Below are positions 1-64,000 of a DNA stretch of 64,000 nucleotides, in pieces; the first letter of the stretch is position 1, and each line of letters starts with the position of its first letter. The position numbers and the translations under genes are program-made. Source of the stretch: Bdellovibrionota bacterium (GTDB lineage: Bacteria; Bdellovibrionota_C; UBA2361; JBGSMV01). The notes beneath the pieces are model-generated. The model searched no databases. It was not told where the DNA came from and saw nothing but the letters and a program-made list of their open reading frames with translations. The stretch spans positions 64,001 to 128,000 of the forward strand of contig JBGSMV010000031.1 in the NCBI GenBank assembly GCA_041739995.1, read 5' to 3'.

Positions 1-2
1 TG

Positions 3-890
3 CCAGAACTCGTGCCTAGCAGCGGCGCACTTGCCGCCTGTCGAGGCGTGAGCTTCTTGCCTGATGGGCTGCCTATCACCGGCTGTCTTGGAGATCAGCA
101 GGCCTCGCTCTTTGGTCACGGCGTAGTCACGGCAGGTTCAGGAAAAATCACCTTCGGAACTGGGTCGTTCCTGCTCGCTGCCGTAGATCAGCGCCCAGCG
201 CAGCTCCCTCATGGCCTGCTCTGTAGTGTCGCGTTTCACGACGGGAAAAAGGCCCGACTGTGCGTGGAAGGGAGTGCCTTCATCGCCGCTGCGGCACTTC
301 AATATCTGCGCGATCAATTCGGATGGTTTAGTGACTCAGCTGAATCTGAAGCACTCGCTGCATCAGTCGAGCGTATGCCCGATCTTTGGGTCATTCCCGC
401 TTTTGCCGGTTTAGGCGCTCCTTTTTGGAATCCGCATGCCAGAGCTAGTATTCTTGGGCTGTCCCTCGGGACGCGCAAGGAGCATGTAATCCGAGCAACA
501 CTCGAAGCAATTGCGTTTCAAAATGTAGCGCTTGCGTCTTTGATGAGCACAGCGGTTGGCCAACCGATTTTAAATTGGGGGGTAGACGGCGGCGCCTCTA
601 ACAACAATCTCTTAATGCAATTCCAAGCAGACGTGCTTCAAGCAAATCTGAATAGACCTGCCCACAGCGAGATTACCGCTCTTGGTGCCGCAATGGCGGC
701 CCTGGCTACGCATGGCCTCGCTACCTATGGCACTGTGCCTCCGCGATTAGATCCAAAGAGTACCACTCGCGAGTTTCAACCTACGTTTTCCGCGCAAGAA
801 GCTCAGCGGCTGGTCAGTGAATGGGAAAAGGCTGCTGCCAATATAAATGAATTTTATTCCCGTCCGCATGCTGTCGAGCGAGCAAGCTAG
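3..890 (+). CDS. glpK: Glycerol kinase, C-terminal part (5'-truncated by window edge)
   Basis: FGGY kinase motifs GDQQASLFG, KITFGTGSF, PAFAGLGAPFW, RATLEAIAFQ, VDGGAS; frame open from window start. Confidence 0.9.
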   Translation, partial: PELVPSSGALAACRGVSFLPDGLPITGCLGDQQASLFGHGVVTAGSGKITFGTGSFLLAAVDQRPAQLPHGLLCSVAFHDGKKARLCVEGSAFIAAAALQYLRDQFGWFSDSAESEALAASVERMPDLWVIPAFAGLGAPFWNPHARASILGLSLGTRKEHVIRATLEAIAFQNVALASLMSTAVGQPILNWGVDGGASNNNLLMQFQADVLQANLNRPAHSEITALGAAMAALATHGLATYGTVPPRLDPKSTTREFQPTFSAQEAQRLVSEWEKAAANINEFYSRPHAVERAS

Positions 891-1016
891 TGTCCTGCGT
901 GAGAAGTTCATTCAAGTATCTTTCTCGCTGAGCTCATTGTCTAATTCATCGAATTCACAAAGAGATCAGCGAGCACCGCGAGAATTATTAATTAAACTCT
1001 TAACTCAGGGCCTTGG
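887..1016. mobile_element. CTAG-delimited MITE-like repeat, family B copy 1
   Basis: Starts CTAGTGTCCTG (CTAG contains glpK TAG stop). Shares ATTCACAAAGAG..CAGCGAGC..GAGAAT and AACTCTTAACTCAGG with the copy at 41011-41151 (reverse complement). Fills the gap between two convergent stop codons. Confidence 0.75.
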
Positions 1017-1271
1017 CTACCTATCGTCCTCCGAGGCTCGCTTCTCAATCAGCGCACGAATACGCTCCTTCGCCTCTGGTAAAAGCATAGCCTGCGGGTC
1101 TTCTCGATCCTGACGCAGAGAGCCCCGAAGCGTTACGATCGCATCGCGAAACAGACGACAGGTTGAACACATCATAAGATGTAGTCGAAGAGAAACAGTC
1201 TGCAACGTAGTAAGCTTACGCTCCAGTTGAGAAGAGAGAAGCTCACTTGCTCGACGACAGGAAATCATCAT
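1017..1271 (-). CDS. zf-HC2 zinc-finger anti-sigma factor
   Basis: ISCRRASELLS...HLMMCSTC (HxxxCxxC); ATGA overlap with the stop of the upstream ECF sigma gene. Confidence 0.85.
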   Translation of the reverse strand: MMISCRRASELLSSQLERKLTTLQTVSLRLHLMMCSTCRLFRDAIVTLRGSLRQDREDPQAMLLPEAKERIRALIEKRASEDDR

Positions 1272-1837
1272 CGTCCACCACCCGCAGAAAGCCACTTAAG
1301 GGCAAGGCATTTTTGAAGAGAAAGCCTACTTCGATGCAGCATCACTCGCAGATTAGTCGAAGAAATATCAAGAAGGTTACAAATTTCGTCCGACTCAAGT
1401 TCGGTAACTTCTCTTAAGAGAAAGACTCGGCGATGGTTTTCAGGCAAAGAATCCATACATTTCTTAAGCACCACCAAAAACTCATCCTGTCGCCGCCCCG
1501 TTTCGGGATCATGGGCCCAGTGATTTGTACCACTACGCTCCCTCCAATGTCCGACACGATTAAAGTACTCGTCGAGCGATTCTGTGCCCTCAAGCTTTGG
1601 CGGCGTTTCCCTTCCCGCGCGTCGTATTCGGTCGATAATCTTGTGTCTTAGAATCGAGGTGAGCCACGTGCGCGGACTCGAATGTCCCTGAAAGCGGGAA
1701 GAGGCCTCTAGCGCCGCCAGAAAGGTCTCTTGAACCAGGTCCTCCACTACCTCTCGTTCACGAAAGTGCCGGCAAGCAAAGCGAAATAGGTAATCGCCGT
1801 GCTCATCGAGCCACTGAGTGAGATCTATTGAATTCAC
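1268..1837 (-). CDS. ECF-type RNA polymerase sigma-70 factor
   Basis: Region 2 EDLVQETFLAAL...WLTSILRHK; region 4 LPENHRRVFLLRE...LHRSRLSL. Start uncertain (GTG 1837 chosen; ORF open to 1978). Confidence 0.9.
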   Translation of the reverse strand: MNSIDLTQWLDEHGDYLFRFACRHFREREVVEDLVQETFLAALEASSRFQGHSSPRTWLTSILRHKIIDRIRRAGRETPPKLEGTESLDEYFNRVGHWRERSGTNHWAHDPETGRRQDEFLVVLKKCMDSLPENHRRVFLLREVTELESDEICNLLDISSTNLRVMLHRSRLSLQKCLALKWLSAGGGR

Positions 1838-1956
1838 GCCTTGGGCCTCTAGGGGGAAAAATTCTTTACATTCAGCCCTTTGATGCTCCCATGAAGGTCC
1901 TGGGCTGGAAACCCTTGAGAATTGCCAAAGTTGCGCTGCATGAATACCATTCGGCC

Positions 1957-2970
1957 ATGCAAGATAATACCACCACACTCGGCCAGTTGATTATTCCGTC
2001 CTCGCGATGCCCAGGCCCTGGAGCCGCGTTTTCGCTGCTTATCTCCCTCGCGCTTTTTGCAGTCCCACCCCATGCACATGCGGACGATACGACCGTCGCT
2101 ATGGTTGATTGTGTTGCTGCCAGCGTAGACGGAAAACCAATCACCCTGCGTGATGTATCTTCCCGCCTTGGTGCAACACGCTCGATTTCGGCCGATGATT
2201 TTGCCAACGACTCGCGCGCCAAAGACGCCCTGGAGATGATGATCGTTGAACGCTTAATCGAGGAAGAGGCTGCCGCGCGCGGCCTTTCGGTAAGTGACGC
2301 CGAAGTGGACCGTTACACCAATGAAGTTGCCGCTCGCAACAATATGTCACGCAGCGAATTTGAAAACGCTCTGTCTTTGCGAAATACAAACGTAGAAGAT
2401 TATAGAACTCAGGTGCGCGTGGATATTTTGCGATCACGCCTATTGTCTCAACTATCCCAAGAAGGGGTGCCGGTCACCGAAGAGGATGTCGCGCTCTACC
2501 TCCATGAGAACCCTACGCTGACGAAGTCCGGATCCAAAGTCCGACTGAGACAGGTGACCGTGGGTTTCGGCACTCGAACTCCCGATGAGGCTCGTGCCAG
2601 GATCGAAGAGGCTCGAGAGAGCCTGCTTTCTGGTCGTTCCTTTGAAGACGTCGCGCTAGAATATTCTGAGGGGTCTGAAGCTTCCGATGGAGGTTCCCTC
2701 GGACTCGTCGCTGAGGAGGATCTAAACCCACAAATTTTCGAGGCACTGCTCTCACTTGATACAGGGGCAGTAAGTCCGATCGTGAGTCTGCCAGATAGCT
2801 ACCGTTTTTTTCGAGTTGACGAACGTTTCCTCGAACAAACAGATGGCCTTGATGAGCAACTACTTGCTGAAGTCAGGCGTTCACTCTCAGAAAAAAAACT
2901 TCAAGCAAAGATGCAGCTCTTTTTCACTTCTGAAATTCTCAAGCTGCACTACGTAGACCGCAAACTCTAA
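1957..2970 (+). CDS. surA: SurA-type periplasmic chaperone / parvulin PPIase
   Basis: Signal peptide, VDCVAASVDGKPIT SurA N-domain, rotamase motif FEDVALEYSEG..GGSLG; start approximate. Confidence 0.8.
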   Translation: MQDNTTTLGQLIIPSSRCPGPGAAFSLLISLALFAVPPHAHADDTTVAMVDCVAASVDGKPITLRDVSSRLGATRSISADDFANDSRAKDALEMMIVERLIEEEAAARGLSVSDAEVDRYTNEVAARNNMSRSEFENALSLRNTNVEDYRTQVRVDILRSRLLSQLSQEGVPVTEEDVALYLHENPTLTKSGSKVRLRQVTVGFGTRTPDEARARIEEARESLLSGRSFEDVALEYSEGSEASDGGSLGLVAEEDLNPQIFEALLSLDTGAVSPIVSLPDSYRFFRVDERFLEQTDGLDEQLLAEVRRSLSEKKLQAKMQLFFTSEILKLHYVDRKL

Positions 2971-3002
2971 TTCGACACCGCTCACGCTTTAGGAGAGACC
3001 GC

Positions 3003-4421
3003 ATGCGCATTAATCCTGTTGTATTTCGCGAATATGATATCCGAGGAACCGTCGGTGTCGATTTATCCGAAGAGTTTGCCTACCTGCTTGGCCGAGCATA
3101 TGCGACCTTCGCACATTCACCGCGCAACACCGAACCGAAATCCGGAAGTAATTCGAACAGTGCAATCGCAATCGGGCGTGATTGTCGAGAAACCTCAGAA
3201 GGCTACGCCGCCGCACTGGCAAAGGGCATTGCCGACGGTGGACTCAATGTGGTGCTCACCGGCATGGGGCCGACTCCTCAGGTCTATTTTGCGCTCTTTC
3301 AACATAAGCTGGGCGGAGCGATCCAGGTAACGGGCAGTCACAACCCTTCGGACATGAACGGCTTTAAACTCTGCCTCGGAACCCACACCCTTTCGGGCGA
3401 GGAAATTCAAGAATTGAAGCGTTTAGTACTTGAAGAGCATGCGTCTCCATCACCAAAGTGCGCCACGATAGGCTCGATTTCTCCTCTCGAGATTCGAAAC
3501 GAGTACATCCAATCCCTAATCGAAAATTCTCGGCCATTTTTTGGCCCTCGCAAGCTTAAAATTGTGGTCGACGCCGGAAATGGCGTCGGGGGACTGGTTG
3601 GCCCGGAAGTTCTAAGAGCGTTGGGTTGCGAAGTAGTGGAGTTGTTCTGTGAGCCCGATGGGCGATTCCCGAATCATCACCCTGACCCTACCGTGATGGA
3701 GAACATTCGTGAGCTTCAAGCACGCGTAGTTTCGGAGAAAGCAGACTTCGGTATTGGGTGGGATGGTGACGCAGATCGCATTGGGGTCGTGGACGAGCGC
3801 GGCGATGTCATATTCGGTGACATGCTGCTCTATATCTATGGCCGTGAGATTCTTAGGTCAGTGCCGGGCGCAACGATTATTGGTGATGTGAAGTGTTCGA
3901 ATCGTCTCTTTGACGGCCTTCGCTCGCTTGGCGGCACCGCTATCATGTGGAAGACCGGGCATTCACTCATCAAAAATAAGCTCCGCGAGGTTAAGGGCGA
4001 GTTAGCTGGCGAAATGAGTGGTCATATTTTCTTTAAGCACCGCTACTTCGGGTTTGATGACGCTCTGTACGCCTCAGTTCGACTGGCTGAAATCGTCAGT
4101 AACTTCTCAGGGCCTGCGTCGAAACTATTGGCAGAAGTGCCCGTCATGATTGCAACTCCTGAAATTCGAATGGACTGCCCCGAGGAGATTAAATTTAAGA
4201 TTCCCGAAAAGGCAAAGGAGGCTTTTAAGGAATTCGACGTGCAAACGATTGACGGAGTTCGCGTGAACTTTGAGCACGGTTGGGGTCTCGTGCGCGCCTC
4301 GAATACACAGCCGGTACTAGTGATGCGTTTTGAAGCAACCACGAACGAGAAGCTCGAAGAGTACCAAACACTCGTCCAAGGCCGCATTGCTGAGATTTCG
4401 AAGCAACTTCAGAAGAGCTAA
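3003..4421 (+). CDS. Phosphomannomutase/phosphoglucomutase (AlgC-like)
   Basis: FREYDIRG, TGSHNP phosphoserine loop, DGDADR metal loop, GEMSGH, VRASNTQP. Confidence 0.95.
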   Translation: MRINPVVFREYDIRGTVGVDLSEEFAYLLGRAYATFAHSPRNTEPKSGSNSNSAIAIGRDCRETSEGYAAALAKGIADGGLNVVLTGMGPTPQVYFALFQHKLGGAIQVTGSHNPSDMNGFKLCLGTHTLSGEEIQELKRLVLEEHASPSPKCATIGSISPLEIRNEYIQSLIENSRPFFGPRKLKIVVDAGNGVGGLVGPEVLRALGCEVVELFCEPDGRFPNHHPDPTVMENIRELQARVVSEKADFGIGWDGDADRIGVVDERGDVIFGDMLLYIYGREILRSVPGATIIGDVKCSNRLFDGLRSLGGTAIMWKTGHSLIKNKLREVKGELAGEMSGHIFFKHRYFGFDDALYASVRLAEIVSNFSGPASKLLAEVPVMIATPEIRMDCPEEIKFKIPEKAKEAFKEFDVQTIDGVRVNFEHGWGLVRASNTQPVLVMRFEATTNEKLEEYQTLVQGRIAEISKQLQKS

Positions 4422-4555
4422 CGCTCTACTCTGTGGTCTTAGTACTGGAACAAGCAATAGGGCTCGCCGCGAAGACCACAAAAAAGAAATGACCCCAGCT
4501 ATGGAGTCATCGAATGCTCGGAGCCGAATCCGGCCGGTCGCATCTAATCGTCGAT

Positions 4556-4786
4556 TTAAGCTTCAGGCTCGGTTAAGACGGCATCGTCCTCAAACACATC
4601 ATCACTTGCCCCAAGCACCAACGGGAGCTGTGGGTCTAGAACCCTGCGCTCTCCTACTCGGAATAGCACGATAGGAAGGACGGAAGACTCGACAATGACA
4701 TACTCAGGATAGGTCTCCTGAAATCGTTGAACGAGCCAAGAAAAATCTTGATCTTGTAGTTCATGCTGATAGACCGCGCGCGCCAT
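4556..4786 (-). CDS. Small hypothetical protein
   Basis: Protein-like ORF (MARAVYQHELQDQDFSWLV...) in an otherwise empty gap; no family recognised. Confidence 0.55.
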   Translation of the reverse strand: MARAVYQHELQDQDFSWLVQRFQETYPEYVIVESSVLPIVLFRVGERRVLDPQLPLVLGASDDVFEDDAVLTEPEA

Positions 4787-5187
4787 GCAAACCCTCCGTT
4801 TCAGATCCTCGCGATTTACCGTTCGGCAAACCACGACATCGCTCTGGACACACAACCAGATCGCCTACCAAACAATACACGAAGCACTTGCGGCACTAAT
4901 GTCGGCACAGGGCCTGACATGCTCAGCGTACACAACGCTCGCTATTTTTCGGCAGTACGACACACACTTTAGAGACACACACCAAACGGACCCACATAAG
5001 GGGCGAGTCGCAAGCCCGTTAGCAATGAGATCGTCCCGTTCGGGGACTGACTTGAGGTGATTTCACCAGGCAATCGACCAAATTACCGAAAGCCTAAGAA
5101 AGCAAGCCATGTCAAATAGTTAGCTTTATGGGCGTGGCCTAAGAGGGTTGTAAGGCAACAAGAAGATCGGTAGTGTTCCGCGACTAT

Positions 5188-5261
5188 TCGCCCATGGTGC
5201 AACGGTAGCACGTCAGATTCTGACTCTGAAGATCGAGGTTCGAGTCCTTGTGGGCGAACCA
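5188..5261 (+). tRNA. tRNA-Gln(CTG)
   Basis: Acceptor TCGCCCA/TGGGCGA, anticodon arm TCAGA-TTCTGAC-TCTGA, T-loop GGTTCGAGTCC, encoded CCA. Confidence 0.95.
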
Positions 5262-5357
5262 CCTGGACCCTTTAGTGTTTGTCCTCTTTGATTCATCCTA
5301 AATGGAGCTACTGCTCCAGATGGGATCAAGAGTACCGGGCCCTTCTCAGGTAAGGTA

Positions 5358-7229
5358 ATGCAAAATTCTCCAAGAGAAACTTTCGACACAGATTTAGAAA
5401 ACGAGCCCAAGAATACTCGGTTACGCTACTGGGATTCTAAACTCGCCGCGCTCCTCTCTGTCTTCATATTATGCACGCCAAGTTGGTTTCTTTTTGGGTG
5501 CGCGCCCGCTACTTCCATGCGCACACCTTTCGGAGCTCCCTCTCAACTAGACACGGACGTGCGCAGTGCGCCTCGTGGAGTATTTAGTGCCTCGACCGAC
5601 CAGCAATCAGAGGCAATTTATTCGTATCTTCTGGGGGAGATCGCTCTCCAAAAACAAGACCAAGAATCGGCCATCAAACATCTTTCAAAGGCCAAACAGC
5701 TATTCGATGAGCCGACCCCAACAATTGAAGGTACCTTAGCTGGTCTTTATCTTTCTGAAGGAAAGACGAGCGAGGCGGTTGCTGCGGTCCATGACGCGCT
5801 TCAGGCAGACCCCGATAACGAGGAGTTCCTGCTACTTCATGCCTCGCTCCTCCACGCGCTTGGTAAGACCGCCGAAGCACGCACGGCCTACGAAAGTTAC
5901 ATTTCAGCCAATCCGAATGGCTTTAATGGGTTACTCCTCTGCGGCGTTCTGGAACTGCTTGATACGACTTCTGAGAACCACTTCTCTCAGGCCCTCATTC
6001 GGTTAGATGCCGCGTTAGCACTACAACCTCAAAATTCTTTGGCGCTTTTTCTTCGCGCACGAGCACTTGAAGGACTAGGGAGACTCGCTGAAGCCCAGAC
6101 CACTCTTGAGGAAGTATTGGTCCAAGAACCGAAAAACCCTGCTGCCTTTGTGGATCTGGTGCGAGTACTCGCGCAGCAAGGCGAAACCAAAAATATTCGC
6201 AAGCGAACAGAGCAAATGGTCGCTGAAGATCCAGAGCATCAAGCCGCGCGGCGCGTTCTGCTATATTTGTCACTCGAAGATCGCGCCGGCGAAGACCCCA
6301 TTCAGCGGCTTGCGACCCTTGCCCCAAGCCACCTTTCCGTAGCTGACGTGCGCTTTCGCCTAGCGCTTGGCGCCCTCCGCTCTCAGAATCAGAGCGCCGC
6401 ACTACGAGAACTCCGTCTAGTGCTCGTAGAGGAACCTACTAACGCTGATGCGCGCTACAATATCGCGGCCATCCTCTCAAGCTCCGGTGATATCAGTGGA
6501 GCGGTAGTTGAATTGGAGCGAATTCCCAAAGACTCTCCTCTCTTCTCAAAGGCTCGAACTTTTGCTGCATTTCTACTGAGGCAGATAAAACAATATGAAC
6601 GCGCCGAAATTGGCCTGCGCGAGGCCTTGAGCACCGACCCCACGGACTCGAGCATGCGCAGCTTTTTAGTTATTTTGCTACGAGAGGGCGGAAAACCGGG
6701 AGCGGCGAAGGCCATCGTCGAAGAGCAACTTCGAGTCGATCCTCAGAACGAAAGGTTGCTCTTTAGCTATGGAACATTACTGCATGAACTTGGGGAGGAA
6801 GCCCAAGCTCTAGAAGCCATGGAGAAAGTTCTTACGTTAAATGCCGAAAACGGCGACGCCCTCAATTTTGTGGCTTTCTCTCTGGCCGATTCAAGAACGG
6901 ATCTCGACCGTGCAGAAAAGCTAATAACACGTGCGCTTAGAATTAGGCCTAACGACGGATACTTCCTAGATACACTCGGCTGGATACACTTTCAACGAGG
7001 GGATTTCAGTACAGCAGAAGAGGTACTACGCATCGCCGTTCAGACCACAAGCGATGATCCAGAAATCCTTGAACATTACGGTGATGTTCTCAGTCAACTC
7101 GAAAAGCGCTCAGAGGCTTTAAAGGTCTATCAGTCTGCGCTTGAGAAGATTCAAGACTCTGGCGGCACCGAGAGCGAGAAGACTCAAGAGCGCGTAAGGG
7201 AAAAAATTCTACTTCTCTCCGGGAACTAA
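5358..7229 (+). CDS. Tetratricopeptide-repeat protein, possible lipoprotein
   Basis: Many TPR helices, C-terminal ALNFVAFSLAD...YFLDTLGW motif, LFGC lipobox-like site. Confidence 0.85.
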   Translation: MQNSPRETFDTDLENEPKNTRLRYWDSKLAALLSVFILCTPSWFLFGCAPATSMRTPFGAPSQLDTDVRSAPRGVFSASTDQQSEAIYSYLLGEIALQKQDQESAIKHLSKAKQLFDEPTPTIEGTLAGLYLSEGKTSEAVAAVHDALQADPDNEEFLLLHASLLHALGKTAEARTAYESYISANPNGFNGLLLCGVLELLDTTSENHFSQALIRLDAALALQPQNSLALFLRARALEGLGRLAEAQTTLEEVLVQEPKNPAAFVDLVRVLAQQGETKNIRKRTEQMVAEDPEHQAARRVLLYLSLEDRAGEDPIQRLATLAPSHLSVADVRFRLALGALRSQNQSAALRELRLVLVEEPTNADARYNIAAILSSSGDISGAVVELERIPKDSPLFSKARTFAAFLLRQIKQYERAEIGLREALSTDPTDSSMRSFLVILLREGGKPGAAKAIVEEQLRVDPQNERLLFSYGTLLHELGEEAQALEAMEKVLTLNAENGDALNFVAFSLADSRTDLDRAEKLITRALRIRPNDGYFLDTLGWIHFQRGDFSTAEEVLRIAVQTTSDDPEILEHYGDVLSQLEKRSEALKVYQSALEKIQDSGGTESEKTQERVREKILLLSGN

Positions 7230-7291
7230 ATGCGTGGGCGTTTCTTGCGTTCGCCCGTTTCTTTCCCCCACCCAAGCTACGAAACGTTGCG

Positions 7292-8143
7292 ATGAATGAT
7301 TCACTCAGGAAAATGGCCCGCTTCGCACTAACACTGATTTCCCTCTCACTCCTCATCCTACTGAGCACCGGGTGTACGGCAACTCGCACTCGCCTTACGC
7401 TTGAGGGTACGTCTTCACTAAGCCCCCCCGAAAGAGCGCGATTTTTGTCACTGATGCGTCAGAGAAAGGAGGAGATCCATACGCTTCGATTGCTTTTCAA
7501 ATCCACCTTCAGGAAGAGTTCCGTCCCTGAAAGTAGAACAGTACGTACGGCTCTGGTCTTTAGGAATCCTGACAGTGTCAGACTTGAGATCCTTCCCTTT
7601 GGTGCTGCGCAGTCACTCCAGCTTCTCGTTAGCTCAATTGATGGAAGCACTCTCCTTTCACCTTCAGATAGAACCGCAGTCGTTTCGCGAGCAGAAAAAG
7701 GCGGACTGTTGAGAACAGCACTCCATCTTCCCTTAAGTGAGGCCGATCTCTCTTTCTATATGGTCGCACGAGTCCCAGAGCGATTTTTTGCGCTACTTTC
7801 CGATGAACGAGACGCCGGCATTTCCTGTAATGCGATCACGCGTCGGTGCTTGGTGGAGTTGCTGCAATTTGGTGACCAATGGATTGTTGATGCAGATTCT
7901 GGAAGGCTGCTGCAAGCCCAGCTGCTCAATAGGTTTACTAAGGATCCAAGCGTCGCGCTGCAGTATTCAAATCAGGCGACTGCTATCGACAGCGTCGAGA
8001 TTCCTCAGGAGATCAACATCGCCGTACCAGAACAAGAACTTCAGCTTGAGTTCCGTCTGATTAAGGGTCGCATAAATGTTTCCGTTCCTGACGCGCTCTT
8101 CGAGGTGTTTATTCCACCGTCCTATTCGGTGGTCCGTCCCTAG
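7292..8143 (+). CDS. Lipoprotein, LolA/LolB-like (DUF4292-like) fold
   Basis: Lipobox LSTGC; RNPDSVRLEILPFG and C-terminal VPDALFEVFIP typical of the LolA/LolB superfamily; follows a TPR gene. Confidence 0.55.
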   Translation: MNDSLRKMARFALTLISLSLLILLSTGCTATRTRLTLEGTSSLSPPERARFLSLMRQRKEEIHTLRLLFKSTFRKSSVPESRTVRTALVFRNPDSVRLEILPFGAAQSLQLLVSSIDGSTLLSPSDRTAVVSRAEKGGLLRTALHLPLSEADLSFYMVARVPERFFALLSDERDAGISCNAITRRCLVELLQFGDQWIVDADSGRLLQAQLLNRFTKDPSVALQYSNQATAIDSVEIPQEINIAVPEQELQLEFRLIKGRINVSVPDALFEVFIPPSYSVVRP

Positions 8144-8282
8144 TGTCCTGAGATAGAAGTTCATTTAAGCATTTTTCTCGCTGTTCTCGCTGAACTTCTT
8201 GTGCAACTCACGGCTTGCCTACACCTATATTCACAAAGAGGCCAGCGAGCGCGGCGAGAATTGTTCATAGAACCAACACTAG
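8140..8282. mobile_element. CTAG-delimited MITE-like repeat, family B copy 2
   Basis: CTAGTGTCCTGAG...ACACTAG; first CTAG contains the stop of 7292..8143; internal ATTCACAAAGAGGCCAGCGAGCGCGGCGAGAATT. Confidence 0.75.
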
Positions 8283-8292
8283 AGACAGATGG

Positions 8293-10062
8293 TCAACTTA
8301 TCGCACTATCCCCTAAGCGCTCGAGCGCAGCGCTCCCCATGCGCATCGCCCACCTATGGGCCAGTACGTGCGCATACACAAGCATAGTTGAAGCGCTCAC
8401 TACCAACACACCCCATTGCACGTCTCCAAACTCACCCCCTTGAGAGCGAAGTGTTCGAAGTACCACAAGAAATGCTGTTGGAATTCCTGCGACAAAGATC
8501 AACAAAGCACTGGCGAAAAAGTAAAAAACCGCCCCCACTCCGGCAGTAACCTGAGCGGGATGGTCCCAGGTGAAGTTTGAGAATACCGCTCCAAGACCCA
8601 CTGCCAATCCAACGATTCCATAACAATATATCCAACTGACCAAACCGCTCACCGCAATGATTCTCGGTTCAGCTTGAATCGCGAAGCCGCCACTCACCAT
8701 GACAACACTCATAATAGCCGCCAGCGGAATAAACCAGCACCAAAACTTTCCGCGCAAAATTTCTGCCCCACTGAGCGGTGCGCCCTGAAGGATCCAAATG
8801 TTTCTGCCTTCAAGAGAGATAGATGGGAAAACAAAGCGCATGCAAATTGTGGTCGTTACCAAAGCACCGACCAAAATATTCAAGACTACTAAGACACCTT
8901 CCCACCACAATCTCGCTGAATCCTGCAACTGTGCATGCTCTCCAGCCACGCGTAAGATTTGGAAATTGTAGAGATACACTACGCACAGTCCAAGCAGCAC
9001 CATGAGTTGCAGCGCCTGCACCACGTCACGAGCAAACAATTTCAACTCCTTTGCGATAATCGCGCGAGTCGAAGGCCTGGCCATACACATTAAGATACGA
9101 ACTATTCTCTGCGCCCGCCTTCCGTCGATTCGAAACAAACGCTGAGGGCCCTGATGCCTTGCGCGCACTTTCTCAAGGAGTCCAATTGCCGAAACGCCCG
9201 CTAGAACCAGTAACACGAGAGCCACACCGAGATATCGCGCCAGATACCCAAGAAACTCTGCATGCTGTCCGTTACGTAGCGCAGCCAATGTACCCGCAGC
9301 GAGATGCGCTGGATTCACGTAATCCCAGAACTCAATCGGCTGAGGTTGGTCAAGATACGAGAGAAGTAACCGACCAATAATGACACTAACGTCCTCACGC
9401 AGCGCCTCAGGAGGAACATGCCAAGGGGCCACCAAATAGGCACCAATCATTGTACCAAGCCCGACGATCACCATGCCAAGACGAATTCGTCGTGGGGTCA
9501 CTATCCATCCCACCAAGGTTACTAACGAGATTGCTCCCGCACTCGCACACAACACTAGGACCACCAGCATGAGAGCGCCGATTACATAGAATTCCGGCGA
9601 TACCTGAAAGAAATCCGCCACCGCCACAAGAATGGGAGAAACAAGCAAGAGAGGAAACCACGAGGAAACTAAGGCAATATCCCAAAGTTTTCCAAAAAAG
9701 ATTACCCGTCTTGGTACCGGCGAAGTGAGGATTAGATCTAGATCATGAGAAAAGAACAGCGCCGAGAGTGCCGCTACGACCCCTGAGAATAGAAGCAGCA
9801 CGGCCAGCACAGAGAATAGAAGCTGTAGCGGCAGTAGAAGTGGAATTTCTCGTCCCCCAAGGCTCTCACTAAGCCCCGCAAGCGCTACGCTGGTGCTTTG
9901 GAGTAGTCCAAACAACAAAATAAATGCAAAGGTAAAGAGCAATCCATTCTTGACCCATGTCCCCGGAAGATCTCGAACCGCACTGGAGCGACGTAGGATT
10001 GCCGCAACGCGCGGCCTTAAAAGCACAGGGGTCAGCGCCCACCAACGAGGGAGTTTATTCAT
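8293..10062 (-). CDS. ABC-2 type transporter permease (putative ABC exporter)
   Basis: Many TM segments, AIIAKELKLFARD and FPSISLEGRNIWIL motifs; downstream of an ABC ATPase. Confidence 0.85.
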   Translation of the reverse strand: MNKLPRWWALTPVLLRPRVAAILRRSSAVRDLPGTWVKNGLLFTFAFILLFGLLQSTSVALAGLSESLGGREIPLLLPLQLLFSVLAVLLLFSGVVAALSALFFSHDLDLILTSPVPRRVIFFGKLWDIALVSSWFPLLLVSPILVAVADFFQVSPEFYVIGALMLVVLVLCASAGAISLVTLVGWIVTPRRIRLGMVIVGLGTMIGAYLVAPWHVPPEALREDVSVIIGRLLLSYLDQPQPIEFWDYVNPAHLAAGTLAALRNGQHAEFLGYLARYLGVALVLLVLAGVSAIGLLEKVRARHQGPQRLFRIDGRRAQRIVRILMCMARPSTRAIIAKELKLFARDVVQALQLMVLLGLCVVYLYNFQILRVAGEHAQLQDSARLWWEGVLVVLNILVGALVTTTICMRFVFPSISLEGRNIWILQGAPLSGAEILRGKFWCWFIPLAAIMSVVMVSGGFAIQAEPRIIAVSGLVSWIYCYGIVGLAVGLGAVFSNFTWDHPAQVTAGVGAVFYFFASALLIFVAGIPTAFLVVLRTLRSQGGEFGDVQWGVLVVSASTMLVYAHVLAHRWAMRMGSAALERLGDSAIS

Positions 10063-10141
10063 GAAGGTCTCGTAAACGCCTTTCAAACAGCAAAGCAGTA
10101 AGCTCGCAAAACACGGAGTCCTCTATCAAAGGAATGGTTAT

Positions 10142-10279
10142 TCAGAAACTTCTGAATAACCCGTGTTTCTATCTTCGTGTGCTTTGTGGTCTTCGTGGCT
10201 CAATTCAATCTAGGGCGATTTCTAATGTCTATTTGCACCACAAAGACCACTAAGATTTAGTTCTTTAGAGTTTCCTTAA
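10142..10279. mobile_element. MITE-like repeat, family A copy 1
   Basis: AACTTCTGAATAACCCGTG...CTTTGTGGTCTTCGTG...TTTGCACCAC..AAGACCACTAAGATTTAG, shared with 38236-38374 and with 40749-40896 (reverse complement). Confidence 0.75.
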
Positions 10280-10333
10280 AAGTCCGCTCGCTCCCGTATG
10301 ACTTCCATACGAACGGATCCAACCAAGCGATGT

Positions 10334-11089
10334 CTAACGAAACATTTCTCGATGCTCCCCGTCCGAAGCTTGCGTGGTAAGTTCGATAAAAATCGCTTCG
10401 AGATCACCTTCTCCGCGGCCCGTCCGTTCGCGAATCTCTTTGAGTGTACCAATCGCTATCAAACGTCCACGATGAACGATCGCAAGTCTATCAGAGACTT
10501 CTTCCGCTACATTAAGCGAATGAGTCGACAGCAAAACTGACAAGCCCTCACTCGCATAGCGGCGCAGCTGCTGTTTAAACAACTTCGCCCCATGCGGATC
10601 GAGTCCCACCATTGGCTCATCAACAATCAGCACTTTGGGTTCATGAATAAGCGCAGAACATGTCGCTAGCCGTTGCTTCATGCCGTGCGAGTAGCTCTCA
10701 ACTAACTCATCTTGCCATTCAACTAACTTATACTCGGCAAGCAATAGATCTATCCGCTCCTCCGCCCGCGCAGCAGGAACAGAATAAAGATCCGCCACGA
10801 AGTACAAGAATTCTCGCCCCGTCAGCTTTGAATACAAATATGGTCTATCAGGAATGAAGCCTGTAATGGCTTTCGCTTGCCGTGGATCGCGCTCCATATC
10901 GAAGCCACCAATCCGAATGATCCCTGCGGTCGGTTTTAGAATCCCTGCCAACATTCTGAGCGTGGTGGTCTTCCCCGCGCCATTTACCCCGAGGAATCCG
11001 AACACCTCTCCAGGCTCCACCTTGAGGCAAAGGTCATCTACCGCACGAAAATCGCCGTATCGCTTTGTTACATGCTCCAGCTCAATCAT
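10334..11089 (-). CDS. ABC transporter ATP-binding protein
   Basis: GVNGAGKTT Walker A, YSHGMKQR signature, VDEP Walker B. Confidence 0.95.
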   Translation of the reverse strand: MIELEHVTKRYGDFRAVDDLCLKVEPGEVFGFLGVNGAGKTTTLRMLAGILKPTAGIIRIGGFDMERDPRQAKAITGFIPDRPYLYSKLTGREFLYFVADLYSVPAARAEERIDLLLAEYKLVEWQDELVESYSHGMKQRLATCSALIHEPKVLIVDEPMVGLDPHGAKLFKQQLRRYASEGLSVLLSTHSLNVAEEVSDRLAIVHRGRLIAIGTLKEIRERTGRGEGDLEAIFIELTTQASDGEHREMFR

Positions 11090-11521
11090 AGATGGTCTTC
11101 CTTTGGTGGCGTCACATTCTTAAGGACTCGTGAACTGCCAGATCCTTTCTACCGCCGCGACAGAGGTCGTGCAAAACAAGAAATATTCGCCTTACCTGGG
11201 CCCTTGGCTACCCAATTTAAGTATACTAACCAACGGGCAGACTAGTGGCCCTAATCCGAACTAAGTTACTAAATAGGGGTGCGGTCTCTCGGGCCACCAG
11301 ATATTGCCTATTCGACTCCAGGCTCCTGCCTTCCGTCGAACTCGCTCCAAACTCTACTGGGGGCCCCGCGTGCCCCAGTTCCGAGTCGCTCCAGCCGCCT
11401 CGCGGCTGTCCGGCCTTCCTGGCCGGCGTGTGGTGAGTCAGTTCAGGTATAGACATAGTCATCGGCTCACCACACGAGTAGGATGTTGCTGCTCCGAAAG
11501 TCGGTTTGCGAGAGTTTGGCG

Positions 11522-12625
11522 ATGAAACTTGGCATCTGGGTTGAATGCGAACACGAGGATTCCCCCTTTGTCTCAGAGGAGCGGCTCAATTTATTTGTAG
11601 AACGTGTCTCCACGCTTGAGATTTCAGGACTCAAGGTTGAGGCCATCTATCTTCAGGTGCTGCGCCGCGGAACTGCCTACTTTCAAAGTTCCCATTGCGA
11701 ACAGGCCCCAATCATTTCAAATTCCTATGACCCACTTAGGCGCATTTGTGAGCGGCTGTCTGAACAGGGAATAGCGGTTCATGCATGGATTAACTGCTGT
11801 AACTTTGGCTGCACCCCCTCCGCCAGAGCCCTCGAGCAACTCGGTGCCGATTCCTTGATTCACGATCACTTTGGCACCAGCATAGCTAGCTACGAACACT
11901 GGTCTACCCCTCGCAACCCTTCGCTTTCGCATTTTTCGGTAGATACTCCCGGCGCGTGGATTGACCCTTCCTCTCCTACACTCGCGCCCTTTTTGCAGCA
12001 CTCAGTCTCTGAACTCCTTGAGGGCTATCCCCTACTTTCTGGTATCCATCTCGACTTCATTAGATACCCCTATATGCTCCCTATTCGCCCTGGGGCCGCC
12101 ATTCCCTTTGGTTTGGACTTGGGGCTTGGGCCCGCGTTGAGACGCTTCTCTGAGACTCTTTCAACGCCTATGGAGGCTGAAAGTCATTTTAATGCCCCGG
12201 GCATATGGCGTGATGACGCGCTGGCTTTACGATTTGATCAATGGCGACGGACGCAGGTTACGAGCTTAGTCCAATCCATTCGGGCAACAGTCGGGACAAG
12301 GCTCTCGCTTTCCGCAGCCGTGCTCACTTGGAGCGACCGGGCGTATCTAAGCGCGTTTCAAGACTGGAGAAGCTGGCTTCAAGATGAGCTACTGGACGCG
12401 GCACTCCTCATGTCCTACAGCGCGGACCTGCAACATGTCAGGCATATGATAGCGAGTGCGCTACCCTTCCAAGGAAAGCACTCTCGAGTGCATGCAGGTA
12501 TTGGTTGCTATAAACTTTCTGGTGCACCAGAGATACGCACACAGCTAGAAAGCGTCGCAGAGCTTGGTGCCGAAGGCGCAGTACTTTTTTCTTATTGCTC
12601 AACTCAGAAAGCGCTCTTCGCCTAG
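11522..12625 (+). CDS. Glycosyl hydrolase-like 10 (YddW/DigH family)
   Basis: AVHAWIN, WIDPSSP, GIHLDFIRYP, QDWRSWL..LLD..LMSY. Confidence 0.8.
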   Translation: MKLGIWVECEHEDSPFVSEERLNLFVERVSTLEISGLKVEAIYLQVLRRGTAYFQSSHCEQAPIISNSYDPLRRICERLSEQGIAVHAWINCCNFGCTPSARALEQLGADSLIHDHFGTSIASYEHWSTPRNPSLSHFSVDTPGAWIDPSSPTLAPFLQHSVSELLEGYPLLSGIHLDFIRYPYMLPIRPGAAIPFGLDLGLGPALRRFSETLSTPMEAESHFNAPGIWRDDALALRFDQWRRTQVTSLVQSIRATVGTRLSLSAAVLTWSDRAYLSAFQDWRSWLQDELLDAALLMSYSADLQHVRHMIASALPFQGKHSRVHAGIGCYKLSGAPEIRTQLESVAELGAEGAVLFSYCSTQKALFA

Positions 12626-12670
12626 TGCACTGACTTAAAAGTTCAATGAACTCCTTACGCAGGACACTAG
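12622..12670. mobile_element. Internally deleted family B repeat (49 bp, ends only)
   Basis: CTAGTGCACTGACTTAAAAGTTCA-ATGAACTCCTTACGCAGGACACTAG; first CTAG contains the stop of the GH gene. Confidence 0.65.
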
Positions 12671-12828
12671 CGGGAGTGCAAAAGACTCTCTTCACGAGCC
12701 AGCAACCCTTCGGGTCATACCCACCTGTCGGCTATCGGCGACATTCAGCTATTGATCCAGGCCCCTGACACAAAGCCAGAAACCAAGCGTGAGACTTACC
12801 GGCGGCGTGTGTGCGCCAGACGCAATCT

Positions 12829-13035
12829 CTAGTTGAGTAATTGAATTGCTTTTCGATTCTTTCGAAGAATGCTTTCGATCGTAAGAGAAGCAAGGCGATA
12901 TCCTTCAGCTTCACTCTTCCCGGCTTCAAGCGCGATTTCGGATATAACTTCGATCAGATCACCGATCGTTGTTTGAATTAGAGGAGCACTGTTCTGCTCT
13001 ACCGTAGATTTTTGATTATCACTTGCGCTTGCCAT
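12829..13035 (-). CDS. Small hypothetical protein
   Basis: Amphipathic helical ORF (IQTTIGDLIEVISEIALEAG..EGYRLASLTIESIL) with GAGGT RBS; no family named. Confidence 0.6.
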   Translation of the reverse strand: MASASDNQKSTVEQNSAPLIQTTIGDLIEVISEIALEAGKSEAEGYRLASLTIESILRKNRKAIQLLN

Positions 13036-13310
13036 ACCACACCTCATTTACAACCTTGAGCCTAACCGCTCAGAAACCAATCAGCTCTTTAGAACAGCGG
13101 GTCTCTGATACAATTCCGATACATTTCGAGGCCATAGCGGCTTCAGAATGTACTAGTATGATGTTCAAAGCCTGCCATTGAGATTCAAGGGCGGTGAAGA
13201 AAAAGTAGCCCCACGGGAAAATTTTCAGACATCGCCCTTCCTGGCAGTAGTTAAGAGATTTCCTCACCTCGGGTGGCTGCGACGCGCTCGCGTGTACTCT
13301 TTTCGGGGAA

Positions 13311-14141
13311 TTAGATCTGGTCGATACCAGAGGTGCCCGCTCGAGATGCCTTCAGGCAGAATATTGGTAATCCTTGGTTGACAAAGAGCTGCTCAAATTC
13401 CGTCACTACATTGTCAGAAACTAACTCTGAGCGGTGCAGGTCCAGAGATACTGTATCGAGGTCAAATAGCCCTCCTGAATGAATTGAGGAGAGCACGTCC
13501 TCAAAGTAACCTCGATGATCGGTTTTAAACGATAGTTTTCCGCCCGGCTTTAGCAGGGCGTGCACGTGCTTGATAGACTCCTCTCCCAACAGTCTATGTT
13601 TTTTCCATCTGCGCTTGTCCCAAGGATCGGGGAAATTGACAAACACTCCGTCAAGCGATTGTGGGGGAAGAATCTCTTGAATGGTAAGGGCATCAGTGCG
13701 CACTACCAATAAATTCTCAATTCCTCGCTCGAGCGCCTTCTCAGCAGTTCTTACCACTCGCTTAAAGCGGAGCTCAAAGCCGACCCAAAGGGCGTCCCTA
13801 TGTCTATTCGCTTGCTCTATAAGATGGATTCCAGACCCTGAACCTAATTCAACATAGGCTCTTGAAGCGGTAGCCAGTCGCTCACGTAGTCTCGAGACTT
13901 CATCCTCGGAGAGAGCGGGACGATCGCTTCCAACCACGGAGCTTGAGACTTTCCCAAGCTTATGCACGTAGGGATTAACCCAACGCCGATCAGTAATTCT
14001 ACGCCTTCCACTAGCAGGCTGGTGAAAAAGTGCCCTCCTTGGCACATTTTCACTCGCTCCAAGCTCTTTTCGCACGACGAGCGGCGCGGAATCCGCGTCG
14101 CTTCGCGTACTTTCGCTTTGCTCCAGTCCGCGGTCGGACAT
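13311..14141 (-). CDS. trmB: tRNA (guanine-N7)-methyltransferase with N-terminal extension
   Basis: ELGSGSG, NFPDPW, KHRL, FKTD, TEFE; GGGAGG RBS before ATG 14141. Confidence 0.9.
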   Translation of the reverse strand: MSDRGLEQSESTRSDADSAPLVVRKELGASENVPRRALFHQPASGRRRITDRRWVNPYVHKLGKVSSSVVGSDRPALSEDEVSRLRERLATASRAYVELGSGSGIHLIEQANRHRDALWVGFELRFKRVVRTAEKALERGIENLLVVRTDALTIQEILPPQSLDGVFVNFPDPWDKRRWKKHRLLGEESIKHVHALLKPGGKLSFKTDHRGYFEDVLSSIHSGGLFDLDTVSLDLHRSELVSDNVVTEFEQLFVNQGLPIFCLKASRAGTSGIDQI

Positions 14142-14253
14142 CCTGTCCTCCCTATCAGGCTCTAAAATCTCTCGCATGTTTACGATGCTATCGTCTCGAC
14201 TGTTACAAAGCGACTCTCCGCTAGGCACCCATATCTACTGATCCTTTTCATAA

Positions 14254-17200
14254 ATGGATTCAAGTCGTTATGCGCGCGCTCAGGTGATCTCCTTTGAGCT
14301 TCAGTACAATCGCCGACGATCCGATTACCTACGAGAGTCCCCTAGCCTTCAACTAGGTGGGGAATTACGTAAGTTGAAGGAGCTCAGGACGCACGTGATT
14401 CGCATGATTCGACAACTTTGGCTACCCGCCCTTGTTTTGATAGGGGCGCTCCTTGGAAGCGGTGTTTACGCGCGCCACATTACGCACATTGAGCTCGATA
14501 GGCACCGAGCAACTTTCGAATTTCTCTCGACAAGACAGGTACGGGAAGCAAGACGCAGGCTGCAAGTCTACGTATATGGCCTTGGAGGAGTGTCAGGAGT
14601 CTTCGCCGCAAGTCAGTCCGTGGAACGACATGAGTTCAGGGCCTACACGCTCTCTCGGACCCTCGCTACAGAGTTCCCTGGCAGCACTGGGCTCGGATTC
14701 ATCACCAGAGTTTCCCGAGAAAACATCTCAGAGTTTATCACCAATACTCAAGCCGATGGAGCCCCCGGCTTTTCCGTCGTGTCATCGAGCTCTTCTCCTG
14801 AACTCAGAGTGGTGACCTTTGCCGAACCGGTGGAGCACAACGATGAGCTTCTTGGCCTCGATCTGACCGACTACCCCGACCTAAACGCGACGCTCACTCG
14901 CTCAATGACGACAGGAGAAGCGGCCGTCTCGGAACCCTTCCAGCTTCCACACGATACCCAGAAAAGACTTGGCGTACTGATTGTAACGCCGATTTTTCAC
15001 AAGCAAATGGCCACCGAAACCGAAGTGCATCGTCACCTTGCACTTCAGGGTTGGGTCTTCTCACCCATAATTCTAGAAAAGGTCTTTGAAAACTTCCAAG
15101 CAGTTACCGAAGAACGGGTCTTCTTTGAACTCAAGGACCGCGGTAGCGCATCCGCGCAAGCATTGATGTTCACTAACAAGCCAGAAGCACTAAGGGGAAA
15201 ACGCTCTACTGAAATGGGCGGGGCCGAGTATTCCCAATCCGAACCGTTCTCCTTTGGTGGACGTGAATACCTTGTCACCACTACCAGCACCCCCAAGTTT
15301 GGAAATAGTCGCCAGCAGACTTCTATAACTCTCGTCATGCTCCTCGGAGGCACCATCGGCATACTTCTAAGCGGTATCATTGTAGTTCTTCAGGGGACTC
15401 GGTCACGCGCAGAGCGAATAGCTCGCGACATTACCGAGGAACCTTCGGTGGAGCGAGAGCGTCTTCAACTTGCATTGAAAGGAAGTGGCCTCGGGCTCTG
15501 GGACTGGAATCTCATCACTGATGAGGTGATTTATGATGCAGGCTGGGCGTCCATGATAGGAGAGCAAGTAGCTGAGCTCCCCCGTACACTTGAAACCTGG
15601 GGCACACGAGTTCATCTGGACGACCTACTCAAAGCGCGGGCAGCAATTGAAATGCACGTTCTTCAAGAATCGGCGGTATACGAATGTACCCATCGTCTAA
15701 GGCATCACAACGGTGAATGGCGATGGATTCTGGCCCACGGGCGGATTATGGAGCGTGATCCCGATGGCACCCCTCGACGCATGCTAGGAATTCATTTGGA
15801 TGTTACCGATCAAGTCAAACGTCGACAGGAGCTCGAGGACACCAAGGATCTACTTGAACGGACCTCATCTCTCGCTGGGGTTGGCGGCTGGGAGCTTGAT
15901 CTTGAGACAAACAAAATTCGATGGTCGAAACAAGTTTTTCGTATTCATGAACTTGAGGGTCCAGTACCACCAGGTCTGACTGAAGCGATCAATTTCTTTG
16001 CTCCAGAGGCTCAAGTTCAGATTACCAATGCCATCGCACGCGCCAAGGAACATGGTATCGGCTGGGACCTTGAACTTCCCTTTATAACGGCAAAGTCCCG
16101 TCATATCTGGGTCAGAGCCGTAGGGAGACCTATTCTAGTAAACGAAAAATGTGTTCGACTCTCTGGCGTACTCCAGGACATCACGAGTCGCAAGGAGTCG
16201 GAAGACTCTTTGCGGTGGCATGCTGAAACCCTTAAGCAGGCGAACGATACGGCCCTTGAGGCGAGTCGGGTAAAAAGTCAGTTTCTCGCAAACATGAGCC
16301 ATGAAATTCGAACTCCAATGAACGGCATAATCGGGATGGCAGGGCTCTTGCTTGAAACCAACCTGACCGCAGAACAACATGATCTCCTGGAGTCGCTCGA
16401 CTACTCAGCAAAGTCTCTACTTTCAATTATCAATGACATTCTCGATCTTTCGAAAGTGGAGTCCGGGAAGATTGAGCTCAGTCCGATCACCTTCGATGTG
16501 CACCAGTTCCTGAAAAGCACGTTTTCACTGCTTGAACTACGAGCAAGGGAACGCAATATAACTCTTGTCTCAAGTCTCCATTCCGATATCCCCGCGCTAT
16601 TGGTCGGAGATGATGTGCGCCTTCGCCAAGTGCTCGTTAATCTGATCGGAAATGCCATCAAATTCTCTGCAGATGAAGGTGCGGTCGTCGTCACTATTAC
16701 GCCAAAGTCCCTTGGCAGTGAGTGCATCGAACTACACTTCTCTGTCTCCGACACGGGCGTAGGAATCTCCGAGGACAAGTTGGAGAAAATTTTTGACCCC
16801 TTTACCCAAGCTGAATCAGGAACCACGCGCAAATTTGGTGGCACAGGTCTTGGCCTCACCATCTCGCGAAAGCTAGTCGCGCTTATGGGAGGACAACTGA
16901 ACGTCCATAGCCGCGAGGGCGTTGGGTCCCGCTTTGACTTTTCAGTGAAACTGCAAATTGGTCACGAGCTACCGCTTAGCACCGCTCGATCAGTGCCCGC
17001 ACTAAACGCGAGAGATGCCCTACCAGCTTCCACGAACAACAACGCCGCTCCCTGCGTTCTACTCGTTGAGGATAATCCCATAAATCGAAAACTAGCCTGC
17101 AAAATTCTTGAAAAATCAGGCTGTAGGGTGGTTGTGGCCAATGACGGGCAGCAAGCGCTCGATGCCCTCAAGCAAAGCCCTGAACGCTTTGCGATGATCT

Positions 17201-17424
17201 TCATGGACTGCCAAATGCCCGTGATGGACGGTTACTGCGCCACACAGGAAATTAGAAGACAAGAGGAGCTATCCGGGAAACACATCCCCATTGTCGCGAT
17301 GACGGCCAACGCCATGGCAGGCGATAAGGAACGTTGCCTTGAGGCGGGTATGGATGACTACGTGCCCAAACCAATAGATCGAAAAGTTCTTAGCGAAGTC
17401 CTTCAACGGTTTCTTAGCGAATAG
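14254..17424 (+). CDS. Hybrid sensor histidine kinase (CHASE-PAS-PAS-HisKA-HATPase-REC)
   Basis: CHASE-type extracellular domain, FLANMSHEIRTPMNG, NLIGNAIKF, GGTGLGL, MDCQMPVMDG; true start may be near 14404. Confidence 0.92.
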   Translation: MDSSRYARAQVISFELQYNRRRSDYLRESPSLQLGGELRKLKELRTHVIRMIRQLWLPALVLIGALLGSGVYARHITHIELDRHRATFEFLSTRQVREARRRLQVYVYGLGGVSGVFAASQSVERHEFRAYTLSRTLATEFPGSTGLGFITRVSRENISEFITNTQADGAPGFSVVSSSSSPELRVVTFAEPVEHNDELLGLDLTDYPDLNATLTRSMTTGEAAVSEPFQLPHDTQKRLGVLIVTPIFHKQMATETEVHRHLALQGWVFSPIILEKVFENFQAVTEERVFFELKDRGSASAQALMFTNKPEALRGKRSTEMGGAEYSQSEPFSFGGREYLVTTTSTPKFGNSRQQTSITLVMLLGGTIGILLSGIIVVLQGTRSRAERIARDITEEPSVERERLQLALKGSGLGLWDWNLITDEVIYDAGWASMIGEQVAELPRTLETWGTRVHLDDLLKARAAIEMHVLQESAVYECTHRLRHHNGEWRWILAHGRIMERDPDGTPRRMLGIHLDVTDQVKRRQELEDTKDLLERTSSLAGVGGWELDLETNKIRWSKQVFRIHELEGPVPPGLTEAINFFAPEAQVQITNAIARAKEHGIGWDLELPFITAKSRHIWVRAVGRPILVNEKCVRLSGVLQDITSRKESEDSLRWHAETLKQANDTALEASRVKSQFLANMSHEIRTPMNGIIGMAGLLLETNLTAEQHDLLESLDYSAKSLLSIINDILDLSKVESGKIELSPITFDVHQFLKSTFSLLELRARERNITLVSSLHSDIPALLVGDDVRLRQVLVNLIGNAIKFSADEGAVVVTITPKSLGSECIELHFSVSDTGVGISEDKLEKIFDPFTQAESGTTRKFGGTGLGLTISRKLVALMGGQLNVHSREGVGSRFDFSVKLQIGHELPLSTARSVPALNARDALPASTNNNAAPCVLLVEDNPINRKLACKILEKSGCRVVVANDGQQALDALKQSPERFAMIFMDCQMPVMDGYCATQEIRRQEELSGKHIPIVAMTANAMAGDKERCLEAGMDDYVPKPIDRKVLSEVLQRFLSE

Positions 17425-17427
17425 TCG

Positions 17428-18603
17428 CTACCGACAAGCAGCCTTAAGCTGTTCTCCCTTATCCGTCCGCTCCCAAGAAAAGGCCCCACTGGCAGTAGGG
17501 GTTCGTCCAAAATGGCCGTAGTTAGTAGTCTCTCGGTAGATTGGTCTCAACAACGAGAGCGCTTCAATAATCCCATGCGGCCTGAGGTCGAAAATTTCTG
17601 TCACTGCCTTGGCGATCCGTTCGTCAGGAGATTTCCCAGTTCCAAACGTATCGACATAGACCGCGACTGGACGGGCTACGCCAATCGCATACGCAACTTG
17701 AACTTCACACTTTGTTGCTAACCCCGCAGCAACAATATTCTTGGCAATATGTCGAGCCGCATAGGCAGCCGAACGATCTACCTTTGATGGATCTTTGCCT
17801 GAGAAAGCACCACCACCGTGGCGCCCGTATCCACCGTAGGTATCGACAATAATCTTTCTACCCGTGAGTCCCGCATCTCCAACAGGTCCACCAATGACAA
17901 AGCGACCAGTGGGATTGATAAAGAATTTAGTCTCTTTGTCGAGGAAACGATCCGGCACCACCGGTCGAATCACCTTCTCAATAACAAACCGCTCCAGGTC
18001 TTTGAGATCCGTGTCGTCAGAATGTTGCGTTGAAAGAACCACGGTATGAATACGAGCGGGCTTGCCATCACGATATTCGACCGTGACCTGTGACTTGGCA
18101 TCGGGTTTGAGAAACTTCGCCTGGCCACCGCGTCGCAGATCCCCAAGCCTCATTAAAAGCTGGTGCGCGACTGATACGGGAAGCGGCATGCATTCTGGAG
18201 TCTCGTCACAGGCAAATCCGAACATAAGGCCCTGATCGCCCGCGCCCTGCTCCTTGTTCTTCTCCGCACTGGAATCAACCCCCATGCTGATATCGGGAGA
18301 TTGTCTGGTAAGCAATGTGATAAGTTTTACCGATGACGCTTCAAAGCCTATCGATGGATCGTCATACCCGATGTCGCGCAAAACTTGTCGCACCAGTTCA
18401 TCGAAGTTAACCGTGCCTCTGGACGTCACCTCACCAGCAACAACCACATTGTCGCTCTTCACCAACGTTTCACAAGCCACTCGACTAAGTGGGTCTTGCG
18501 CAAGGTAGGCATCAAGGATGGCATCGCTGATTTGATCGGCGACCTTATCGGGATGCCCTTCTGCTACTGATTCTGAGGTAAAAAGGAAGTTTTTTGCTGG
18601 CAC
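17428..18603 (-). CDS. metK: S-adenosylmethionine synthetase
   Basis: [35 protein letters not shown]. Confidence 0.98.
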
Positions 18604-18796
18604 GCAGGTACTCCGCGGAAGAATAAATTTGAACTTCTATATCGGTGAGAGTGAGCACCCGTCAAGGGAAAGGTGCTAGAAGCGCCATAAAGCCCCCTGA
18701 TTGCTTGAAACCCAACCGAGCGGGAGTCCTCAAGCACAGGCAATTTGTGACAAAGAAGACAGCTTTATTCGCTTCGAAACCTCAAGCCAAAGCGCC

Positions 18797-19774
18797 CTAC
18801 TGAGACGGAGCATGGATATCTCTATGCTTCGCCCCGATGACGAACTGAGCCGAAGGCAGGCGCTCTGCAAGTTGCTTAGCCATCCATTCGCAGAGTGCTA
18901 CAGAGCGGTGTCTCCCCCCGGTGCAGCCTACGCCTATTGTTACGTACGACTTGCCACTCTCAACAAACTTTGGCAGCAGAAAACCGAGTAAGTCCATGTA
19001 ACGCCCAGCAAAATCAGTGGCAACACCAGACTCGAACACAAACTCAGCTACAGGAGTATCGAGCCCCGAAAAATCTCGAAGCAAATCAACAAAGTAGGGA
19101 TTAGGAAGAAAGCGCACATCAGCAAGCAGGTCACAATCGATAGGAACTCCATGCTTGAATCCGAAGCTCAGAAACGTGACCCGCATGGGCTTTGTCGGCC
19201 CCTCATGACAGGAAGCTGCGAAATCTCTCACCTCGGATCGGAGCTGATGCACATTGAGCTCGCTTGTATCGATGACCCGATCGGCTACCTCACGCAATGG
19301 AAAGAGCCGGTCTCGCTCTCTGCAAATTGTTTCCTCAATGGTCTTATCGCGATCGGGATCAAAGCCTGGATGAGGCCTGCGCGTCTGTCCGTAACGCCGA
19401 ATTATGGTTTCTACTTTCGCATCCAAGAATAGGACCGCCAAAGATAAACCTTCAAGTGCGCGCGCCTCTCCCCGCATGCTTACCAATAAAGAAAGCAGCT
19501 GCTCTTGCTTAAGCACCGTATCGAGATCCATTGATAGCGCTGCTTTCTGTACCGGCTTCGATGAACGAGTAAGAAACTCAAGAAAATTTTTAAAGAGGGG
19601 GACTGGTAGATGCTCGACGCTGACAAAGCCGAGGTCGGACAGGGTATCCATCGCCGCAGACTTGCCTGCCCCAGACAAGCCCACCACAAGTACTATCGAG
19701 CAAGGTCGCTCGACTGCCACACTGCCTGGGCCAGCTGTCTGTAGGGGCATTGGTGCCGATTTTTCTCCCACCAC
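18797..19774 (-). CDS. rapZ: RNase adapter RapZ
   Basis: GLSGAGKS, TRRPHP, SFGFKHG, DVRFLPNP, GCTGGRHRS. Confidence 0.95.
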   Translation of the reverse strand: MVGEKSAPMPLQTAGPGSVAVERPCSIVLVVGLSGAGKSAAMDTLSDLGFVSVEHLPVPLFKNFLEFLTRSSKPVQKAALSMDLDTVLKQEQLLSLLVSMRGEARALEGLSLAVLFLDAKVETIIRRYGQTRRPHPGFDPDRDKTIEETICRERDRLFPLREVADRVIDTSELNVHQLRSEVRDFAASCHEGPTKPMRVTFLSFGFKHGVPIDCDLLADVRFLPNPYFVDLLRDFSGLDTPVAEFVFESGVATDFAGRYMDLLGFLLPKFVESGKSYVTIGVGCTGGRHRSVALCEWMAKQLAERLPSAQFVIGAKHRDIHAPSQ

Positions 19775-19804
19775 GGTTCTCCCACCACGGTTCTACAACC
19801 ACTG
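19763..19804. repeat. 14-bp tandem repeat over the rapZ start region
   Basis: TTCTCCCACCACGG x2 plus degenerate TTCTACAACCACTG. Confidence 0.8.
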
Positions 19805-19809
19805 CTGGG

Positions 19810-20124
19810 TCAATGCTTAGAGGTAAGTTTTTCTTTGTGGCGCCTTAACTGATGAGACATGGTGTCAACAAGGGCATCAATGGCTGAATACAAATCTGCG
19901 CGCTCCTCCTTGCCATTGAACGTAACGCCGTCGGCATTAAAAGTAACCTCTGCAATCTGCCTGTTTTTTTCGACCAGCAGTACCACATGCGCTTCAATAT
20001 CTTGATGGACAAACTTCTGCACGCAATGAGAAACCTTTTCGGTCGCATAGGTCTTTAGCGCTTCTGTAGCCTCGGTATTACGAAAGGTTAGATTTACATG
20101 AACAATGCGATCAGTATTCGACAT
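19810..20124 (-). CDS. hpf: Ribosome hibernation factor HPF/RaiA (short form)
   Basis: TFRNTEATEALKTYA, DLYSAID..QLRRHKEKL; downstream of rpoN. Confidence 0.92.
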   Translation of the reverse strand: MSNTDRIVHVNLTFRNTEATEALKTYATEKVSHCVQKFVHQDIEAHVVLLVEKNRQIAEVTFNADGVTFNGKEERADLYSAIDALVDTMSHQLRRHKEKLTSKH

Positions 20125-20341
20125 AGCTTTCCTCTAGTCAGGTTCAAAAATACTAAACTGCTTCCAAGAACAGACTTCCTATTTGCTCGCGACGAGAGCA
20201 CTCGCTCACTCTATCGCATGCAAAAGAAATTTTGAAGAGCAACCGACGTGCGTAGAATCATTTCGGCCGTACCCAACCTCAACAAACGGTCTAAAAAAAC
20301 GTGGTTGTGCGATGAAAAGTGGCGAACCCTCGGAGCCGGCC

Positions 20342-20497
20342 TTAGGAGTCTGATACACAGCCCTGTTTATGAGGATCCGCCTTCGCTCACATGTGCCTGT
20401 GCTGCCATTTGGTTCGAGGAGGCTTCCCCCTTCGCTCAGGCTACGAAAGATAAGTCGGCGGGACGTCGTCGTCTGTGCCTGCGTCACAGACTCCTAG
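20342..20497. mobile_element. MITE-like repeat, family C copy 1
   Basis: Terminal inverted repeats TTAGGAGTCTGA.../...ACAGACTCCTAG; right CTAG contains the rpoN stop; its reverse complement matches 38113-38175. Confidence 0.75.
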
Positions 20498-21993
20498 AAT
20501 GGCCGTTTTCGCTGGGAGGAGGACTCAAGACCGAGGTTCTCGCGGTACTTGGCTACCGTACGTCTCGCAATGGTGATTTGCTCACTTCGTAGAATGTCCA
20601 CCAACTGTTGATCGCTCAGTGGACTGTCTATCGACTCCCCGGAGATAAGTTCCCGAATGCGCTCTTTGACGCTTGAGGAGGACACGTCGCCATCGGCGCC
20701 TTTAATCCCCGTAGTAAAGAAAAATTTGAGCTCGAAAACTCCTTGCGGAGTATGGATATACTTGTCGGTCGTCACACGACTCACTGTCGACTCGTGCATG
20801 CCAATATCGTCGGCAACATCCTTAAGCACGAGCGGCTTCAGCCGTGAGATACCAAACTCCAGAAACTCTTTCTGAAATTTCACGATGCTCTCGGCAACTC
20901 TATAAATTGTCTGCTGCCGCTGATGAATACTTCGAATGAGCCATGACGCCGCCTTCAATCTCTCATTTAAATAGGATTTGTTTGGAACATCCGCCGACTC
21001 TTCACTCTTGAGGAGCTTGAGATAATAGGGGCTGACCCGTAACTTTGGAAGTCCGTCATCATTGAGAGAAATTACGTATTCTCCACCAACTTTGTACACA
21101 TACACATCAGGTACGGCGTAGCGAGTAGAGTCATCTGCATAGGATCGACCAGGTCGAGGCTCAAGTGTGCGAATTACACTTACTGCTTGGGTTACCAGCT
21201 CCAAATCAACCGATTCAGCCTTCGCAATCAAGTCGTAGCGACGCTTCTCGAGCTTGTCGATGTGTACACCGATAATGCGTGCGGCAAGTCCGTCACCAAG
21301 TCCAATTTGCTCTAACTGAATATTTAGGCATTCTTTAAGGTCTCGAGCACCTACCCCTGGAGGATCGAGGGATTGTACAAACTCGAGAACCTCTTCGGCC
21401 TTAGCCATCGAGATCTCGCAAGTCTCGGCGATTCCTTCGAGCGGCTCCATTAAGTAACCACGCCGATCGAGGTTCCCTATGAGATGAAGCGCTATCTGCT
21501 CCTCTTCGGGGTTCAAGCCGGCCATTCGAAGTTGTCCTACCAGGTGCTCGGCGAGTGTTTCTGATTTGCTGACCGTAGCCTCAAGGCCAGGTCGCTCATC
21601 AAAATCGAATAGTCCCTTGGGCGTCGCCGCACCTCGGGAATCCGTAAATGAATCAAGGTAATTCTCCCAGTCTACTCCGGGTTCATCTCCTGTTACGACC
21701 GATGGCTCCCCACTGGGCCCTTCAGATACTTCCGCGCTTCCGTTGGCCGATGAATCTTGGGCGTGTGAGAATTCCTCTGAAGACGTGTGTTCTGCGCTCT
21801 CTCCGAGAGATCTCGCGGAAGCATCGCCCTCTTCTCGAACCTCCTCGAGCAATGGATTCTCGAGCAGCTCCTTCTCTATCGCCTCTAAATACTCCATGCG
21901 ACCAAGCTGCAAGAGCTTGATGGCCTGCTGCAACTGTGGAGTCATCAGCAGATTCTGACCGAGCTTTTGTAAGAGTTTCGCTTCGAGTGCCAT
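20494..21993 (-). CDS. rpoN: RNA polymerase sigma-54 factor
   Basis: MTPQLQQAIKLLQL, HESTVSR, RpoN box ARRTVAKYR. Confidence 0.98.
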   Translation of the reverse strand: MALEAKLLQKLGQNLLMTPQLQQAIKLLQLGRMEYLEAIEKELLENPLLEEVREEGDASARSLGESAEHTSSEEFSHAQDSSANGSAEVSEGPSGEPSVVTGDEPGVDWENYLDSFTDSRGAATPKGLFDFDERPGLEATVSKSETLAEHLVGQLRMAGLNPEEEQIALHLIGNLDRRGYLMEPLEGIAETCEISMAKAEEVLEFVQSLDPPGVGARDLKECLNIQLEQIGLGDGLAARIIGVHIDKLEKRRYDLIAKAESVDLELVTQAVSVIRTLEPRPGRSYADDSTRYAVPDVYVYKVGGEYVISLNDDGLPKLRVSPYYLKLLKSEESADVPNKSYLNERLKAASWLIRSIHQRQQTIYRVAESIVKFQKEFLEFGISRLKPLVLKDVADDIGMHESTVSRVTTDKYIHTPQGVFELKFFFTTGIKGADGDVSSSSVKERIRELISGESIDSPLSDQQLVDILRSEQITIARRTVAKYRENLGLESSSQRKRPF

Positions 21994-22351
21994 GTCCGCT
22001 GTTACCGCCTCTATGTTGCTTCGCAACCGTGTTTCGACTTCCGTGTTCGTTCCGTGCAATCCACTGCGCCCCATTTCCGTCGAGAACTCTCAAGCCTCTC
22101 ATCGGCAAGGTGTATGGATGCCCTAGAGGTTTGGACGTACTTTTAGGCCCTTCTGGTTGCAAAAATTGTGCGCAGCGCTGAACTACTAGTAATATCGGCT
22201 AGTTAGGCTCAAGGATGCCCACCTTGTTGCCCAACGGAGGAGGCCTCAAGGGTGACCTGCTGGGTAGGTCAGAGACGTAATGACGGGGGGAAGCTTTCCG
22301 CTGAAATCAGGCGAGGCTACTTGGCCAGCACCCCAAAGACGAGTGCTTCCA

Positions 22352-23077
22352 CTAAAGATTGAATGAATCACCGAGATAGTATCGGCGTGCCTTCTCGCTT
22401 GAAGCGATGACGTCAGGAGCTCCCTCCTCAAGTACTTTCCCATCGATCAGAATGTAGGCGCGGTCGCAGATCCCGAGAGTCTCTCGAACATTGTGATCGG
22501 TAATAAGCACACCAATACCTTTGTCCTTCAAACGCTCGATGATGTGTTGGATATCCTGGATCGCGAGGGGGTCAATCCCCGCGAAAGGCTCATCAAGCAG
22601 AATAAATTTCGGGGAACGAGCAAGTGCCCTGGTAATTTCAACACGTCGACGCTCACCGCCAGACAAGGCACTCGCCACGTTTTTACGCAAAGCTGAAAGG
22701 CCAAGCTCAGCGAGCAGACTCTCTAAACGCTCATTTCTAGTCTTCCGATCGAGTTCGGGAATAGTTTCTAAGATAGCCAACACGTTCTCTTCGACCGATA
22801 GCTTGCGAAAGACTGATGGCTCCTGCGGTAAGTACCCGATACCCATTCGAGCGCGCATGTACATTGGCTCTCGGGTGATCACCTGACCGTTTAACACCAC
22901 CGCACCAGTGTCAGCCCCGACCAACCCGACGCACATGTAGAATGTAGTGGTCTTCCCCGCACCATTCGGCCCAAGAAGACCGACCACTTCACCGGCATTC
23001 ACAGAAATAGACACATGGTCCACCACCAGCCTACCGCCGTAGGACTTCGTAACTTCTAACGTAGCAAGGGTATTCAT
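22352..23077 (-). CDS. lptB: LPS export ABC transporter ATP-binding protein
   Basis: [43 protein letters not shown]. Confidence 0.97.
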
Positions 23078-23183
23078 ATCAGGTGCGAAGAAAAAATTTT
23101 CGCGACACATCGGAAAAGATATGCCGCTAGCCGCTTATAAATGTAGCCAAGCCCCCTCCTAATGGGGAGCCCTCCGGTGCAGC

Positions 23184-24056
23184 CTAAGTTGGCATGTTTT
23201 GCCCGTCCCAGCGAGCCCCTCGAAGGATTGCCTCGATTGCCACTGCTACGCCGTCTTCTTCAACCGACGCGCAGACATGCCGCACACGCGACTTCACTGC
23301 TGCTGCAGCATTGTCCGGGGCTACTCCCCAACCAGCTCTTTCAAGGAACGGCAGGTCTGCCTCAGAGTCTCCAAAGGCAATAACCTCTTCTGGGCTGACC
23401 TTATAAAGGTCAAGAAAGTATTCAAAGACGTCTTCTCGGCGCGCTTTCACGCTAGTGATATTGACGAAGCGAATGCCCGGATGAGCGGCACCAGCTCCTA
23501 CTCCAACGTTTACCTCAGGAATTTTCCCAAGAAATTGCCTTGCACTGGACTCTTGCTCTTCATCCCTACAGACAATGACCATCTTCACGATGTCTGGCAG
23601 ATTTGCATTGACCACAAAGGGATTACACTGAGGCAAAATGCCTAAATATTCACTATGTATGGTCGAAAGGTCATTAAGCACTTCGCTATAGTAGGCGCCA
23701 GAAGAATACCACTCAAAGTACAACTTCTCGCTACGGCAAAACTCTGTAACTTGCTGTCCTATTGTCGAACTTAGGGACGAAGCCCGCAACGTTGTCCCAG
23801 ATGCGGGATCAACAACAACAGCACCTGAGCAAAACATCGAAGGTCTTTTCACTTCCAGAGCCGCGATAATTTCGCGCGCCCCAAACCAAGGACGGCCAGT
23901 GGCCAGCGCTATCGCTACTCCCTGCACTTCAAGCGCTTTGATTGATTTCCGAACGAGAGGGGAAACTTTTCCGCTCCGTCCAACGATGGTGCCATCAATA
24001 TCAAAGAAGGCCACTTTAGGACGTCTCATCTGCTGTTCATTTCCTTGCACGCTCAC
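23184..24056 (-). CDS. Cof-type HAD-IIB hydrolase
   Basis: FFDIDGT, ATGR, AFGDSEAD, EEDGVA. Confidence 0.9.
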   Translation of the reverse strand: MSVQGNEQQMRRPKVAFFDIDGTIVGRSGKVSPLVRKSIKALEVQGVAIALATGRPWFGAREIIAALEVKRPSMFCSGAVVVDPASGTTLRASSLSSTIGQQVTEFCRSEKLYFEWYSSGAYYSEVLNDLSTIHSEYLGILPQCNPFVVNANLPDIVKMVIVCRDEEQESSARQFLGKIPEVNVGVGAGAAHPGIRFVNITSVKARREDVFEYFLDLYKVSPEEVIAFGDSEADLPFLERAGWGVAPDNAAAAVKSRVRHVCASVEEDGVAVAIEAILRGARWDGQNMPT

Positions 24057-24274
24057 TCCTCAAGCGTTGACACTCTGAGAAATTATCGAAGCATACTCGT
24101 ATGAATTGCACTGAATGAAAAGTTTATGGTCTCAAGCCCCGAATCAGTTTGTATACCACGGGGGCGATGAGGTAACGCGCGGGAGGACCGATGCCAGAGC
24201 GAATGGGGTAAATACGTGCCGGTGACAGGTTAATGACGCAGTTACTGGGATTTCGGGGAAGTCAGACGAGACGC

Positions 24275-24313
24275 CCCGCGCTGGGTCAGCGAAATGCGCG
24301 GACCCAGCGCGGG
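24275..24313. terminator. GC-rich hairpin downstream of 24327..25199 (possible terminator)
   Basis: Perfect 13-bp stem CCCGCGCTGGGTC/GACCCAGCGCGGG; no clear U-tract on the minus strand. Confidence 0.5.
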
Positions 24314-24326
24314 AACTTTCAGGTGC

Positions 24327-25199
24327 TTAAGATCCAGACACCAAACAGAAAAGCCCTGTGCGACGCGCGTCCTTAAACGATGCGAGAGCTGCTAGTGCAT
24401 GTTGCTGAGACTTATAGACATTCTCTCCATCAACCCGCGCCTCTAGAGTATTCAAAAATATCGGGTCAATGACGGTCCTCAAAAAATGTCGAGTTCGCCG
24501 CGATACACGAGGAACAAAAGATTCCCCCAGTATCTCAACCTCCTCCCTCGTATACTCGAGCTCGAACTGTCGCACTGTTCGCTGAGTGACACCATAAACC
24601 CCAAATGCAGAGTCTCTCGCAATGTCAGCCAAGGCTCGAATCTTAGCCACCGCGCGTAACATGTGCACCAAGACCGTGACCCTATCACGTCGGTCATATC
24701 CTCCTGCGCAGTCTCCGCCGTTTGGTTCGCCCACAATCTCCAGACGATCCCAAGATCCAGCCAAACACACAGAGAGTTGACTCAAGGCGATATTCACCGC
24801 ATCAAGCGCCTCTCTCGAGAGCCGCTGAGACTCTTCAATGGTGGAGCCAAGAATAGTAGCTGACGCTAGACCCAAAAAGTCGGCGTCGACCACGTCGTCG
24901 AGAAAATCCCGAGTGCGAGATGTCGCATGCAAACGCGGCTCGGCACCAAACCGGTCCATTTCGGACTTCCAAGCGTGGAACTCGTTATTCAAAGCCATCC
25001 GCTGGGTCTGGCTGTACACACCAGAAGCTGAAAGCGTAGCGAGCTCACTCATCCGTGTGAGAATTTGATTGGCATACGATTGCTGTTCGAGCACGAGCGG
25101 GCGCTGACTTCGAGTGTGCCCCACTGAGCACACTTGAGCGTTGCCGCTAGACACAAGGCCAAGAACCGCCATGATTCCAAGTACTATCCACGTCTTCAT
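24327..25199 (-). CDS. Secreted protein with two tandem flagellin D1-like repeats
   Basis: Sec signal MKTWIVLGIMAVLGLVSSGNA; ILTRMSELATLSASGVYSQTQRMALNNEF resembles the flagellin N-terminal D1 helix; internal duplication; GGAGAAGG RBS. Confidence 0.7.
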   Translation of the reverse strand: MKTWIVLGIMAVLGLVSSGNAQVCSVGHTRSQRPLVLEQQSYANQILTRMSELATLSASGVYSQTQRMALNNEFHAWKSEMDRFGAEPRLHATSRTRDFLDDVVDADFLGLASATILGSTIEESQRLSREALDAVNIALSQLSVCLAGSWDRLEIVGEPNGGDCAGGYDRRDRVTVLVHMLRAVAKIRALADIARDSAFGVYGVTQRTVRQFELEYTREEVEILGESFVPRVSRRTRHFLRTVIDPIFLNTLEARVDGENVYKSQQHALAALASFKDARRTGLFCLVSGS

Positions 25200-25627
25200 T
25201 GTTCCTTCTCCTAGTTTGCAGACACTTCCTTTCGCGCTTTGACATCCCTATGGACGAGCGAGAATGACCAAGCCAGAGGCATCCATGTGCCTTTAGCCCG
25301 CTATCTTCGCTCGCGAATTGTCGAGATGAGTACCTCGACCGATTTGGACCCATCGTTTTCGGAGGAAGAGTGAATTTCCAGAGAACTCGCAGAAACAACG
25401 TCTCGGGGTAAAGATGAAGCGAGCTTTAGCGCATAACCGTGGAGCCAAGAGCGATCTTGAGGGGCCGATTTCAAGAGCATGCACGGGATTCGAGGTTTGA
25501 AGACATCATTCCGAAGTGATAGAGGCCACAGAAGAATTGAATCGCTTCTCGAACACACGCCGAGACCGACCCGCAGGATCCACAATAATGGTTCCATCAA
25601 TGCAGACAGGTCAGCTGCAGCCTTCGA

Positions 25628-28411
25628 CTAATGCGCCTGCTTTTCACTCGCTGAGCTAAGACGAATGCGCGTAGGCGGCGTAGTCATCACTTCGCGAGGA
25701 GTTCCTGAAAGCGCCTCAGCGATCAGCGCAGAAAGGCGAGTTAACTGGAACGGTTTTGACACAAATCCTACTACGCCGTCTGTCTCAAGTAGCTGACTCA
25801 GCGTAGCACTAGAAACATATCCGGTAGATATAATTACGCGAACTGCGTTGTTCAATTTGCGCAGTTCTGCGAGACACTCTGAAGCCCCCATGCGAGGCAT
25901 AACCACATCAAGCAGTACCAGATCGATTTTCGAAACATGCTCAGTAAAAACTTCGATTGCTTCCACACCGTCTGAGGCGGTGAACACCACGTATCCCAAA
26001 GATTGCAGCATCTCTGAGGTGGCACTTCGTACCACATCGTGATCATCAACCACCAGAATAGTCCCTTTCCCCCGTGCGGGGAGCTGAATACTTGCCTCCA
26101 CCCTTTGCCCCAGCGACACCGTGGTGATCGGAAGTAGGATTACAAATGAGGCTCCCTGTCCTTCACTACTCTGGAGAAAAATTGAGCCACCATGGTTGCA
26201 CACAATTCCATACACCATCGCGAGGCCGAGACCAGAGCCTTGGCTCTCGTCCTTAGTACTAAAAAATGGTTCAAAAATTCGCTCTCGAATACTGTCGGGG
26301 ACCCCGCAACCAGTGTCAGTCACCTCAAGCTTAAAAAACATACGAGCGTCTCCATTAACCTCCGACGCCTCTATATTGCTCGTTCGAATGGATAGCTTTC
26401 CTCCCTCCGTTCCACCTGAAATAGGACTCATCGCATCTCGCGCATTTATCGCAAGATTAAGAATGATTTGCTGTAGCTGAACAGGATCGCCAAGCACATG
26501 GCACTCGGTTGCGCCGAAATCTGTTTCCAACGCAATGGAAGGCGCAATCGTTCGCCGGATAATTGAGAGTGTTTCGTCAATCGAATGGTGGATATTCACC
26601 GGCGCATTCTGGTGCTTTCCTTTCCGCGCAAAACCTAAGAGCTTCTGGGTGAGCTCCGCCGCGCGCGTTGCCGCCTGTTCGATCACTTCTGCGCTTCGAT
26701 AGACTTCGGGGCGGTCACTCGAATCAAGTTTTATCAAAGTCGTATAGCCCAGAACTCCCGTCATGAGGTTATTAAAATCGTGGGCGATGCCGCCCGCGAG
26801 TTGCCCCAAGGCCTCCATCTTCTGGGCCTGAACAAGCTGGTCATGCAGCATGCGCTGCTGCGTAATGTCGGTTGCCACTCCGAGAACGTGGACACCATTT
26901 TTCCCCGGAATCTCTAGCGGGAGTTTCACGGTGTGAAGAATCCGCTCTCGGCCTGATTTATCAGTAACTACCTCCTCTTGAATCGTGATTTTTCTTCCTG
27001 AGTCGATCACTGCCAGGTCATCCCGTCGGTACCCTTCGACCTGGGCAGGATCGGAATTAAAATCCGAGTCTTTCTTCCCAATTAGATCCTCTACAGTCGT
27101 GCCATATACGTCCGCCACTGCCTGGTTCACTAAAGCAAAATGGCCTTCCGAGTCTTTGACGAAAATAAGGTTTGGATCTGTGTCGATCACCTTGCGTAAA
27201 AACTTTCTGCTGCCCACCAGCTGTCGCTCGGCTTCCTTTCGCTGTGTGATGTCGCGCACAATACATACCAAACTGCCATCACCAAGTGCGGTAAGCGACA
27301 GCTCCTGAGAAAACATTGAGCGATCCTGTCTGAGCCCAAGCGCCTCACACTGCAGGTTTCCCTCTCGCAAAAAGCTTACTCGCACATGACGTTCGAGGTT
27401 TCGAAGCTCTTGGCTAGAATACAACACCCGCCAGTTCTGTCCGATTAATTCCTCGGGCCTTGCATAACCGAACAATCGAGCAAGCGCTGGATTTACAAAA
27501 CTAAAGGTCTCATCTCGCTCAATGATGGCAATTCCCTCAAGTGAAGCGTCGATAGCTTGGGATTTGCGGCGCAGCTCGTTCTCTATTTTTCTACGTTCAT
27601 TTACTTCGCAGGCCATGGCGACCATGTCGGCAACTGAACATGCAAAGTTCTGCTCATCGAGAGTCCAGCGACGCCGTGGGCCTACATGTTCGTGGCACAC
27701 GATTCCAAACAGTGCCCCATTCACGTAAATGGGTGCGTCCAGCATCGAGGTCACCCCGGCCTCTTGCAGATACTTAAAGTCACTGGTGTATGGGTTGCGT
27801 GACACATCATCGGCCACCAAAATTCGGCTATGCCTAATCGCCTCGAAGTAGGTGGGAAACTCTGCGCGCACAATCGTCTGCCCAGAGGAAAAGTGGCAGG
27901 TCGATTTTTCAAACTCACACTGACACTCGATTACAGAGCCGTCAGCATGCAGTTGCCACACGCTCACGCGCTCTACTCCGAGGGTCATTGCGGCGATTTC
28001 GGTGAGTTCTCGAAGCGCGCCCTGCAAATCCTTTCCGAACATGCTGCTGCTGTTCGCGATACGAAGAATTGCTGCACGCTGACGTTCGAGTCGATAATTA
28101 TCTGCTCGAATCCCGCGTGTACGATCATCGAGAAGTCGCCTCAGATGTGTTCGGATAAACAGTGGAATGAATGCGGCGAAGAGGACTGCGAGAACAAATG
28201 TTCCGATCATCCAGGGGTCGGAAAGGGATCCGAGATCGTTGGTCACCGCGGTGCAAAAGAGGCTTCCAAAAGCGAGAAGAGTAACCACTCCCACCAAAAT
28301 GGGGAGAAAGTCCTCTCGTCGCATTCGCAGAAACCGCATTCGCGTGCTCCTCGACTTCACGTTGATTGGCCCTGCACTCTCAGATGCCTCAAAAATTCTC
28401 GAAAGAACCAA
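25628..28411 (-). CDS. Hybrid sensor histidine kinase (TM-GAF-PAS-PAS-HisKA-HATPase-REC)
   Basis: GIAHDFNNL H-box, NLAINARDAM, GSGLGL, REC LLDVVMP; GAF VCHEHVGPRRRW. Confidence 0.92.
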   Translation of the reverse strand: MVLSRIFEASESAGPINVKSRSTRMRFLRMRREDFLPILVGVVTLLAFGSLFCTAVTNDLGSLSDPWMIGTFVLAVLFAAFIPLFIRTHLRRLLDDRTRGIRADNYRLERQRAAILRIANSSSMFGKDLQGALRELTEIAAMTLGVERVSVWQLHADGSVIECQCEFEKSTCHFSSGQTIVRAEFPTYFEAIRHSRILVADDVSRNPYTSDFKYLQEAGVTSMLDAPIYVNGALFGIVCHEHVGPRRRWTLDEQNFACSVADMVAMACEVNERRKIENELRRKSQAIDASLEGIAIIERDETFSFVNPALARLFGYARPEELIGQNWRVLYSSQELRNLERHVRVSFLREGNLQCEALGLRQDRSMFSQELSLTALGDGSLVCIVRDITQRKEAERQLVGSRKFLRKVIDTDPNLIFVKDSEGHFALVNQAVADVYGTTVEDLIGKKDSDFNSDPAQVEGYRRDDLAVIDSGRKITIQEEVVTDKSGRERILHTVKLPLEIPGKNGVHVLGVATDITQQRMLHDQLVQAQKMEALGQLAGGIAHDFNNLMTGVLGYTTLIKLDSSDRPEVYRSAEVIEQAATRAAELTQKLLGFARKGKHQNAPVNIHHSIDETLSIIRRTIAPSIALETDFGATECHVLGDPVQLQQIILNLAINARDAMSPISGGTEGGKLSIRTSNIEASEVNGDARMFFKLEVTDTGCGVPDSIRERIFEPFFSTKDESQGSGLGLAMVYGIVCNHGGSIFLQSSEGQGASFVILLPITTVSLGQRVEASIQLPARGKGTILVVDDHDVVRSATSEMLQSLGYVVFTASDGVEAIEVFTEHVSKIDLVLLDVVMPRMGASECLAELRKLNNAVRVIISTGYVSSATLSQLLETDGVVGFVSKPFQLTRLSALIAEALSGTPREVMTTPPTRIRLSSASEKQAH

Positions 28412-28709
28412 GGCAACCGATCGACATTTCTACTCTGATGCTGACCTATTCGAGTAAGCAAACAGAGCAAGTGCTCCGCTACTGTATCATCCATGCGGTT
28501 CTTAAGTGACGAATCTCTGGAAAATTGGCCTTTAGTGATGGGAAAAATCTGGATAAGATCAGATAGTTATCATGGGGCCTTATGACAGCCTTCGAATAGA
28601 GCGTACTCTGAATGATAAATTTGATTAGCTTTCCAACCTTCTTTATAAACGTGGACCGGTTTCTTGGTGCCGTTCCCCGTAATTCTATTGCCGGAAGTTC
28701 CCTATAATA

Positions 28710-28736
28710 ATATCGGTGGTTAGTTATTTGAGTTGA
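28710..28736 (-). promoter_or_regulatory. Sigma28 (FliA)-like promoter facing the 25628..28411 kinase
   Basis: Minus strand TCAA-N15-ACCGATAT. Confidence 0.45.
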
Positions 28737-28763
28737 GCGACTTTCGCCCAAGTACAGCTTTCT

Positions 28764-29156
28764 ATGAAAACTGCGATTCATTCTTCAACATCCGGCTCCA
28801 CTGAACTCTCTGCCACTCCCGAGATGCGACTCGCTGGGCTTGCGCGACTTCTTATGGAAGCGAAAGATCAGGCAGATGGTCGCGATGCTCTCCAGTTCAG
28901 CATTAGCGCAGACAAGCTTTGCGTTGTCTTGGATACCAGACCGCTTGATCATCCCCTCGCTATGCATGGCGTCACGCAGCTTAAGCAGGCTCTGGAAAGT
29001 CCTGCGATGGCGAGAATCGACTCAGATATTACGAAGACTCTAGGCGGTATCGTCGATGCTATTGGTGAAGCTCTTACGAAGTTCCCCGGTGCATCTCCTC
29101 AACCTGAACTGGCTGCACTACAATCTCCAGCGATCGAACGCCGCACGAGCATTTAG
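28764..29156 (+). CDS. Hypothetical protein
   Basis: 130-aa ORF with helical composition after an AT-rich intergenic region. Confidence 0.6.
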   Translation: MKTAIHSSTSGSTELSATPEMRLAGLARLLMEAKDQADGRDALQFSISADKLCVVLDTRPLDHPLAMHGVTQLKQALESPAMARIDSDITKTLGGIVDAIGEALTKFPGASPQPELAALQSPAIERRTSI

Positions 29157-29189
29157 TTTCGAACATTGTTGCGTATCTCTAGATTTCGG

Positions 29190-30638
29190 TTAATCCCGTC
29201 GCAGAAACTGATTCGTGTACTTGAAGATCGGTGAACTTGGCGTTTGCCCCGCCATAGAACTGTATCGTACCACCTGCGGACGAGTCAGCTTCTCCACTGC
29301 ATCAGCCACATACGCCGCCACCTCAGCGGGGCGTGTACTGTGGGTCCCTTCGCAAATCACCACCAAGAGCTCTCGTCCATGCGCCTGAGCAAGATACATT
29401 TGGTCAGAGAGTTGGGAGGCTTCGTGGGGTCCAGATTTACCCTTGAAAAACGCATCTTCCGAGTTCTTCACTTCGACGAAGAAACGCTTACCGCCCTTCG
29501 AAGCCACAATGTCGATCTCTGGCCTACTAATGGGGAAGTTAAGATCGCGAGTAACCTTTCCAGCGGGTTTAGCGGCCGCGGGATCACTCACGTGGGCAGA
29601 TAGTTCTTCAATGGTATAGCCGTCTTGTTGCAACGCCATTGCGGTGCTCACTTCTCTGAAGTGCCCCATCAAAGCTCCAGACTCTCGATGCTTACCGGAA
29701 CCAAGTGCTTCACGAGCCGTGCGAAGAGCAGCGCCGAACGTGGAAACACAGCCCTTGCATCCCGAGTGGTGTAAGGCATCAAGCCCGGCCAAATAGTTGA
29801 TGCTTCGGGTATCGCTTTTGAGAAATGTAATCAGGTCATTATTGGAGAATTTTGCGCGGAACGATGGATCACCAAGCAATGAAAGCAACGCCTTTACGCC
29901 TCGATTCCGCGTACTCGTCTCAGCGATTGAAGTGCTTTCATGTTCGGCCGCGGTTCTCACCGCATCGATGAGGTCTTGATCAAGGAGTCTTGTTTTTGGA
30001 GGAGTGTGAGGCGCATTCGTCGCGCTCCCCGCCATCCGCTTTTCTACCGGAACTTTGGCGCTGTTTATTCTATCAATACCATTCTTAAGGCCAAGACCAT
30101 CCTCAGAGAAGACTTCCCCGGCCTGCTCCCGCACCGCTATGGACCCAAGATTCATCAGTTCCGCGAGATTCTTTTGCGGCGCCTGCAGGCAATACTGCAT
30201 AGCCTTCTCTGGACTCAAACCACTGTCGCTAAGCGCCAGCAGGGTTACTATTAGCTCTCCGTGGTAGGTCTCATTCGTTAGTTTCTTAACGACGTTGGTT
30301 GCACCTGCATTCTCTAGTTGTCTGCTCAGATTGTCGATCAAAGTCCCCAGGCGCTGCAGAGACTGCTCAGCCTTTCGAATCCCATTTTCATCAACATCTG
30401 AGATAAATCCTGCTTCTCGCGCCTCAGTTATACTTGGATGACCGCAAAGGATGGCGTTCTGTAGTAGTGTTCGCTTGGAGGGGTCGATATTGAGAAGGTC
30501 CAGTATTCCGTCTTTACCTCCCGCAGCCCGAAGCACATCAAGGGAAACCCCTTCTGGCTGACGAACCGAAAGTTCAGCAGACGGAGGAACTCCAATATCC
30601 TTGGCCGACCGAAGATCGACTACAGCGGTATTCGCCAT
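29190..30638 (-). CDS. Protein with C-terminal PD-(D/E)XK nuclease-like domain
   Basis: GHFREVSTAMALQQDGY...EIDIVASKGGKRFFVEVK (E..D..ExK, YraN/Mrr-like); N-terminal about 320 aa unrecognised. Confidence 0.65.
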   Translation of the reverse strand: MANTAVVDLRSAKDIGVPPSAELSVRQPEGVSLDVLRAAGGKDGILDLLNIDPSKRTLLQNAILCGHPSITEAREAGFISDVDENGIRKAEQSLQRLGTLIDNLSRQLENAGATNVVKKLTNETYHGELIVTLLALSDSGLSPEKAMQYCLQAPQKNLAELMNLGSIAVREQAGEVFSEDGLGLKNGIDRINSAKVPVEKRMAGSATNAPHTPPKTRLLDQDLIDAVRTAAEHESTSIAETSTRNRGVKALLSLLGDPSFRAKFSNNDLITFLKSDTRSINYLAGLDALHHSGCKGCVSTFGAALRTAREALGSGKHRESGALMGHFREVSTAMALQQDGYTIEELSAHVSDPAAAKPAGKVTRDLNFPISRPEIDIVASKGGKRFFVEVKNSEDAFFKGKSGPHEASQLSDQMYLAQAHGRELLVVICEGTHSTRPAEVAAYVADAVEKLTRPQVVRYSSMAGQTPSSPIFKYTNQFLRRD

Positions 30639-31202
30639 ACAACCTACCCAGTTTGTCACCACCAACTGCGAGCACGCTTTCGACGCAACCACGTCTTTAC
30701 TGCGTTCTCACCACCGACAAGACGCTCGTTTTAAAGCGAAGCTCCGCGAATCGTCGAACTACTGACTAAAGTTATGGGTAAACGATTCGCGTGAGGGGCT
30801 CTACTCGGCTGAAGGGGAGGCGCCTCATCGACGCGCTGCTCTGGCGAGTGAGCGATGAAACGGTGCCGTCTCAATAGGTTATCTAGGAGAATTCACGGAT
30901 GGGGGGGGATGCGAACGTCCGAATGGGTCTTCGGAATTGGGCTGAGCGGTCCGACTTCAGTCCCCCATTACTCTTGGTTGAGCGGAAATCGATCGGGAAG
31001 GCAATCACACTGAAGCCACACACAGACTCACAAGATCGTGCAAGGACGGGCGGTGTCCTCCGGCTAAATTGTCAACGAGTATCCGTGATCCGGTGTAGGC
31101 GGTTGAATTTATGAATACCAGGGTCGCGCCCGCTCTTAGATACTCGGGCAAGAAGAATAGTAGCGGCGCTGAAGAGGCTGCTTTTTTTGAAAGGGAGGTC
31201 TC

Positions 31203-31531
31203 GTGTCGGTAATTACTCAGACTATTCTGCTGCTCGTGTGTTCAAACGTATTCATGACTTTTGCGTGGTATGCACACCTAAAGAATTTATCCACCGCGCC
31301 GTAGCTTCTTGCCGTCTTCATAAGCTGGGGTATTGCACTATTTGAATACCTATTTTCGAAGTGCCAGCCAATAGAATTGGGTACACCCAATTAAACCTCG
31401 CACAACTCAAAGTCATGCAAGAAGTAATTTGACTCGCCGTGTTTGTGCCCTTCTCTATGTTCTATATGCGAGAGGCGCCCAAGCTCGATTACCTTTGGGC
31501 AGCAATGTGTTTAGTTGGCGCAGTTTATTTA
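31203..31531 (+). pseudogene. DMT-family small membrane protein (DUF486-like) pseudogene
   Basis: SNVFMTFAWYAHLK..SWGIALFEY..VPANRIG..QLKVMQEVI..DYLWA; TAG at 31302, frameshift near 31355, TGA at 31430; GGAGG RBS. Confidence 0.85.
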
Positions 31532-31557
31532 AGGCCTTTCCTTATACTCATTCGCGC

Positions 31558-31757
31558 ACTACCACAGCATGCGGCGGCAATTCGCGACGGAATTTTTAAC
31601 ACAGAGGTCACGGTAGACACCGAGAAGGAATCTATCTCCATTCTTCTCCGCGCCCTCTGCGTCCCCCGCGTTATTAAATCATCAGCAGCGAAGACCCAGA
31701 ACTGCCCACAATTTACATCCAATCGGGGGTGCCGGTGCCACGCATGGTTTCGGTAGT
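31558..31757. repeat. Imperfect foldback element
   Basis: Outer inverted repeat ACTACCACAGCATGCGGCGGCA / TGCCACGCATGGTTTCGGTAGT; inner inverted repeat AACACAGAGGTCACGG..GAGAAG / CTTCTCCGCGCCCTCTGCG..GCGTT. Confidence 0.5.
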
Positions 31758-31813
31758 AATTTGTGTCAGAGCAATAACGCGGAGAGCTCGGCGCACCCAG
31801 GGCCGAAAGGATC

Positions 31814-32494
31814 CTATCGTAGCAACGGCGCCAAAGAGGCAGTCCCTGCACCTTTACCTGCGCCAGTTTCAGGTGCGGGGTCAGACTTAACCAATTTCAC
31901 ACGTACGTTTCCTTCAGCGGCACTACGGTTCTCAGCCAGAAAAACTTTGATGACATCTGCAGTAAGAACACTGCCATCTTGCTGCAGTTCTGGATTCTCA
32001 GTCAGGGTGACGATCTGAGCTTCGTTGTCGAAAATGGCGCGCTCCCCTGATGCTCGAATCCCTTCACCCTTAATAATAACGACATTTTCTTTGGCCGTCA
32101 GATTTTTGATTCTGTTATTTTCATCGTAGCTTCCCTCAACCTCCGCGGCCGTCAGGATCATGTCCCCTTGTTGCACCTCAACATTTCCCTGGTAGGCAAA
32201 GACCCTTTCGGTGCCCTTTAACGTGAGGGTGTCAGATTTAACAAAAGTGGGCAGCTTCCCAAATTCCTTATCTCCCATAAGGCCACCGCCCAGTGAAGCT
32301 TTCTCCTTCCCTCCAATGCTTGAAGCAGGCGGGGAGGTTTGAGCGCTCTTAGGAGAACTCTTCTTTGCGCCCTGACCCGCGCGCAGGGTATCGGCGTGTG
32401 CCACTCCAACTAAGAGCAAGGTACTGCACAAAACCACTAGGACTTGCGGCAGACCTCTTATTCTCGTCGCTTTCATACGCATTTCTCTTTCCAT
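31814..32494 (-). CDS. lptA: LPS export periplasmic protein LptA
   Basis: Signal peptide, YQGNVEVQQGD, LTENPELQQ OstA domain; follows lptC. Confidence 0.88.
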   Translation of the reverse strand: MEREMRMKATRIRGLPQVLVVLCSTLLLVGVAHADTLRAGQGAKKSSPKSAQTSPPASSIGGKEKASLGGGLMGDKEFGKLPTFVKSDTLTLKGTERVFAYQGNVEVQQGDMILTAAEVEGSYDENNRIKNLTAKENVVIIKGEGIRASGERAIFDNEAQIVTLTENPELQQDGSVLTADVIKVFLAENRSAAEGNVRVKLVKSDPAPETGAGKGAGTASLAPLLR

Positions 32495-32597
32495 CTATCT
32501 TAAATGTCTTCCCGCGCTGCGAATCCTGCGGTGGGGTTTCGACAATAGACCCCTCAGTCACAAGATATCCTAAGAAATGACCTAAGTACGTTAAGCC

Positions 32598-33344
32598 TTA
32601 TTCCTGAGCCTTATGTCGCTGCGCTCGCCCCTTTCGCGGTTGTTTTCCCGCATCTGCAACTGCTGCGGTTACGGCTTCTCTCGGCTTAACCATGCTCTCG
32701 ACCGAAGCAAGCAACTTCACAATCTGAGACTCAATCTCAACTTCGGCCCCAACTCCTGACACATCAAATGAGGGGCTCGAAAGCTTCACAAATCCTGCCG
32801 CATGCACGCGCCCCGCCACCTTGTCGTATTCCGCACGCTCGGTCTCAATGGTCAGTTCATCATTGCGTATCACACGCACATCACCTTCCAACACGGCGCT
32901 CACCAGACCAGTGCCTGCAAGAAATAACTTCGCCCGTTTCGCAAGCACTCGAACCTCGGCGCCATCCTCCGTAAATACAAAAAGTTCTGGGGCTTCTACT
33001 TCAGCTTCGTTCTTCTCAGGAAAATACCTTCCCTCAGCTGCAACGATTTCCCATACCTTTTTTCCATCACGCACCTCACTGCGCCTAAAGGTCTTAAGAG
33101 TAAACGGAGACTGATTATCAGGTTCCCCCACCGAGGCTGATGACGGCGACGACTCGCCAAGGCCCTCTGGCAATTCCGTGTCTCCAATACTCGCAATGCT
33201 TCTCTCCTCTTGAGTCAAAGCAATCGGCGCTGATTGACGCTCTTGTACGCGCAAAATCCCAAAACCAAAAAAGGTCGCCAGCGCCAAAACTGCCGCCAGG
33301 ATGCTCTGCTTACGAGAGAGTTGAAAAATACGGGCGAAACTCAA
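32598..33344 (-). CDS. lptC: LPS export protein LptC
   Basis: N-terminal TM, GKKVWEIVAAEG beta-jellyroll; between kdsA and lptA. Confidence 0.85.
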   Translation of the reverse strand: MSFARIFQLSRKQSILAAVLALATFFGFGILRVQERQSAPIALTQEERSIASIGDTELPEGLGESSPSSASVGEPDNQSPFTLKTFRRSEVRDGKKVWEIVAAEGRYFPEKNEAEVEAPELFVFTEDGAEVRVLAKRAKLFLAGTGLVSAVLEGDVRVIRNDELTIETERAEYDKVAGRVHAAGFVKLSSPSFDVSGVGAEVEIESQIVKLLASVESMVKPREAVTAAVADAGKQPRKGRAQRHKAQE

Positions 33345-33440
33345 GTTGGTAGAACTCCTGAACCCAAAATCCCACGAGAATGACGCTGCATCATTGATCT
33401 ATTGAAGGTAAGAACGCCACCTCGCTACTGCAGAGCCCTG

Positions 33441-34289
33441 TTAGCCCTGCGAAGAAAGGAAAAATGCCTCTCTTATCGCACACACGCTGCGAATGACCGA
33501 ACTCACTTCTGAAAGCCGCAACATGCTGGCACCATCAGAAGGTGCCGTATCAGGGTTCTCGTGGCACTCGAGGAAAAGGCCATCCACCCCAAGCGCCGCG
33601 CCAACGCGCGCTAGAGGTGCAACAAATTCTCTCTGCCCCCCGGAAGCGCCACCAGCCTGAGCTCCTCCCATGGATTGTACGGCGTGGGTTGCATCAAGCA
33701 CCACAGGATATCCAATTTTTTGGAGAAGCAAAATGCTGCGCGGATCGACCAGAAGATCGCGGTAACCAAAGCAGGTTCCACGCTCGCATAGCAGAATCCG
33801 TTCATTGCCGGTTGCCGCAACCTTTTCTGCAGCAAACCGCATATCGTCAGGATGTAAGAACTGACCCTTTTTTATGTTCACTACTTTGCCCGTTTTCCCG
33901 ACCGCAGATAGGAAATCGGTCTGTCGACACAGAAAAGCCGGGGTCTGCAGTACATCGACCACTTCCGCGGCCGCGCGTGCCTGCTCCTCGGTGTGTACGT
34001 CAGTAAGAACCGGTATGCCCGTACGACGACGCACCTCTTGAAGCACCATCAATCCCGACTCAAGACCAGGACCACGCTGCGAAGCTACACTGGTTCTATT
34101 GGCTTTATCGAACGAAGCCTTAAATACAAGATTAACTGGCAGGTCCTGCAACCGCTCCCGCAAGGTGCAAGCAATCATGAGACTGTGTTCAAGAGATTCG
34201 ATTTGGCATGGCCCAGCGATAACGAGCAGCTTATTTTGACGCCCGCCAACGCTAATGGCGTCAGTGATTTTAACTTCCTTCATAGTCAT
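33441..34289 (-). CDS. kdsA: KDO 8-phosphate synthase
   Basis: IAGPCQIES, KASFDKANRTS, PAFLCRQTD, KKGQF, DATHAVQ. Confidence 0.97.
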   Translation of the reverse strand: MTMKEVKITDAISVGGRQNKLLVIAGPCQIESLEHSLMIACTLRERLQDLPVNLVFKASFDKANRTSVASQRGPGLESGLMVLQEVRRRTGIPVLTDVHTEEQARAAAEVVDVLQTPAFLCRQTDFLSAVGKTGKVVNIKKGQFLHPDDMRFAAEKVAATGNERILLCERGTCFGYRDLLVDPRSILLLQKIGYPVVLDATHAVQSMGGAQAGGASGGQREFVAPLARVGAALGVDGLFLECHENPDTAPSDGASMLRLSEVSSVIRSVCAIREAFFLSSQG

Positions 34290-34366
34290 CCAATGATTTC
34301 GCCTGAGAAGCTCTCATACTGAGGACGTTCCCTACTCGGGACTTCCCTATGGAGCGGTCTCAGGTC

Positions 34367-36349
<1,983 letters not shown>

Positions 36350-36649
36350 TTAGAGAAGATACCGAGAGAGTCCAAACTCACATTTGTTGAGGTCTAAGAA
36401 GAGGCAATCCCCGAAAGTCCCCTCCCCCCTCATATTCCAAAATTCTGGTTGAGTTTGAACAGGTTAAATCCTCATAAATTTATCGTAACGATATTAGCTT
36501 TTTAGCAGAAAGTACCCCCATTTTTCGCCTCACTGAGTCCTCAGCCAACTACTGCGTCTCATCATTTCGCTGCTCTGCGCCGATAATTCTGGTGAGAGAG
36601 TTTCGTAACCTAGTCAGCTAGAAACTGCTGTGGTTCGGTCTCAGCTGCA

Positions 36650-38116
36650 ATGATTGAAACATCTATTATGAATCTGCTTGCAATCGCCCTGGGGGCTATT
36701 GGTGTGCTCCTCATGGCACATAGTCTGTCAAGACAGTCACTCATTCGAGCACTTGCTCGTGAGCTGCGCGCTATTCGAGAGCGCGAACAAGAGCTCAGGA
36801 TTCGCTTTGATGACCTCTCTTCCAAAGTTAACAACAGCCTGACACAGGTGAGCAAACTCACCAGCATGTACGATAAGCGCATCGCGAACATCGAAGACGG
36901 TCTAAGCCGCAAGAATCCTCAAGAGAAACTCTTTCAATTGGAATCCGAGGTAGATCAGGAGATGCGGGACCGTCTGCTTCGCTTGGAGCAGTTGGCAGTC
37001 TCCGGAGCGACCCCGAGCGCTACGGAGGGCGACAGCAAAGCGGCGACGGCTTCCGAAACACCGTCCGCTGCTCCGACCCAAGACTCAACTCCTTCAGCAC
37101 CAGCGGTGAGCGTACCTCTCAGCACTGTAATGCAGCCATGGAATTCGTCGATTCGAAAAGACTTCGTGACGATCTCGGCTCTCAAGGATGCTCCGGCGAA
37201 AAAGATCATCGAGGCGCTCCAAAAGGCGTTACGTACACACCACATGGAATCTCTAATCGATAGCGCCTTTGAAGAACAACTATCTCACGCATTAGTCTCG
37301 AAAAACGGTAATGGCAGCGCGCATGGGCTAGACCAGGCCTTGCTTTCGGAATCCCTTTCTCGGGCCTTGCAGGAGCATCTCAAACCCGCTCACATGTTCA
37401 GCTGCAAGTCAGCGGAAATTGACCAAAAGCTTCGTACATTACTCATGGTCGGTCCGAAGAACGCAGGAAAGACTGCTCAATGTGTCAGCATTGCGCGAAT
37501 GCTGCAACGTGAGGGAGCAAAGGTTCTTCTGGCGGACTGCACCGGCGGCAGCGAGCGCGACGGCGTCTCTCTTGCAAGCCACCATCGAGCTGGAGACCTC
37601 GAGGTGGTAGCTCCTCTGATAAACACCAAACCACATCATGTGGCCTACAAGGCAATTCATCGCGCACAAGACGAGCACTTCGAGATAGTGCTACTCGACA
37701 CCCCGCCTGCCCTGTCGGGGCGTAACAAAGTTTCCCCTGAAGTTACCTCTATTGCGGGAATGATCGCGCGTGAGCACCCACACCCACCGCACGAAACGGT
37801 GCTTATTCTTGACGCTTCCAACCCCAAAGAGGCGATTACTCAAGGAAAGTGCTTACTCGCCGCAGGGGCATTTTCTGGCCTTGCCCTTACTCATCTTGAC
37901 GCGCTGCCGCATCCAGGCGCCGTGCTTGAGATCGTTTCAGCACTAAACATGCCGCTCTGGTTTGTGAGCTACGGTCCGTCTGAGCGTGAATTCTGTCGCT
38001 TTGATTCGGCTCAGTACTCGAAACTACTTTTTGGTTTAGCCGATGTCACCAAAGAGCCCGAACCCTCTCGCGCAGAGTCGAAGTCAGATGAGAGCGCGGG
38101 TCAGTCTTTTTCCTAG
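36650..38116 (+). CDS. Membrane-anchored SRP-family (FtsY/FlhF-like) GTPase-domain protein with degenerate G motifs
   Basis: N-terminal TM and coiled coil; C-terminal SRP54-type domain with GPKNAGKT, LADCTG, LDTPP, LTHLD, PLWFVSYG. Confidence 0.7.
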   Translation: MIETSIMNLLAIALGAIGVLLMAHSLSRQSLIRALARELRAIREREQELRIRFDDLSSKVNNSLTQVSKLTSMYDKRIANIEDGLSRKNPQEKLFQLESEVDQEMRDRLLRLEQLAVSGATPSATEGDSKAATASETPSAAPTQDSTPSAPAVSVPLSTVMQPWNSSIRKDFVTISALKDAPAKKIIEALQKALRTHHMESLIDSAFEEQLSHALVSKNGNGSAHGLDQALLSESLSRALQEHLKPAHMFSCKSAEIDQKLRTLLMVGPKNAGKTAQCVSIARMLQREGAKVLLADCTGGSERDGVSLASHHRAGDLEVVAPLINTKPHHVAYKAIHRAQDEHFEIVLLDTPPALSGRNKVSPEVTSIAGMIAREHPHPPHETVLILDASNPKEAITQGKCLLAAGAFSGLALTHLDALPHPGAVLEIVSALNMPLWFVSYGPSEREFCRFDSAQYSKLLFGLADVTKEPEPSRAESKSDESAGQSFS

Positions 38117-38175
38117 GAGTCTGTGACGCAGACACAGACGACGAGGTCCCGCCGACTTGTCCGCCGTAGCTCTAG
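38113..38175. mobile_element. Family C repeat, partial copy 2
   Basis: CTAGGAGTCTGTGACGCAGACACAGACGACGAGGTCCCGCCGACTT, near-identical to the reverse complement of the right end of 20342-20497; CTAG contains the stop of 36650..38116. Confidence 0.75.
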
Positions 38176-38239
38176 AGGCTGTCCGAAAAGTCTGCAAGCA
38201 AGAAGAATACTTAAACGAACTTCTGACTCAGCACCCTAG
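38172..38239. mobile_element. CTAG-bounded fragment ending in a family B terminus
   Basis: ATACTTAAACGAACTTCTGACTCAGCACCCTAG resembles ATACTTAAATGAACGTTTAACTGAGGACACTAG at 41119-41151. Confidence 0.55.
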
Positions 38240-38374
38240 CGAATCTCTGAAATACCCGTTTCCCTTCCTTCGTGTTCTTCGTGTTTTAACCAAATCTAGG
38301 CCAAATTCTAGCGTTTGTTTGCACCACTAAGCGCACAAAGACCACTAAGATTTAGTATCCCAGAGTGTCCCTAG
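38236..38374. mobile_element. MITE-like repeat, family A copy 2
   Basis: CTAGCGAATCTCTG...CAGAGTGTCCCTAG; internal TTTGTTTGCACCACTAAG..AAGACCACTAAGATTTAG. Confidence 0.75.
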
Positions 38375-38462
38375 CTGAAATTTTGAATAGCCATGCCCAA
38401 TTAAAAGAAGCGTGAAGAAGTAGCCTTTTGCACCGCGGTGAGCACTCGATGCCAGCCTCGCG

Positions 38463-39182
38463 TCACGGCACGATCGGCTCCAATAGCAGTTCGACTCGCC
38501 GATTGGCCGCCCTCCCCTCGTCGCTACCATTCGAGGCAACCGGTCGAGTATCAGCGTACCCAACTGCGGAGAAGCGGCTTCCCTGCACTCCGTTCTGAAT
38601 CAGCACTTGAACTACCTCAATCGCCCGTCCCGCCGACAGCTCCCAGTTAGACGGGAACTCGCTTGTCGCGATCGGTGTACTATCGGTATGTCCTTCCACC
38701 TTAATGCTTGCTTGCTGAGAGGCCAACATGGGAGCAAGAACTTGTAGGAGCTCACTAGTATTCCCAGACAACTCTCGCTTTCCAGGAAGAAAACCTCCGC
38801 CGCCAAGCGAAATTCCTACTCCTTCGTCCAGAATCTTCAGCTGAATTTCTTCAGGAAACTCCAGTATGGGATCATTGGCATGTCGTACCATGGGCTCGCC
38901 CAACTGTGTCGCAAGCACCTTCCTGGCTTCCTTCGCCAGTTGGACCGAGGCGCTCTGCACCTTGACTCGGCGCTCAAGGGAGAGTCCAAGCCCGCTCGCA
39001 AGACTTTCATTATCAAGCGACGCCATGGAAAGTTGCATGACAAAGCCCGTCAGTAACAGCAAAAGCAAATCCGAAAAGGTGAGAAGCCAGGGAGTTCCTA
39101 AATTCTCTGGATCCCTACCCCTCAGGAGCGAGAGTCCTCGACGGTAGCTCCCACGCACATATTGTCCGGATTCGCCCCTCAT
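38463..39182 (-). CDS. motB: Flagellar stator MotB/PomB family protein (conserved Asp present)
   Basis: PWLLTFSDLLLLLL TM; OmpA-like EGHTD..SNWELSAGRA..NRRVE. Confidence 0.88.
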   Translation of the reverse strand: MRGESGQYVRGSYRRGLSLLRGRDPENLGTPWLLTFSDLLLLLLTGFVMQLSMASLDNESLASGLGLSLERRVKVQSASVQLAKEARKVLATQLGEPMVRHANDPILEFPEEIQLKILDEGVGISLGGGGFLPGKRELSGNTSELLQVLAPMLASQQASIKVEGHTDSTPIATSEFPSNWELSAGRAIEVVQVLIQNGVQGSRFSAVGYADTRPVASNGSDEGRAANRRVELLLEPIVP

Positions 39183-39820
39183 TCGGCGCCCTCAACCACA
39201 ATGGTGACCCTACGATTCTGGGCTCTGCCATACTCCGAGTCGTTTGAGGTCACGGGAACAAACTCGCCTCGACCAGCTGCAGATACTCGCTTGGTCGAAA
39301 CTCCAGCCTGGGTAAAAATCCGCAGCACCGAGACCGCTCGCGCGGCTGAGAGCTCCCAGTTGCTGCGGAATCTGCCACCCATCATGGCCTGGTCATCAGT
39401 GTGCCCCTCAATTCTCGCCACAAGATTTAGTTCGGCAACGATGCGGGCAATGCGCCGGATAATCGGCACATACTCGGGTTGAATCCGGTCATCACCACTT
39501 CCAAAAAGCTCACCACCTGGAAGTGTTAACGTGTAGCGTCCATCCTTCTCAAGCACCCCGAAGTTCGCGCGCGTTGCGATTTGCTTTATCTGAGAAGTGG
39601 TTACTCTTTCGGATCGAAGCTTCTTAAGCCCTGACCTACCACCATAGTGGCTGCGAATCGCCTCTAATACATTAGACTCTTTGATTGAATCTGGAGTCGA
39701 TCGAGAAACTAAATAGACGAAAAGACATAGGAGAATAAGAATCAAGCTCGTGAAGGAGACACCGAACGTTGAGCTTCGTTCTTGCTCGCTCTCTTCTAGT
39801 CTCGCACCCGACCTTCTCAC
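39179..39820 (-). CDS. MotB-like protein lacking the TM Asp
   Basis: FGVSFTSLILILLCLFV TM; EGHTDD..SNWELSAARA..NRRV. Confidence 0.82.
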   Translation of the reverse strand: MRRSGARLEESEQERSSTFGVSFTSLILILLCLFVYLVSRSTPDSIKESNVLEAIRSHYGGRSGLKKLRSERVTTSQIKQIATRANFGVLEKDGRYTLTLPGGELFGSGDDRIQPEYVPIIRRIARIVAELNLVARIEGHTDDQAMMGGRFRSNWELSAARAVSVLRIFTQAGVSTKRVSAAGRGEFVPVTSNDSEYGRAQNRRVTIVVEGAE

Positions 39821-39905
39821 TGTGCTTTTTCCTTACGTTCTCTCTGTGCTCGCAACGTCATTCGGAGACCTTGAGAACTACCCTTCGCTGTCTTTGGGTA
39901 GCGTT

Positions 39906-40694
39906 CTACTTGTACTCAGAAACACGCTTATCAGTAGGGAGGAACCCAAGAAGCCTGCGCTCGATAGTGCGTGGATTCAAGCGTTGCGCAAGACAGACCA
40001 CTCCTTCCACTGTGAGCTCTTTGACGAGGAATTCTTCCTCACTACGATTTCTGAGCTTTCCCGCAAACGGTAAGCAAATCACATTGGCAAATAGCGCTCC
40101 GTAGAAGGTAGTGAGCAGAGCTACCGACATCGCAGGTCCGATCTTACTCGGTGTGTCCAAGCTCTGCAGCATTTGCACCAGCCCAATCAGTGTTCCCACC
40201 AGCCCCATCGCCGGAGCAATCGCGCCCATCGTTGAAAAAAGCCGGGCCCCACTGCGATGTCGATCTTCAAGGAACGAAAGCTCAATCGACATCACCCGTC
40301 GAATCTCTCGTTCTTCCACGCCTTCAAGCAGGAGCTCCAGGCACGCCCCAAAGAAAGAATCCTGTTCCTCATCAAACTCACTGCGCAATGAAGCGATATC
40401 TTCAGAGCGAAGTCGGCGAGAGAAATGTAAAATGCGCGCGATGCGCTCGCGCAGTGCGGAACGCTCCGGAAAGAAAGCGGTCTTTACCAACCCAAACGTA
40501 CGCCCCACCTCGGCCAGCGGATGATTGATCATGGTCGCGCCAAGCGTACCCCCAAGGACGATCAACATTGAGGGCACATCCCAAAAGACACGCATGTCTC
40601 CGCCAAGGCGTATGGCGTAGAAGACAAGTCCGAATGCGGCGATAATTCCAAGAATGGTAGCGAAGTCTATTTGCTTGTGTGAGAAAAATAGCAT
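39906..40694 (-). CDS. motA: MotA/PomA family stator subunit
   Basis: DFATILG, PSMLIVLGGTLG, APAMGLVGTLIGLVQML, ALLTTFYG; ORF open to 40745. Confidence 0.9.
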   Translation of the reverse strand: MLFFSHKQIDFATILGIIAAFGLVFYAIRLGGDMRVFWDVPSMLIVLGGTLGATMINHPLAEVGRTFGLVKTAFFPERSALRERIARILHFSRRLRSEDIASLRSEFDEEQDSFFGACLELLLEGVEEREIRRVMSIELSFLEDRHRSGARLFSTMGAIAPAMGLVGTLIGLVQMLQSLDTPSKIGPAMSVALLTTFYGALFANVICLPFAGKLRNRSEEEFLVKELTVEGVVCLAQRLNPRTIERRLLGFLPTDKRVSEYK

Positions 40695-40748
40695 GTGTGC
40701 GCTGCTCGTGTTGATGGTTCTCTTCTGGGGAGCGACCTGCTCCAATTG

Positions 40749-40896
40749 CTAGGGACTCTCTGAAAAACTAAATCTTAGTGGTCTTGGTGGTCTTAGTGGT
40801 GCAAACAAACTCTAGCACTTGGCCTGAAGTTGATTAACGCACGAAGACCACAAAGCGTACGAAGATAAAAACACGGGTTATTCAGAAGTTCCCTAG
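40749..40896. mobile_element. MITE-like repeat, family A copy 3 (inverted relative to copies 1 and 2)
   Basis: Terminal inverted repeats CTAGGGACTCTCTGAA / TTCAGAAGTTCCCTAG. Confidence 0.8.
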
Positions 40897-41010
40897 TCGT
40901 TTCTATCACTGGCATGGCACTTCGGTCACCGACAAATCTGGGCCCGGCGAGACCACCAGAAGCCCATTCAAAGCTTGGGAAGACGAAGCGGTAGGCCGGG
41001 AACCTCCTAA

Positions 41011-41151
41011 CTAGTATCCTGAGTTAAGAGTTCGAGAAACCATTCTCCCCGCGCTCGCTGAGCTCTTTGTGAATTTTTAATGAATTATACAAAGAGTGCG
41101 GCAAGCACAGCGAGTACGATACTTAAATGAACGTTTAACTGAGGACACTAG
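41011..41151. mobile_element. MITE-like repeat, family B copy 4
   Basis: Terminal inverted repeats CTAGTATCCTGAGTTAA / TTAACTGAGGACACTAG; right CTAG contains the kdsB stop. Confidence 0.8.
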
Positions 41152-41939
41152 AGCTTCATCTCGCGTGCATATTCTCGAGCTCGCTCCAAATCCTCTGGGG
41201 TATCGACTTCAATTGAGGGGTGAACCTGAGCAAGCGGGGCCACATGCACAAAGATTTCGATGCCTGCAACAACCGCTCGAAGCTGCTCAAGTTTCTCTCT
41301 TCGCTCCGCCAAAGTGGGCTCAAGCTCAGTAAGGCGTCGAAGCGCCTGTGGTCGAAACAAGTACAACCCCATGTGTTTTAGGCCAATCGGCTCTGCCGTC
41401 GATGGCACAACCTCAGAAGGTTCACGCCAATAAGGAATAGGCGCACGCGAGAAATAAAGTGCGCGCCCGTATTCAGCGCACACCACCTTGACCATCGAAG
41501 GATTCTGAAATTCCTCGTAAGAGGTGAAAGGGCTCGCCGCCGTTCCGATTCCAAAGCGAGCATCGGACTGCAAGAAAGTCTGTAATGCATTCTCGATCAG
41601 CTCCGGATTAATGAAGGGCATATCGCCTTGAATATTTGCGATGCACTTTGGTTCAGCTCCAGTTTTACAGATCTGCTGGAGCACCTCGGCAACCCGGTCA
41701 GAACCGGTAAGGTGCGAAGCACTGGTGAGCGCAACTTCGGCACCGAATTCTTGGGCATGAGCAAGGATTTGCTGATCGTCCGAAGCAACAATGACCCTAG
41801 AAAAGCGTGGCACTTTTGAAGCGCGCTCCCATACGCGCTGCACCAGGGACTTGCCCCCAATGTCCTGCAGTGGCTTGCCAGGTAGCCGTACGCTTTTCAT
41901 GCGGGCGGGAATTATCGCAACACAATCAGAAGGGCTCAT
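41148..41939 (-). CDS. kdsB: 3-deoxy-manno-octulosonate cytidylyltransferase
   Basis: IIPARMKSVRLPGKPL, GSDRVAE, NIQGD, ALYFSRAPIP, EKLEQLR. Confidence 0.96.
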   Translation of the reverse strand: MSPSDCVAIIPARMKSVRLPGKPLQDIGGKSLVQRVWERASKVPRFSRVIVASDDQQILAHAQEFGAEVALTSASHLTGSDRVAEVLQQICKTGAEPKCIANIQGDMPFINPELIENALQTFLQSDARFGIGTAASPFTSYEEFQNPSMVKVVCAEYGRALYFSRAPIPYWREPSEVVPSTAEPIGLKHMGLYLFRPQALRRLTELEPTLAERREKLEQLRAVVAGIEIFVHVAPLAQVHPSIEVDTPEDLERAREYAREMKL

Positions 41940-41972
41940 AGAGCAGCACAACTTATATAGACAACACGCAAA

Positions 41973-42764
41973 TCAAGCCTGTCTCGCGGCAAACGCTCTT
42001 TGGCGCCTCGTTCCGCGAGAGAGTTCTTGAAACAAATGTGCACGAAACAACATAAACCAGTGTGCAAGTATCACCCCGAGACCAGCCGCCAGGATACCAA
42101 ATTCCCCCGAGATCAAAGCCCTGGGCGCTTCCATAACCATTGAAATGGGTAAGAGCGGATACGAGGAAGCGAACTGAATGACAAACACGTCAAACCCAAG
42201 CGAGAGAAAGGGCAGAGAGAGTAGAATGAATGGGAGATACCACTCGATTGCGTTATCTCGCACAAAGCGAAAAGCCTCTAGCAATGCATGCACGCTTTCG
42301 GCACGATTTAGGTACAACACCTCCGGGGTGGCGTTGCATGCAAATATGATGAAAAGCGAAAGCAGTAGCTGCAGCCCCGGCATCTGCGCGCCCATTGCCA
42401 CAGACTCAACCAGAAGGCTGGCAATCCAAAGCACGAACGAGACGCTAATTATTCCAAAGAATAGGGCCACGTCGAATTCTTTGAGATCTACCATTCGTAC
42501 ACGTTGGCGAGTGACTGTTTGACTAAGCCAATTGTAGTAGAGAGTAAGGGCAGCAAGCGCAAAAAGGCTCACCAAAAACCCACCCAACATGCCAAGGCTA
42601 CCTAGCGCAAAGCTTAAGAATACGAAGGCGAGATACAAACCAACGATACCTGGAATTATCACCCAGTTACGACGAAGCCCTGCCGTCGCGCTGCGCGCAC
42701 TTGCGACGTAAATCGCAAGCGTACCTGTGACAATTTCGCTCCACTTGAGATTCATAGGTTCCAC
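41973..42764 (-). CDS. Integral membrane hypothetical protein
   Basis: Several TM segments; C-terminal RRQR motif; lies between pcnB and kdsB. Confidence 0.75.
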   Translation of the reverse strand: MEPMNLKWSEIVTGTLAIYVASARSATAGLRRNWVIIPGIVGLYLAFVFLSFALGSLGMLGGFLVSLFALAALTLYYNWLSQTVTRQRVRMVDLKEFDVALFFGIISVSFVLWIASLLVESVAMGAQMPGLQLLLSLFIIFACNATPEVLYLNRAESVHALLEAFRFVRDNAIEWYLPFILLSLPFLSLGFDVFVIQFASSYPLLPISMVMEAPRALISGEFGILAAGLGVILAHWFMLFRAHLFQELSRGTRRQRAFAARQA

Positions 42765-42811
42765 TTATTCAAATGCAGCTCATTCAAATGCAGCACGGAG
42801 TGAAAGACTCC

Positions 42812-44143
42812 CTAATCGACTGACTCGCCGGCAGAGTCTTCCGATCTCTCGCCCCGTCTTCCCGCACCACCACGTCTTCTTCTGCGTCGAGGACGCCCCC
42901 GTGCCGAGTCGGTAGCAGACCTAGCGCGTCGCTTGCGCGAAGCACCTCCTCGTTCGATCTCCGCGATAACCCTCTCCTCTACTCCAACCAATTCAAGCAA
43001 AAGCAGAAAGTCTTCAAAAACTTCAAAATCTACTGAAGGCAAGTCCACCTCTCCATCAGAGTCCTGCTGCCGCACCGCAAACCAAGCATACAACATAGAC
43101 TCCACACGTTCTCGCTCTCGACGCGGTACGCTGAGCTTTTGAAAGCATCCCGACAGGTGAGCGCCAAGCTCCTCTTCGGTTTGCCACAATTGAACAGGTT
43201 CTCCTGTGCGCACACGGAAGCCGGGAGCCGCCAGCAGCACCAGGACACTAAGCACCACCGCCACACTGGGGCCCTTTCCTACTCGAAAGCGCTCATCAAT
43301 TTCTTTGAGCAGCACACTCGCCGTGCTCTTATCGTCGAATAGTGCTGGGAAATCATGCAGCAGCTCAGGAAGTAGCTGATCAAGAAGTTGGGACTGGGCA
43401 AGCAACCTCAGGATTTTCAAAAAGTGCCCGGACTGCATGTCTTTTTTCAGTTCTTCATAGATACGCATGCTCGGACAGCTCGCAATCAATCCCTTTAGCT
43501 CTCCGATTGCGTCCCATGACTCACGATGAATCGCGAACCCCGCACGAGCGGCGTGGCGCACTACCCGCAACATGCGTACCGGATCTTCCTTGAACCGAAC
43601 CTCGGCATTCCCAATAACTCGAATCACTCGGTCCGAGAGGTCTCGAATTCCTCCGACGTAATCAATCACCGAGAAGGTGGACAGGTCATAAAAGAGGCCG
43701 TTAATAGTGATATCTCTACGAATCGCGTCGGTAACTTCCGTTCCATACTTATTGTCCGCAGCCAGCTGAGCGACTTCATCGCCTGCCTCGTCGCCCTCGA
43801 CTGGATCGCTCACATCGCGAAACGTTGATACTTCAATTATCTTGCCGCCACCGAAAAAGATGTGCACCAACTTAAACCGTCGCCCAATGATGCGACTGTT
43901 GGAAAAAAGGGCTTTTACTCGACGTGGAGTGGCGTCAGTGGTGATGTCAAAATCTTTAGGTTTTTTCCCCAGCAGCAGATCTCGCACCCCACCCCCGACC
44001 ATGTAGGCTTTGAACCCAGCCCGAATTAGTCGGTACATGATTTTCAATGCATCCGAGTCAATCTCGTTACGTGAGATGTCGTGCTCATCTCGGGAATAGA
44101 TCTCCGGTTGAGTTTTAAGAATATCGCTTTTGTTTTCGCTCAT
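42812..44143 (-). CDS. pcnB: Poly(A) polymerase I
   Basis: VGGGVRDLL..KDFD, PAP-specific IIGRRFKLVH, RRDITIN, EDPVRMLR, Arg-rich tail. Confidence 0.9.
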   Translation of the reverse strand: MSENKSDILKTQPEIYSRDEHDISRNEIDSDALKIMYRLIRAGFKAYMVGGGVRDLLLGKKPKDFDITTDATPRRVKALFSNSRIIGRRFKLVHIFFGGGKIIEVSTFRDVSDPVEGDEAGDEVAQLAADNKYGTEVTDAIRRDITINGLFYDLSTFSVIDYVGGIRDLSDRVIRVIGNAEVRFKEDPVRMLRVVRHAARAGFAIHRESWDAIGELKGLIASCPSMRIYEELKKDMQSGHFLKILRLLAQSQLLDQLLPELLHDFPALFDDKSTASVLLKEIDERFRVGKGPSVAVVLSVLVLLAAPGFRVRTGEPVQLWQTEEELGAHLSGCFQKLSVPRRERERVESMLYAWFAVRQQDSDGEVDLPSVDFEVFEDFLLLLELVGVEERVIAEIERGGASRKRRARSATDSARGRPRRRRRRGGAGRRGERSEDSAGESVD

Positions 44144-44476
44144 GGGGAAGGCAACAGGAATGAAGTCTGACAATTGGTAGAGTTCGGCAACATTGCACAG
44201 GTCAAAAATCGAGAAGAAATCAGCAACATCCAGGAGTTCAGATAGTTAGGTAATCCCTCACTCCCTCTTCACGAGGGCGGGAGAACTGCAGAATATCTGC
44301 TCGAGATGCGCCTCTAAAGGTCCACTCTCCTCGGGTGACCGACGAGGGGGCGAACGTCGCCCCAGCTGAAATAGCACAGAGCGAGAATGCACTAAAGAGA
44401 TCCAATGGTTAGAGCTGGGCTGGAAATTGGATTTGATCTCTGACTTCTGGTAAACCCTCAATCTCTTAAGTATTTT

Positions 44477-44549
44477 GGCCCCATCGTCTAGTGGCCTAGG
44501 ACGCTGGCCTCTCACGCTGGAAACACGGGTTCGAGTCCCGTTGGGGTCA
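44477..44549 (+). tRNA. tRNA-Glu(CTC), CCA not encoded
   Basis: GGCCCCA/TGGGGTC acceptor, D-arm GTCTAGTGGCCTAGGAC, anticodon loop CTCTCAC, GGTTCGAGTCCC. Confidence 0.93.
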
Positions 44550-44734
44550 TTTTGCCACTCTAGTATCTTTTGAAGCGCCGTTTTCAGGCGCGGGCTCTTT
44601 GGGAGCACCGTCTTAAGGCGGTGCGGTGTGCTTTAGGTCGGCGCTATGCGTCTAGGCCCAAGAGTGTGTCCACGCGGTTTTGCGCCCCACTCAGTTTGAA
44701 AGATGTTACTGTTGATGGCTGAGAGGATAACGAC

Positions 44735-45601
44735 ATGGATCTGAAAACCGGACTCGCCACAATGCTTTCTAACGGCGTCATCATGGACGTCGTCAACGTG
44801 GAACAAGCTCGCATCGCTGAAGATGCTGGAGCAGTCGCGGTCATGGCGCTCGAGAGAGTGCCTTCAGACATCCGGAAACAAGGCGGAGTCGCGCGCATGA
44901 GCGACCCGGAAATGATCGAAGCAATCAAGAGCGCCGTGAGCATTCCGGTCATGGCGAAAGTCAGAATTGGACACATCGCAGAAGCTCAGATTCTTGAATC
45001 CATTGGCATCGACTTCATCGATGAATCTGAGGTGCTCACTCCTGCTGACGCAAGCTTTCATGTAAATAAGTTCACCTTCAAGACCCCTTTCGTCTGTGGA
45101 GCCTGCAACTTGGGAGAGGCGCTGCGTCGCATTGCCGAAGGTGCCGCACTAATTCGAACCAAGGGGGAGGCAGGTACCGGCAACGTTATTGAAGCCGTAA
45201 GACACATTCGGCAGATCACTTCTGAACTTAAGCAGCTCACCAAACTTTCCACTTCGCAGCTTGATGAAAAAGCTGATGAATACAGGGTATCCTCAGCTCT
45301 TGTGGAACAAGTCGCTCAAGCTGGTCGCCTCCCGGTTCCTAACTTTGCAGCCGGTGGCATCGCGACTCCCGCCGACGCTGCGCTGATCCGACAGCTTGGC
45401 GCCGAAGCGGTATTTGTTGGTTCAGGCATTTTTAAGGCCGAGCAGCCTGCGCGTGTTGCGAAAGCGATTGTTGAAGCAACCACTCACTTCGATAAACCTG
45501 ATATTCTGTTGAAAGTCTCGCGAGGGCTTGGGAAGGCAATGGAAGGACTGACTCTAGAATCTATCCCGGAAGCACAGCGCCTGGCGCAGCGCGGCTGGTA
45601 G
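44735..45601 (+). CDS. pdxS: PLP synthase lyase subunit
   Basis: [47 protein letters not shown]. Confidence 0.97.
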
Positions 45602-45625
45602 ACCTGTGATAGGCTTGTTAGCCCT

Positions 45626-46327
45626 ATGAAGCGCTCAAATTGCGGAATACTGGCCCTGCAAGGCTGCATTGAGCCGCACGAACTGGCATTAGGTAGGCTT
45701 GGTGTCGCCGCTCTAAAAGTCCGCTCACCAGAAGATCTCGAAAAAGTCGAGGCTCTCATTCTTCCAGGCGGTGAGAGCACCACTATGCTTCGCCTCATTC
45801 GCAGCGCAGGACTCTTTGAACCGCTTCAGCAGTTTTCTGAGAATTTTCCCATGTGGGGCATCTGCGCTGGTGCAATTCTTATGGCCAAAGAAGTATGCCA
45901 CCCCCACCAAGAGTCGCTTGGGGTAATGTCGATTCGAGCGACGCGGAACTTTTACGGGTCGCAGCGTGAGTCGTTCAAAGCGAGTATTGAGATCTCAGGC
46001 CTTAAAAATATTCTTAAGCCCAAGCACACGGTTGAAGTGGATTTCATTCGGGCTCCGATGCTTGAAGCTCTCAGTAACTCCGCTGACGAGCCGCACGTTT
46101 CCGTGTTGGCAGCACATCAGCACCATCCGGTAATGCTACAGCAGGGACACTTGCTCGCCACTTCGTTCCACATCGAGCTTGGGGAAGATTCAAGGTTACA
46201 TGAGTACTTTGTCTCAATGCCGAGTATCTCAGTGAAAGACACTGCTGCTCACGAAACGGAGGACCATTTGGATATGACGGTACCTTCCAAATTCGGACGG
46301 AAGGAAACCAACTCAAGAAGGCTTTAA
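45626..46327 (+). CDS. pdxT: PLP synthase glutaminase subunit
   Basis: GILALQG, LPGGESTT, GICAG, FIRAP, SFHIEL. Confidence 0.95.
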   Translation: MKRSNCGILALQGCIEPHELALGRLGVAALKVRSPEDLEKVEALILPGGESTTMLRLIRSAGLFEPLQQFSENFPMWGICAGAILMAKEVCHPHQESLGVMSIRATRNFYGSQRESFKASIEISGLKNILKPKHTVEVDFIRAPMLEALSNSADEPHVSVLAAHQHHPVMLQQGHLLATSFHIELGEDSRLHEYFVSMPSISVKDTAAHETEDHLDMTVPSKFGRKETNSRRL

Positions 46328-47860
46328 GTCGGCCTCACTGGTTCCTTGTCCCGGCTCTGGAAAAGCAACATACACTCCCTCTTGAGACGCATCCCACGTC
46401 TGTGCAACTCCACCCAGCGTAGTTTCTGCGAATCCAAACACCACCTTCGTTAAATCAACCGTGTCCTTAATGCCCTGTGCACCGGAGATCTGCGGAGGCA
46501 GGGCCTTGCGAAGCACGACCACCGCACAATAGTCGCTGCCATTGAGCGCTTCTTCGCCCTTGGAAATGCGCTGCAATCGCTGCGCTGAGAGATGCTGAAC
46601 CTCCAAATTGGGAGCATACACTGAGGCTGGTGCATTGAGGTAACGCGCCTCCGCGCCCTGCACCACTCCAAATGCTGACTCCAGTTCAATTAATCCCGAA
46701 TGAAGCAAAATCGACTTCCCTTGCCCTTCGCAGCGCCCGCCTTCGCTCACTAGCTTAAACGCTCCGCGCCAATTCTCGACCTGCCAGGAGCGATCGAAGG
46801 CTCTACCCGTAGTGAGCACACTAACCACCAGCAAGGCCAGCAACTGTGCACGCCGAGGCTTAAGCGCCCCTATGAAAAGAGACACAAGCACTGCGGCGCC
46901 AACCATGCACCACAACACGTAGCGCCCCGTAAACAAGCCTATGTCTAGAAGGGCGCTCACCCACAGCGCGACCGGTATCAGCAGCCACCAACTCAACAGC
47001 TCGAACAACCCACGACGTGAAATACTCTCGATTTTTAGCGAATTGTCCCCGCGCCCAACAAACATGGCGCCAACCACACAAAGTGCGGCACAGACCGGCA
47101 GCGCGGCGGCAACCGGCACCATCGTACGAAAGAAATCAACCAAAGAGGGATTACTCAAAAAGCGCAGATCGCGCCCTTCCATTAAAGCGCTCAGCTGCCA
47201 CAGGCCAGGGCTTGCCAACAGAGCTGAGCCAATAACCGCGACCAACGCCCGACGCCATTGGGAACGAGCCAAAAGTAGCCCAACTAAGCCGCACGCGAAA
47301 AAGAGATAGTGTGCGTATGCGGCACACGCCAGAAGTAATAATGGGGCAAACGCCACGCCTTTAGCCGGCTGCCCAGAAGTATCGGAAAGCCTAGAAAATG
47401 CGCGCAATGCAAGGACCGAAAAAAACAACGCGAGAGCGTAGGGCCTCGCACTCATCGCCAGCAGCACTTGATCCAATGACAGCAAGACCACCACCGCAAA
47501 CCCGGCGGCAATATTCCCGGCCAGCCTTCGAACCCAGAAGGCCGCAATGCACAGAGTAAGCACTACCAAAAACACGCTGGGCAGGCGTAGTGCTACTTCT
47601 GAGAATCCAAAGACTTGCGCCCAACTCCATAGAACCAAGTAGTACAGTGGCGACTGTCCTTGAAAGGCAATCGATCGAGAAATGACTTGAGACCACCCAT
47701 CAGAAACAATCCATCGACTTACTGTTTCATCAAGCCAAAAACTGTCTCTCAAAAATCCGTTGGAAAAAACGGCGACAAACACCAACAACAAGAGACCCGC
47801 TATCGCGACCTGTTCGAGCCTGCGCACTAGGCTAGCACCCTGCATAGGGGTTCTCCTCAT
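46313..47860 (-). CDS. GT-C (family 39 / ArnT-PMT-like) membrane glycosyltransferase
   Basis: SFWLDE, QSPLYY, SEVALRLPS, ARPYAL, multiple TMs. Confidence 0.8.
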   Translation of the reverse strand: MRRTPMQGASLVRRLEQVAIAGLLLLVFVAVFSNGFLRDSFWLDETVSRWIVSDGWSQVISRSIAFQGQSPLYYLVLWSWAQVFGFSEVALRLPSVFLVVLTLCIAAFWVRRLAGNIAAGFAVVVLLSLDQVLLAMSARPYALALFFSVLALRAFSRLSDTSGQPAKGVAFAPLLLLACAAYAHYLFFACGLVGLLLARSQWRRALVAVIGSALLASPGLWQLSALMEGRDLRFLSNPSLVDFFRTMVPVAAALPVCAALCVVGAMFVGRGDNSLKIESISRRGLFELLSWWLLIPVALWVSALLDIGLFTGRYVLWCMVGAAVLVSLFIGALKPRRAQLLALLVVSVLTTGRAFDRSWQVENWRGAFKLVSEGGRCEGQGKSILLHSGLIELESAFGVVQGAEARYLNAPASVYAPNLEVQHLSAQRLQRISKGEEALNGSDYCAVVVLRKALPPQISGAQGIKDTVDLTKVVFGFAETTLGGVAQTWDASQEGVYVAFPEPGQGTSEADLKPS

Positions 47861-48782
47861 CTTCCGTTGGGCGCGTGCGCCAGCGGCGATGGAACCAGAA
47901 CCATAATTCTGGTTGAATTCGGATCAGTCGCTCATGGCGTGTCGAGAGTTCTGCGGTGATTATCCTTATTTTCTCTTCCTTGCTCAGGGTTTGATCTTGA
48001 ATGCAAGCCTTAAAATCGCATTCTTCCGCAAAGGTTTGGTAGTTATCCGTGCCCAGCTGATGCCGTATTCCCACTACAAGCACTGGGCACTCAAGCCGCA
48101 GCACCGCCAAAGCGAGCGTCTTGGTAGTGGCCGCCTCCTTACCGAACAAGGGAACGAAGGTCGCGTGATTTCTGGTCACATTCTGATCAAACAACAATGC
48201 AACATCTCTTCCTGATTGAAGCTGCCTGAACACATCTTTGAACGCACCTTGGCGGTTGATAACCTTATTGCCTAAACGCTCTCGCCCTGCGGTCCACCAC
48301 CGATCAACTACCTCCAGTTTAAAGTTTCTCACTACAAAAGCGATTGGGTCTCCCCAATGAGGTAAGCAATGCGCCAACAGCTCGAAACTTCCCACATGTC
48401 CGGTCGCCAATAGCACTCCTTTGCCAGGATTCCGCGCCTTCACTTCTCGACGCAACTCTCGAAAAGGGCCACTCACATGAGTATCAACCCACTGTTGGTC
48501 AATCGTGGGCATGCGTGCAAAATCAATCAAGATTCTCGCGAGTGAGAACACTGATTTTTGATATATCTCTTCACGCCATTCAGGCGTGGCTTCTGGATAG
48601 GCAATCTCTAGATTGCGAATCGCGATGCGACGGTACTTCGGCCTTAATGCCAACCCGCCTCGAATCAATGCTCCAAAAATTCGCTCAGCATAGGCCACAG
48701 GGATCTGACGTAGGAGCCAGGTGAGGGCTCGGAGTAGCAAAACGAGTGGATGAAGGGATGCGTATTTGCTCATGAGGTACAA
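47832..48782 (-). CDS. lpxL: Lipid A biosynthesis acyltransferase (LpxL/HtrB family)
   Basis: GHVGSFE (HxxxxE), LFDQ, VPLFG, PELWFWFHRRWR. Confidence 0.88.
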   Translation of the reverse strand: MYLMSKYASLHPLVLLLRALTWLLRQIPVAYAERIFGALIRGGLALRPKYRRIAIRNLEIAYPEATPEWREEIYQKSVFSLARILIDFARMPTIDQQWVDTHVSGPFRELRREVKARNPGKGVLLATGHVGSFELLAHCLPHWGDPIAFVVRNFKLEVVDRWWTAGRERLGNKVINRQGAFKDVFRQLQSGRDVALLFDQNVTRNHATFVPLFGKEAATTKTLALAVLRLECPVLVVGIRHQLGTDNYQTFAEECDFKACIQDQTLSKEEKIRIITAELSTRHERLIRIQPELWFWFHRRWRTRPTEDEENPYAGC

Positions 48783-48925
48783 TGAACCGGAAGTCTTGCT
48801 CCGATATACGATATTCCAGCCACACCTAATAGATCGCTAACGCCGCTGTCCCGGGAAAACTCTAATGATTCTGCCGAGAAACCGCTTACCGGAGGGGCCT
48901 AAAACCCTACCATCGTCGCCCTCAG

Positions 48926-48952
48926 TAAACTTTCTTCCCAAATCACCGATAT
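48926..48952 (+). promoter_or_regulatory. Sigma28-like promoter upstream of the protease gene
   Basis: TAAA-N15-ACCGATAT. Confidence 0.55.
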
Positions 48953-49039
48953 AGAGCCCAGTTCATAACCTCTAGGGTGTGGTTTGGTAGCTCCTCACGG
49001 CGGCTACCCTCTACGAGGTTGTCATTAGGGGTGGAAAAC

Positions 49040-49897
49040 ATGAAGACTTTCTCCTTTCGTCTCGGAAAAGCGTTCTCACTAAGCTTGGGTGTCTTGTGCC
49101 TATCATTTTCTCTATCAGGCTGTGGTGGCGGAGACTCCACTACCTCAAACACCGACGAGCACACCAGTTCGAGAATCGTTAACGGCATAGCGATCGACCA
49201 GAGCGAGCTTCCTCCCGTAAAACGTCTCTTTCTAAATGTCCCTGGCCAAGACCCTCAGTTTCTTTGCTCAGGAACTTTTATAAGCCCAATTCATTTTCTC
49301 ACCGCAGCTCATTGTGTGGTGTTTAGCGGCGTAGGGCAGATTCCTGCCGAATATCTTGCGGTTGAAATAGAGCCTGGAATTATAGCCCCTGCTTCCGGCG
49401 TTGCATCGCACGCCGGATATCAGCCCGATGTCACTGTCCCAAGCGCTGAGATCCCAAACCTCACCTACTTTCCGGGTGACATTGCTCTGGTAGTAACTTC
49501 ATCTCCGTACGAAGGACCTGTCGCCCCTGTCTCCACTCGCTTTCCGGGAGTTGGTCAGGAAATCTTGATTGCCGGATTCGGACAGTATCAATCGGACATT
49601 CCGAGCGACCAAGCCTTGCGTTACGGAGTAACCACTATCGACGCCATTAGCATGCTTGATGGTGTCTTCTATTGGTTGTTTGACGGCTTCCATGAAAGTA
49701 ACACGTGCTACGGCGATTCTGGTGGTCCCGCATTCGTACGTTTCGCCGAAGAAGAGCCTCTCGTGCTGGTGGGAATTACTTCTGGTGGAGGCCCAACCTG
49801 CGAGCCTTACTCGATCTCATTCGACACCCTGGTGCCGCACCCAGCGTACATAGAATTCATTAATCAGATTACCGTTGGATTTCACAGTCAGTTGTAA
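49040..49897 (+). CDS. Trypsin-like (S1) serine protease lipoprotein
   Basis: Lipobox LSGC, R-IVNG activation site, TAAHC / DIAL / GDSGGP triad. Confidence 0.92.
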   Translation: MKTFSFRLGKAFSLSLGVLCLSFSLSGCGGGDSTTSNTDEHTSSRIVNGIAIDQSELPPVKRLFLNVPGQDPQFLCSGTFISPIHFLTAAHCVVFSGVGQIPAEYLAVEIEPGIIAPASGVASHAGYQPDVTVPSAEIPNLTYFPGDIALVVTSSPYEGPVAPVSTRFPGVGQEILIAGFGQYQSDIPSDQALRYGVTTIDAISMLDGVFYWLFDGFHESNTCYGDSGGPAFVRFAEEEPLVLVGITSGGGPTCEPYSISFDTLVPHPAYIEFINQITVGFHSQL

Positions 49898-49903
49898 CTT
49901 TCA
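49862..49903 (+). repeat. Direct repeat copy 1 (3' end of protease gene)
   Basis: 37 of 42 nt identical to 50997-51038 by manual alignment. Confidence 0.85.
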
Positions 49904-50148
49904 GTAAAAGCTGAAAACGTAACTGGCCACCAGAGTTTGAATCCGTATAGTAAGTCGGCACAATGCAGAGACCTGTAATCCATCTTGGAACTGATATCTC
50001 TTTCTTGTCTGGCCCTAAACGGAGCAACTGTGTTTTGTGACCGGTTAGTTGTTCTCACCCCCGATTTGCTCCGCAAATCGGCCCCTGAGGGGTATTTCGT
50101 CCGGGTTATGCTGACTAGTTACCTGGAACCCAAACAGAGCCATTTAGG

Positions 50149-50574
50149 TTAATCCCGGACCGAGAAGCCCTCTTTTCGGGCTGCGATCGCGAGTCGTTCG
50201 TCGAAAGACACGAACGCAACGCGCGAGGCGAGATCCTCTGAGGCAACGATGGCACCGGCGAGCTGAAACGCGTCTGCGGTTCGGAGAGGATGCAGGCGCA
50301 AAAGCCGATTCGCTCTCTCTCTTACCATGTCGCTGGGAAGAACCTCGTTCCAGTGCGTTGCAAGCTCCGCCAAGGCCCTTAGGGCCTGCTCAGCTTCACC
50401 ATTGCTAAGGAGTTGCTCCCGTTCAAGACGGGCGATCGCCGAAACGCATTCCGTGTAGGTGCCCCACCACACAAAGATTCCGAGACTTTCCTCTCGAAAA
50501 TACTCTAGAGCACGACTGCTTAATGCCTGGTCGAGAATTAAAGGCACCAGGGCGGAGGTATCCCAAAAATTCAT
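50149..50574 (-). CDS. vapC: VapC/PIN-domain toxin
   Basis: FWDTSALVPL, LRTADAFQLA, FVSFDERL..AA..EG. Confidence 0.9.
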   Translation of the reverse strand: MNFWDTSALVPLILDQALSSRALEYFREESLGIFVWWGTYTECVSAIARLEREQLLSNGEAEQALRALAELATHWNEVLPSDMVRERANRLLRLHPLRTADAFQLAGAIVASEDLASRVAFVSFDERLAIAARKEGFSVRD

Positions 50575-50885
50575 CTATCCTCAGCTCGTTCAGCCAGCAC
50601 CGCGGCGAGAATGTCCGCTTTTTTATTCTTCGGCGTTACGCGTAATGACTCAATCTTAGAAAAATCAGATTTTCTCTTTTCTGCTCGCCTCAGAAGGCCG
50701 GCGCGTTCGAGACGCTGCGCCACCACATCGGTCTCTCCATCCTCAGATTCCTCACCTCCAGCATACACCACGCGAATGATGGGCGTTTTGCGATCGTAGA
50801 CTAGCAGCGAGGTTTTTCCTTTACGGACCAAATCGACTAGCGCGCTGAAGTTATTCTTCAATTGAGTTAATGTAACCGACTTCAT
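50571..50885 (-). CDS. Phd/YefM-family antitoxin
   Basis: MKSVTLTQLKNNFSALVDLVRKG; ATGA overlap with the toxin gene. Confidence 0.88.
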   Translation of the reverse strand: MKSVTLTQLKNNFSALVDLVRKGKTSLLVYDRKTPIIRVVYAGGEESEDGETDVVAQRLERAGLLRRAEKRKSDFSKIESLRVTPKNKKADILAAVLAERAEDR

Positions 50886-50996
50886 TTAACCATTATAGTC
50901 ATTTTAAAATATCTATACCATGGATTTTTTACCAAGTATTTTCAGAAGGTTAGGCCTGACAGCGAGTGGATGTCCTCGATTCGCTTTAGAGTGATC

Positions 50997-51038
50997 AATC
51001 AGACTACGGTTGGATTTCACAGTCCGTTGTAGTTTTCA
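50997..51038 (+). repeat. Direct repeat copy 2 (orphan copy of the protease 3' end)
   Basis: AATCAGACTACGGTTGGATTTCACAGTCCGTTGTAG translates to NQTTVGFHSPL* versus protease NQITVGFHSQL*. Confidence 0.85.
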
Positions 51039-51055
51039 ATCGAGAATCGACGGCG

Positions 51056-51529
51056 CTAGTCACGCGCTTCAAAGCCCTCATCCTCTGGTAGATCGCGGGC
51101 CTGACTCGCCATGACCGCAAGTTCGTCACAGCGATTATTATTGGGGTTACTGGCGTGCCCTTTCACCCAGATGAACGTGACCTCATGTTGCTCGACTAAC
51201 TCCAGCAACTGCTCCCATAGATCTGGATTAATCGCAGGCTCGCCTTTCTTCCCTCTTTTCCATCCGTTGGCTTTCCAGCGTTTGGCCCAGCCCTGCTCGA
51301 TAGCATCAACCACGTATTTGGAGTCACTATATAATTCGACGGCACACGGCTTGGTCAGAGAACGCAGTGCTTCAATCGCTGCGGTAAGCTCCATGCGATT
51401 GTTGGTAGTTCTTGCAAAGCCTCCTGAAATCTCTTTGGCCTTTTCTCCATGGCGCAAAATGGCTGCCCATCCGCCAGGACCAGGATTTCCTGAACATGCA
51501 CCGTCAGTGTAGATTTGCACCGCTTTCAC
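51056..51529 (-). CDS. rnhA: Ribonuclease HI
   Basis: [35 protein letters not shown]. Confidence 0.97.
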
Positions 51530-51617
51530 TATTTAATTCTCTTGAAATTTTAAGCTCCGCTCATCCGCTTCGCCAGAAAGAAGACGAAGTTCGAGGGACT
51601 CGTAGATTTTCCAGGAA

Positions 51618-52016
51618 TTAAGCTCCGCTCATTTCCTCAAGCAACATGTACACAAGGCGACACGCATCGGTCGATGTAAAGATGCCGCTCAAAGCCCCTT
51701 CCCCATCCATGATGAGCACGTAATCCAGGCGACGCTCCGCCATGCCGAGAGTGACATCTCCGACGGGGGTATCTCCGGTCACGGTTTCTGGAGAAGTATC
51801 ACACACTGCACCTACCGGGGGCGCATCTCCAAGTCCAGCCGTAGCAATTTGCGTCAATCGAAGAGCGCGCTCGGTAATCACACCGATTAACTCTCCGTTA
51901 TCAACCACAGGAAGATGCCGCACTCCTCGAAGCGACATAATGTGCAAGGCCTCGTCAATGGTCAGGGTTGAATCAACCTGATAGGGACAAGGCACCATTA
52001 CATCTTGAATTTTCAT
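51618..52016 (-). CDS. CBS-domain protein
   Basis: Tandem CBS motifs RHLPVV..LIGVIT and LSGIFTSTD. Confidence 0.88.
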   Translation of the reverse strand: MKIQDVMVPCPYQVDSTLTIDEALHIMSLRGVRHLPVVDNGELIGVITERALRLTQIATAGLGDAPPVGAVCDTSPETVTGDTPVGDVTLGMAERRLDYVLIMDGEGALSGIFTSTDACRLVYMLLEEMSGA

Positions 52017-52339
52017 ACTCGCCTTTCTCTCTAACTCTCTAATCGTATGCGGCTACGCACACACGCTGCCCTGCATTGAGGATACTTCTTGCAGGGGGCG
52101 CTTGCGAAGCTTCTCTTGCCGTTGCAGCCTACGGCGGAACAGTTTTGGTAGCCCCTCAGACTCTAGCGTACCAGTTTAACGAAGAGCTATCGTTAATTTT
52201 AGACCTCGCCGCGCCCATTGGCCCTTTGAATACCCCATGAAGAAGCATGTTAAAGACCACCAGCCATCACCGTTCCCTTCGGCTAGTCTCGACCCCCACA
52301 GGAGAACATTTTATACCAAGGCTATTTTAGATTAGGGCT

Positions 52340-53515
52340 ATGACAGAGATTTCATCAATTGAGCCGAACGTTGATCTGATTCGTATCGACGATAAGGAAA
52401 TTTACCTTGTGGGCACCGCCCACGTCAGCCACGAAAGTACCGCACTGGTAGAAAGAATTATTCGTTCCCATCGGGCTAATTCGGTTGCCATTGAGCTGTG
52501 CGAGCCACGCTACCAGTCACTCAAGAATCCCGATCGTTGGAAGAATACGGATTTGGTCGCAATCATGCGCGAAGGCAAAGCCTACGTACTGATGGCGCAA
52601 CTGATGCTTGCCGCCTTTCAGAAAAAGTTAGGGGACCAGCTTAAGATTAAGCCGGGCGCTGAGATGCTACGCGCCGCGGAAGTAGCTGAAGCTGAAGGCG
52701 CCACAATTGTGCTTGCAGATCGCAATGTCACCACAACTCTAAAGCGCACCTGGGCTGCGCTTGGCTTCTGGTCGATGATGAAGGTTCTCGGCGCAATGAT
52801 CGGGGGGCTCTTTACCGAGCAAAAGATTGATGCCGCAGAAATCGAGCGTTTGAAATCAAGCGATGCGCTCGACGCACTGATGGAAGAATTCTCGCAGACA
52901 TTGCCCGAAGTGAGAGACACCCTCATTGATGAAAGAGATCAATATTTGGCAGTAAAGATTCGAGAGGCTCCGGGACCAAAAATCATCGCGATAGTAGGAG
53001 CCGGGCATGTGCCCGGCATAAAACGCTACTTGGGTGAGCCGATCGATCTGAAGAAACTAGAAGAAATTCCGCCACCGCACCTAATCACCCGCATGGTAGG
53101 TTGGGGAATTCCGCTCGCCTTTCTAAGTCTGATCGTAGCCGGCTTTTTCGTTTCGGGCGGCAGCGCAACCATGGAGATGGTTGGTTGGTGGATCGTGGTT
53201 ACAGGCAGTTTTGCTGCACTTGGCTCCCTAGTCGCCCTGGCCCACCCGCTTACAATTCTTTCAGCCTTCGTCGCCGCACCACTGACCACCATTCATCCTA
53301 TTTTGGCTTCTGGCTGGGTGGCAGGCCTCGTAGAGGCTATGATTAGACGCCCCAGGGTAGGAGACCTTGAGCATATTGCTGATGATCTCGGGACGTTGCG
53401 GGGGTGGTGGAAAAACCGCGTAAGCCGAGTTCTGCTGATCATGGCTATGACCAATCTTTTTGGTACAATCGGGGCGCTCTGGGGGATTAAGGTAGTGGCC
53501 AGCATGGTATCTTAA
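52340..53515 (+). CDS. TraB/GumN (pheromone shutdown) family protein
   Basis: LVGTAHVS, VAIELC, PGAEM, LIDERD, VGAGHVPGI, C-terminal TMs. Confidence 0.92.
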   Translation: MTEISSIEPNVDLIRIDDKEIYLVGTAHVSHESTALVERIIRSHRANSVAIELCEPRYQSLKNPDRWKNTDLVAIMREGKAYVLMAQLMLAAFQKKLGDQLKIKPGAEMLRAAEVAEAEGATIVLADRNVTTTLKRTWAALGFWSMMKVLGAMIGGLFTEQKIDAAEIERLKSSDALDALMEEFSQTLPEVRDTLIDERDQYLAVKIREAPGPKIIAIVGAGHVPGIKRYLGEPIDLKKLEEIPPPHLITRMVGWGIPLAFLSLIVAGFFVSGGSATMEMVGWWIVVTGSFAALGSLVALAHPLTILSAFVAAPLTTIHPILASGWVAGLVEAMIRRPRVGDLEHIADDLGTLRGWWKNRVSRVLLIMAMTNLFGTIGALWGIKVVASMVS

Positions 53516-53642
53516 GTCAGTGATACCCTGCACAATATATCCCTCGAGGAGTATCCCTCGAGGAGTTGTACCCCTAGGAGTTCAAGCCTCAAGTAGGCCA
53601 TCTTCGGACTCTTTTGAAGTTAATAGCCTGATTTTCATTGTC

Positions 53643-54668
53643 ATGACTCGTTCAAACTCCCTCCGTAATGTTGCTGCTCCGCCCCAATCCTCGCTTGAAT
53701 TCGCGAGACAGTTCCTTATGCAAATCGCCTCGGGCGTTCACTCGGTAGCCGAAGTGCTCGATGGTCGCTTCGACGCAGCCGTGGACTTACTATGCGAAGT
53801 ACCCGATTCAGGGCGTATCATTACGTGCGGTGCGGGAAAGACCGGTATTATAGGCGAGAAGCTCTCGGCGACGCTGTCTAGCGTTGGGTTCCCTTCGTTT
53901 TCACTTCATCCTGCGGATGCCGCGCATGGAGATCTAGGGCGCATCACCGCGACGGACCTGGTCCTTTTGCTTTCCAATAATGGCGCAACCGCTGAGTTGG
54001 TGCGTCTGCTACCAGCTCTTAAGAGCATTGGCTGCAAAACTATAGCGATTAGCGCCAACCAGGATTCATCGCTGGCGCATGCAGCCTCGATCTTTCTTCC
54101 TCTTCCCAAACTTCAAGAAGCTGGTCCACTTGGGCTCGCACCAACTTCATCAGCTGTTGCTTTGCTTGCTCTTGGCGACGCCCTCATCATGAGCGCCGTT
54201 TCGCGTCGTGGCTTCACGGCTGAGCAATTTGCAAGTCGTCATCCCGGAGGATTACTTGGTAAGACTCTTCTACTCGTAAAAGACGTGATGCGTCGAGGAG
54301 ACCAGCTTTGCGTCGTCCCAGAATCAATGATTTGTCGTGAAGTTCTGCATCGCATCACGCTCACGCGCGGAAAACCAGGTTGCGCTGGTGTGGTGAACGA
54401 CGCCGGTAATCTGTGTGGCGTCTTTACTGATGGCGACTTGCGACGCTGCCTTGATGATTCCTCTCAGGATGCTGCTTCCGTGTTCCTCGATCGGCCGATC
54501 GCATCGGTGATGAGCAAAAATCCTAAATGCCTCGAAGGCGATACTGCTCTAGTGGGCGAGGCCCTTCGTCTGATGAATCAGTATCAAATCGACCAGGTCT
54601 TTGTGATAGACGAAGCCAGGAAACCACTCGGCTTGCTTGATATCCAAGACATCGTTCAGGTCAGCTAG
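53643..54668 (+). CDS. kdsD: Arabinose-5-phosphate isomerase (KpsF/GutQ)
   Basis: GAGKTG, HGDLG, LAPTSS, HPGGLLG, FTDGDLRR CBS pair. Confidence 0.92.
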   Translation: MTRSNSLRNVAAPPQSSLEFARQFLMQIASGVHSVAEVLDGRFDAAVDLLCEVPDSGRIITCGAGKTGIIGEKLSATLSSVGFPSFSLHPADAAHGDLGRITATDLVLLLSNNGATAELVRLLPALKSIGCKTIAISANQDSSLAHAASIFLPLPKLQEAGPLGLAPTSSAVALLALGDALIMSAVSRRGFTAEQFASRHPGGLLGKTLLLVKDVMRRGDQLCVVPESMICREVLHRITLTRGKPGCAGVVNDAGNLCGVFTDGDLRRCLDDSSQDAASVFLDRPIASVMSKNPKCLEGDTALVGEALRLMNQYQIDQVFVIDEARKPLGLLDIQDIVQVS

Positions 54669-54710
54669 AGACCGCACGCAATTCTTGGTGTGAACGCCTA
54701 CGGCCCCCTC

Positions 54711-55094
54711 TCAGCCCTGGTTGCTGCGTGCCTTAACTTGAACTGCGTATGAGGTAAGGTGCTCCACGAATCGGGTGTGTAAATCATACCGCAAAAAGAC
54801 CTCGGTCGGTCTTGCCTGCCGAGCAAGCTTTTTAAGATCTTCGTCTTGATTTGGACAGATGCAGAGCACCGCATTATCGGTAATACGAGCAAGGTTTACC
54901 AAGGTGCGAAGCGCCCCTCGCTCCTGAATGGCTTCTAGGGCTACATCTACTATGGCAATTCGATTGGGCTGCTTTAGCTCGTAGACCAGTCGATCGAGCT
55001 TAGCAGTGCGAAGCACACGAAAGCCTGCCCGAGAGCACGCTTGTGCAATTTTATCCTGAAGAAATCCGTCAGCGCTGCAGAGTACGGCGATCAT
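54711..55094 (-). CDS. Small protein, possibly atypical receiver (REC)-like fold
   Basis: Beta/alpha pattern with IAIVDV strand; canonical REC residues only partly present. Confidence 0.5.
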   Translation of the reverse strand: MIAVLCSADGFLQDKIAQACSRAGFRVLRTAKLDRLVYELKQPNRIAIVDVALEAIQERGALRTLVNLARITDNAVLCICPNQDEDLKKLARQARPTEVFLRYDLHTRFVEHLTSYAVQVKARSNQG

Positions 55095-55200
55095 ATAGTA
55101 AGGCGCATAATCTATGCGACTTACTATATCCGCCGAGCAGACGCGAGGCCAAGTAACAAATAGTGTGTAATAAGAAACAAGCCGGGAAAATGGCTGCTCC

Positions 55201-55230
55201 AAAAAGCCACCTAAAAAGCCACCTAAAAAG
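55201..55230. repeat. 12-bp tandem repeat
   Basis: AAAAAGCCACCT x2 plus AAAAAG. Confidence 0.8.
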
Positions 55231-55458
55231 GTTGCCCGGTGCCATTTTTCAAGAAATCAAAAATATGATTCTTAGTGCCCGCTCAACTTCGAACTCGCTC
55301 AACTTACGTTACACACTATAATCACTCGATGTACTCCTCACCTAAGGAGTCGAGTTTTCGACAGAATTTCTTTAAGCATTTTTTCTAATAGATTTGCTTA
55401 GTCATTTCTCAGAATTTTCCACAATGCTTACGCGAACATAGAAAAATGCGTCTAAAAG

Positions 55459-55485
55459 TAAACTTCCGCTACCAAGCGTCGATAG
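55459..55485 (+). promoter_or_regulatory. Sigma28 (FliA) promoter of the flagellin gene
   Basis: TAAA-N15-GTCGATAG about 150 nt upstream of the flagellin ATG. Confidence 0.65.
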
Positions 55486-55638
55486 TGTTACTAGCAGATG
55501 GTGTCGTGCAGAAAACTTAAAGGCCGTTCGACTCTTCATGGACGAGGCGGAAGAATTGGCTGTGTAGGAAGGCGCATTTTCACGTGGGTGGCGAACCCTT
55601 GGTGCGTGAACGAGCGTCATTAACACAGAGGTTGACGT

Positions 55639-56433
55639 ATGGCAGATAACAATTCTAGTTCTATCAAACGATTTCTGGATCAGAGCTCCAGAGATTTTAA
55701 CAAAGCAAACGAGAGACTCTCGTCGGGGAAGCGAATCAATAAAGCTTCTGATGATGCCGCTGGTCTCGCAATCGCGCAGGCATTGCTTGCTGAGGAGAAA
55801 ACCCTCTCAGTCGCTTCCAGAAATATTAGTGACGGAACCTCGGTTTCTGCGATTCAAGATGCCGCAGTCGCGACTATCTCTGACATAAGTATCCGGCAGG
55901 CTGAGCTTGCCGCTCAGTCTGCAAATGGCACTCTTAGTGATGAGCAGCGAGTGGCGCTCGATACGGAGTATCAGGCTCTGGGACAAGAAGCACAGCGAAT
56001 CGCCGCTACCTCAGAATTTAACGGGGTAAATGTCTTGCAGTCAGGCGTAACGCTCCAGGTCGGCACGGACTCAAGCGCCAATTCTCAGATCTCACTCCAA
56101 GGCTCAGACGTTGCCGCTCTCACCGGGGCAATTGGCAATATTCTCACTGCTGGTGCAGCCGTTACGGCCCTCGATTCAGCAACTTCTAGAGTCGATGCGG
56201 CAGCGACAACGCGTGGAGAATTTGGCGCAGCGACCGCACGACTCGATTACGCAGATGCCAACATCGCTTCTCGTCGTGAGAATGTTGCCGCAGCCCGCTC
56301 TAGGATTGAAGACGCCGACGTGGCAACTGAGGTAGCAAACCAAACCTCTGCGCGCATAAGGCAACAAGCAGCAACAGCCGTTTCAGCTCAGGCAAATATC
56401 TCACAGCAAGCGGTGGCGAACCTGCTGCGATAA
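55639..56433 (+). CDS. fliC: Flagellin, minimal D0/D1 type
   Basis: ERLSSGKRINKASDDAAGLAIA, QSANGT, FNGVNVL, LQVG, RSRIEDADVATE, AQAN. Confidence 0.92.
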   Translation: MADNNSSSIKRFLDQSSRDFNKANERLSSGKRINKASDDAAGLAIAQALLAEEKTLSVASRNISDGTSVSAIQDAAVATISDISIRQAELAAQSANGTLSDEQRVALDTEYQALGQEAQRIAATSEFNGVNVLQSGVTLQVGTDSSANSQISLQGSDVAALTGAIGNILTAGAAVTALDSATSRVDAAATTRGEFGAATARLDYADANIASRRENVAAARSRIEDADVATEVANQTSARIRQQAATAVSAQANISQQAVANLLR

Positions 56434-56460
56434 TTCCTGATTGCGGGAGAAAACACTAAG

Positions 56461-57264
56461 ATGCCGATTCGAATTGGAGATACTCAACTGAGCAGACTTG
56501 GACAGCAAACAGCTGTCGGGGGATCTGCGCGCGTGAGAGGAAACAATTCCGTTGAAGCTACGCTACGCAGCACCGACAGCGATGCCGCTCGAATAACGCT
56601 AAGCCAACAAGGTCCCCCTCCGGAGCAATCTCCGTTTCCAGGAATCTCCTCTCTACTGGATAGTCGTAAACAAGCTATATCAGCGGTAAGCGATTTACGC
56701 TCCCAGCAACTCGAACTGAGTGAACGTGCTGAGGGGGTAGCGGTTGGACGAGAGCTCACTTCAATCTCCGAACAGGTGAGCGCCATTGAAACTGAAATTT
56801 CACGGGTGACTTCGAGCGCAACCTTTAACGGCACTAACGTGCTTCAGGGTAATGTGTTCGGCACTCTGGACACTGGAAATCAGGGGGAAGGCTTTGTCAT
56901 CTCAGTGGCAGACGCAAATGCCTTGGCCAACACCGAGATAGACTCTATCTCCACTCCCAATGATGCAGTCGCCGTCTCAAACCAACTTAAACAGATACTC
57001 ACTGACGTAGGTAGATTTGAACAAGATACTGAACAAGCCCAAGAAGTAGCATCGAACCCTGCTTCTACCCGCCCGGAGTTGGTCTCAGAGCCCAGAGACC
57101 AACTCTCGGTGGAAGAAGCAGACGCCCTGGCCCAATCAATCACCCAACAGCTCTCTCAGACTCTTCAGAACCAGTTCGGAGCGGGCACCACTTCTCTATC
57201 CCTGATTGACGCCCTCTCCGCCGGACTTAACCCAGAGCGAGTCAATGAGCTTATCCAGGATTAG
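56461..57264 (+). CDS. Highly diverged flagellin-like protein
   Basis: EISRVTSSATFNGTNVLQG, DSDAARITLS, C-terminal LNPERVNELI; core motifs eroded. Confidence 0.65.
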   Translation: MPIRIGDTQLSRLGQQTAVGGSARVRGNNSVEATLRSTDSDAARITLSQQGPPPEQSPFPGISSLLDSRKQAISAVSDLRSQQLELSERAEGVAVGRELTSISEQVSAIETEISRVTSSATFNGTNVLQGNVFGTLDTGNQGEGFVISVADANALANTEIDSISTPNDAVAVSNQLKQILTDVGRFEQDTEQAQEVASNPASTRPELVSEPRDQLSVEEADALAQSITQQLSQTLQNQFGAGTTSLSLIDALSAGLNPERVNELIQD

Positions 57265-57392
57265 CGTCGCGTCTTCCTTAGCCTCCCCAAAGGCCCTCTA
57301 GTTACAACCAAACCAGACTCTCCTTCTTGAGCCTTCTCCCTCTGAGGCTACGAGTATCCGATCTCCTCCATATAGGCTGGTATCCGCGACAC

Positions 57393-57419
57393 GAAACTTT
57401 CTCCCCCAATCTCCGATGA
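57393..57419 (+). promoter_or_regulatory. Possible sigma28-like promoter upstream of the pilin cluster
   Basis: GAAA-CTTTCTCCCCCAATC-TCCGATGA; spacer resembles that at 48926 (CTTTCTTCCCAAATC). Confidence 0.35.
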
Positions 57420-57515
57420 TCATTGGCGTGTGTCTGTCCCCCCTGGGCTCACAAACAATTGCCAGGAAGGCCAGATTCAACCCGCAGATCAGAGTTAACT
57501 CAGGAGTGCTTTCAG

Positions 57516-57956
57516 ATGAAGACACAAACAAGATCCATTCATGGAAGCACCATTTTGGAACTTATCGTCGCCATTACCGTGGCTGGACTTGTCTTGTCCT
57601 CCGCAGCCTTTACCGGCTCCATGTCCGGAACCATGCCTCCAAGGCGCGCCTGCAATGCCACAGCCAACTTCTTGGAAATCTCCCGTGCACATGCACTCGC
57701 CCACCAGATTTCGGTCGAGGTGGTCAGCGCGGCTGAAGGTCTGGACGCCAAGCTTCCCACATCGAAACCCTCTCTCTCTCTCAGACTCACTCCGCTAAGA
57801 GCTTCTATTCAGTCTGGTGACGGCCACAGCCTAAGTTTTCACCCCAATCTAAGCGCAAGCCCTGCCACATTAACGCTTGGGACAGCAAACTCGCACCTGA
57901 CTCAGTGCGTCATTAAGATCTCTATTCGGGGTCGCATTCGAGTGAGCGACGCATGA
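57516..57956 (+). CDS. Prepilin-type protein (FimT/GspH-like)
   Basis: Class III signal G|STILELIVAI; C-terminal ISIRGRIR. Confidence 0.75.
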   Translation: MKTQTRSIHGSTILELIVAITVAGLVLSSAAFTGSMSGTMPPRRACNATANFLEISRAHALAHQISVEVVSAAEGLDAKLPTSKPSLSLRLTPLRASIQSGDGHSLSFHPNLSASPATLTLGTANSHLTQCVIKISIRGRIRVSDA

Positions 57957-58264
57957 TTCCTCCACGTTTCAACCCCTATGGATTCTCTTTACTCGAGCTG
58001 ACCATCACCCTCGGCATTCTGAGCATACTGTCTGTGGTGCTCGCACAAGAGATCGGAAACTTTAAACACCAACGACTCACCAGAGATCTCTTGATCGGCG
58101 CATCTGCGGATAAGCACCCTTCAGACCCCTCTCCAGAAAACCTTAACTGCTCAATTACACCGATTGAAGCGCTGCATGAACTTTTGCTGAGTTGCACTGA
58201 CCGAGCTCCAGCATCACCGCATAAATCGCTTCGAGTTTGGCTCATCCCCATGAGGCGCCCATGA
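57953..58264 (+). CDS. Prepilin-type protein (PilV/GspI-like)
   Basis: G|FSLLELTITLGIL; ATGA coupling. Confidence 0.75.
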   Translation: MIPPRFNPYGFSLLELTITLGILSILSVVLAQEIGNFKHQRLTRDLLIGASADKHPSDPSPENLNCSITPIEALHELLLSCTDRAPASPHKSLRVWLIPMRRP

Positions 58265-59154
58265 CGCATAAAGTACGACCGAATCACATGAACGGACTTT
58301 CCTTGCTTGAAATGTTGGTCTCTCTTGCTCTGCTCTCGCTGCTTGTCTCTCTCGTACTTTCGTTTGGAAAAAGCGTTCATCTTATTCATGTACAAAGAAT
58401 CAAAGCTCAAAATCAGCAATTAGATCTTCTAATGCTAAACGCAATCACCCAGCGATTGGTGCGCCACTCAGATTCCCATCGCCTCGCACTGCTACCTGTG
58501 ATTCATTCAAACGGAAATATCCGCTACTCAGATGGCACCAAAGTCCAGCAACTTTTTGACTCTCCTCATTTTGCGCCCCGCGCAAGCACCGACGCAATTA
58601 GCAGTCTGGCACTGCGGACCGATGCGCTGCTGAAAGTTAAAACCTGCTCCAGTAACGGGACTACGCTGACCGCGAATGTTTGTGCTCTATCCACACGATC
58701 ACCACGACTAGAGGGCACCAGAAATGTGCTGCTTGTCTCGCCGGAGTCTCTGCGAGTTCACTCCGGCAACATTCGCGGGTCTGGGTCATGTCGGCGCGTG
58801 ATCGTACAACGAGGAGCCAGTCTTTTTGATGATGCCTATGAGCATCCCCTTTCATGCTCCACCTGGCTCGTTGTTCCCGTCACCGATGTTGAAACCTACT
58901 TCTTTGATACGCAGTGGAACCTACGCCTGGCACGGTTTCAAGGTCCTCGCGTCATTGAAAATCAACCGATCCGCAGCATGTCCTTAGATAAGGATTCGAA
59001 AATTTCCTTTGAGCTCAATCACTCCGAACTCGAGTTTATCCTTAGTTATCAAGTGCAAGGTTCCGAGGCCGAAGTCTCCAGGCTCACTCTAAAAAACAGC
59101 TTCCGCGGTGCACTGGCACGTCGACTATCCTCACACCTTACCTTCAACTTTTAA
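58261..59154 (+). CDS. Prepilin-type protein (PilW/GspJ-like)
   Basis: G|LSLLEMLVSLALL; ATGA coupling. Confidence 0.75.
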   Translation: MTHKVRPNHMNGLSLLEMLVSLALLSLLVSLVLSFGKSVHLIHVQRIKAQNQQLDLLMLNAITQRLVRHSDSHRLALLPVIHSNGNIRYSDGTKVQQLFDSPHFAPRASTDAISSLALRTDALLKVKTCSSNGTTLTANVCALSTRSPRLEGTRNVLLVSPESLRVHSGNIRGSGSCRRVIVQRGASLFDDAYEHPLSCSTWLVVPVTDVETYFFDTQWNLRLARFQGPRVIENQPIRSMSLDKDSKISFELNHSELEFILSYQVQGSEAEVSRLTLKNSFRGALARRLSSHLTFNF

Positions 59155-59167
59155 TTGATTGACATCT

Positions 59168-60001
59168 ATGAAAACTCGAAGACCAATGCCGCATTCAAGA
59201 GATTGTCGTTCCGAAGGAGGAACAATAGCGATCGTGCTGCCGTTGCTGGCACTGCTCGCCGGCTTAATTGGAATAGGCGTGGTTAACTCTCAAGTTTTTG
59301 GTATCAGAGTTGCTGCTGACTCTGTGCATGCAAGTCTGGCGGCTCCCCACGCTTCCCTTGCAGCTCTGGTGTCTGTGGCATCTATGCCGCAGTCGCCTGG
59401 CATTCACCTACAGCGCTCTGCTTTTCGTCGTGGACGTGCCACTAGCCACATTTCTGCGGTGGTTGCTCGATCGGACTTTCGGCCGATGTTCCATCTCCAG
59501 GCGTTAACCCCAAGGATATGCAACTGCCGAGAATGTTTCGATGGAACTGAAACCATAAGCATGCTGGCAAGTCACTTCGAGTCCCTACTGAGCAGCAACA
59601 CTTGCGCCATACCAAATCCGCTCATCATATCCCAAGCGACTCTCTATAATGGGAATCTTGAAGTTACCTCGCTGCGCAGTAGCTCTCTCGATTCCTTGCG
59701 CCCGAACTCTCTTATCGCCGGCGGACGGCTACAGGTTGAAGAGCTCTTCATATCTGGAACAGGTTTTTTGATAGCCGGAGGGGACATAGAGATAGCGAGA
59801 ATCACCGGAGGCATAGACGCAGAAGCTATTCTCATTTCACGTACCGGGACGATAAAACTCTCGGATATAAGTCCTCAAGTTCAAGTCCGAGCCATTGCTC
59901 ATGGCACCACGACCCCTTCGCAGATAGCAGTCCAGTATCTCGACGAACCCGCACTTCCGACCTCGCTAGCATTGCTACTTGGATTCCAATCCAACGGCTA
60001 A
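59168..60001 (+). CDS. PilX/GspK-like minor pilin
   Basis: RSEG|GTIAIVLPLL lacks Glu5, as typical of PilX/GspK; fourth gene in the cluster. Confidence 0.6.
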   Translation: MKTRRPMPHSRDCRSEGGTIAIVLPLLALLAGLIGIGVVNSQVFGIRVAADSVHASLAAPHASLAALVSVASMPQSPGIHLQRSAFRRGRATSHISAVVARSDFRPMFHLQALTPRICNCRECFDGTETISMLASHFESLLSSNTCAIPNPLIISQATLYNGNLEVTSLRSSSLDSLRPNSLIAGGRLQVEELFISGTGFLIAGGDIEIARITGGIDAEAILISRTGTIKLSDISPQVQVRAIAHGTTTPSQIAVQYLDEPALPTSLALLLGFQSNG

Positions 60002-60114
60002 CTCCCTTAAAATTCTGTAGGTTTTGATTTATGCTACAGAGTCACCCCAACCCAGCATACCAGCCTGTAGGGCCTGCAAGCCTGGAGGCGTGTATTATTT
60101 ACAAGGAGTTCAAA

Positions 60115-60630
60115 ATGAAGCGTTGGTCAATTCTTTCTCTTTCCTTTGCCGTAGCACTTTCCGTTAATTTCGCAGGTTCATTCTTCACCATCTCAACAGC
60201 CGATGCGCAGTCAACGCGTAGGGAATGCGTGGCAACCGCGAACTCAGAGCGAGATGTGTGCACTTCTACCTGTCGCTCCACTAGAGAAGACACAATCCTT
60301 ACCTGCAATGCACCCGAAGGTGATTGCGGAGACCAGTGTAAAGCTGCTTTTCTCTCATGTATGGAGCCGGTGTCTGATGCGCGCCAAGCTTGTGTCGGAA
60401 CCTGTGATGCGTCATACGACGCGTCTCGAGTCTCTTGCGCAGCCGCATGCGGATGCACACAGGGAACCAACTGCGGAGGATCCTCCTGCTTTGGAAACTG
60501 TATGGATGTTCCTACCGTCGCAAGAGCTACCTGCAAAGTGAGCTGTATGCGCCGGACTGACATCAAAGCTGCTAGAGCCGCGTGTGCACGCTCGCTTAGA
60601 ACCTGCGCGCGCGTTTGCGTTCGAATGTAG
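60115..60630 (+). CDS. Secreted cysteine-rich protein
   Basis: AAGGAG RBS, signal peptide ending ADA, 20 Cys with recurring CxxxC. Confidence 0.8.
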   Translation: MKRWSILSLSFAVALSVNFAGSFFTISTADAQSTRRECVATANSERDVCTSTCRSTREDTILTCNAPEGDCGDQCKAAFLSCMEPVSDARQACVGTCDASYDASRVSCAAACGCTQGTNCGGSSCFGNCMDVPTVARATCKVSCMRRTDIKAARAACARSLRTCARVCVRM

Positions 60631-60821
60631 TTACTAGCTACTTACGAGCCCCTGGAGATCTTTGGCTGCGCTGTCCCGCACCTCGATCTCGGGGGCATTC
60701 CTTATCGAACCGCCCGGAAAGGTAAAAGCATTCCCTGTTCCAATTTCTAGAGAACCGACCTCGAAATTGGGAATTTTGCCACCCCTTCGCCTATTCCCGA
60801 GATCCTGCCTATCAAAGAGGG

Positions 60822-61841
60822 ATGAATACCCGTGCTTCGATTGAAATCTGTAACCGAGAACGTCAAAGAGCAGTGGATAGAGACCTTTCGCCACTCGAAC
60901 CACTAATAGCTCACGAACGCCGCCGTGCAGCACTTCCTGATGAGGCACAGAAGATCGAACCGCATGAAATCTTACTCATTCCTAAACTCAGCCGCTTTAC
61001 TCTTGACCAACAAGAGTTGGGACTCGGTCCAAGCGCCATAGAGAAGTGGTACCGCTCTCAAGGACTAGATGCACAGCGCATTATTATTGGACATGAGCGA
61101 CAACAACTCGCACTTCAAGTAGCTCGCGAGCAGTTGCCAGCAGACTCTGTAGTATTCCGTGATGAAATAAGCGCCACGCAGCTTGAAAATCGAAAGCTGG
61201 TCATCGCACTGGGTGGCGACAATCACTTCTGCTACGTCGCGGGCCTTCTAAAACACACCTTCATTGCTGGAGTAAATTCCGACCCAACGCAAAGTGAGGG
61301 CGCGATGACCTATTTTGATGCAAGCGAACTCAATAAGCTGATCCAAGCGGTCAGAACAGGTAATTTTCTCATAGAGGATTGGACTCGACTTGGAGTGTCA
61401 GTCGGAGGCAGAGACGTTGGTCTTGCGCTGAATGACGTTTTTCTTGGCGAAGCAGAACGTCACTTCATGTCTCGGCATCTAATAAAACTGGGTAGCCTGG
61501 AGGAAGAGCAGAAAGGGTCGGGACTGCTCGTGGTCACGGGTTCGGACTCCTATGGATGGTATCGCTCTGCGTCTCGATATTTACATAAGGATGGAGATCC
61601 CTTTTCGAAGACGTCTGTAGAAGCTCGCTTCCTACTCACTGAGCCATATTGTGGAACATTGAACTGTGCCAGTCATACGGAAGGACGAATGCTAGCCGGG
61701 GATATTCTTGAAGTCACCTCGCTGAATGATTCTCGAGGCGTGGTCATGCTTGATTCAATGACCGCGGTTCCCTTCCCAAGAGGAGCGGTCGCCCAAGTGC
61801 GCACGGCCCCACATCCACTGAGAGTCGCTACTCTTTCCTGA
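60822..61841 (+). CDS. NAD(H) kinase-like protein
   Basis: ALGGDNH, GVNSDP, ALNDVFLGE, QKGSGLLVVTGSDS. Confidence 0.78.
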   Translation: MNTRASIEICNRERQRAVDRDLSPLEPLIAHERRRAALPDEAQKIEPHEILLIPKLSRFTLDQQELGLGPSAIEKWYRSQGLDAQRIIIGHERQQLALQVAREQLPADSVVFRDEISATQLENRKLVIALGGDNHFCYVAGLLKHTFIAGVNSDPTQSEGAMTYFDASELNKLIQAVRTGNFLIEDWTRLGVSVGGRDVGLALNDVFLGEAERHFMSRHLIKLGSLEEEQKGSGLLVVTGSDSYGWYRSASRYLHKDGDPFSKTSVEARFLLTEPYCGTLNCASHTEGRMLAGDILEVTSLNDSRGVVMLDSMTAVPFPRGAVAQVRTAPHPLRVATLS

Positions 61842-61919
61842 GAATGCTCACCGATATAGATTCAGGATGCGCTCATTGCTAAAGGGGACAAGGAGCTCCG
61901 CTCTCCCTTCCAAAGTCAG

Positions 61920-62969
61920 CTATCTGCGCCCTCCCACCTGGGCCTGGGCCACTTCAGTTCCGCGCTGACTACTCCACTCTATATGCGGCAGGCTAAGCTC
62001 GCGATCTGTGTAAGACTTGAGAGCTTCGCGACATCTGAGTAAACAAGTAAATCCACCTGCGCCTTGGTCTTGAAATGGCCACAAGCGGTAACACGGAACT
62101 TCAGAGAGGTGACTTTGATAGCCAGTAAGCTGTGGAACCACTTCTGCTTCCCAGTTTTCGTGTCGCTTCAAAAACCACTCAAGCATGCCCTCATTCTCTT
62201 CTCGGCAGTACGTACAGGTGGCATAGACCATAGCTCCTCCGGTTCGGACAAGCTGAGCGGCGGCGGCCAGAATCCTTCGCTGCCGACGAACGCACATGTT
62301 CACGGTGGTGTGATGAAACGCACCTGGAGTTGGTTTCCCCTTAACACTCAACGACTGGCCCGAGCAGGGTGCATCGACTAACACTACATCAAAAAACTCG
62401 GGCAATTCTTCCACAATACGCACCGGGTCACGACGAACAATAATGCAGGGGTCGATTTGGCAGCGCTTCACATTGGAAATTAAGGCCCTGATCCGTCCCT
62501 GAATCGGCTCGTTGGCTACTAATAGTCGCGGCTGCAAGGCTCGCCACAAAAAAACGGATTTTCCTCCGGGCGAGGCACAAAGGTCGAGCGCCACAGGCGC
62601 AGATCCACTAATAGATGACAGCGGACTAGCGCAAAACACCGAAGACTGATCCAACAAGTACCAGTCCCCGCGCTCATGCTCCTCCGTTTTTCCGGGAACA
62701 ATCGAACTCGTAGGCGTTTGAATCCAAGCAGGCATCCACTGCTGCCTCACCCCATCAAACAACTGCAGATGTGGGCTTCGCCGCTGCTCTCGAACCTCAA
62801 TGACCACCGACTTCCCACCGTCTTGTGCCCGCAGAGCCGCAATGAACTGCTCGCGCTGTTCCATATTCGAAACGAAAAGTTTCTCGGCAAGCCGAAGCGC
62901 AGCCGAAGGTAACTGTGCCGCCGAAGGCAGTGATGACTTTGACACTTGGTCAGGTTTTTTCCTGCCCAT
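61920..62969 (-). CDS. RsmB/NOP (RsmF-like) RNA m5C methyltransferase
   Basis: DLCASPGGKS, VDAPCSG, YATCT..EENE. Confidence 0.9.
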   Translation of the reverse strand: MGRKKPDQVSKSSLPSAAQLPSAALRLAEKLFVSNMEQREQFIAALRAQDGGKSVVIEVREQRRSPHLQLFDGVRQQWMPAWIQTPTSSIVPGKTEEHERGDWYLLDQSSVFCASPLSSISGSAPVALDLCASPGGKSVFLWRALQPRLLVANEPIQGRIRALISNVKRCQIDPCIIVRRDPVRIVEELPEFFDVVLVDAPCSGQSLSVKGKPTPGAFHHTTVNMCVRRQRRILAAAAQLVRTGGAMVYATCTYCREENEGMLEWFLKRHENWEAEVVPQLTGYQSHLSEVPCYRLWPFQDQGAGGFTCLLRCREALKSYTDRELSLPHIEWSSQRGTEVAQAQVGGRR

Positions 62970-63028
62970 CTGATTCCTATAGCCTAAAGCGTGCTCATTG
63001 CTAGCTGTAGCAGTCACCTGGTGAGCGC

Positions 63029-63157
63029 CTAGTGAAGTGAGCGGTTCGATGAACAATTCTCGCCGCGCTCGCTGCTCTCTTTGTTAATATATTTAATGAA
63101 TTACACTATGAGAACAGCGAGAAAGTACTAAAAGGAACTGCTCACTCAGCACACTAG
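63029..63157. mobile_element. MITE-like repeat, family B copy 5
   Basis: CTAGTG...CACTAG; internal ATTCTCGCCGCGCTCGCTG..CTCTTTGT shared with 41011-41151; right CTAG contains the yjbQ stop. Confidence 0.75.
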
Positions 63158-63564
63158 CCCCCGATCACACACACCGTTACCGTCCGCCGGTGAGGCTTCC
63201 TTCGATGCTCCCAAAGATAGATGCCCTGCCAGGTACCAAGCAACATTTCGCCTCCAGATACCGGCACGCCGATACTCACGCTCGTCAGCATGCTCTTAAT
63301 ATGAGACGGCATATCATCCGGTCCCTCGCTGGTATGTGAAAAAAGCGGGTCCTTCTCTGGGACAAGGCGAATGAGCCACTGTTCAAGATCGCGCTTTGCA
63401 GAAGGGTCTGCATTTTCCTGAATCAATAGACTTGCGGAGGTGTGGGCGATAAAAATCGTGCACAACCCTTGATCAATGCCAGACTCCCGAACAAGCTCTT
63501 CCACCTCCGGAGTGATTGGGTGTAATCCTTGTCCCGGAGTGGCAATCTCAAAAGAACGAATCAT
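63154..63564 (-). CDS. yjbQ: YjbQ/UPF0047 secondary thiamine-phosphate synthase
   Basis: HTSASLLIQENADP, EGPDDMPSHIKS, LGTWQGIYLWEHR; GGAGGT RBS. Confidence 0.92.
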   Translation of the reverse strand: MIRSFEIATPGQGLHPITPEVEELVRESGIDQGLCTIFIAHTSASLLIQENADPSAKRDLEQWLIRLVPEKDPLFSHTSEGPDDMPSHIKSMLTSVSIGVPVSGGEMLLGTWQGIYLWEHRRKPHRRTVTVCVIGG

Positions 63565-64000
63565 GGCAAGACCTCCGTCAAAATCTAGGGCTTCGAAGAC
63601 AAGGACTGGCCGATCCAAATCGCAACGTCTTGCTCCCTCGCCTAAAATCACCTGGAATCGTTCTCAGCACTTCGATGCACGCCCTCGGGGAACTAGACCT
63701 GACACAATAGTACTTCATTGCCTCTATGACGCTTCACCATCAGCGACGCGACGCCATCAGCACTTTTCGCTCTCGCGCTGCCTTACCTTACTTAACCGCT
63801 ACCAGGTCTCGGCTCACTACGTTATCTCCCGGCGAGGCAAGGTCGTGCAACTCGTGGATGAACAAGACAGGGCCTGGCATGCAGGCGTGAGCAAGATGCC
63901 CTTTAAGGACGACCGACGAAGCGGAGTGAACCGATTCAGTATCGGAATAGAACTAGTGGGAACTCCGCTTGGCTCGTTCACCACTTCACAGTACCGCAGC
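63563..64000 (+). CDS. N-acetylmuramoyl-L-alanine amidase (AmpD/Amidase_2), 3'-truncated; absent from the ORF track
   Basis: Manual translation: DTIVLHC..VSAHYVISRRGKVVQLVDEQDRAWHAGVS..VNRFSIGIEL. Confidence 0.88.
   Translation, partial: MARPPSKSRASKTRTGRSKSQRLAPSPKITWNRSQHFDARPRGTRPDTIVLHCLYDASPSATRRHQHFSLSRCLTLLNRYQVSAHYVISRRGKVVQLVDEQDRAWHAGVSKMPFKDDRRSGVNRFSIGIELVGTPLGSFTTSQYRS

Follow-up and report, generated by a model that had tools for sequence, protein, structure and literature searches.

A tandem flagellin D1-like protein with a signal-like N-terminus and paired cysteines in Bdellovibrionota

Within the 64,000-nt stretch of Bdellovibrionota DNA analysed here (the window), an intact open reading frame on the minus strand (24327..25199; 290 codons and a stop) encodes a 290-aa protein, P0001. 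The family to which it belongs is related to flagellins by homology, not by chance, and it is a new architectural form within the flagellin superfamily. We consider it probable, with considerable room for doubt, that P0001 is a Sec-exported, disulfide-closed and non-polymerising tandem mini-flagellin of an undescribed family, derived from flagellin. That it binds the cell's own flagellin or filament is a less certain proposal, which we hold only tentatively.

Gene layout, repeats and homology to flagellin

The initial annotation of the window had described a single gene at 24327..25199 whose product carries an N-terminal signal peptide, two repeats, and four cysteines in all, one at the start and one at the end of each repeat. 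Each of these points was borne out, with the addition that the gene lies on the minus strand, as do all features of P0001 given below; the opposite plus strand is full of stops in the same frame. A Shine-Dalgarno sequence (AGGAG, 25208..25212) was read from the sequence, with the ATG 8 nt downstream. The signal-peptide-like segment (residues 1–21; 25137..25199) was assigned by a hydropathy heuristic together with a sequence pattern shared across the family: it contains a single Lys, a 10-residue window with a mean Kyte-Doolittle value of 2.79, and a terminal G-N-A that is followed by Q-V-C. Signal peptidase I would be expected to cut after G-N-A, leaving Q-V-C at the mature N-terminus. Repeat 1 with the inter-repeat linker occupies residues 22–160 (24720..25136) and repeat 2 residues 161–290 (24330..24719), each repeat being ~125 aa long. 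Cys24 (C1; codon 25128..25130) and Cys145 (C2; 24765..24767) bracket repeat 1, and Cys164 (C3; 24708..24710) and Cys285 (C4; 24345..24347) bracket repeat 2.

The question of two repeats was settled by profile matches to each half. A profile of 147 positions, built from 18 single-repeat relatives, none of them from the genome of P0001, matched both halves separately over nearly its whole length (E = 2.3e-39 for repeat 1 and 1.7e-19 for repeat 2). An AF2 model of P0001 (mean pLDDT 85.9, pTM 0.80; alignment of 6 sequences) places helices at residues 30–58, 64–86, 94–103 and 121–148 in repeat 1, and the same four-helix pattern returns in repeat 2 (170–199, 204–226, 234–243 and 261–288). The single-repeat relative P0027 was modelled with a pLDDT of 92.5.

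The Pfam profile Flagellin_N matched P0001 over residues 43–83 (profile positions 81–121 of 139; E = 0.003, 18.1 bits). This segment (24951..25073) also has direct similarity, in NCBIfam and hhalign, to the conserved flagellin ND1 motif, which comprises the end of ND1a, the turn and ND1b. The initial annotation had looked to Flagellin_N for a check of its flagellin reading, and the outcome was divided: the match is present, but its score falls below the gathering score of 26.6 bits. Eleven NCBIfam models of flagellin or FlgL likewise matched P0001 weakly (best E = 4.5e-5). When P0001 was compared by phmmer with 1.84 billion representatives, 51 proteins matched, two of which are genuine flagellins; a 267-aa minimal flagellin aligned through its residues 84–186 with residues 42–144 of P0001 (E = 9.9e-5), a span of 103 residues that includes the linker and the head of CD1.

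The claim of flagellin D1-like sequence was upheld by profile comparisons. Searched against all PDB sequences, the single-repeat profile returned flagellin or FlgL in each of its first 44 rows (best E = 2.7e-6). Searched against the genome of P0001, it returned the two repeats of P0001 itself and then 14 of the genome's own flagellins (E = 6.9e-10 to 7e-3), and an hhalign comparison of the family with an alignment of five flagellins gave a probability of 97.5% (E = 4.9e-12; 50 columns). Taken individually, 6 of the 18 single-repeat members reached Flagellin_N at E ≤ 1. The ESM Atlas, used for leads only, gave a best score of 0.84, to a small cluster with Flagellin_N in 12% of its members, and a score of 0.79 to a cluster of the FliS co-chaperone. 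The conserved ND1 signature is thus detectable by profile methods, which places the family in the flagellin superfamily.

A D1-like core without D0

Flagellin ranks with the most intensively studied proteins of bacteria, and we know of no flagellin that leaves the cell by a route other than the flagellar type III system or that lacks D0. D0 holds the signal for type III export together with the contacts of the inner tube and is therefore needed for polymerisation. In the structural comparison by VIA-align, the best 12 of 48,161 representative PDB chains for the P0027 model (residues 31..148) were all flagellins (Z 14.9–10.7), which superposed with an rmsd of 1.6–2.1 Å over 106–110 of ~118 residues; in the best row, 108 residues aligned at 1.6 Å with a Z of 14.9. 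The first unrelated chain was a designed bundle (Z 10.4, rmsd 3.5 Å). For the P0001 model, the best 12 rows were again all flagellins, aligned to residues 29..154 of repeat 1 (Z 14.8–11.0; best row 2.5 Å, 116 residues aligned). This fold search covered repeat 1, repeat 2 having been tested by the sequence profile. Identity within the flagellin superpositions was 12–26%. Since helical bundles can reach a Z of up to ~13 from common arrangements alone, a value exceeded only by the top four rows, the fold match counts jointly with the sequence evidence and not by itself. Foldseek against the PDB gave no match at E ≤ 0.001 for the two-repeat or the single-repeat model (all E > 0.01); for the single-repeat model its best eight rows were flagellins (probability 0.99–1.00, E = 0.05–0.18).

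These results also bear on the possibility that the family is a novel four-helix bundle, similar to flagellin through convergence or through an artefact of composition in its amphipathic helices. The sub-threshold Pfam match of the single sequence, the Foldseek E-values and the Z of 10.4 attained by a designed bundle would all suit such an origin. Against it stand independent profile evidence (the PDB search, the own-genome search and hhalign), a phmmer alignment to a true flagellin that runs on through the linker into the CD1 head, and the ranking of 12 flagellins above every unrelated chain at low rmsd and over nearly the whole domain. We regard this explanation as largely refuted and give it next to no credence.

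Within Caulobacter FljK (PDB 6xky, 271 aa in the chain), the matched part runs from about residue 72 to 201/214 and consists of the ND1a tail, ND1b and the CD1 head. Such a minimal flagellin has in addition ND0 and the beginning of ND1a on its N-terminal side, and the end of CD1 with CD0 on its C-terminal side, all of which are absent here, and Flagellin_C gave no match to P0001 in Pfam at E values up to 10. The models therefore support a repeat that corresponds to the three-helix D1 core of flagellin without D0, as the initial annotation had proposed from the letters alone, and also without the lower part of D1: Flagellin_C is missing, Flagellin_N is met only at positions 81–121, and the models superpose on D1. 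The proposed D1 bundles appear in the AF2 model as a four-helix pattern found twice, with repeat 1 superposing on flagellin D1, and a bundle of the ND1a-ND1b-linker-CD1 type was found in the models of both P0027 and P0001 repeat 1. As for the C-terminal D1-like helix, its support comes from the fold and not from a profile.

P0001 nevertheless lacks what defines a flagellin: its match to Flagellin_N is partial and below threshold, Flagellin_C is absent, and the N-terminus is, by the heuristic, of Sec type. We therefore treat the proteins as a homologous domain family and not as flagellins. Compared with bacterial flagellins (FliC/FljK type, PF00669 and PF00700, including minimal D0-D1 forms such as Caulobacter FljK), the D1 core is homologous in its ND1 signature, helix order and CD1 head. 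In contrast to them, P0001 is without ND0, CD0 and lower D1, has a Sec-type signal in place of the type III export N-terminus, carries a terminal Cys pair in a tandem duplication, and has the hairpin and outer-domain insert cut to a short helix and loop. FlgL, the hook-filament junction protein, has the same D1-type bundle (Z 9.2–9.6; profile E = 6.7e-4), but it is exported by the type III system as an axial protein and has D0 helices, and its likeness to P0001 is weaker than that of the flagellins. The family profile also finds cell-surface flagellin homologs of Sphingomonas sp. A1 (PDB 2zbi, 3k8v and 3k8w), with E-values from 8e-5 to 1.7e-4. They reportedly have a role outside motility, are near full-length flagellins and are not known to have a Sec signal or a Cys staple.

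Under the derivation that we propose, an ancestral flagellin would have lost D0 and the lower half of D1, together with the signal for type III export and the helices that polymerise in the inner tube, and would have kept the ND1a tail, ND1b and the CD1 head, with a short linker replacing the β-hairpin and the outer domains. FliS binds the C-terminal helices of flagellin, and its site also lies in the part that is missing here. Without D0, P0001 could be neither a filament subunit nor a type III substrate, and it would be expected to be a soluble, Sec-exported module.

Export signal, cysteine pairs and distribution of the family

The initial annotation had asked for a check of the signal and the cysteines in homologs, and both are largely conserved. 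By the hydropathy heuristic, 40 of 42 members have a signal-like N-terminus, namely 22 of the 24 two-repeat and all 18 single-repeat proteins; the two remaining two-repeat proteins begin right at the first Cys or a short way ahead of it and are apparently truncated gene calls. A small-x-small pattern followed by Q-x-C recurs throughout the family, which fits cleavage by signal peptidase I and would place the Cys at about the third residue of the mature protein. A bacterial lipoprotein was considered as well and rejected: directly ahead of the first Cys, P0001 has V, and the homologs have V, S, P, I, G, T, Q, R, D, H, E, N or A. This residue is thus often charged or bulky and not consistently small (G/A/S), which excludes a lipobox.

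In the single-repeat members, both cysteines are invariant (18/18), and the second is the penultimate residue in 16 of the 18. Among the 24 two-repeat members, C1 and C2 occur as a pair in 20 and are missing as a pair in four, with no protein having just one of them; C3 occurs in 23 and C4 in all 24. The proteins without C1 and C2 fall at two separate places of the tree, as a clade of three and as a single protein whose sister keeps both cysteines, which suggests two independent co-losses. In the fragmentary homolog P0029, C3 and C4 are missing together, and the two-repeat homolog P0002, which has lost C3 and kept C4, is a counter-example. That C1 and C2 are retained or lost together fits a staple within the domain.

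The models suggest where such a staple would sit. The order of the helices, taken with the superposition on flagellin, would bring the beginning of helix 1 and the tail of helix 4 together at one end of the bundle. In the P0001 model, residues 28 and 150 are the only two in a β-bridge and so must be partners. Both cysteines of a repeat would then be located at the end where flagellin continues into D0, so that a disulfide could close the cut end. The genome of P0001 contains genes of the DsbA family and a gene in which VKOR and a DsbA-like domain are joined in a single reading frame; a search of this genome (91% complete) found no DsbB. In the proposed derivation, the D1 core would thus have gained a Sec-type signal peptide and a Cys pair, one Cys just past the cleavage site and the other at the end of the last helix, and the module would have been duplicated in tandem through the conserved linker. 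The protein would be exported by Sec and oxidised by the DsbA/VKOR system of the genome, and it would end up in the periplasm as a soluble D1 module that does not polymerise, with release past the outer membrane as a further possibility.

The family comprises ~50 clusters, none with more than two sequences, and includes proteins with one repeat and proteins with two. The 51 phmmer matches divide into ~24 two-repeat proteins (269–308 aa), ~20 single-repeat proteins (140–173 aa), a few fragments and the two flagellins; homologs share 40–46% identity with P0001 over 87–98% of its length. A word-index search for homologs with the single-repeat profile returned four proteins. The sequences strongly support purifying conservation across the ~50 clusters, and the net charge of the mature domains shows no trend. 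Two conserved motifs are the family's own and do not occur in flagellins: the linker S-W-D-R, and G-Y-x-R-x-[DE]-R, which follows the first Cys.

In agreement with the statement in the initial annotation that no described family has this architecture, no Pfam or NCBIfam model covers the family, and members are called only "hypothetical protein" in their sources, twice with "Bdellovibrionales bacterium". A full-text search of the literature outside subscription journals returned no description of a Sec-exported or D0-less family derived from flagellin.

The family is found in 12 of the 124 species-representative genomes from the phylum of the window (8 of 73 good-quality genomes; 10 of 64 genera), and it appears to be confined to this one phylum. 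One holder from the same class is an uncultured Bdellovibrionales MAG record. Each carrier has one copy, in a single or double form that varies even inside one taxonomic family. No family protein was found in a taxonomic family of 36 genomes, the largest of the order, and the protein is thus not a general flagellar part.

In a tree of 66 domains, obtained by a quick search and midpoint-rooted for drawing only, three sets of domains, from repeat 1, from repeat 2 and from single-repeat proteins, are each set apart from the rest by a branch (SH-aLRT 81, 96 and 96, respectively). This arrangement points to one old duplication, with repeat 1 nearer to the single form. The single-repeat form, which makes up a separate clade, is an addition to the initial reading.

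Genomic context and possible roles

P0001 lies inside an interrupted lptC-lptA...lptB-rpoN block, between lptB and a HAD hydrolase on one side and a hybrid histidine kinase on the other. The neighbouring genes on the first side are rapZ (18797-19774), hpf (19810-20124), rpoN (20494-22074), lptB (22352-23110) and the HAD hydrolase gene (23184-24056). On the other side lie the GAF-PAS hybrid histidine kinase (25628-28411), two unknown ORFs (29190-30692, and 28764-29156 on the plus strand), lptA (31814-32494), lptC (32598-33344) and kdsA (33441-34289). With gaps of 428 nt upstream and 270 nt downstream, the P0001 gene looks monocistronic.

Flagellar neighbours were found neither at this locus nor at the loci of 11 relatives, and the latter share no conserved neighbourhood, Peripla_BP_6 adjoining the gene in 2 of the 11. 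Upstream of P0001, no sigma-70-type site scored above shuffles and no sigma-28 or sigma-54 consensus was recognised. The upstream regions of 12 family genes have no word in common and gave a single sigma-54-like match, and no 7-mer was common to at least 5 of 23 flagellin upstream regions.

This context fits a helical bundle exapted for a periplasmic role unrelated to flagella, such as binding of a ligand or an envelope component, a structural function or a chaperone-like one, with flagellin ancestry as nothing but history. The variable and non-flagellar surroundings at 12 of 12 loci, the lack of a recognisable flagellar-type promoter, the motifs not shared with flagellins and the patchy distribution (12/124 genomes) speak in its favour. 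However, the flagellin signature is still the most conserved stretch, the family profile finds flagellins at E = 1e-6 to 1e-10, and no ligand-binding or enzyme family was matched in Pfam or NCBIfam. We consider such a role possible without favouring it; it is about equally likely as binding to the cell's own flagellin.

Binding of P0001 to its own flagellin or filament, in the periplasm or the sheath space, is a tentative part of our proposal. We lean towards it as a function because the retained region is the part of D1 that forms D1-D1 contacts in filaments, because carriers have many flagellin-type matches, and because periplasmic proteins can meet flagellin. Flagellin_N matches number 7–25 per carrier genome, with 24 in the genome of P0001. 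The co-occurrence as such is uninformative, since flagellins are present not only in 12 of 12 carriers but in 113 of the 124 genomes of the phylum. A complex prediction of mature P0001 with a 286-aa flagellin of the same genome, run without controls, scored 0.22 and 0.25, against a mark of 0.32, and speaks neither for nor against binding.

With regard to an encounter in the periplasm, a preprint describes a periplasmic protease of the studied relative Bdellovibrio that degrades flagellins during flagellar resorption (bioRxiv 10.64898/2026.06.08.730854), and a second report describes a sheathed Vibrio flagellum as having a motor that forms no outer-membrane pore (PMC13521929). Together, the two indicate that periplasmic proteins can meet flagellin in such organisms. 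In this setting, P0001 might hold or escort unpolymerised or resorbed subunits, or it might decorate the filament inside a membrane sheath.

Spirochetes offer a parallel for such an encounter. The sheath proteins of their periplasmic flagella (FlaA, FcpA/FcpB) are exported by Sec and, in the periplasm, come into contact with a flagellin filament that the type III system exports, and they are the only established precedent that we know of for the mode proposed here. To our knowledge, these proteins are not derived from flagellin, and no sequence relationship between them and the P0001 family was detected in Pfam, NCBIfam and PDB searches. For P0001, association with a filament is a proposal.

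In a more specific and rather improbable version, the mini-flagellins would be Sec-delivered accessory subunits of a membrane-sheathed flagellum, D1 mimics that dock on the D1 of the filament or on resorbed subunits, and the tandem form would bridge two neighbouring subunits. If true, they would be the first flagellin-derived flagellar component that does not use the type III system, and a non-spirochete counterpart of the spirochete sheath proteins.

More generally, the proposed origin of P0001 would mean that the D1 core is able to fold on its own, as a unit that has been moved to Sec, closed by a disulfide and duplicated. Binding of P0001 to flagellin or filaments, if it occurs, would bring to light an additional level of flagellar biology in Bdellovibrio-like bacteria, either accessory proteins of the sheath space or the handling of resorbed flagellin. 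If there is no such binding, the family would be a natural example of a polymer subunit turned into a soluble module, and a minimal D1 scaffold for structural and binding studies.

A last explanation, which we consider very unlikely, is that P0001 is released as a decoy, its D1-like modules absorbing agents that recognise flagellin D1, such as the fibres of flagellotropic phages or a eukaryotic flagellin receptor. At P0001 and the loci of 11 relatives there are no linked secretion genes and no sign of passage across the outer membrane, and Pfam scans of the 11 relatives' loci gave no phage-defence neighbours. The sequencing runs listed with the stretch (four DNA runs from one study, with no RNA run) are labelled as hot-spring and biofilm metagenomes and give no hint of an animal host. 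A decoy would nonetheless be consistent with the retention of a conserved D1 surface region and with disulfide closure, which suits an extracellular protein. It would also be consistent with the flagellins of the carrier genomes, many of which are short (264–330 aa) and would probably expose D1 as their surface.

Insertion in the lpt-rpoN block

The mini-flagellin gene, which encodes P0001, lies within a kdsA-lptC-lptA-lptB-rpoN-hpf-rapZ block (window 22352-34289, minus strand) that retains the usual gene order and is split between lptA and lptB by an insert of ~8.7 kb. Besides this gene, the insert carries a GAF-PAS hybrid histidine kinase, a Cof-type HAD hydrolase and two ORFs without a Pfam match (29190-30692, minus strand; 28764-29156, plus strand). 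One family member (locus L038, 7572-8480, minus strand; contig G113:C58) gave only one match to the single-repeat profile despite its 303-aa ORF; its second half may have diverged, or its start may be over-long.

Disulfide-oxidation genes

In the window's own genome, G000, a single 439-aa open frame joins VKOR and a DsbA-like domain (C52:32874-34091; loci L043/L044), and its sequence predicts a fused disulfide-oxidation module. A search for DsbB in this 91% complete genome found none.

Flagellins and stator genes

The flagellin repertoire of G000 is unusually large, with 24 Flagellin_N matches, 23 of them above the cut-off (for example C81:34828-36219, C42:109041-110364 and C64:28099-28506); the maximum in relatives of the same phylum is 29. 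The matching ORFs span ~264 to ~645 aa, many being ~620-650 aa. The window's flagellin (55639-56433) has 264 aa. Immediately 3' of it, six plus-strand ORFs of 177-339 aa follow in a row (56461-61841); a Pfam scan of these gave no match at E ≤ 1e-5, and they may represent an uncharacterised gene set linked to flagellin.

Elsewhere in the window (38463-40745, minus strand), a pair of genes with OmpA domains comes after a motA-like gene. The MotB plug is present in one of the pair, and the region therefore comprises a stator set plus an extra OmpA-family partner.
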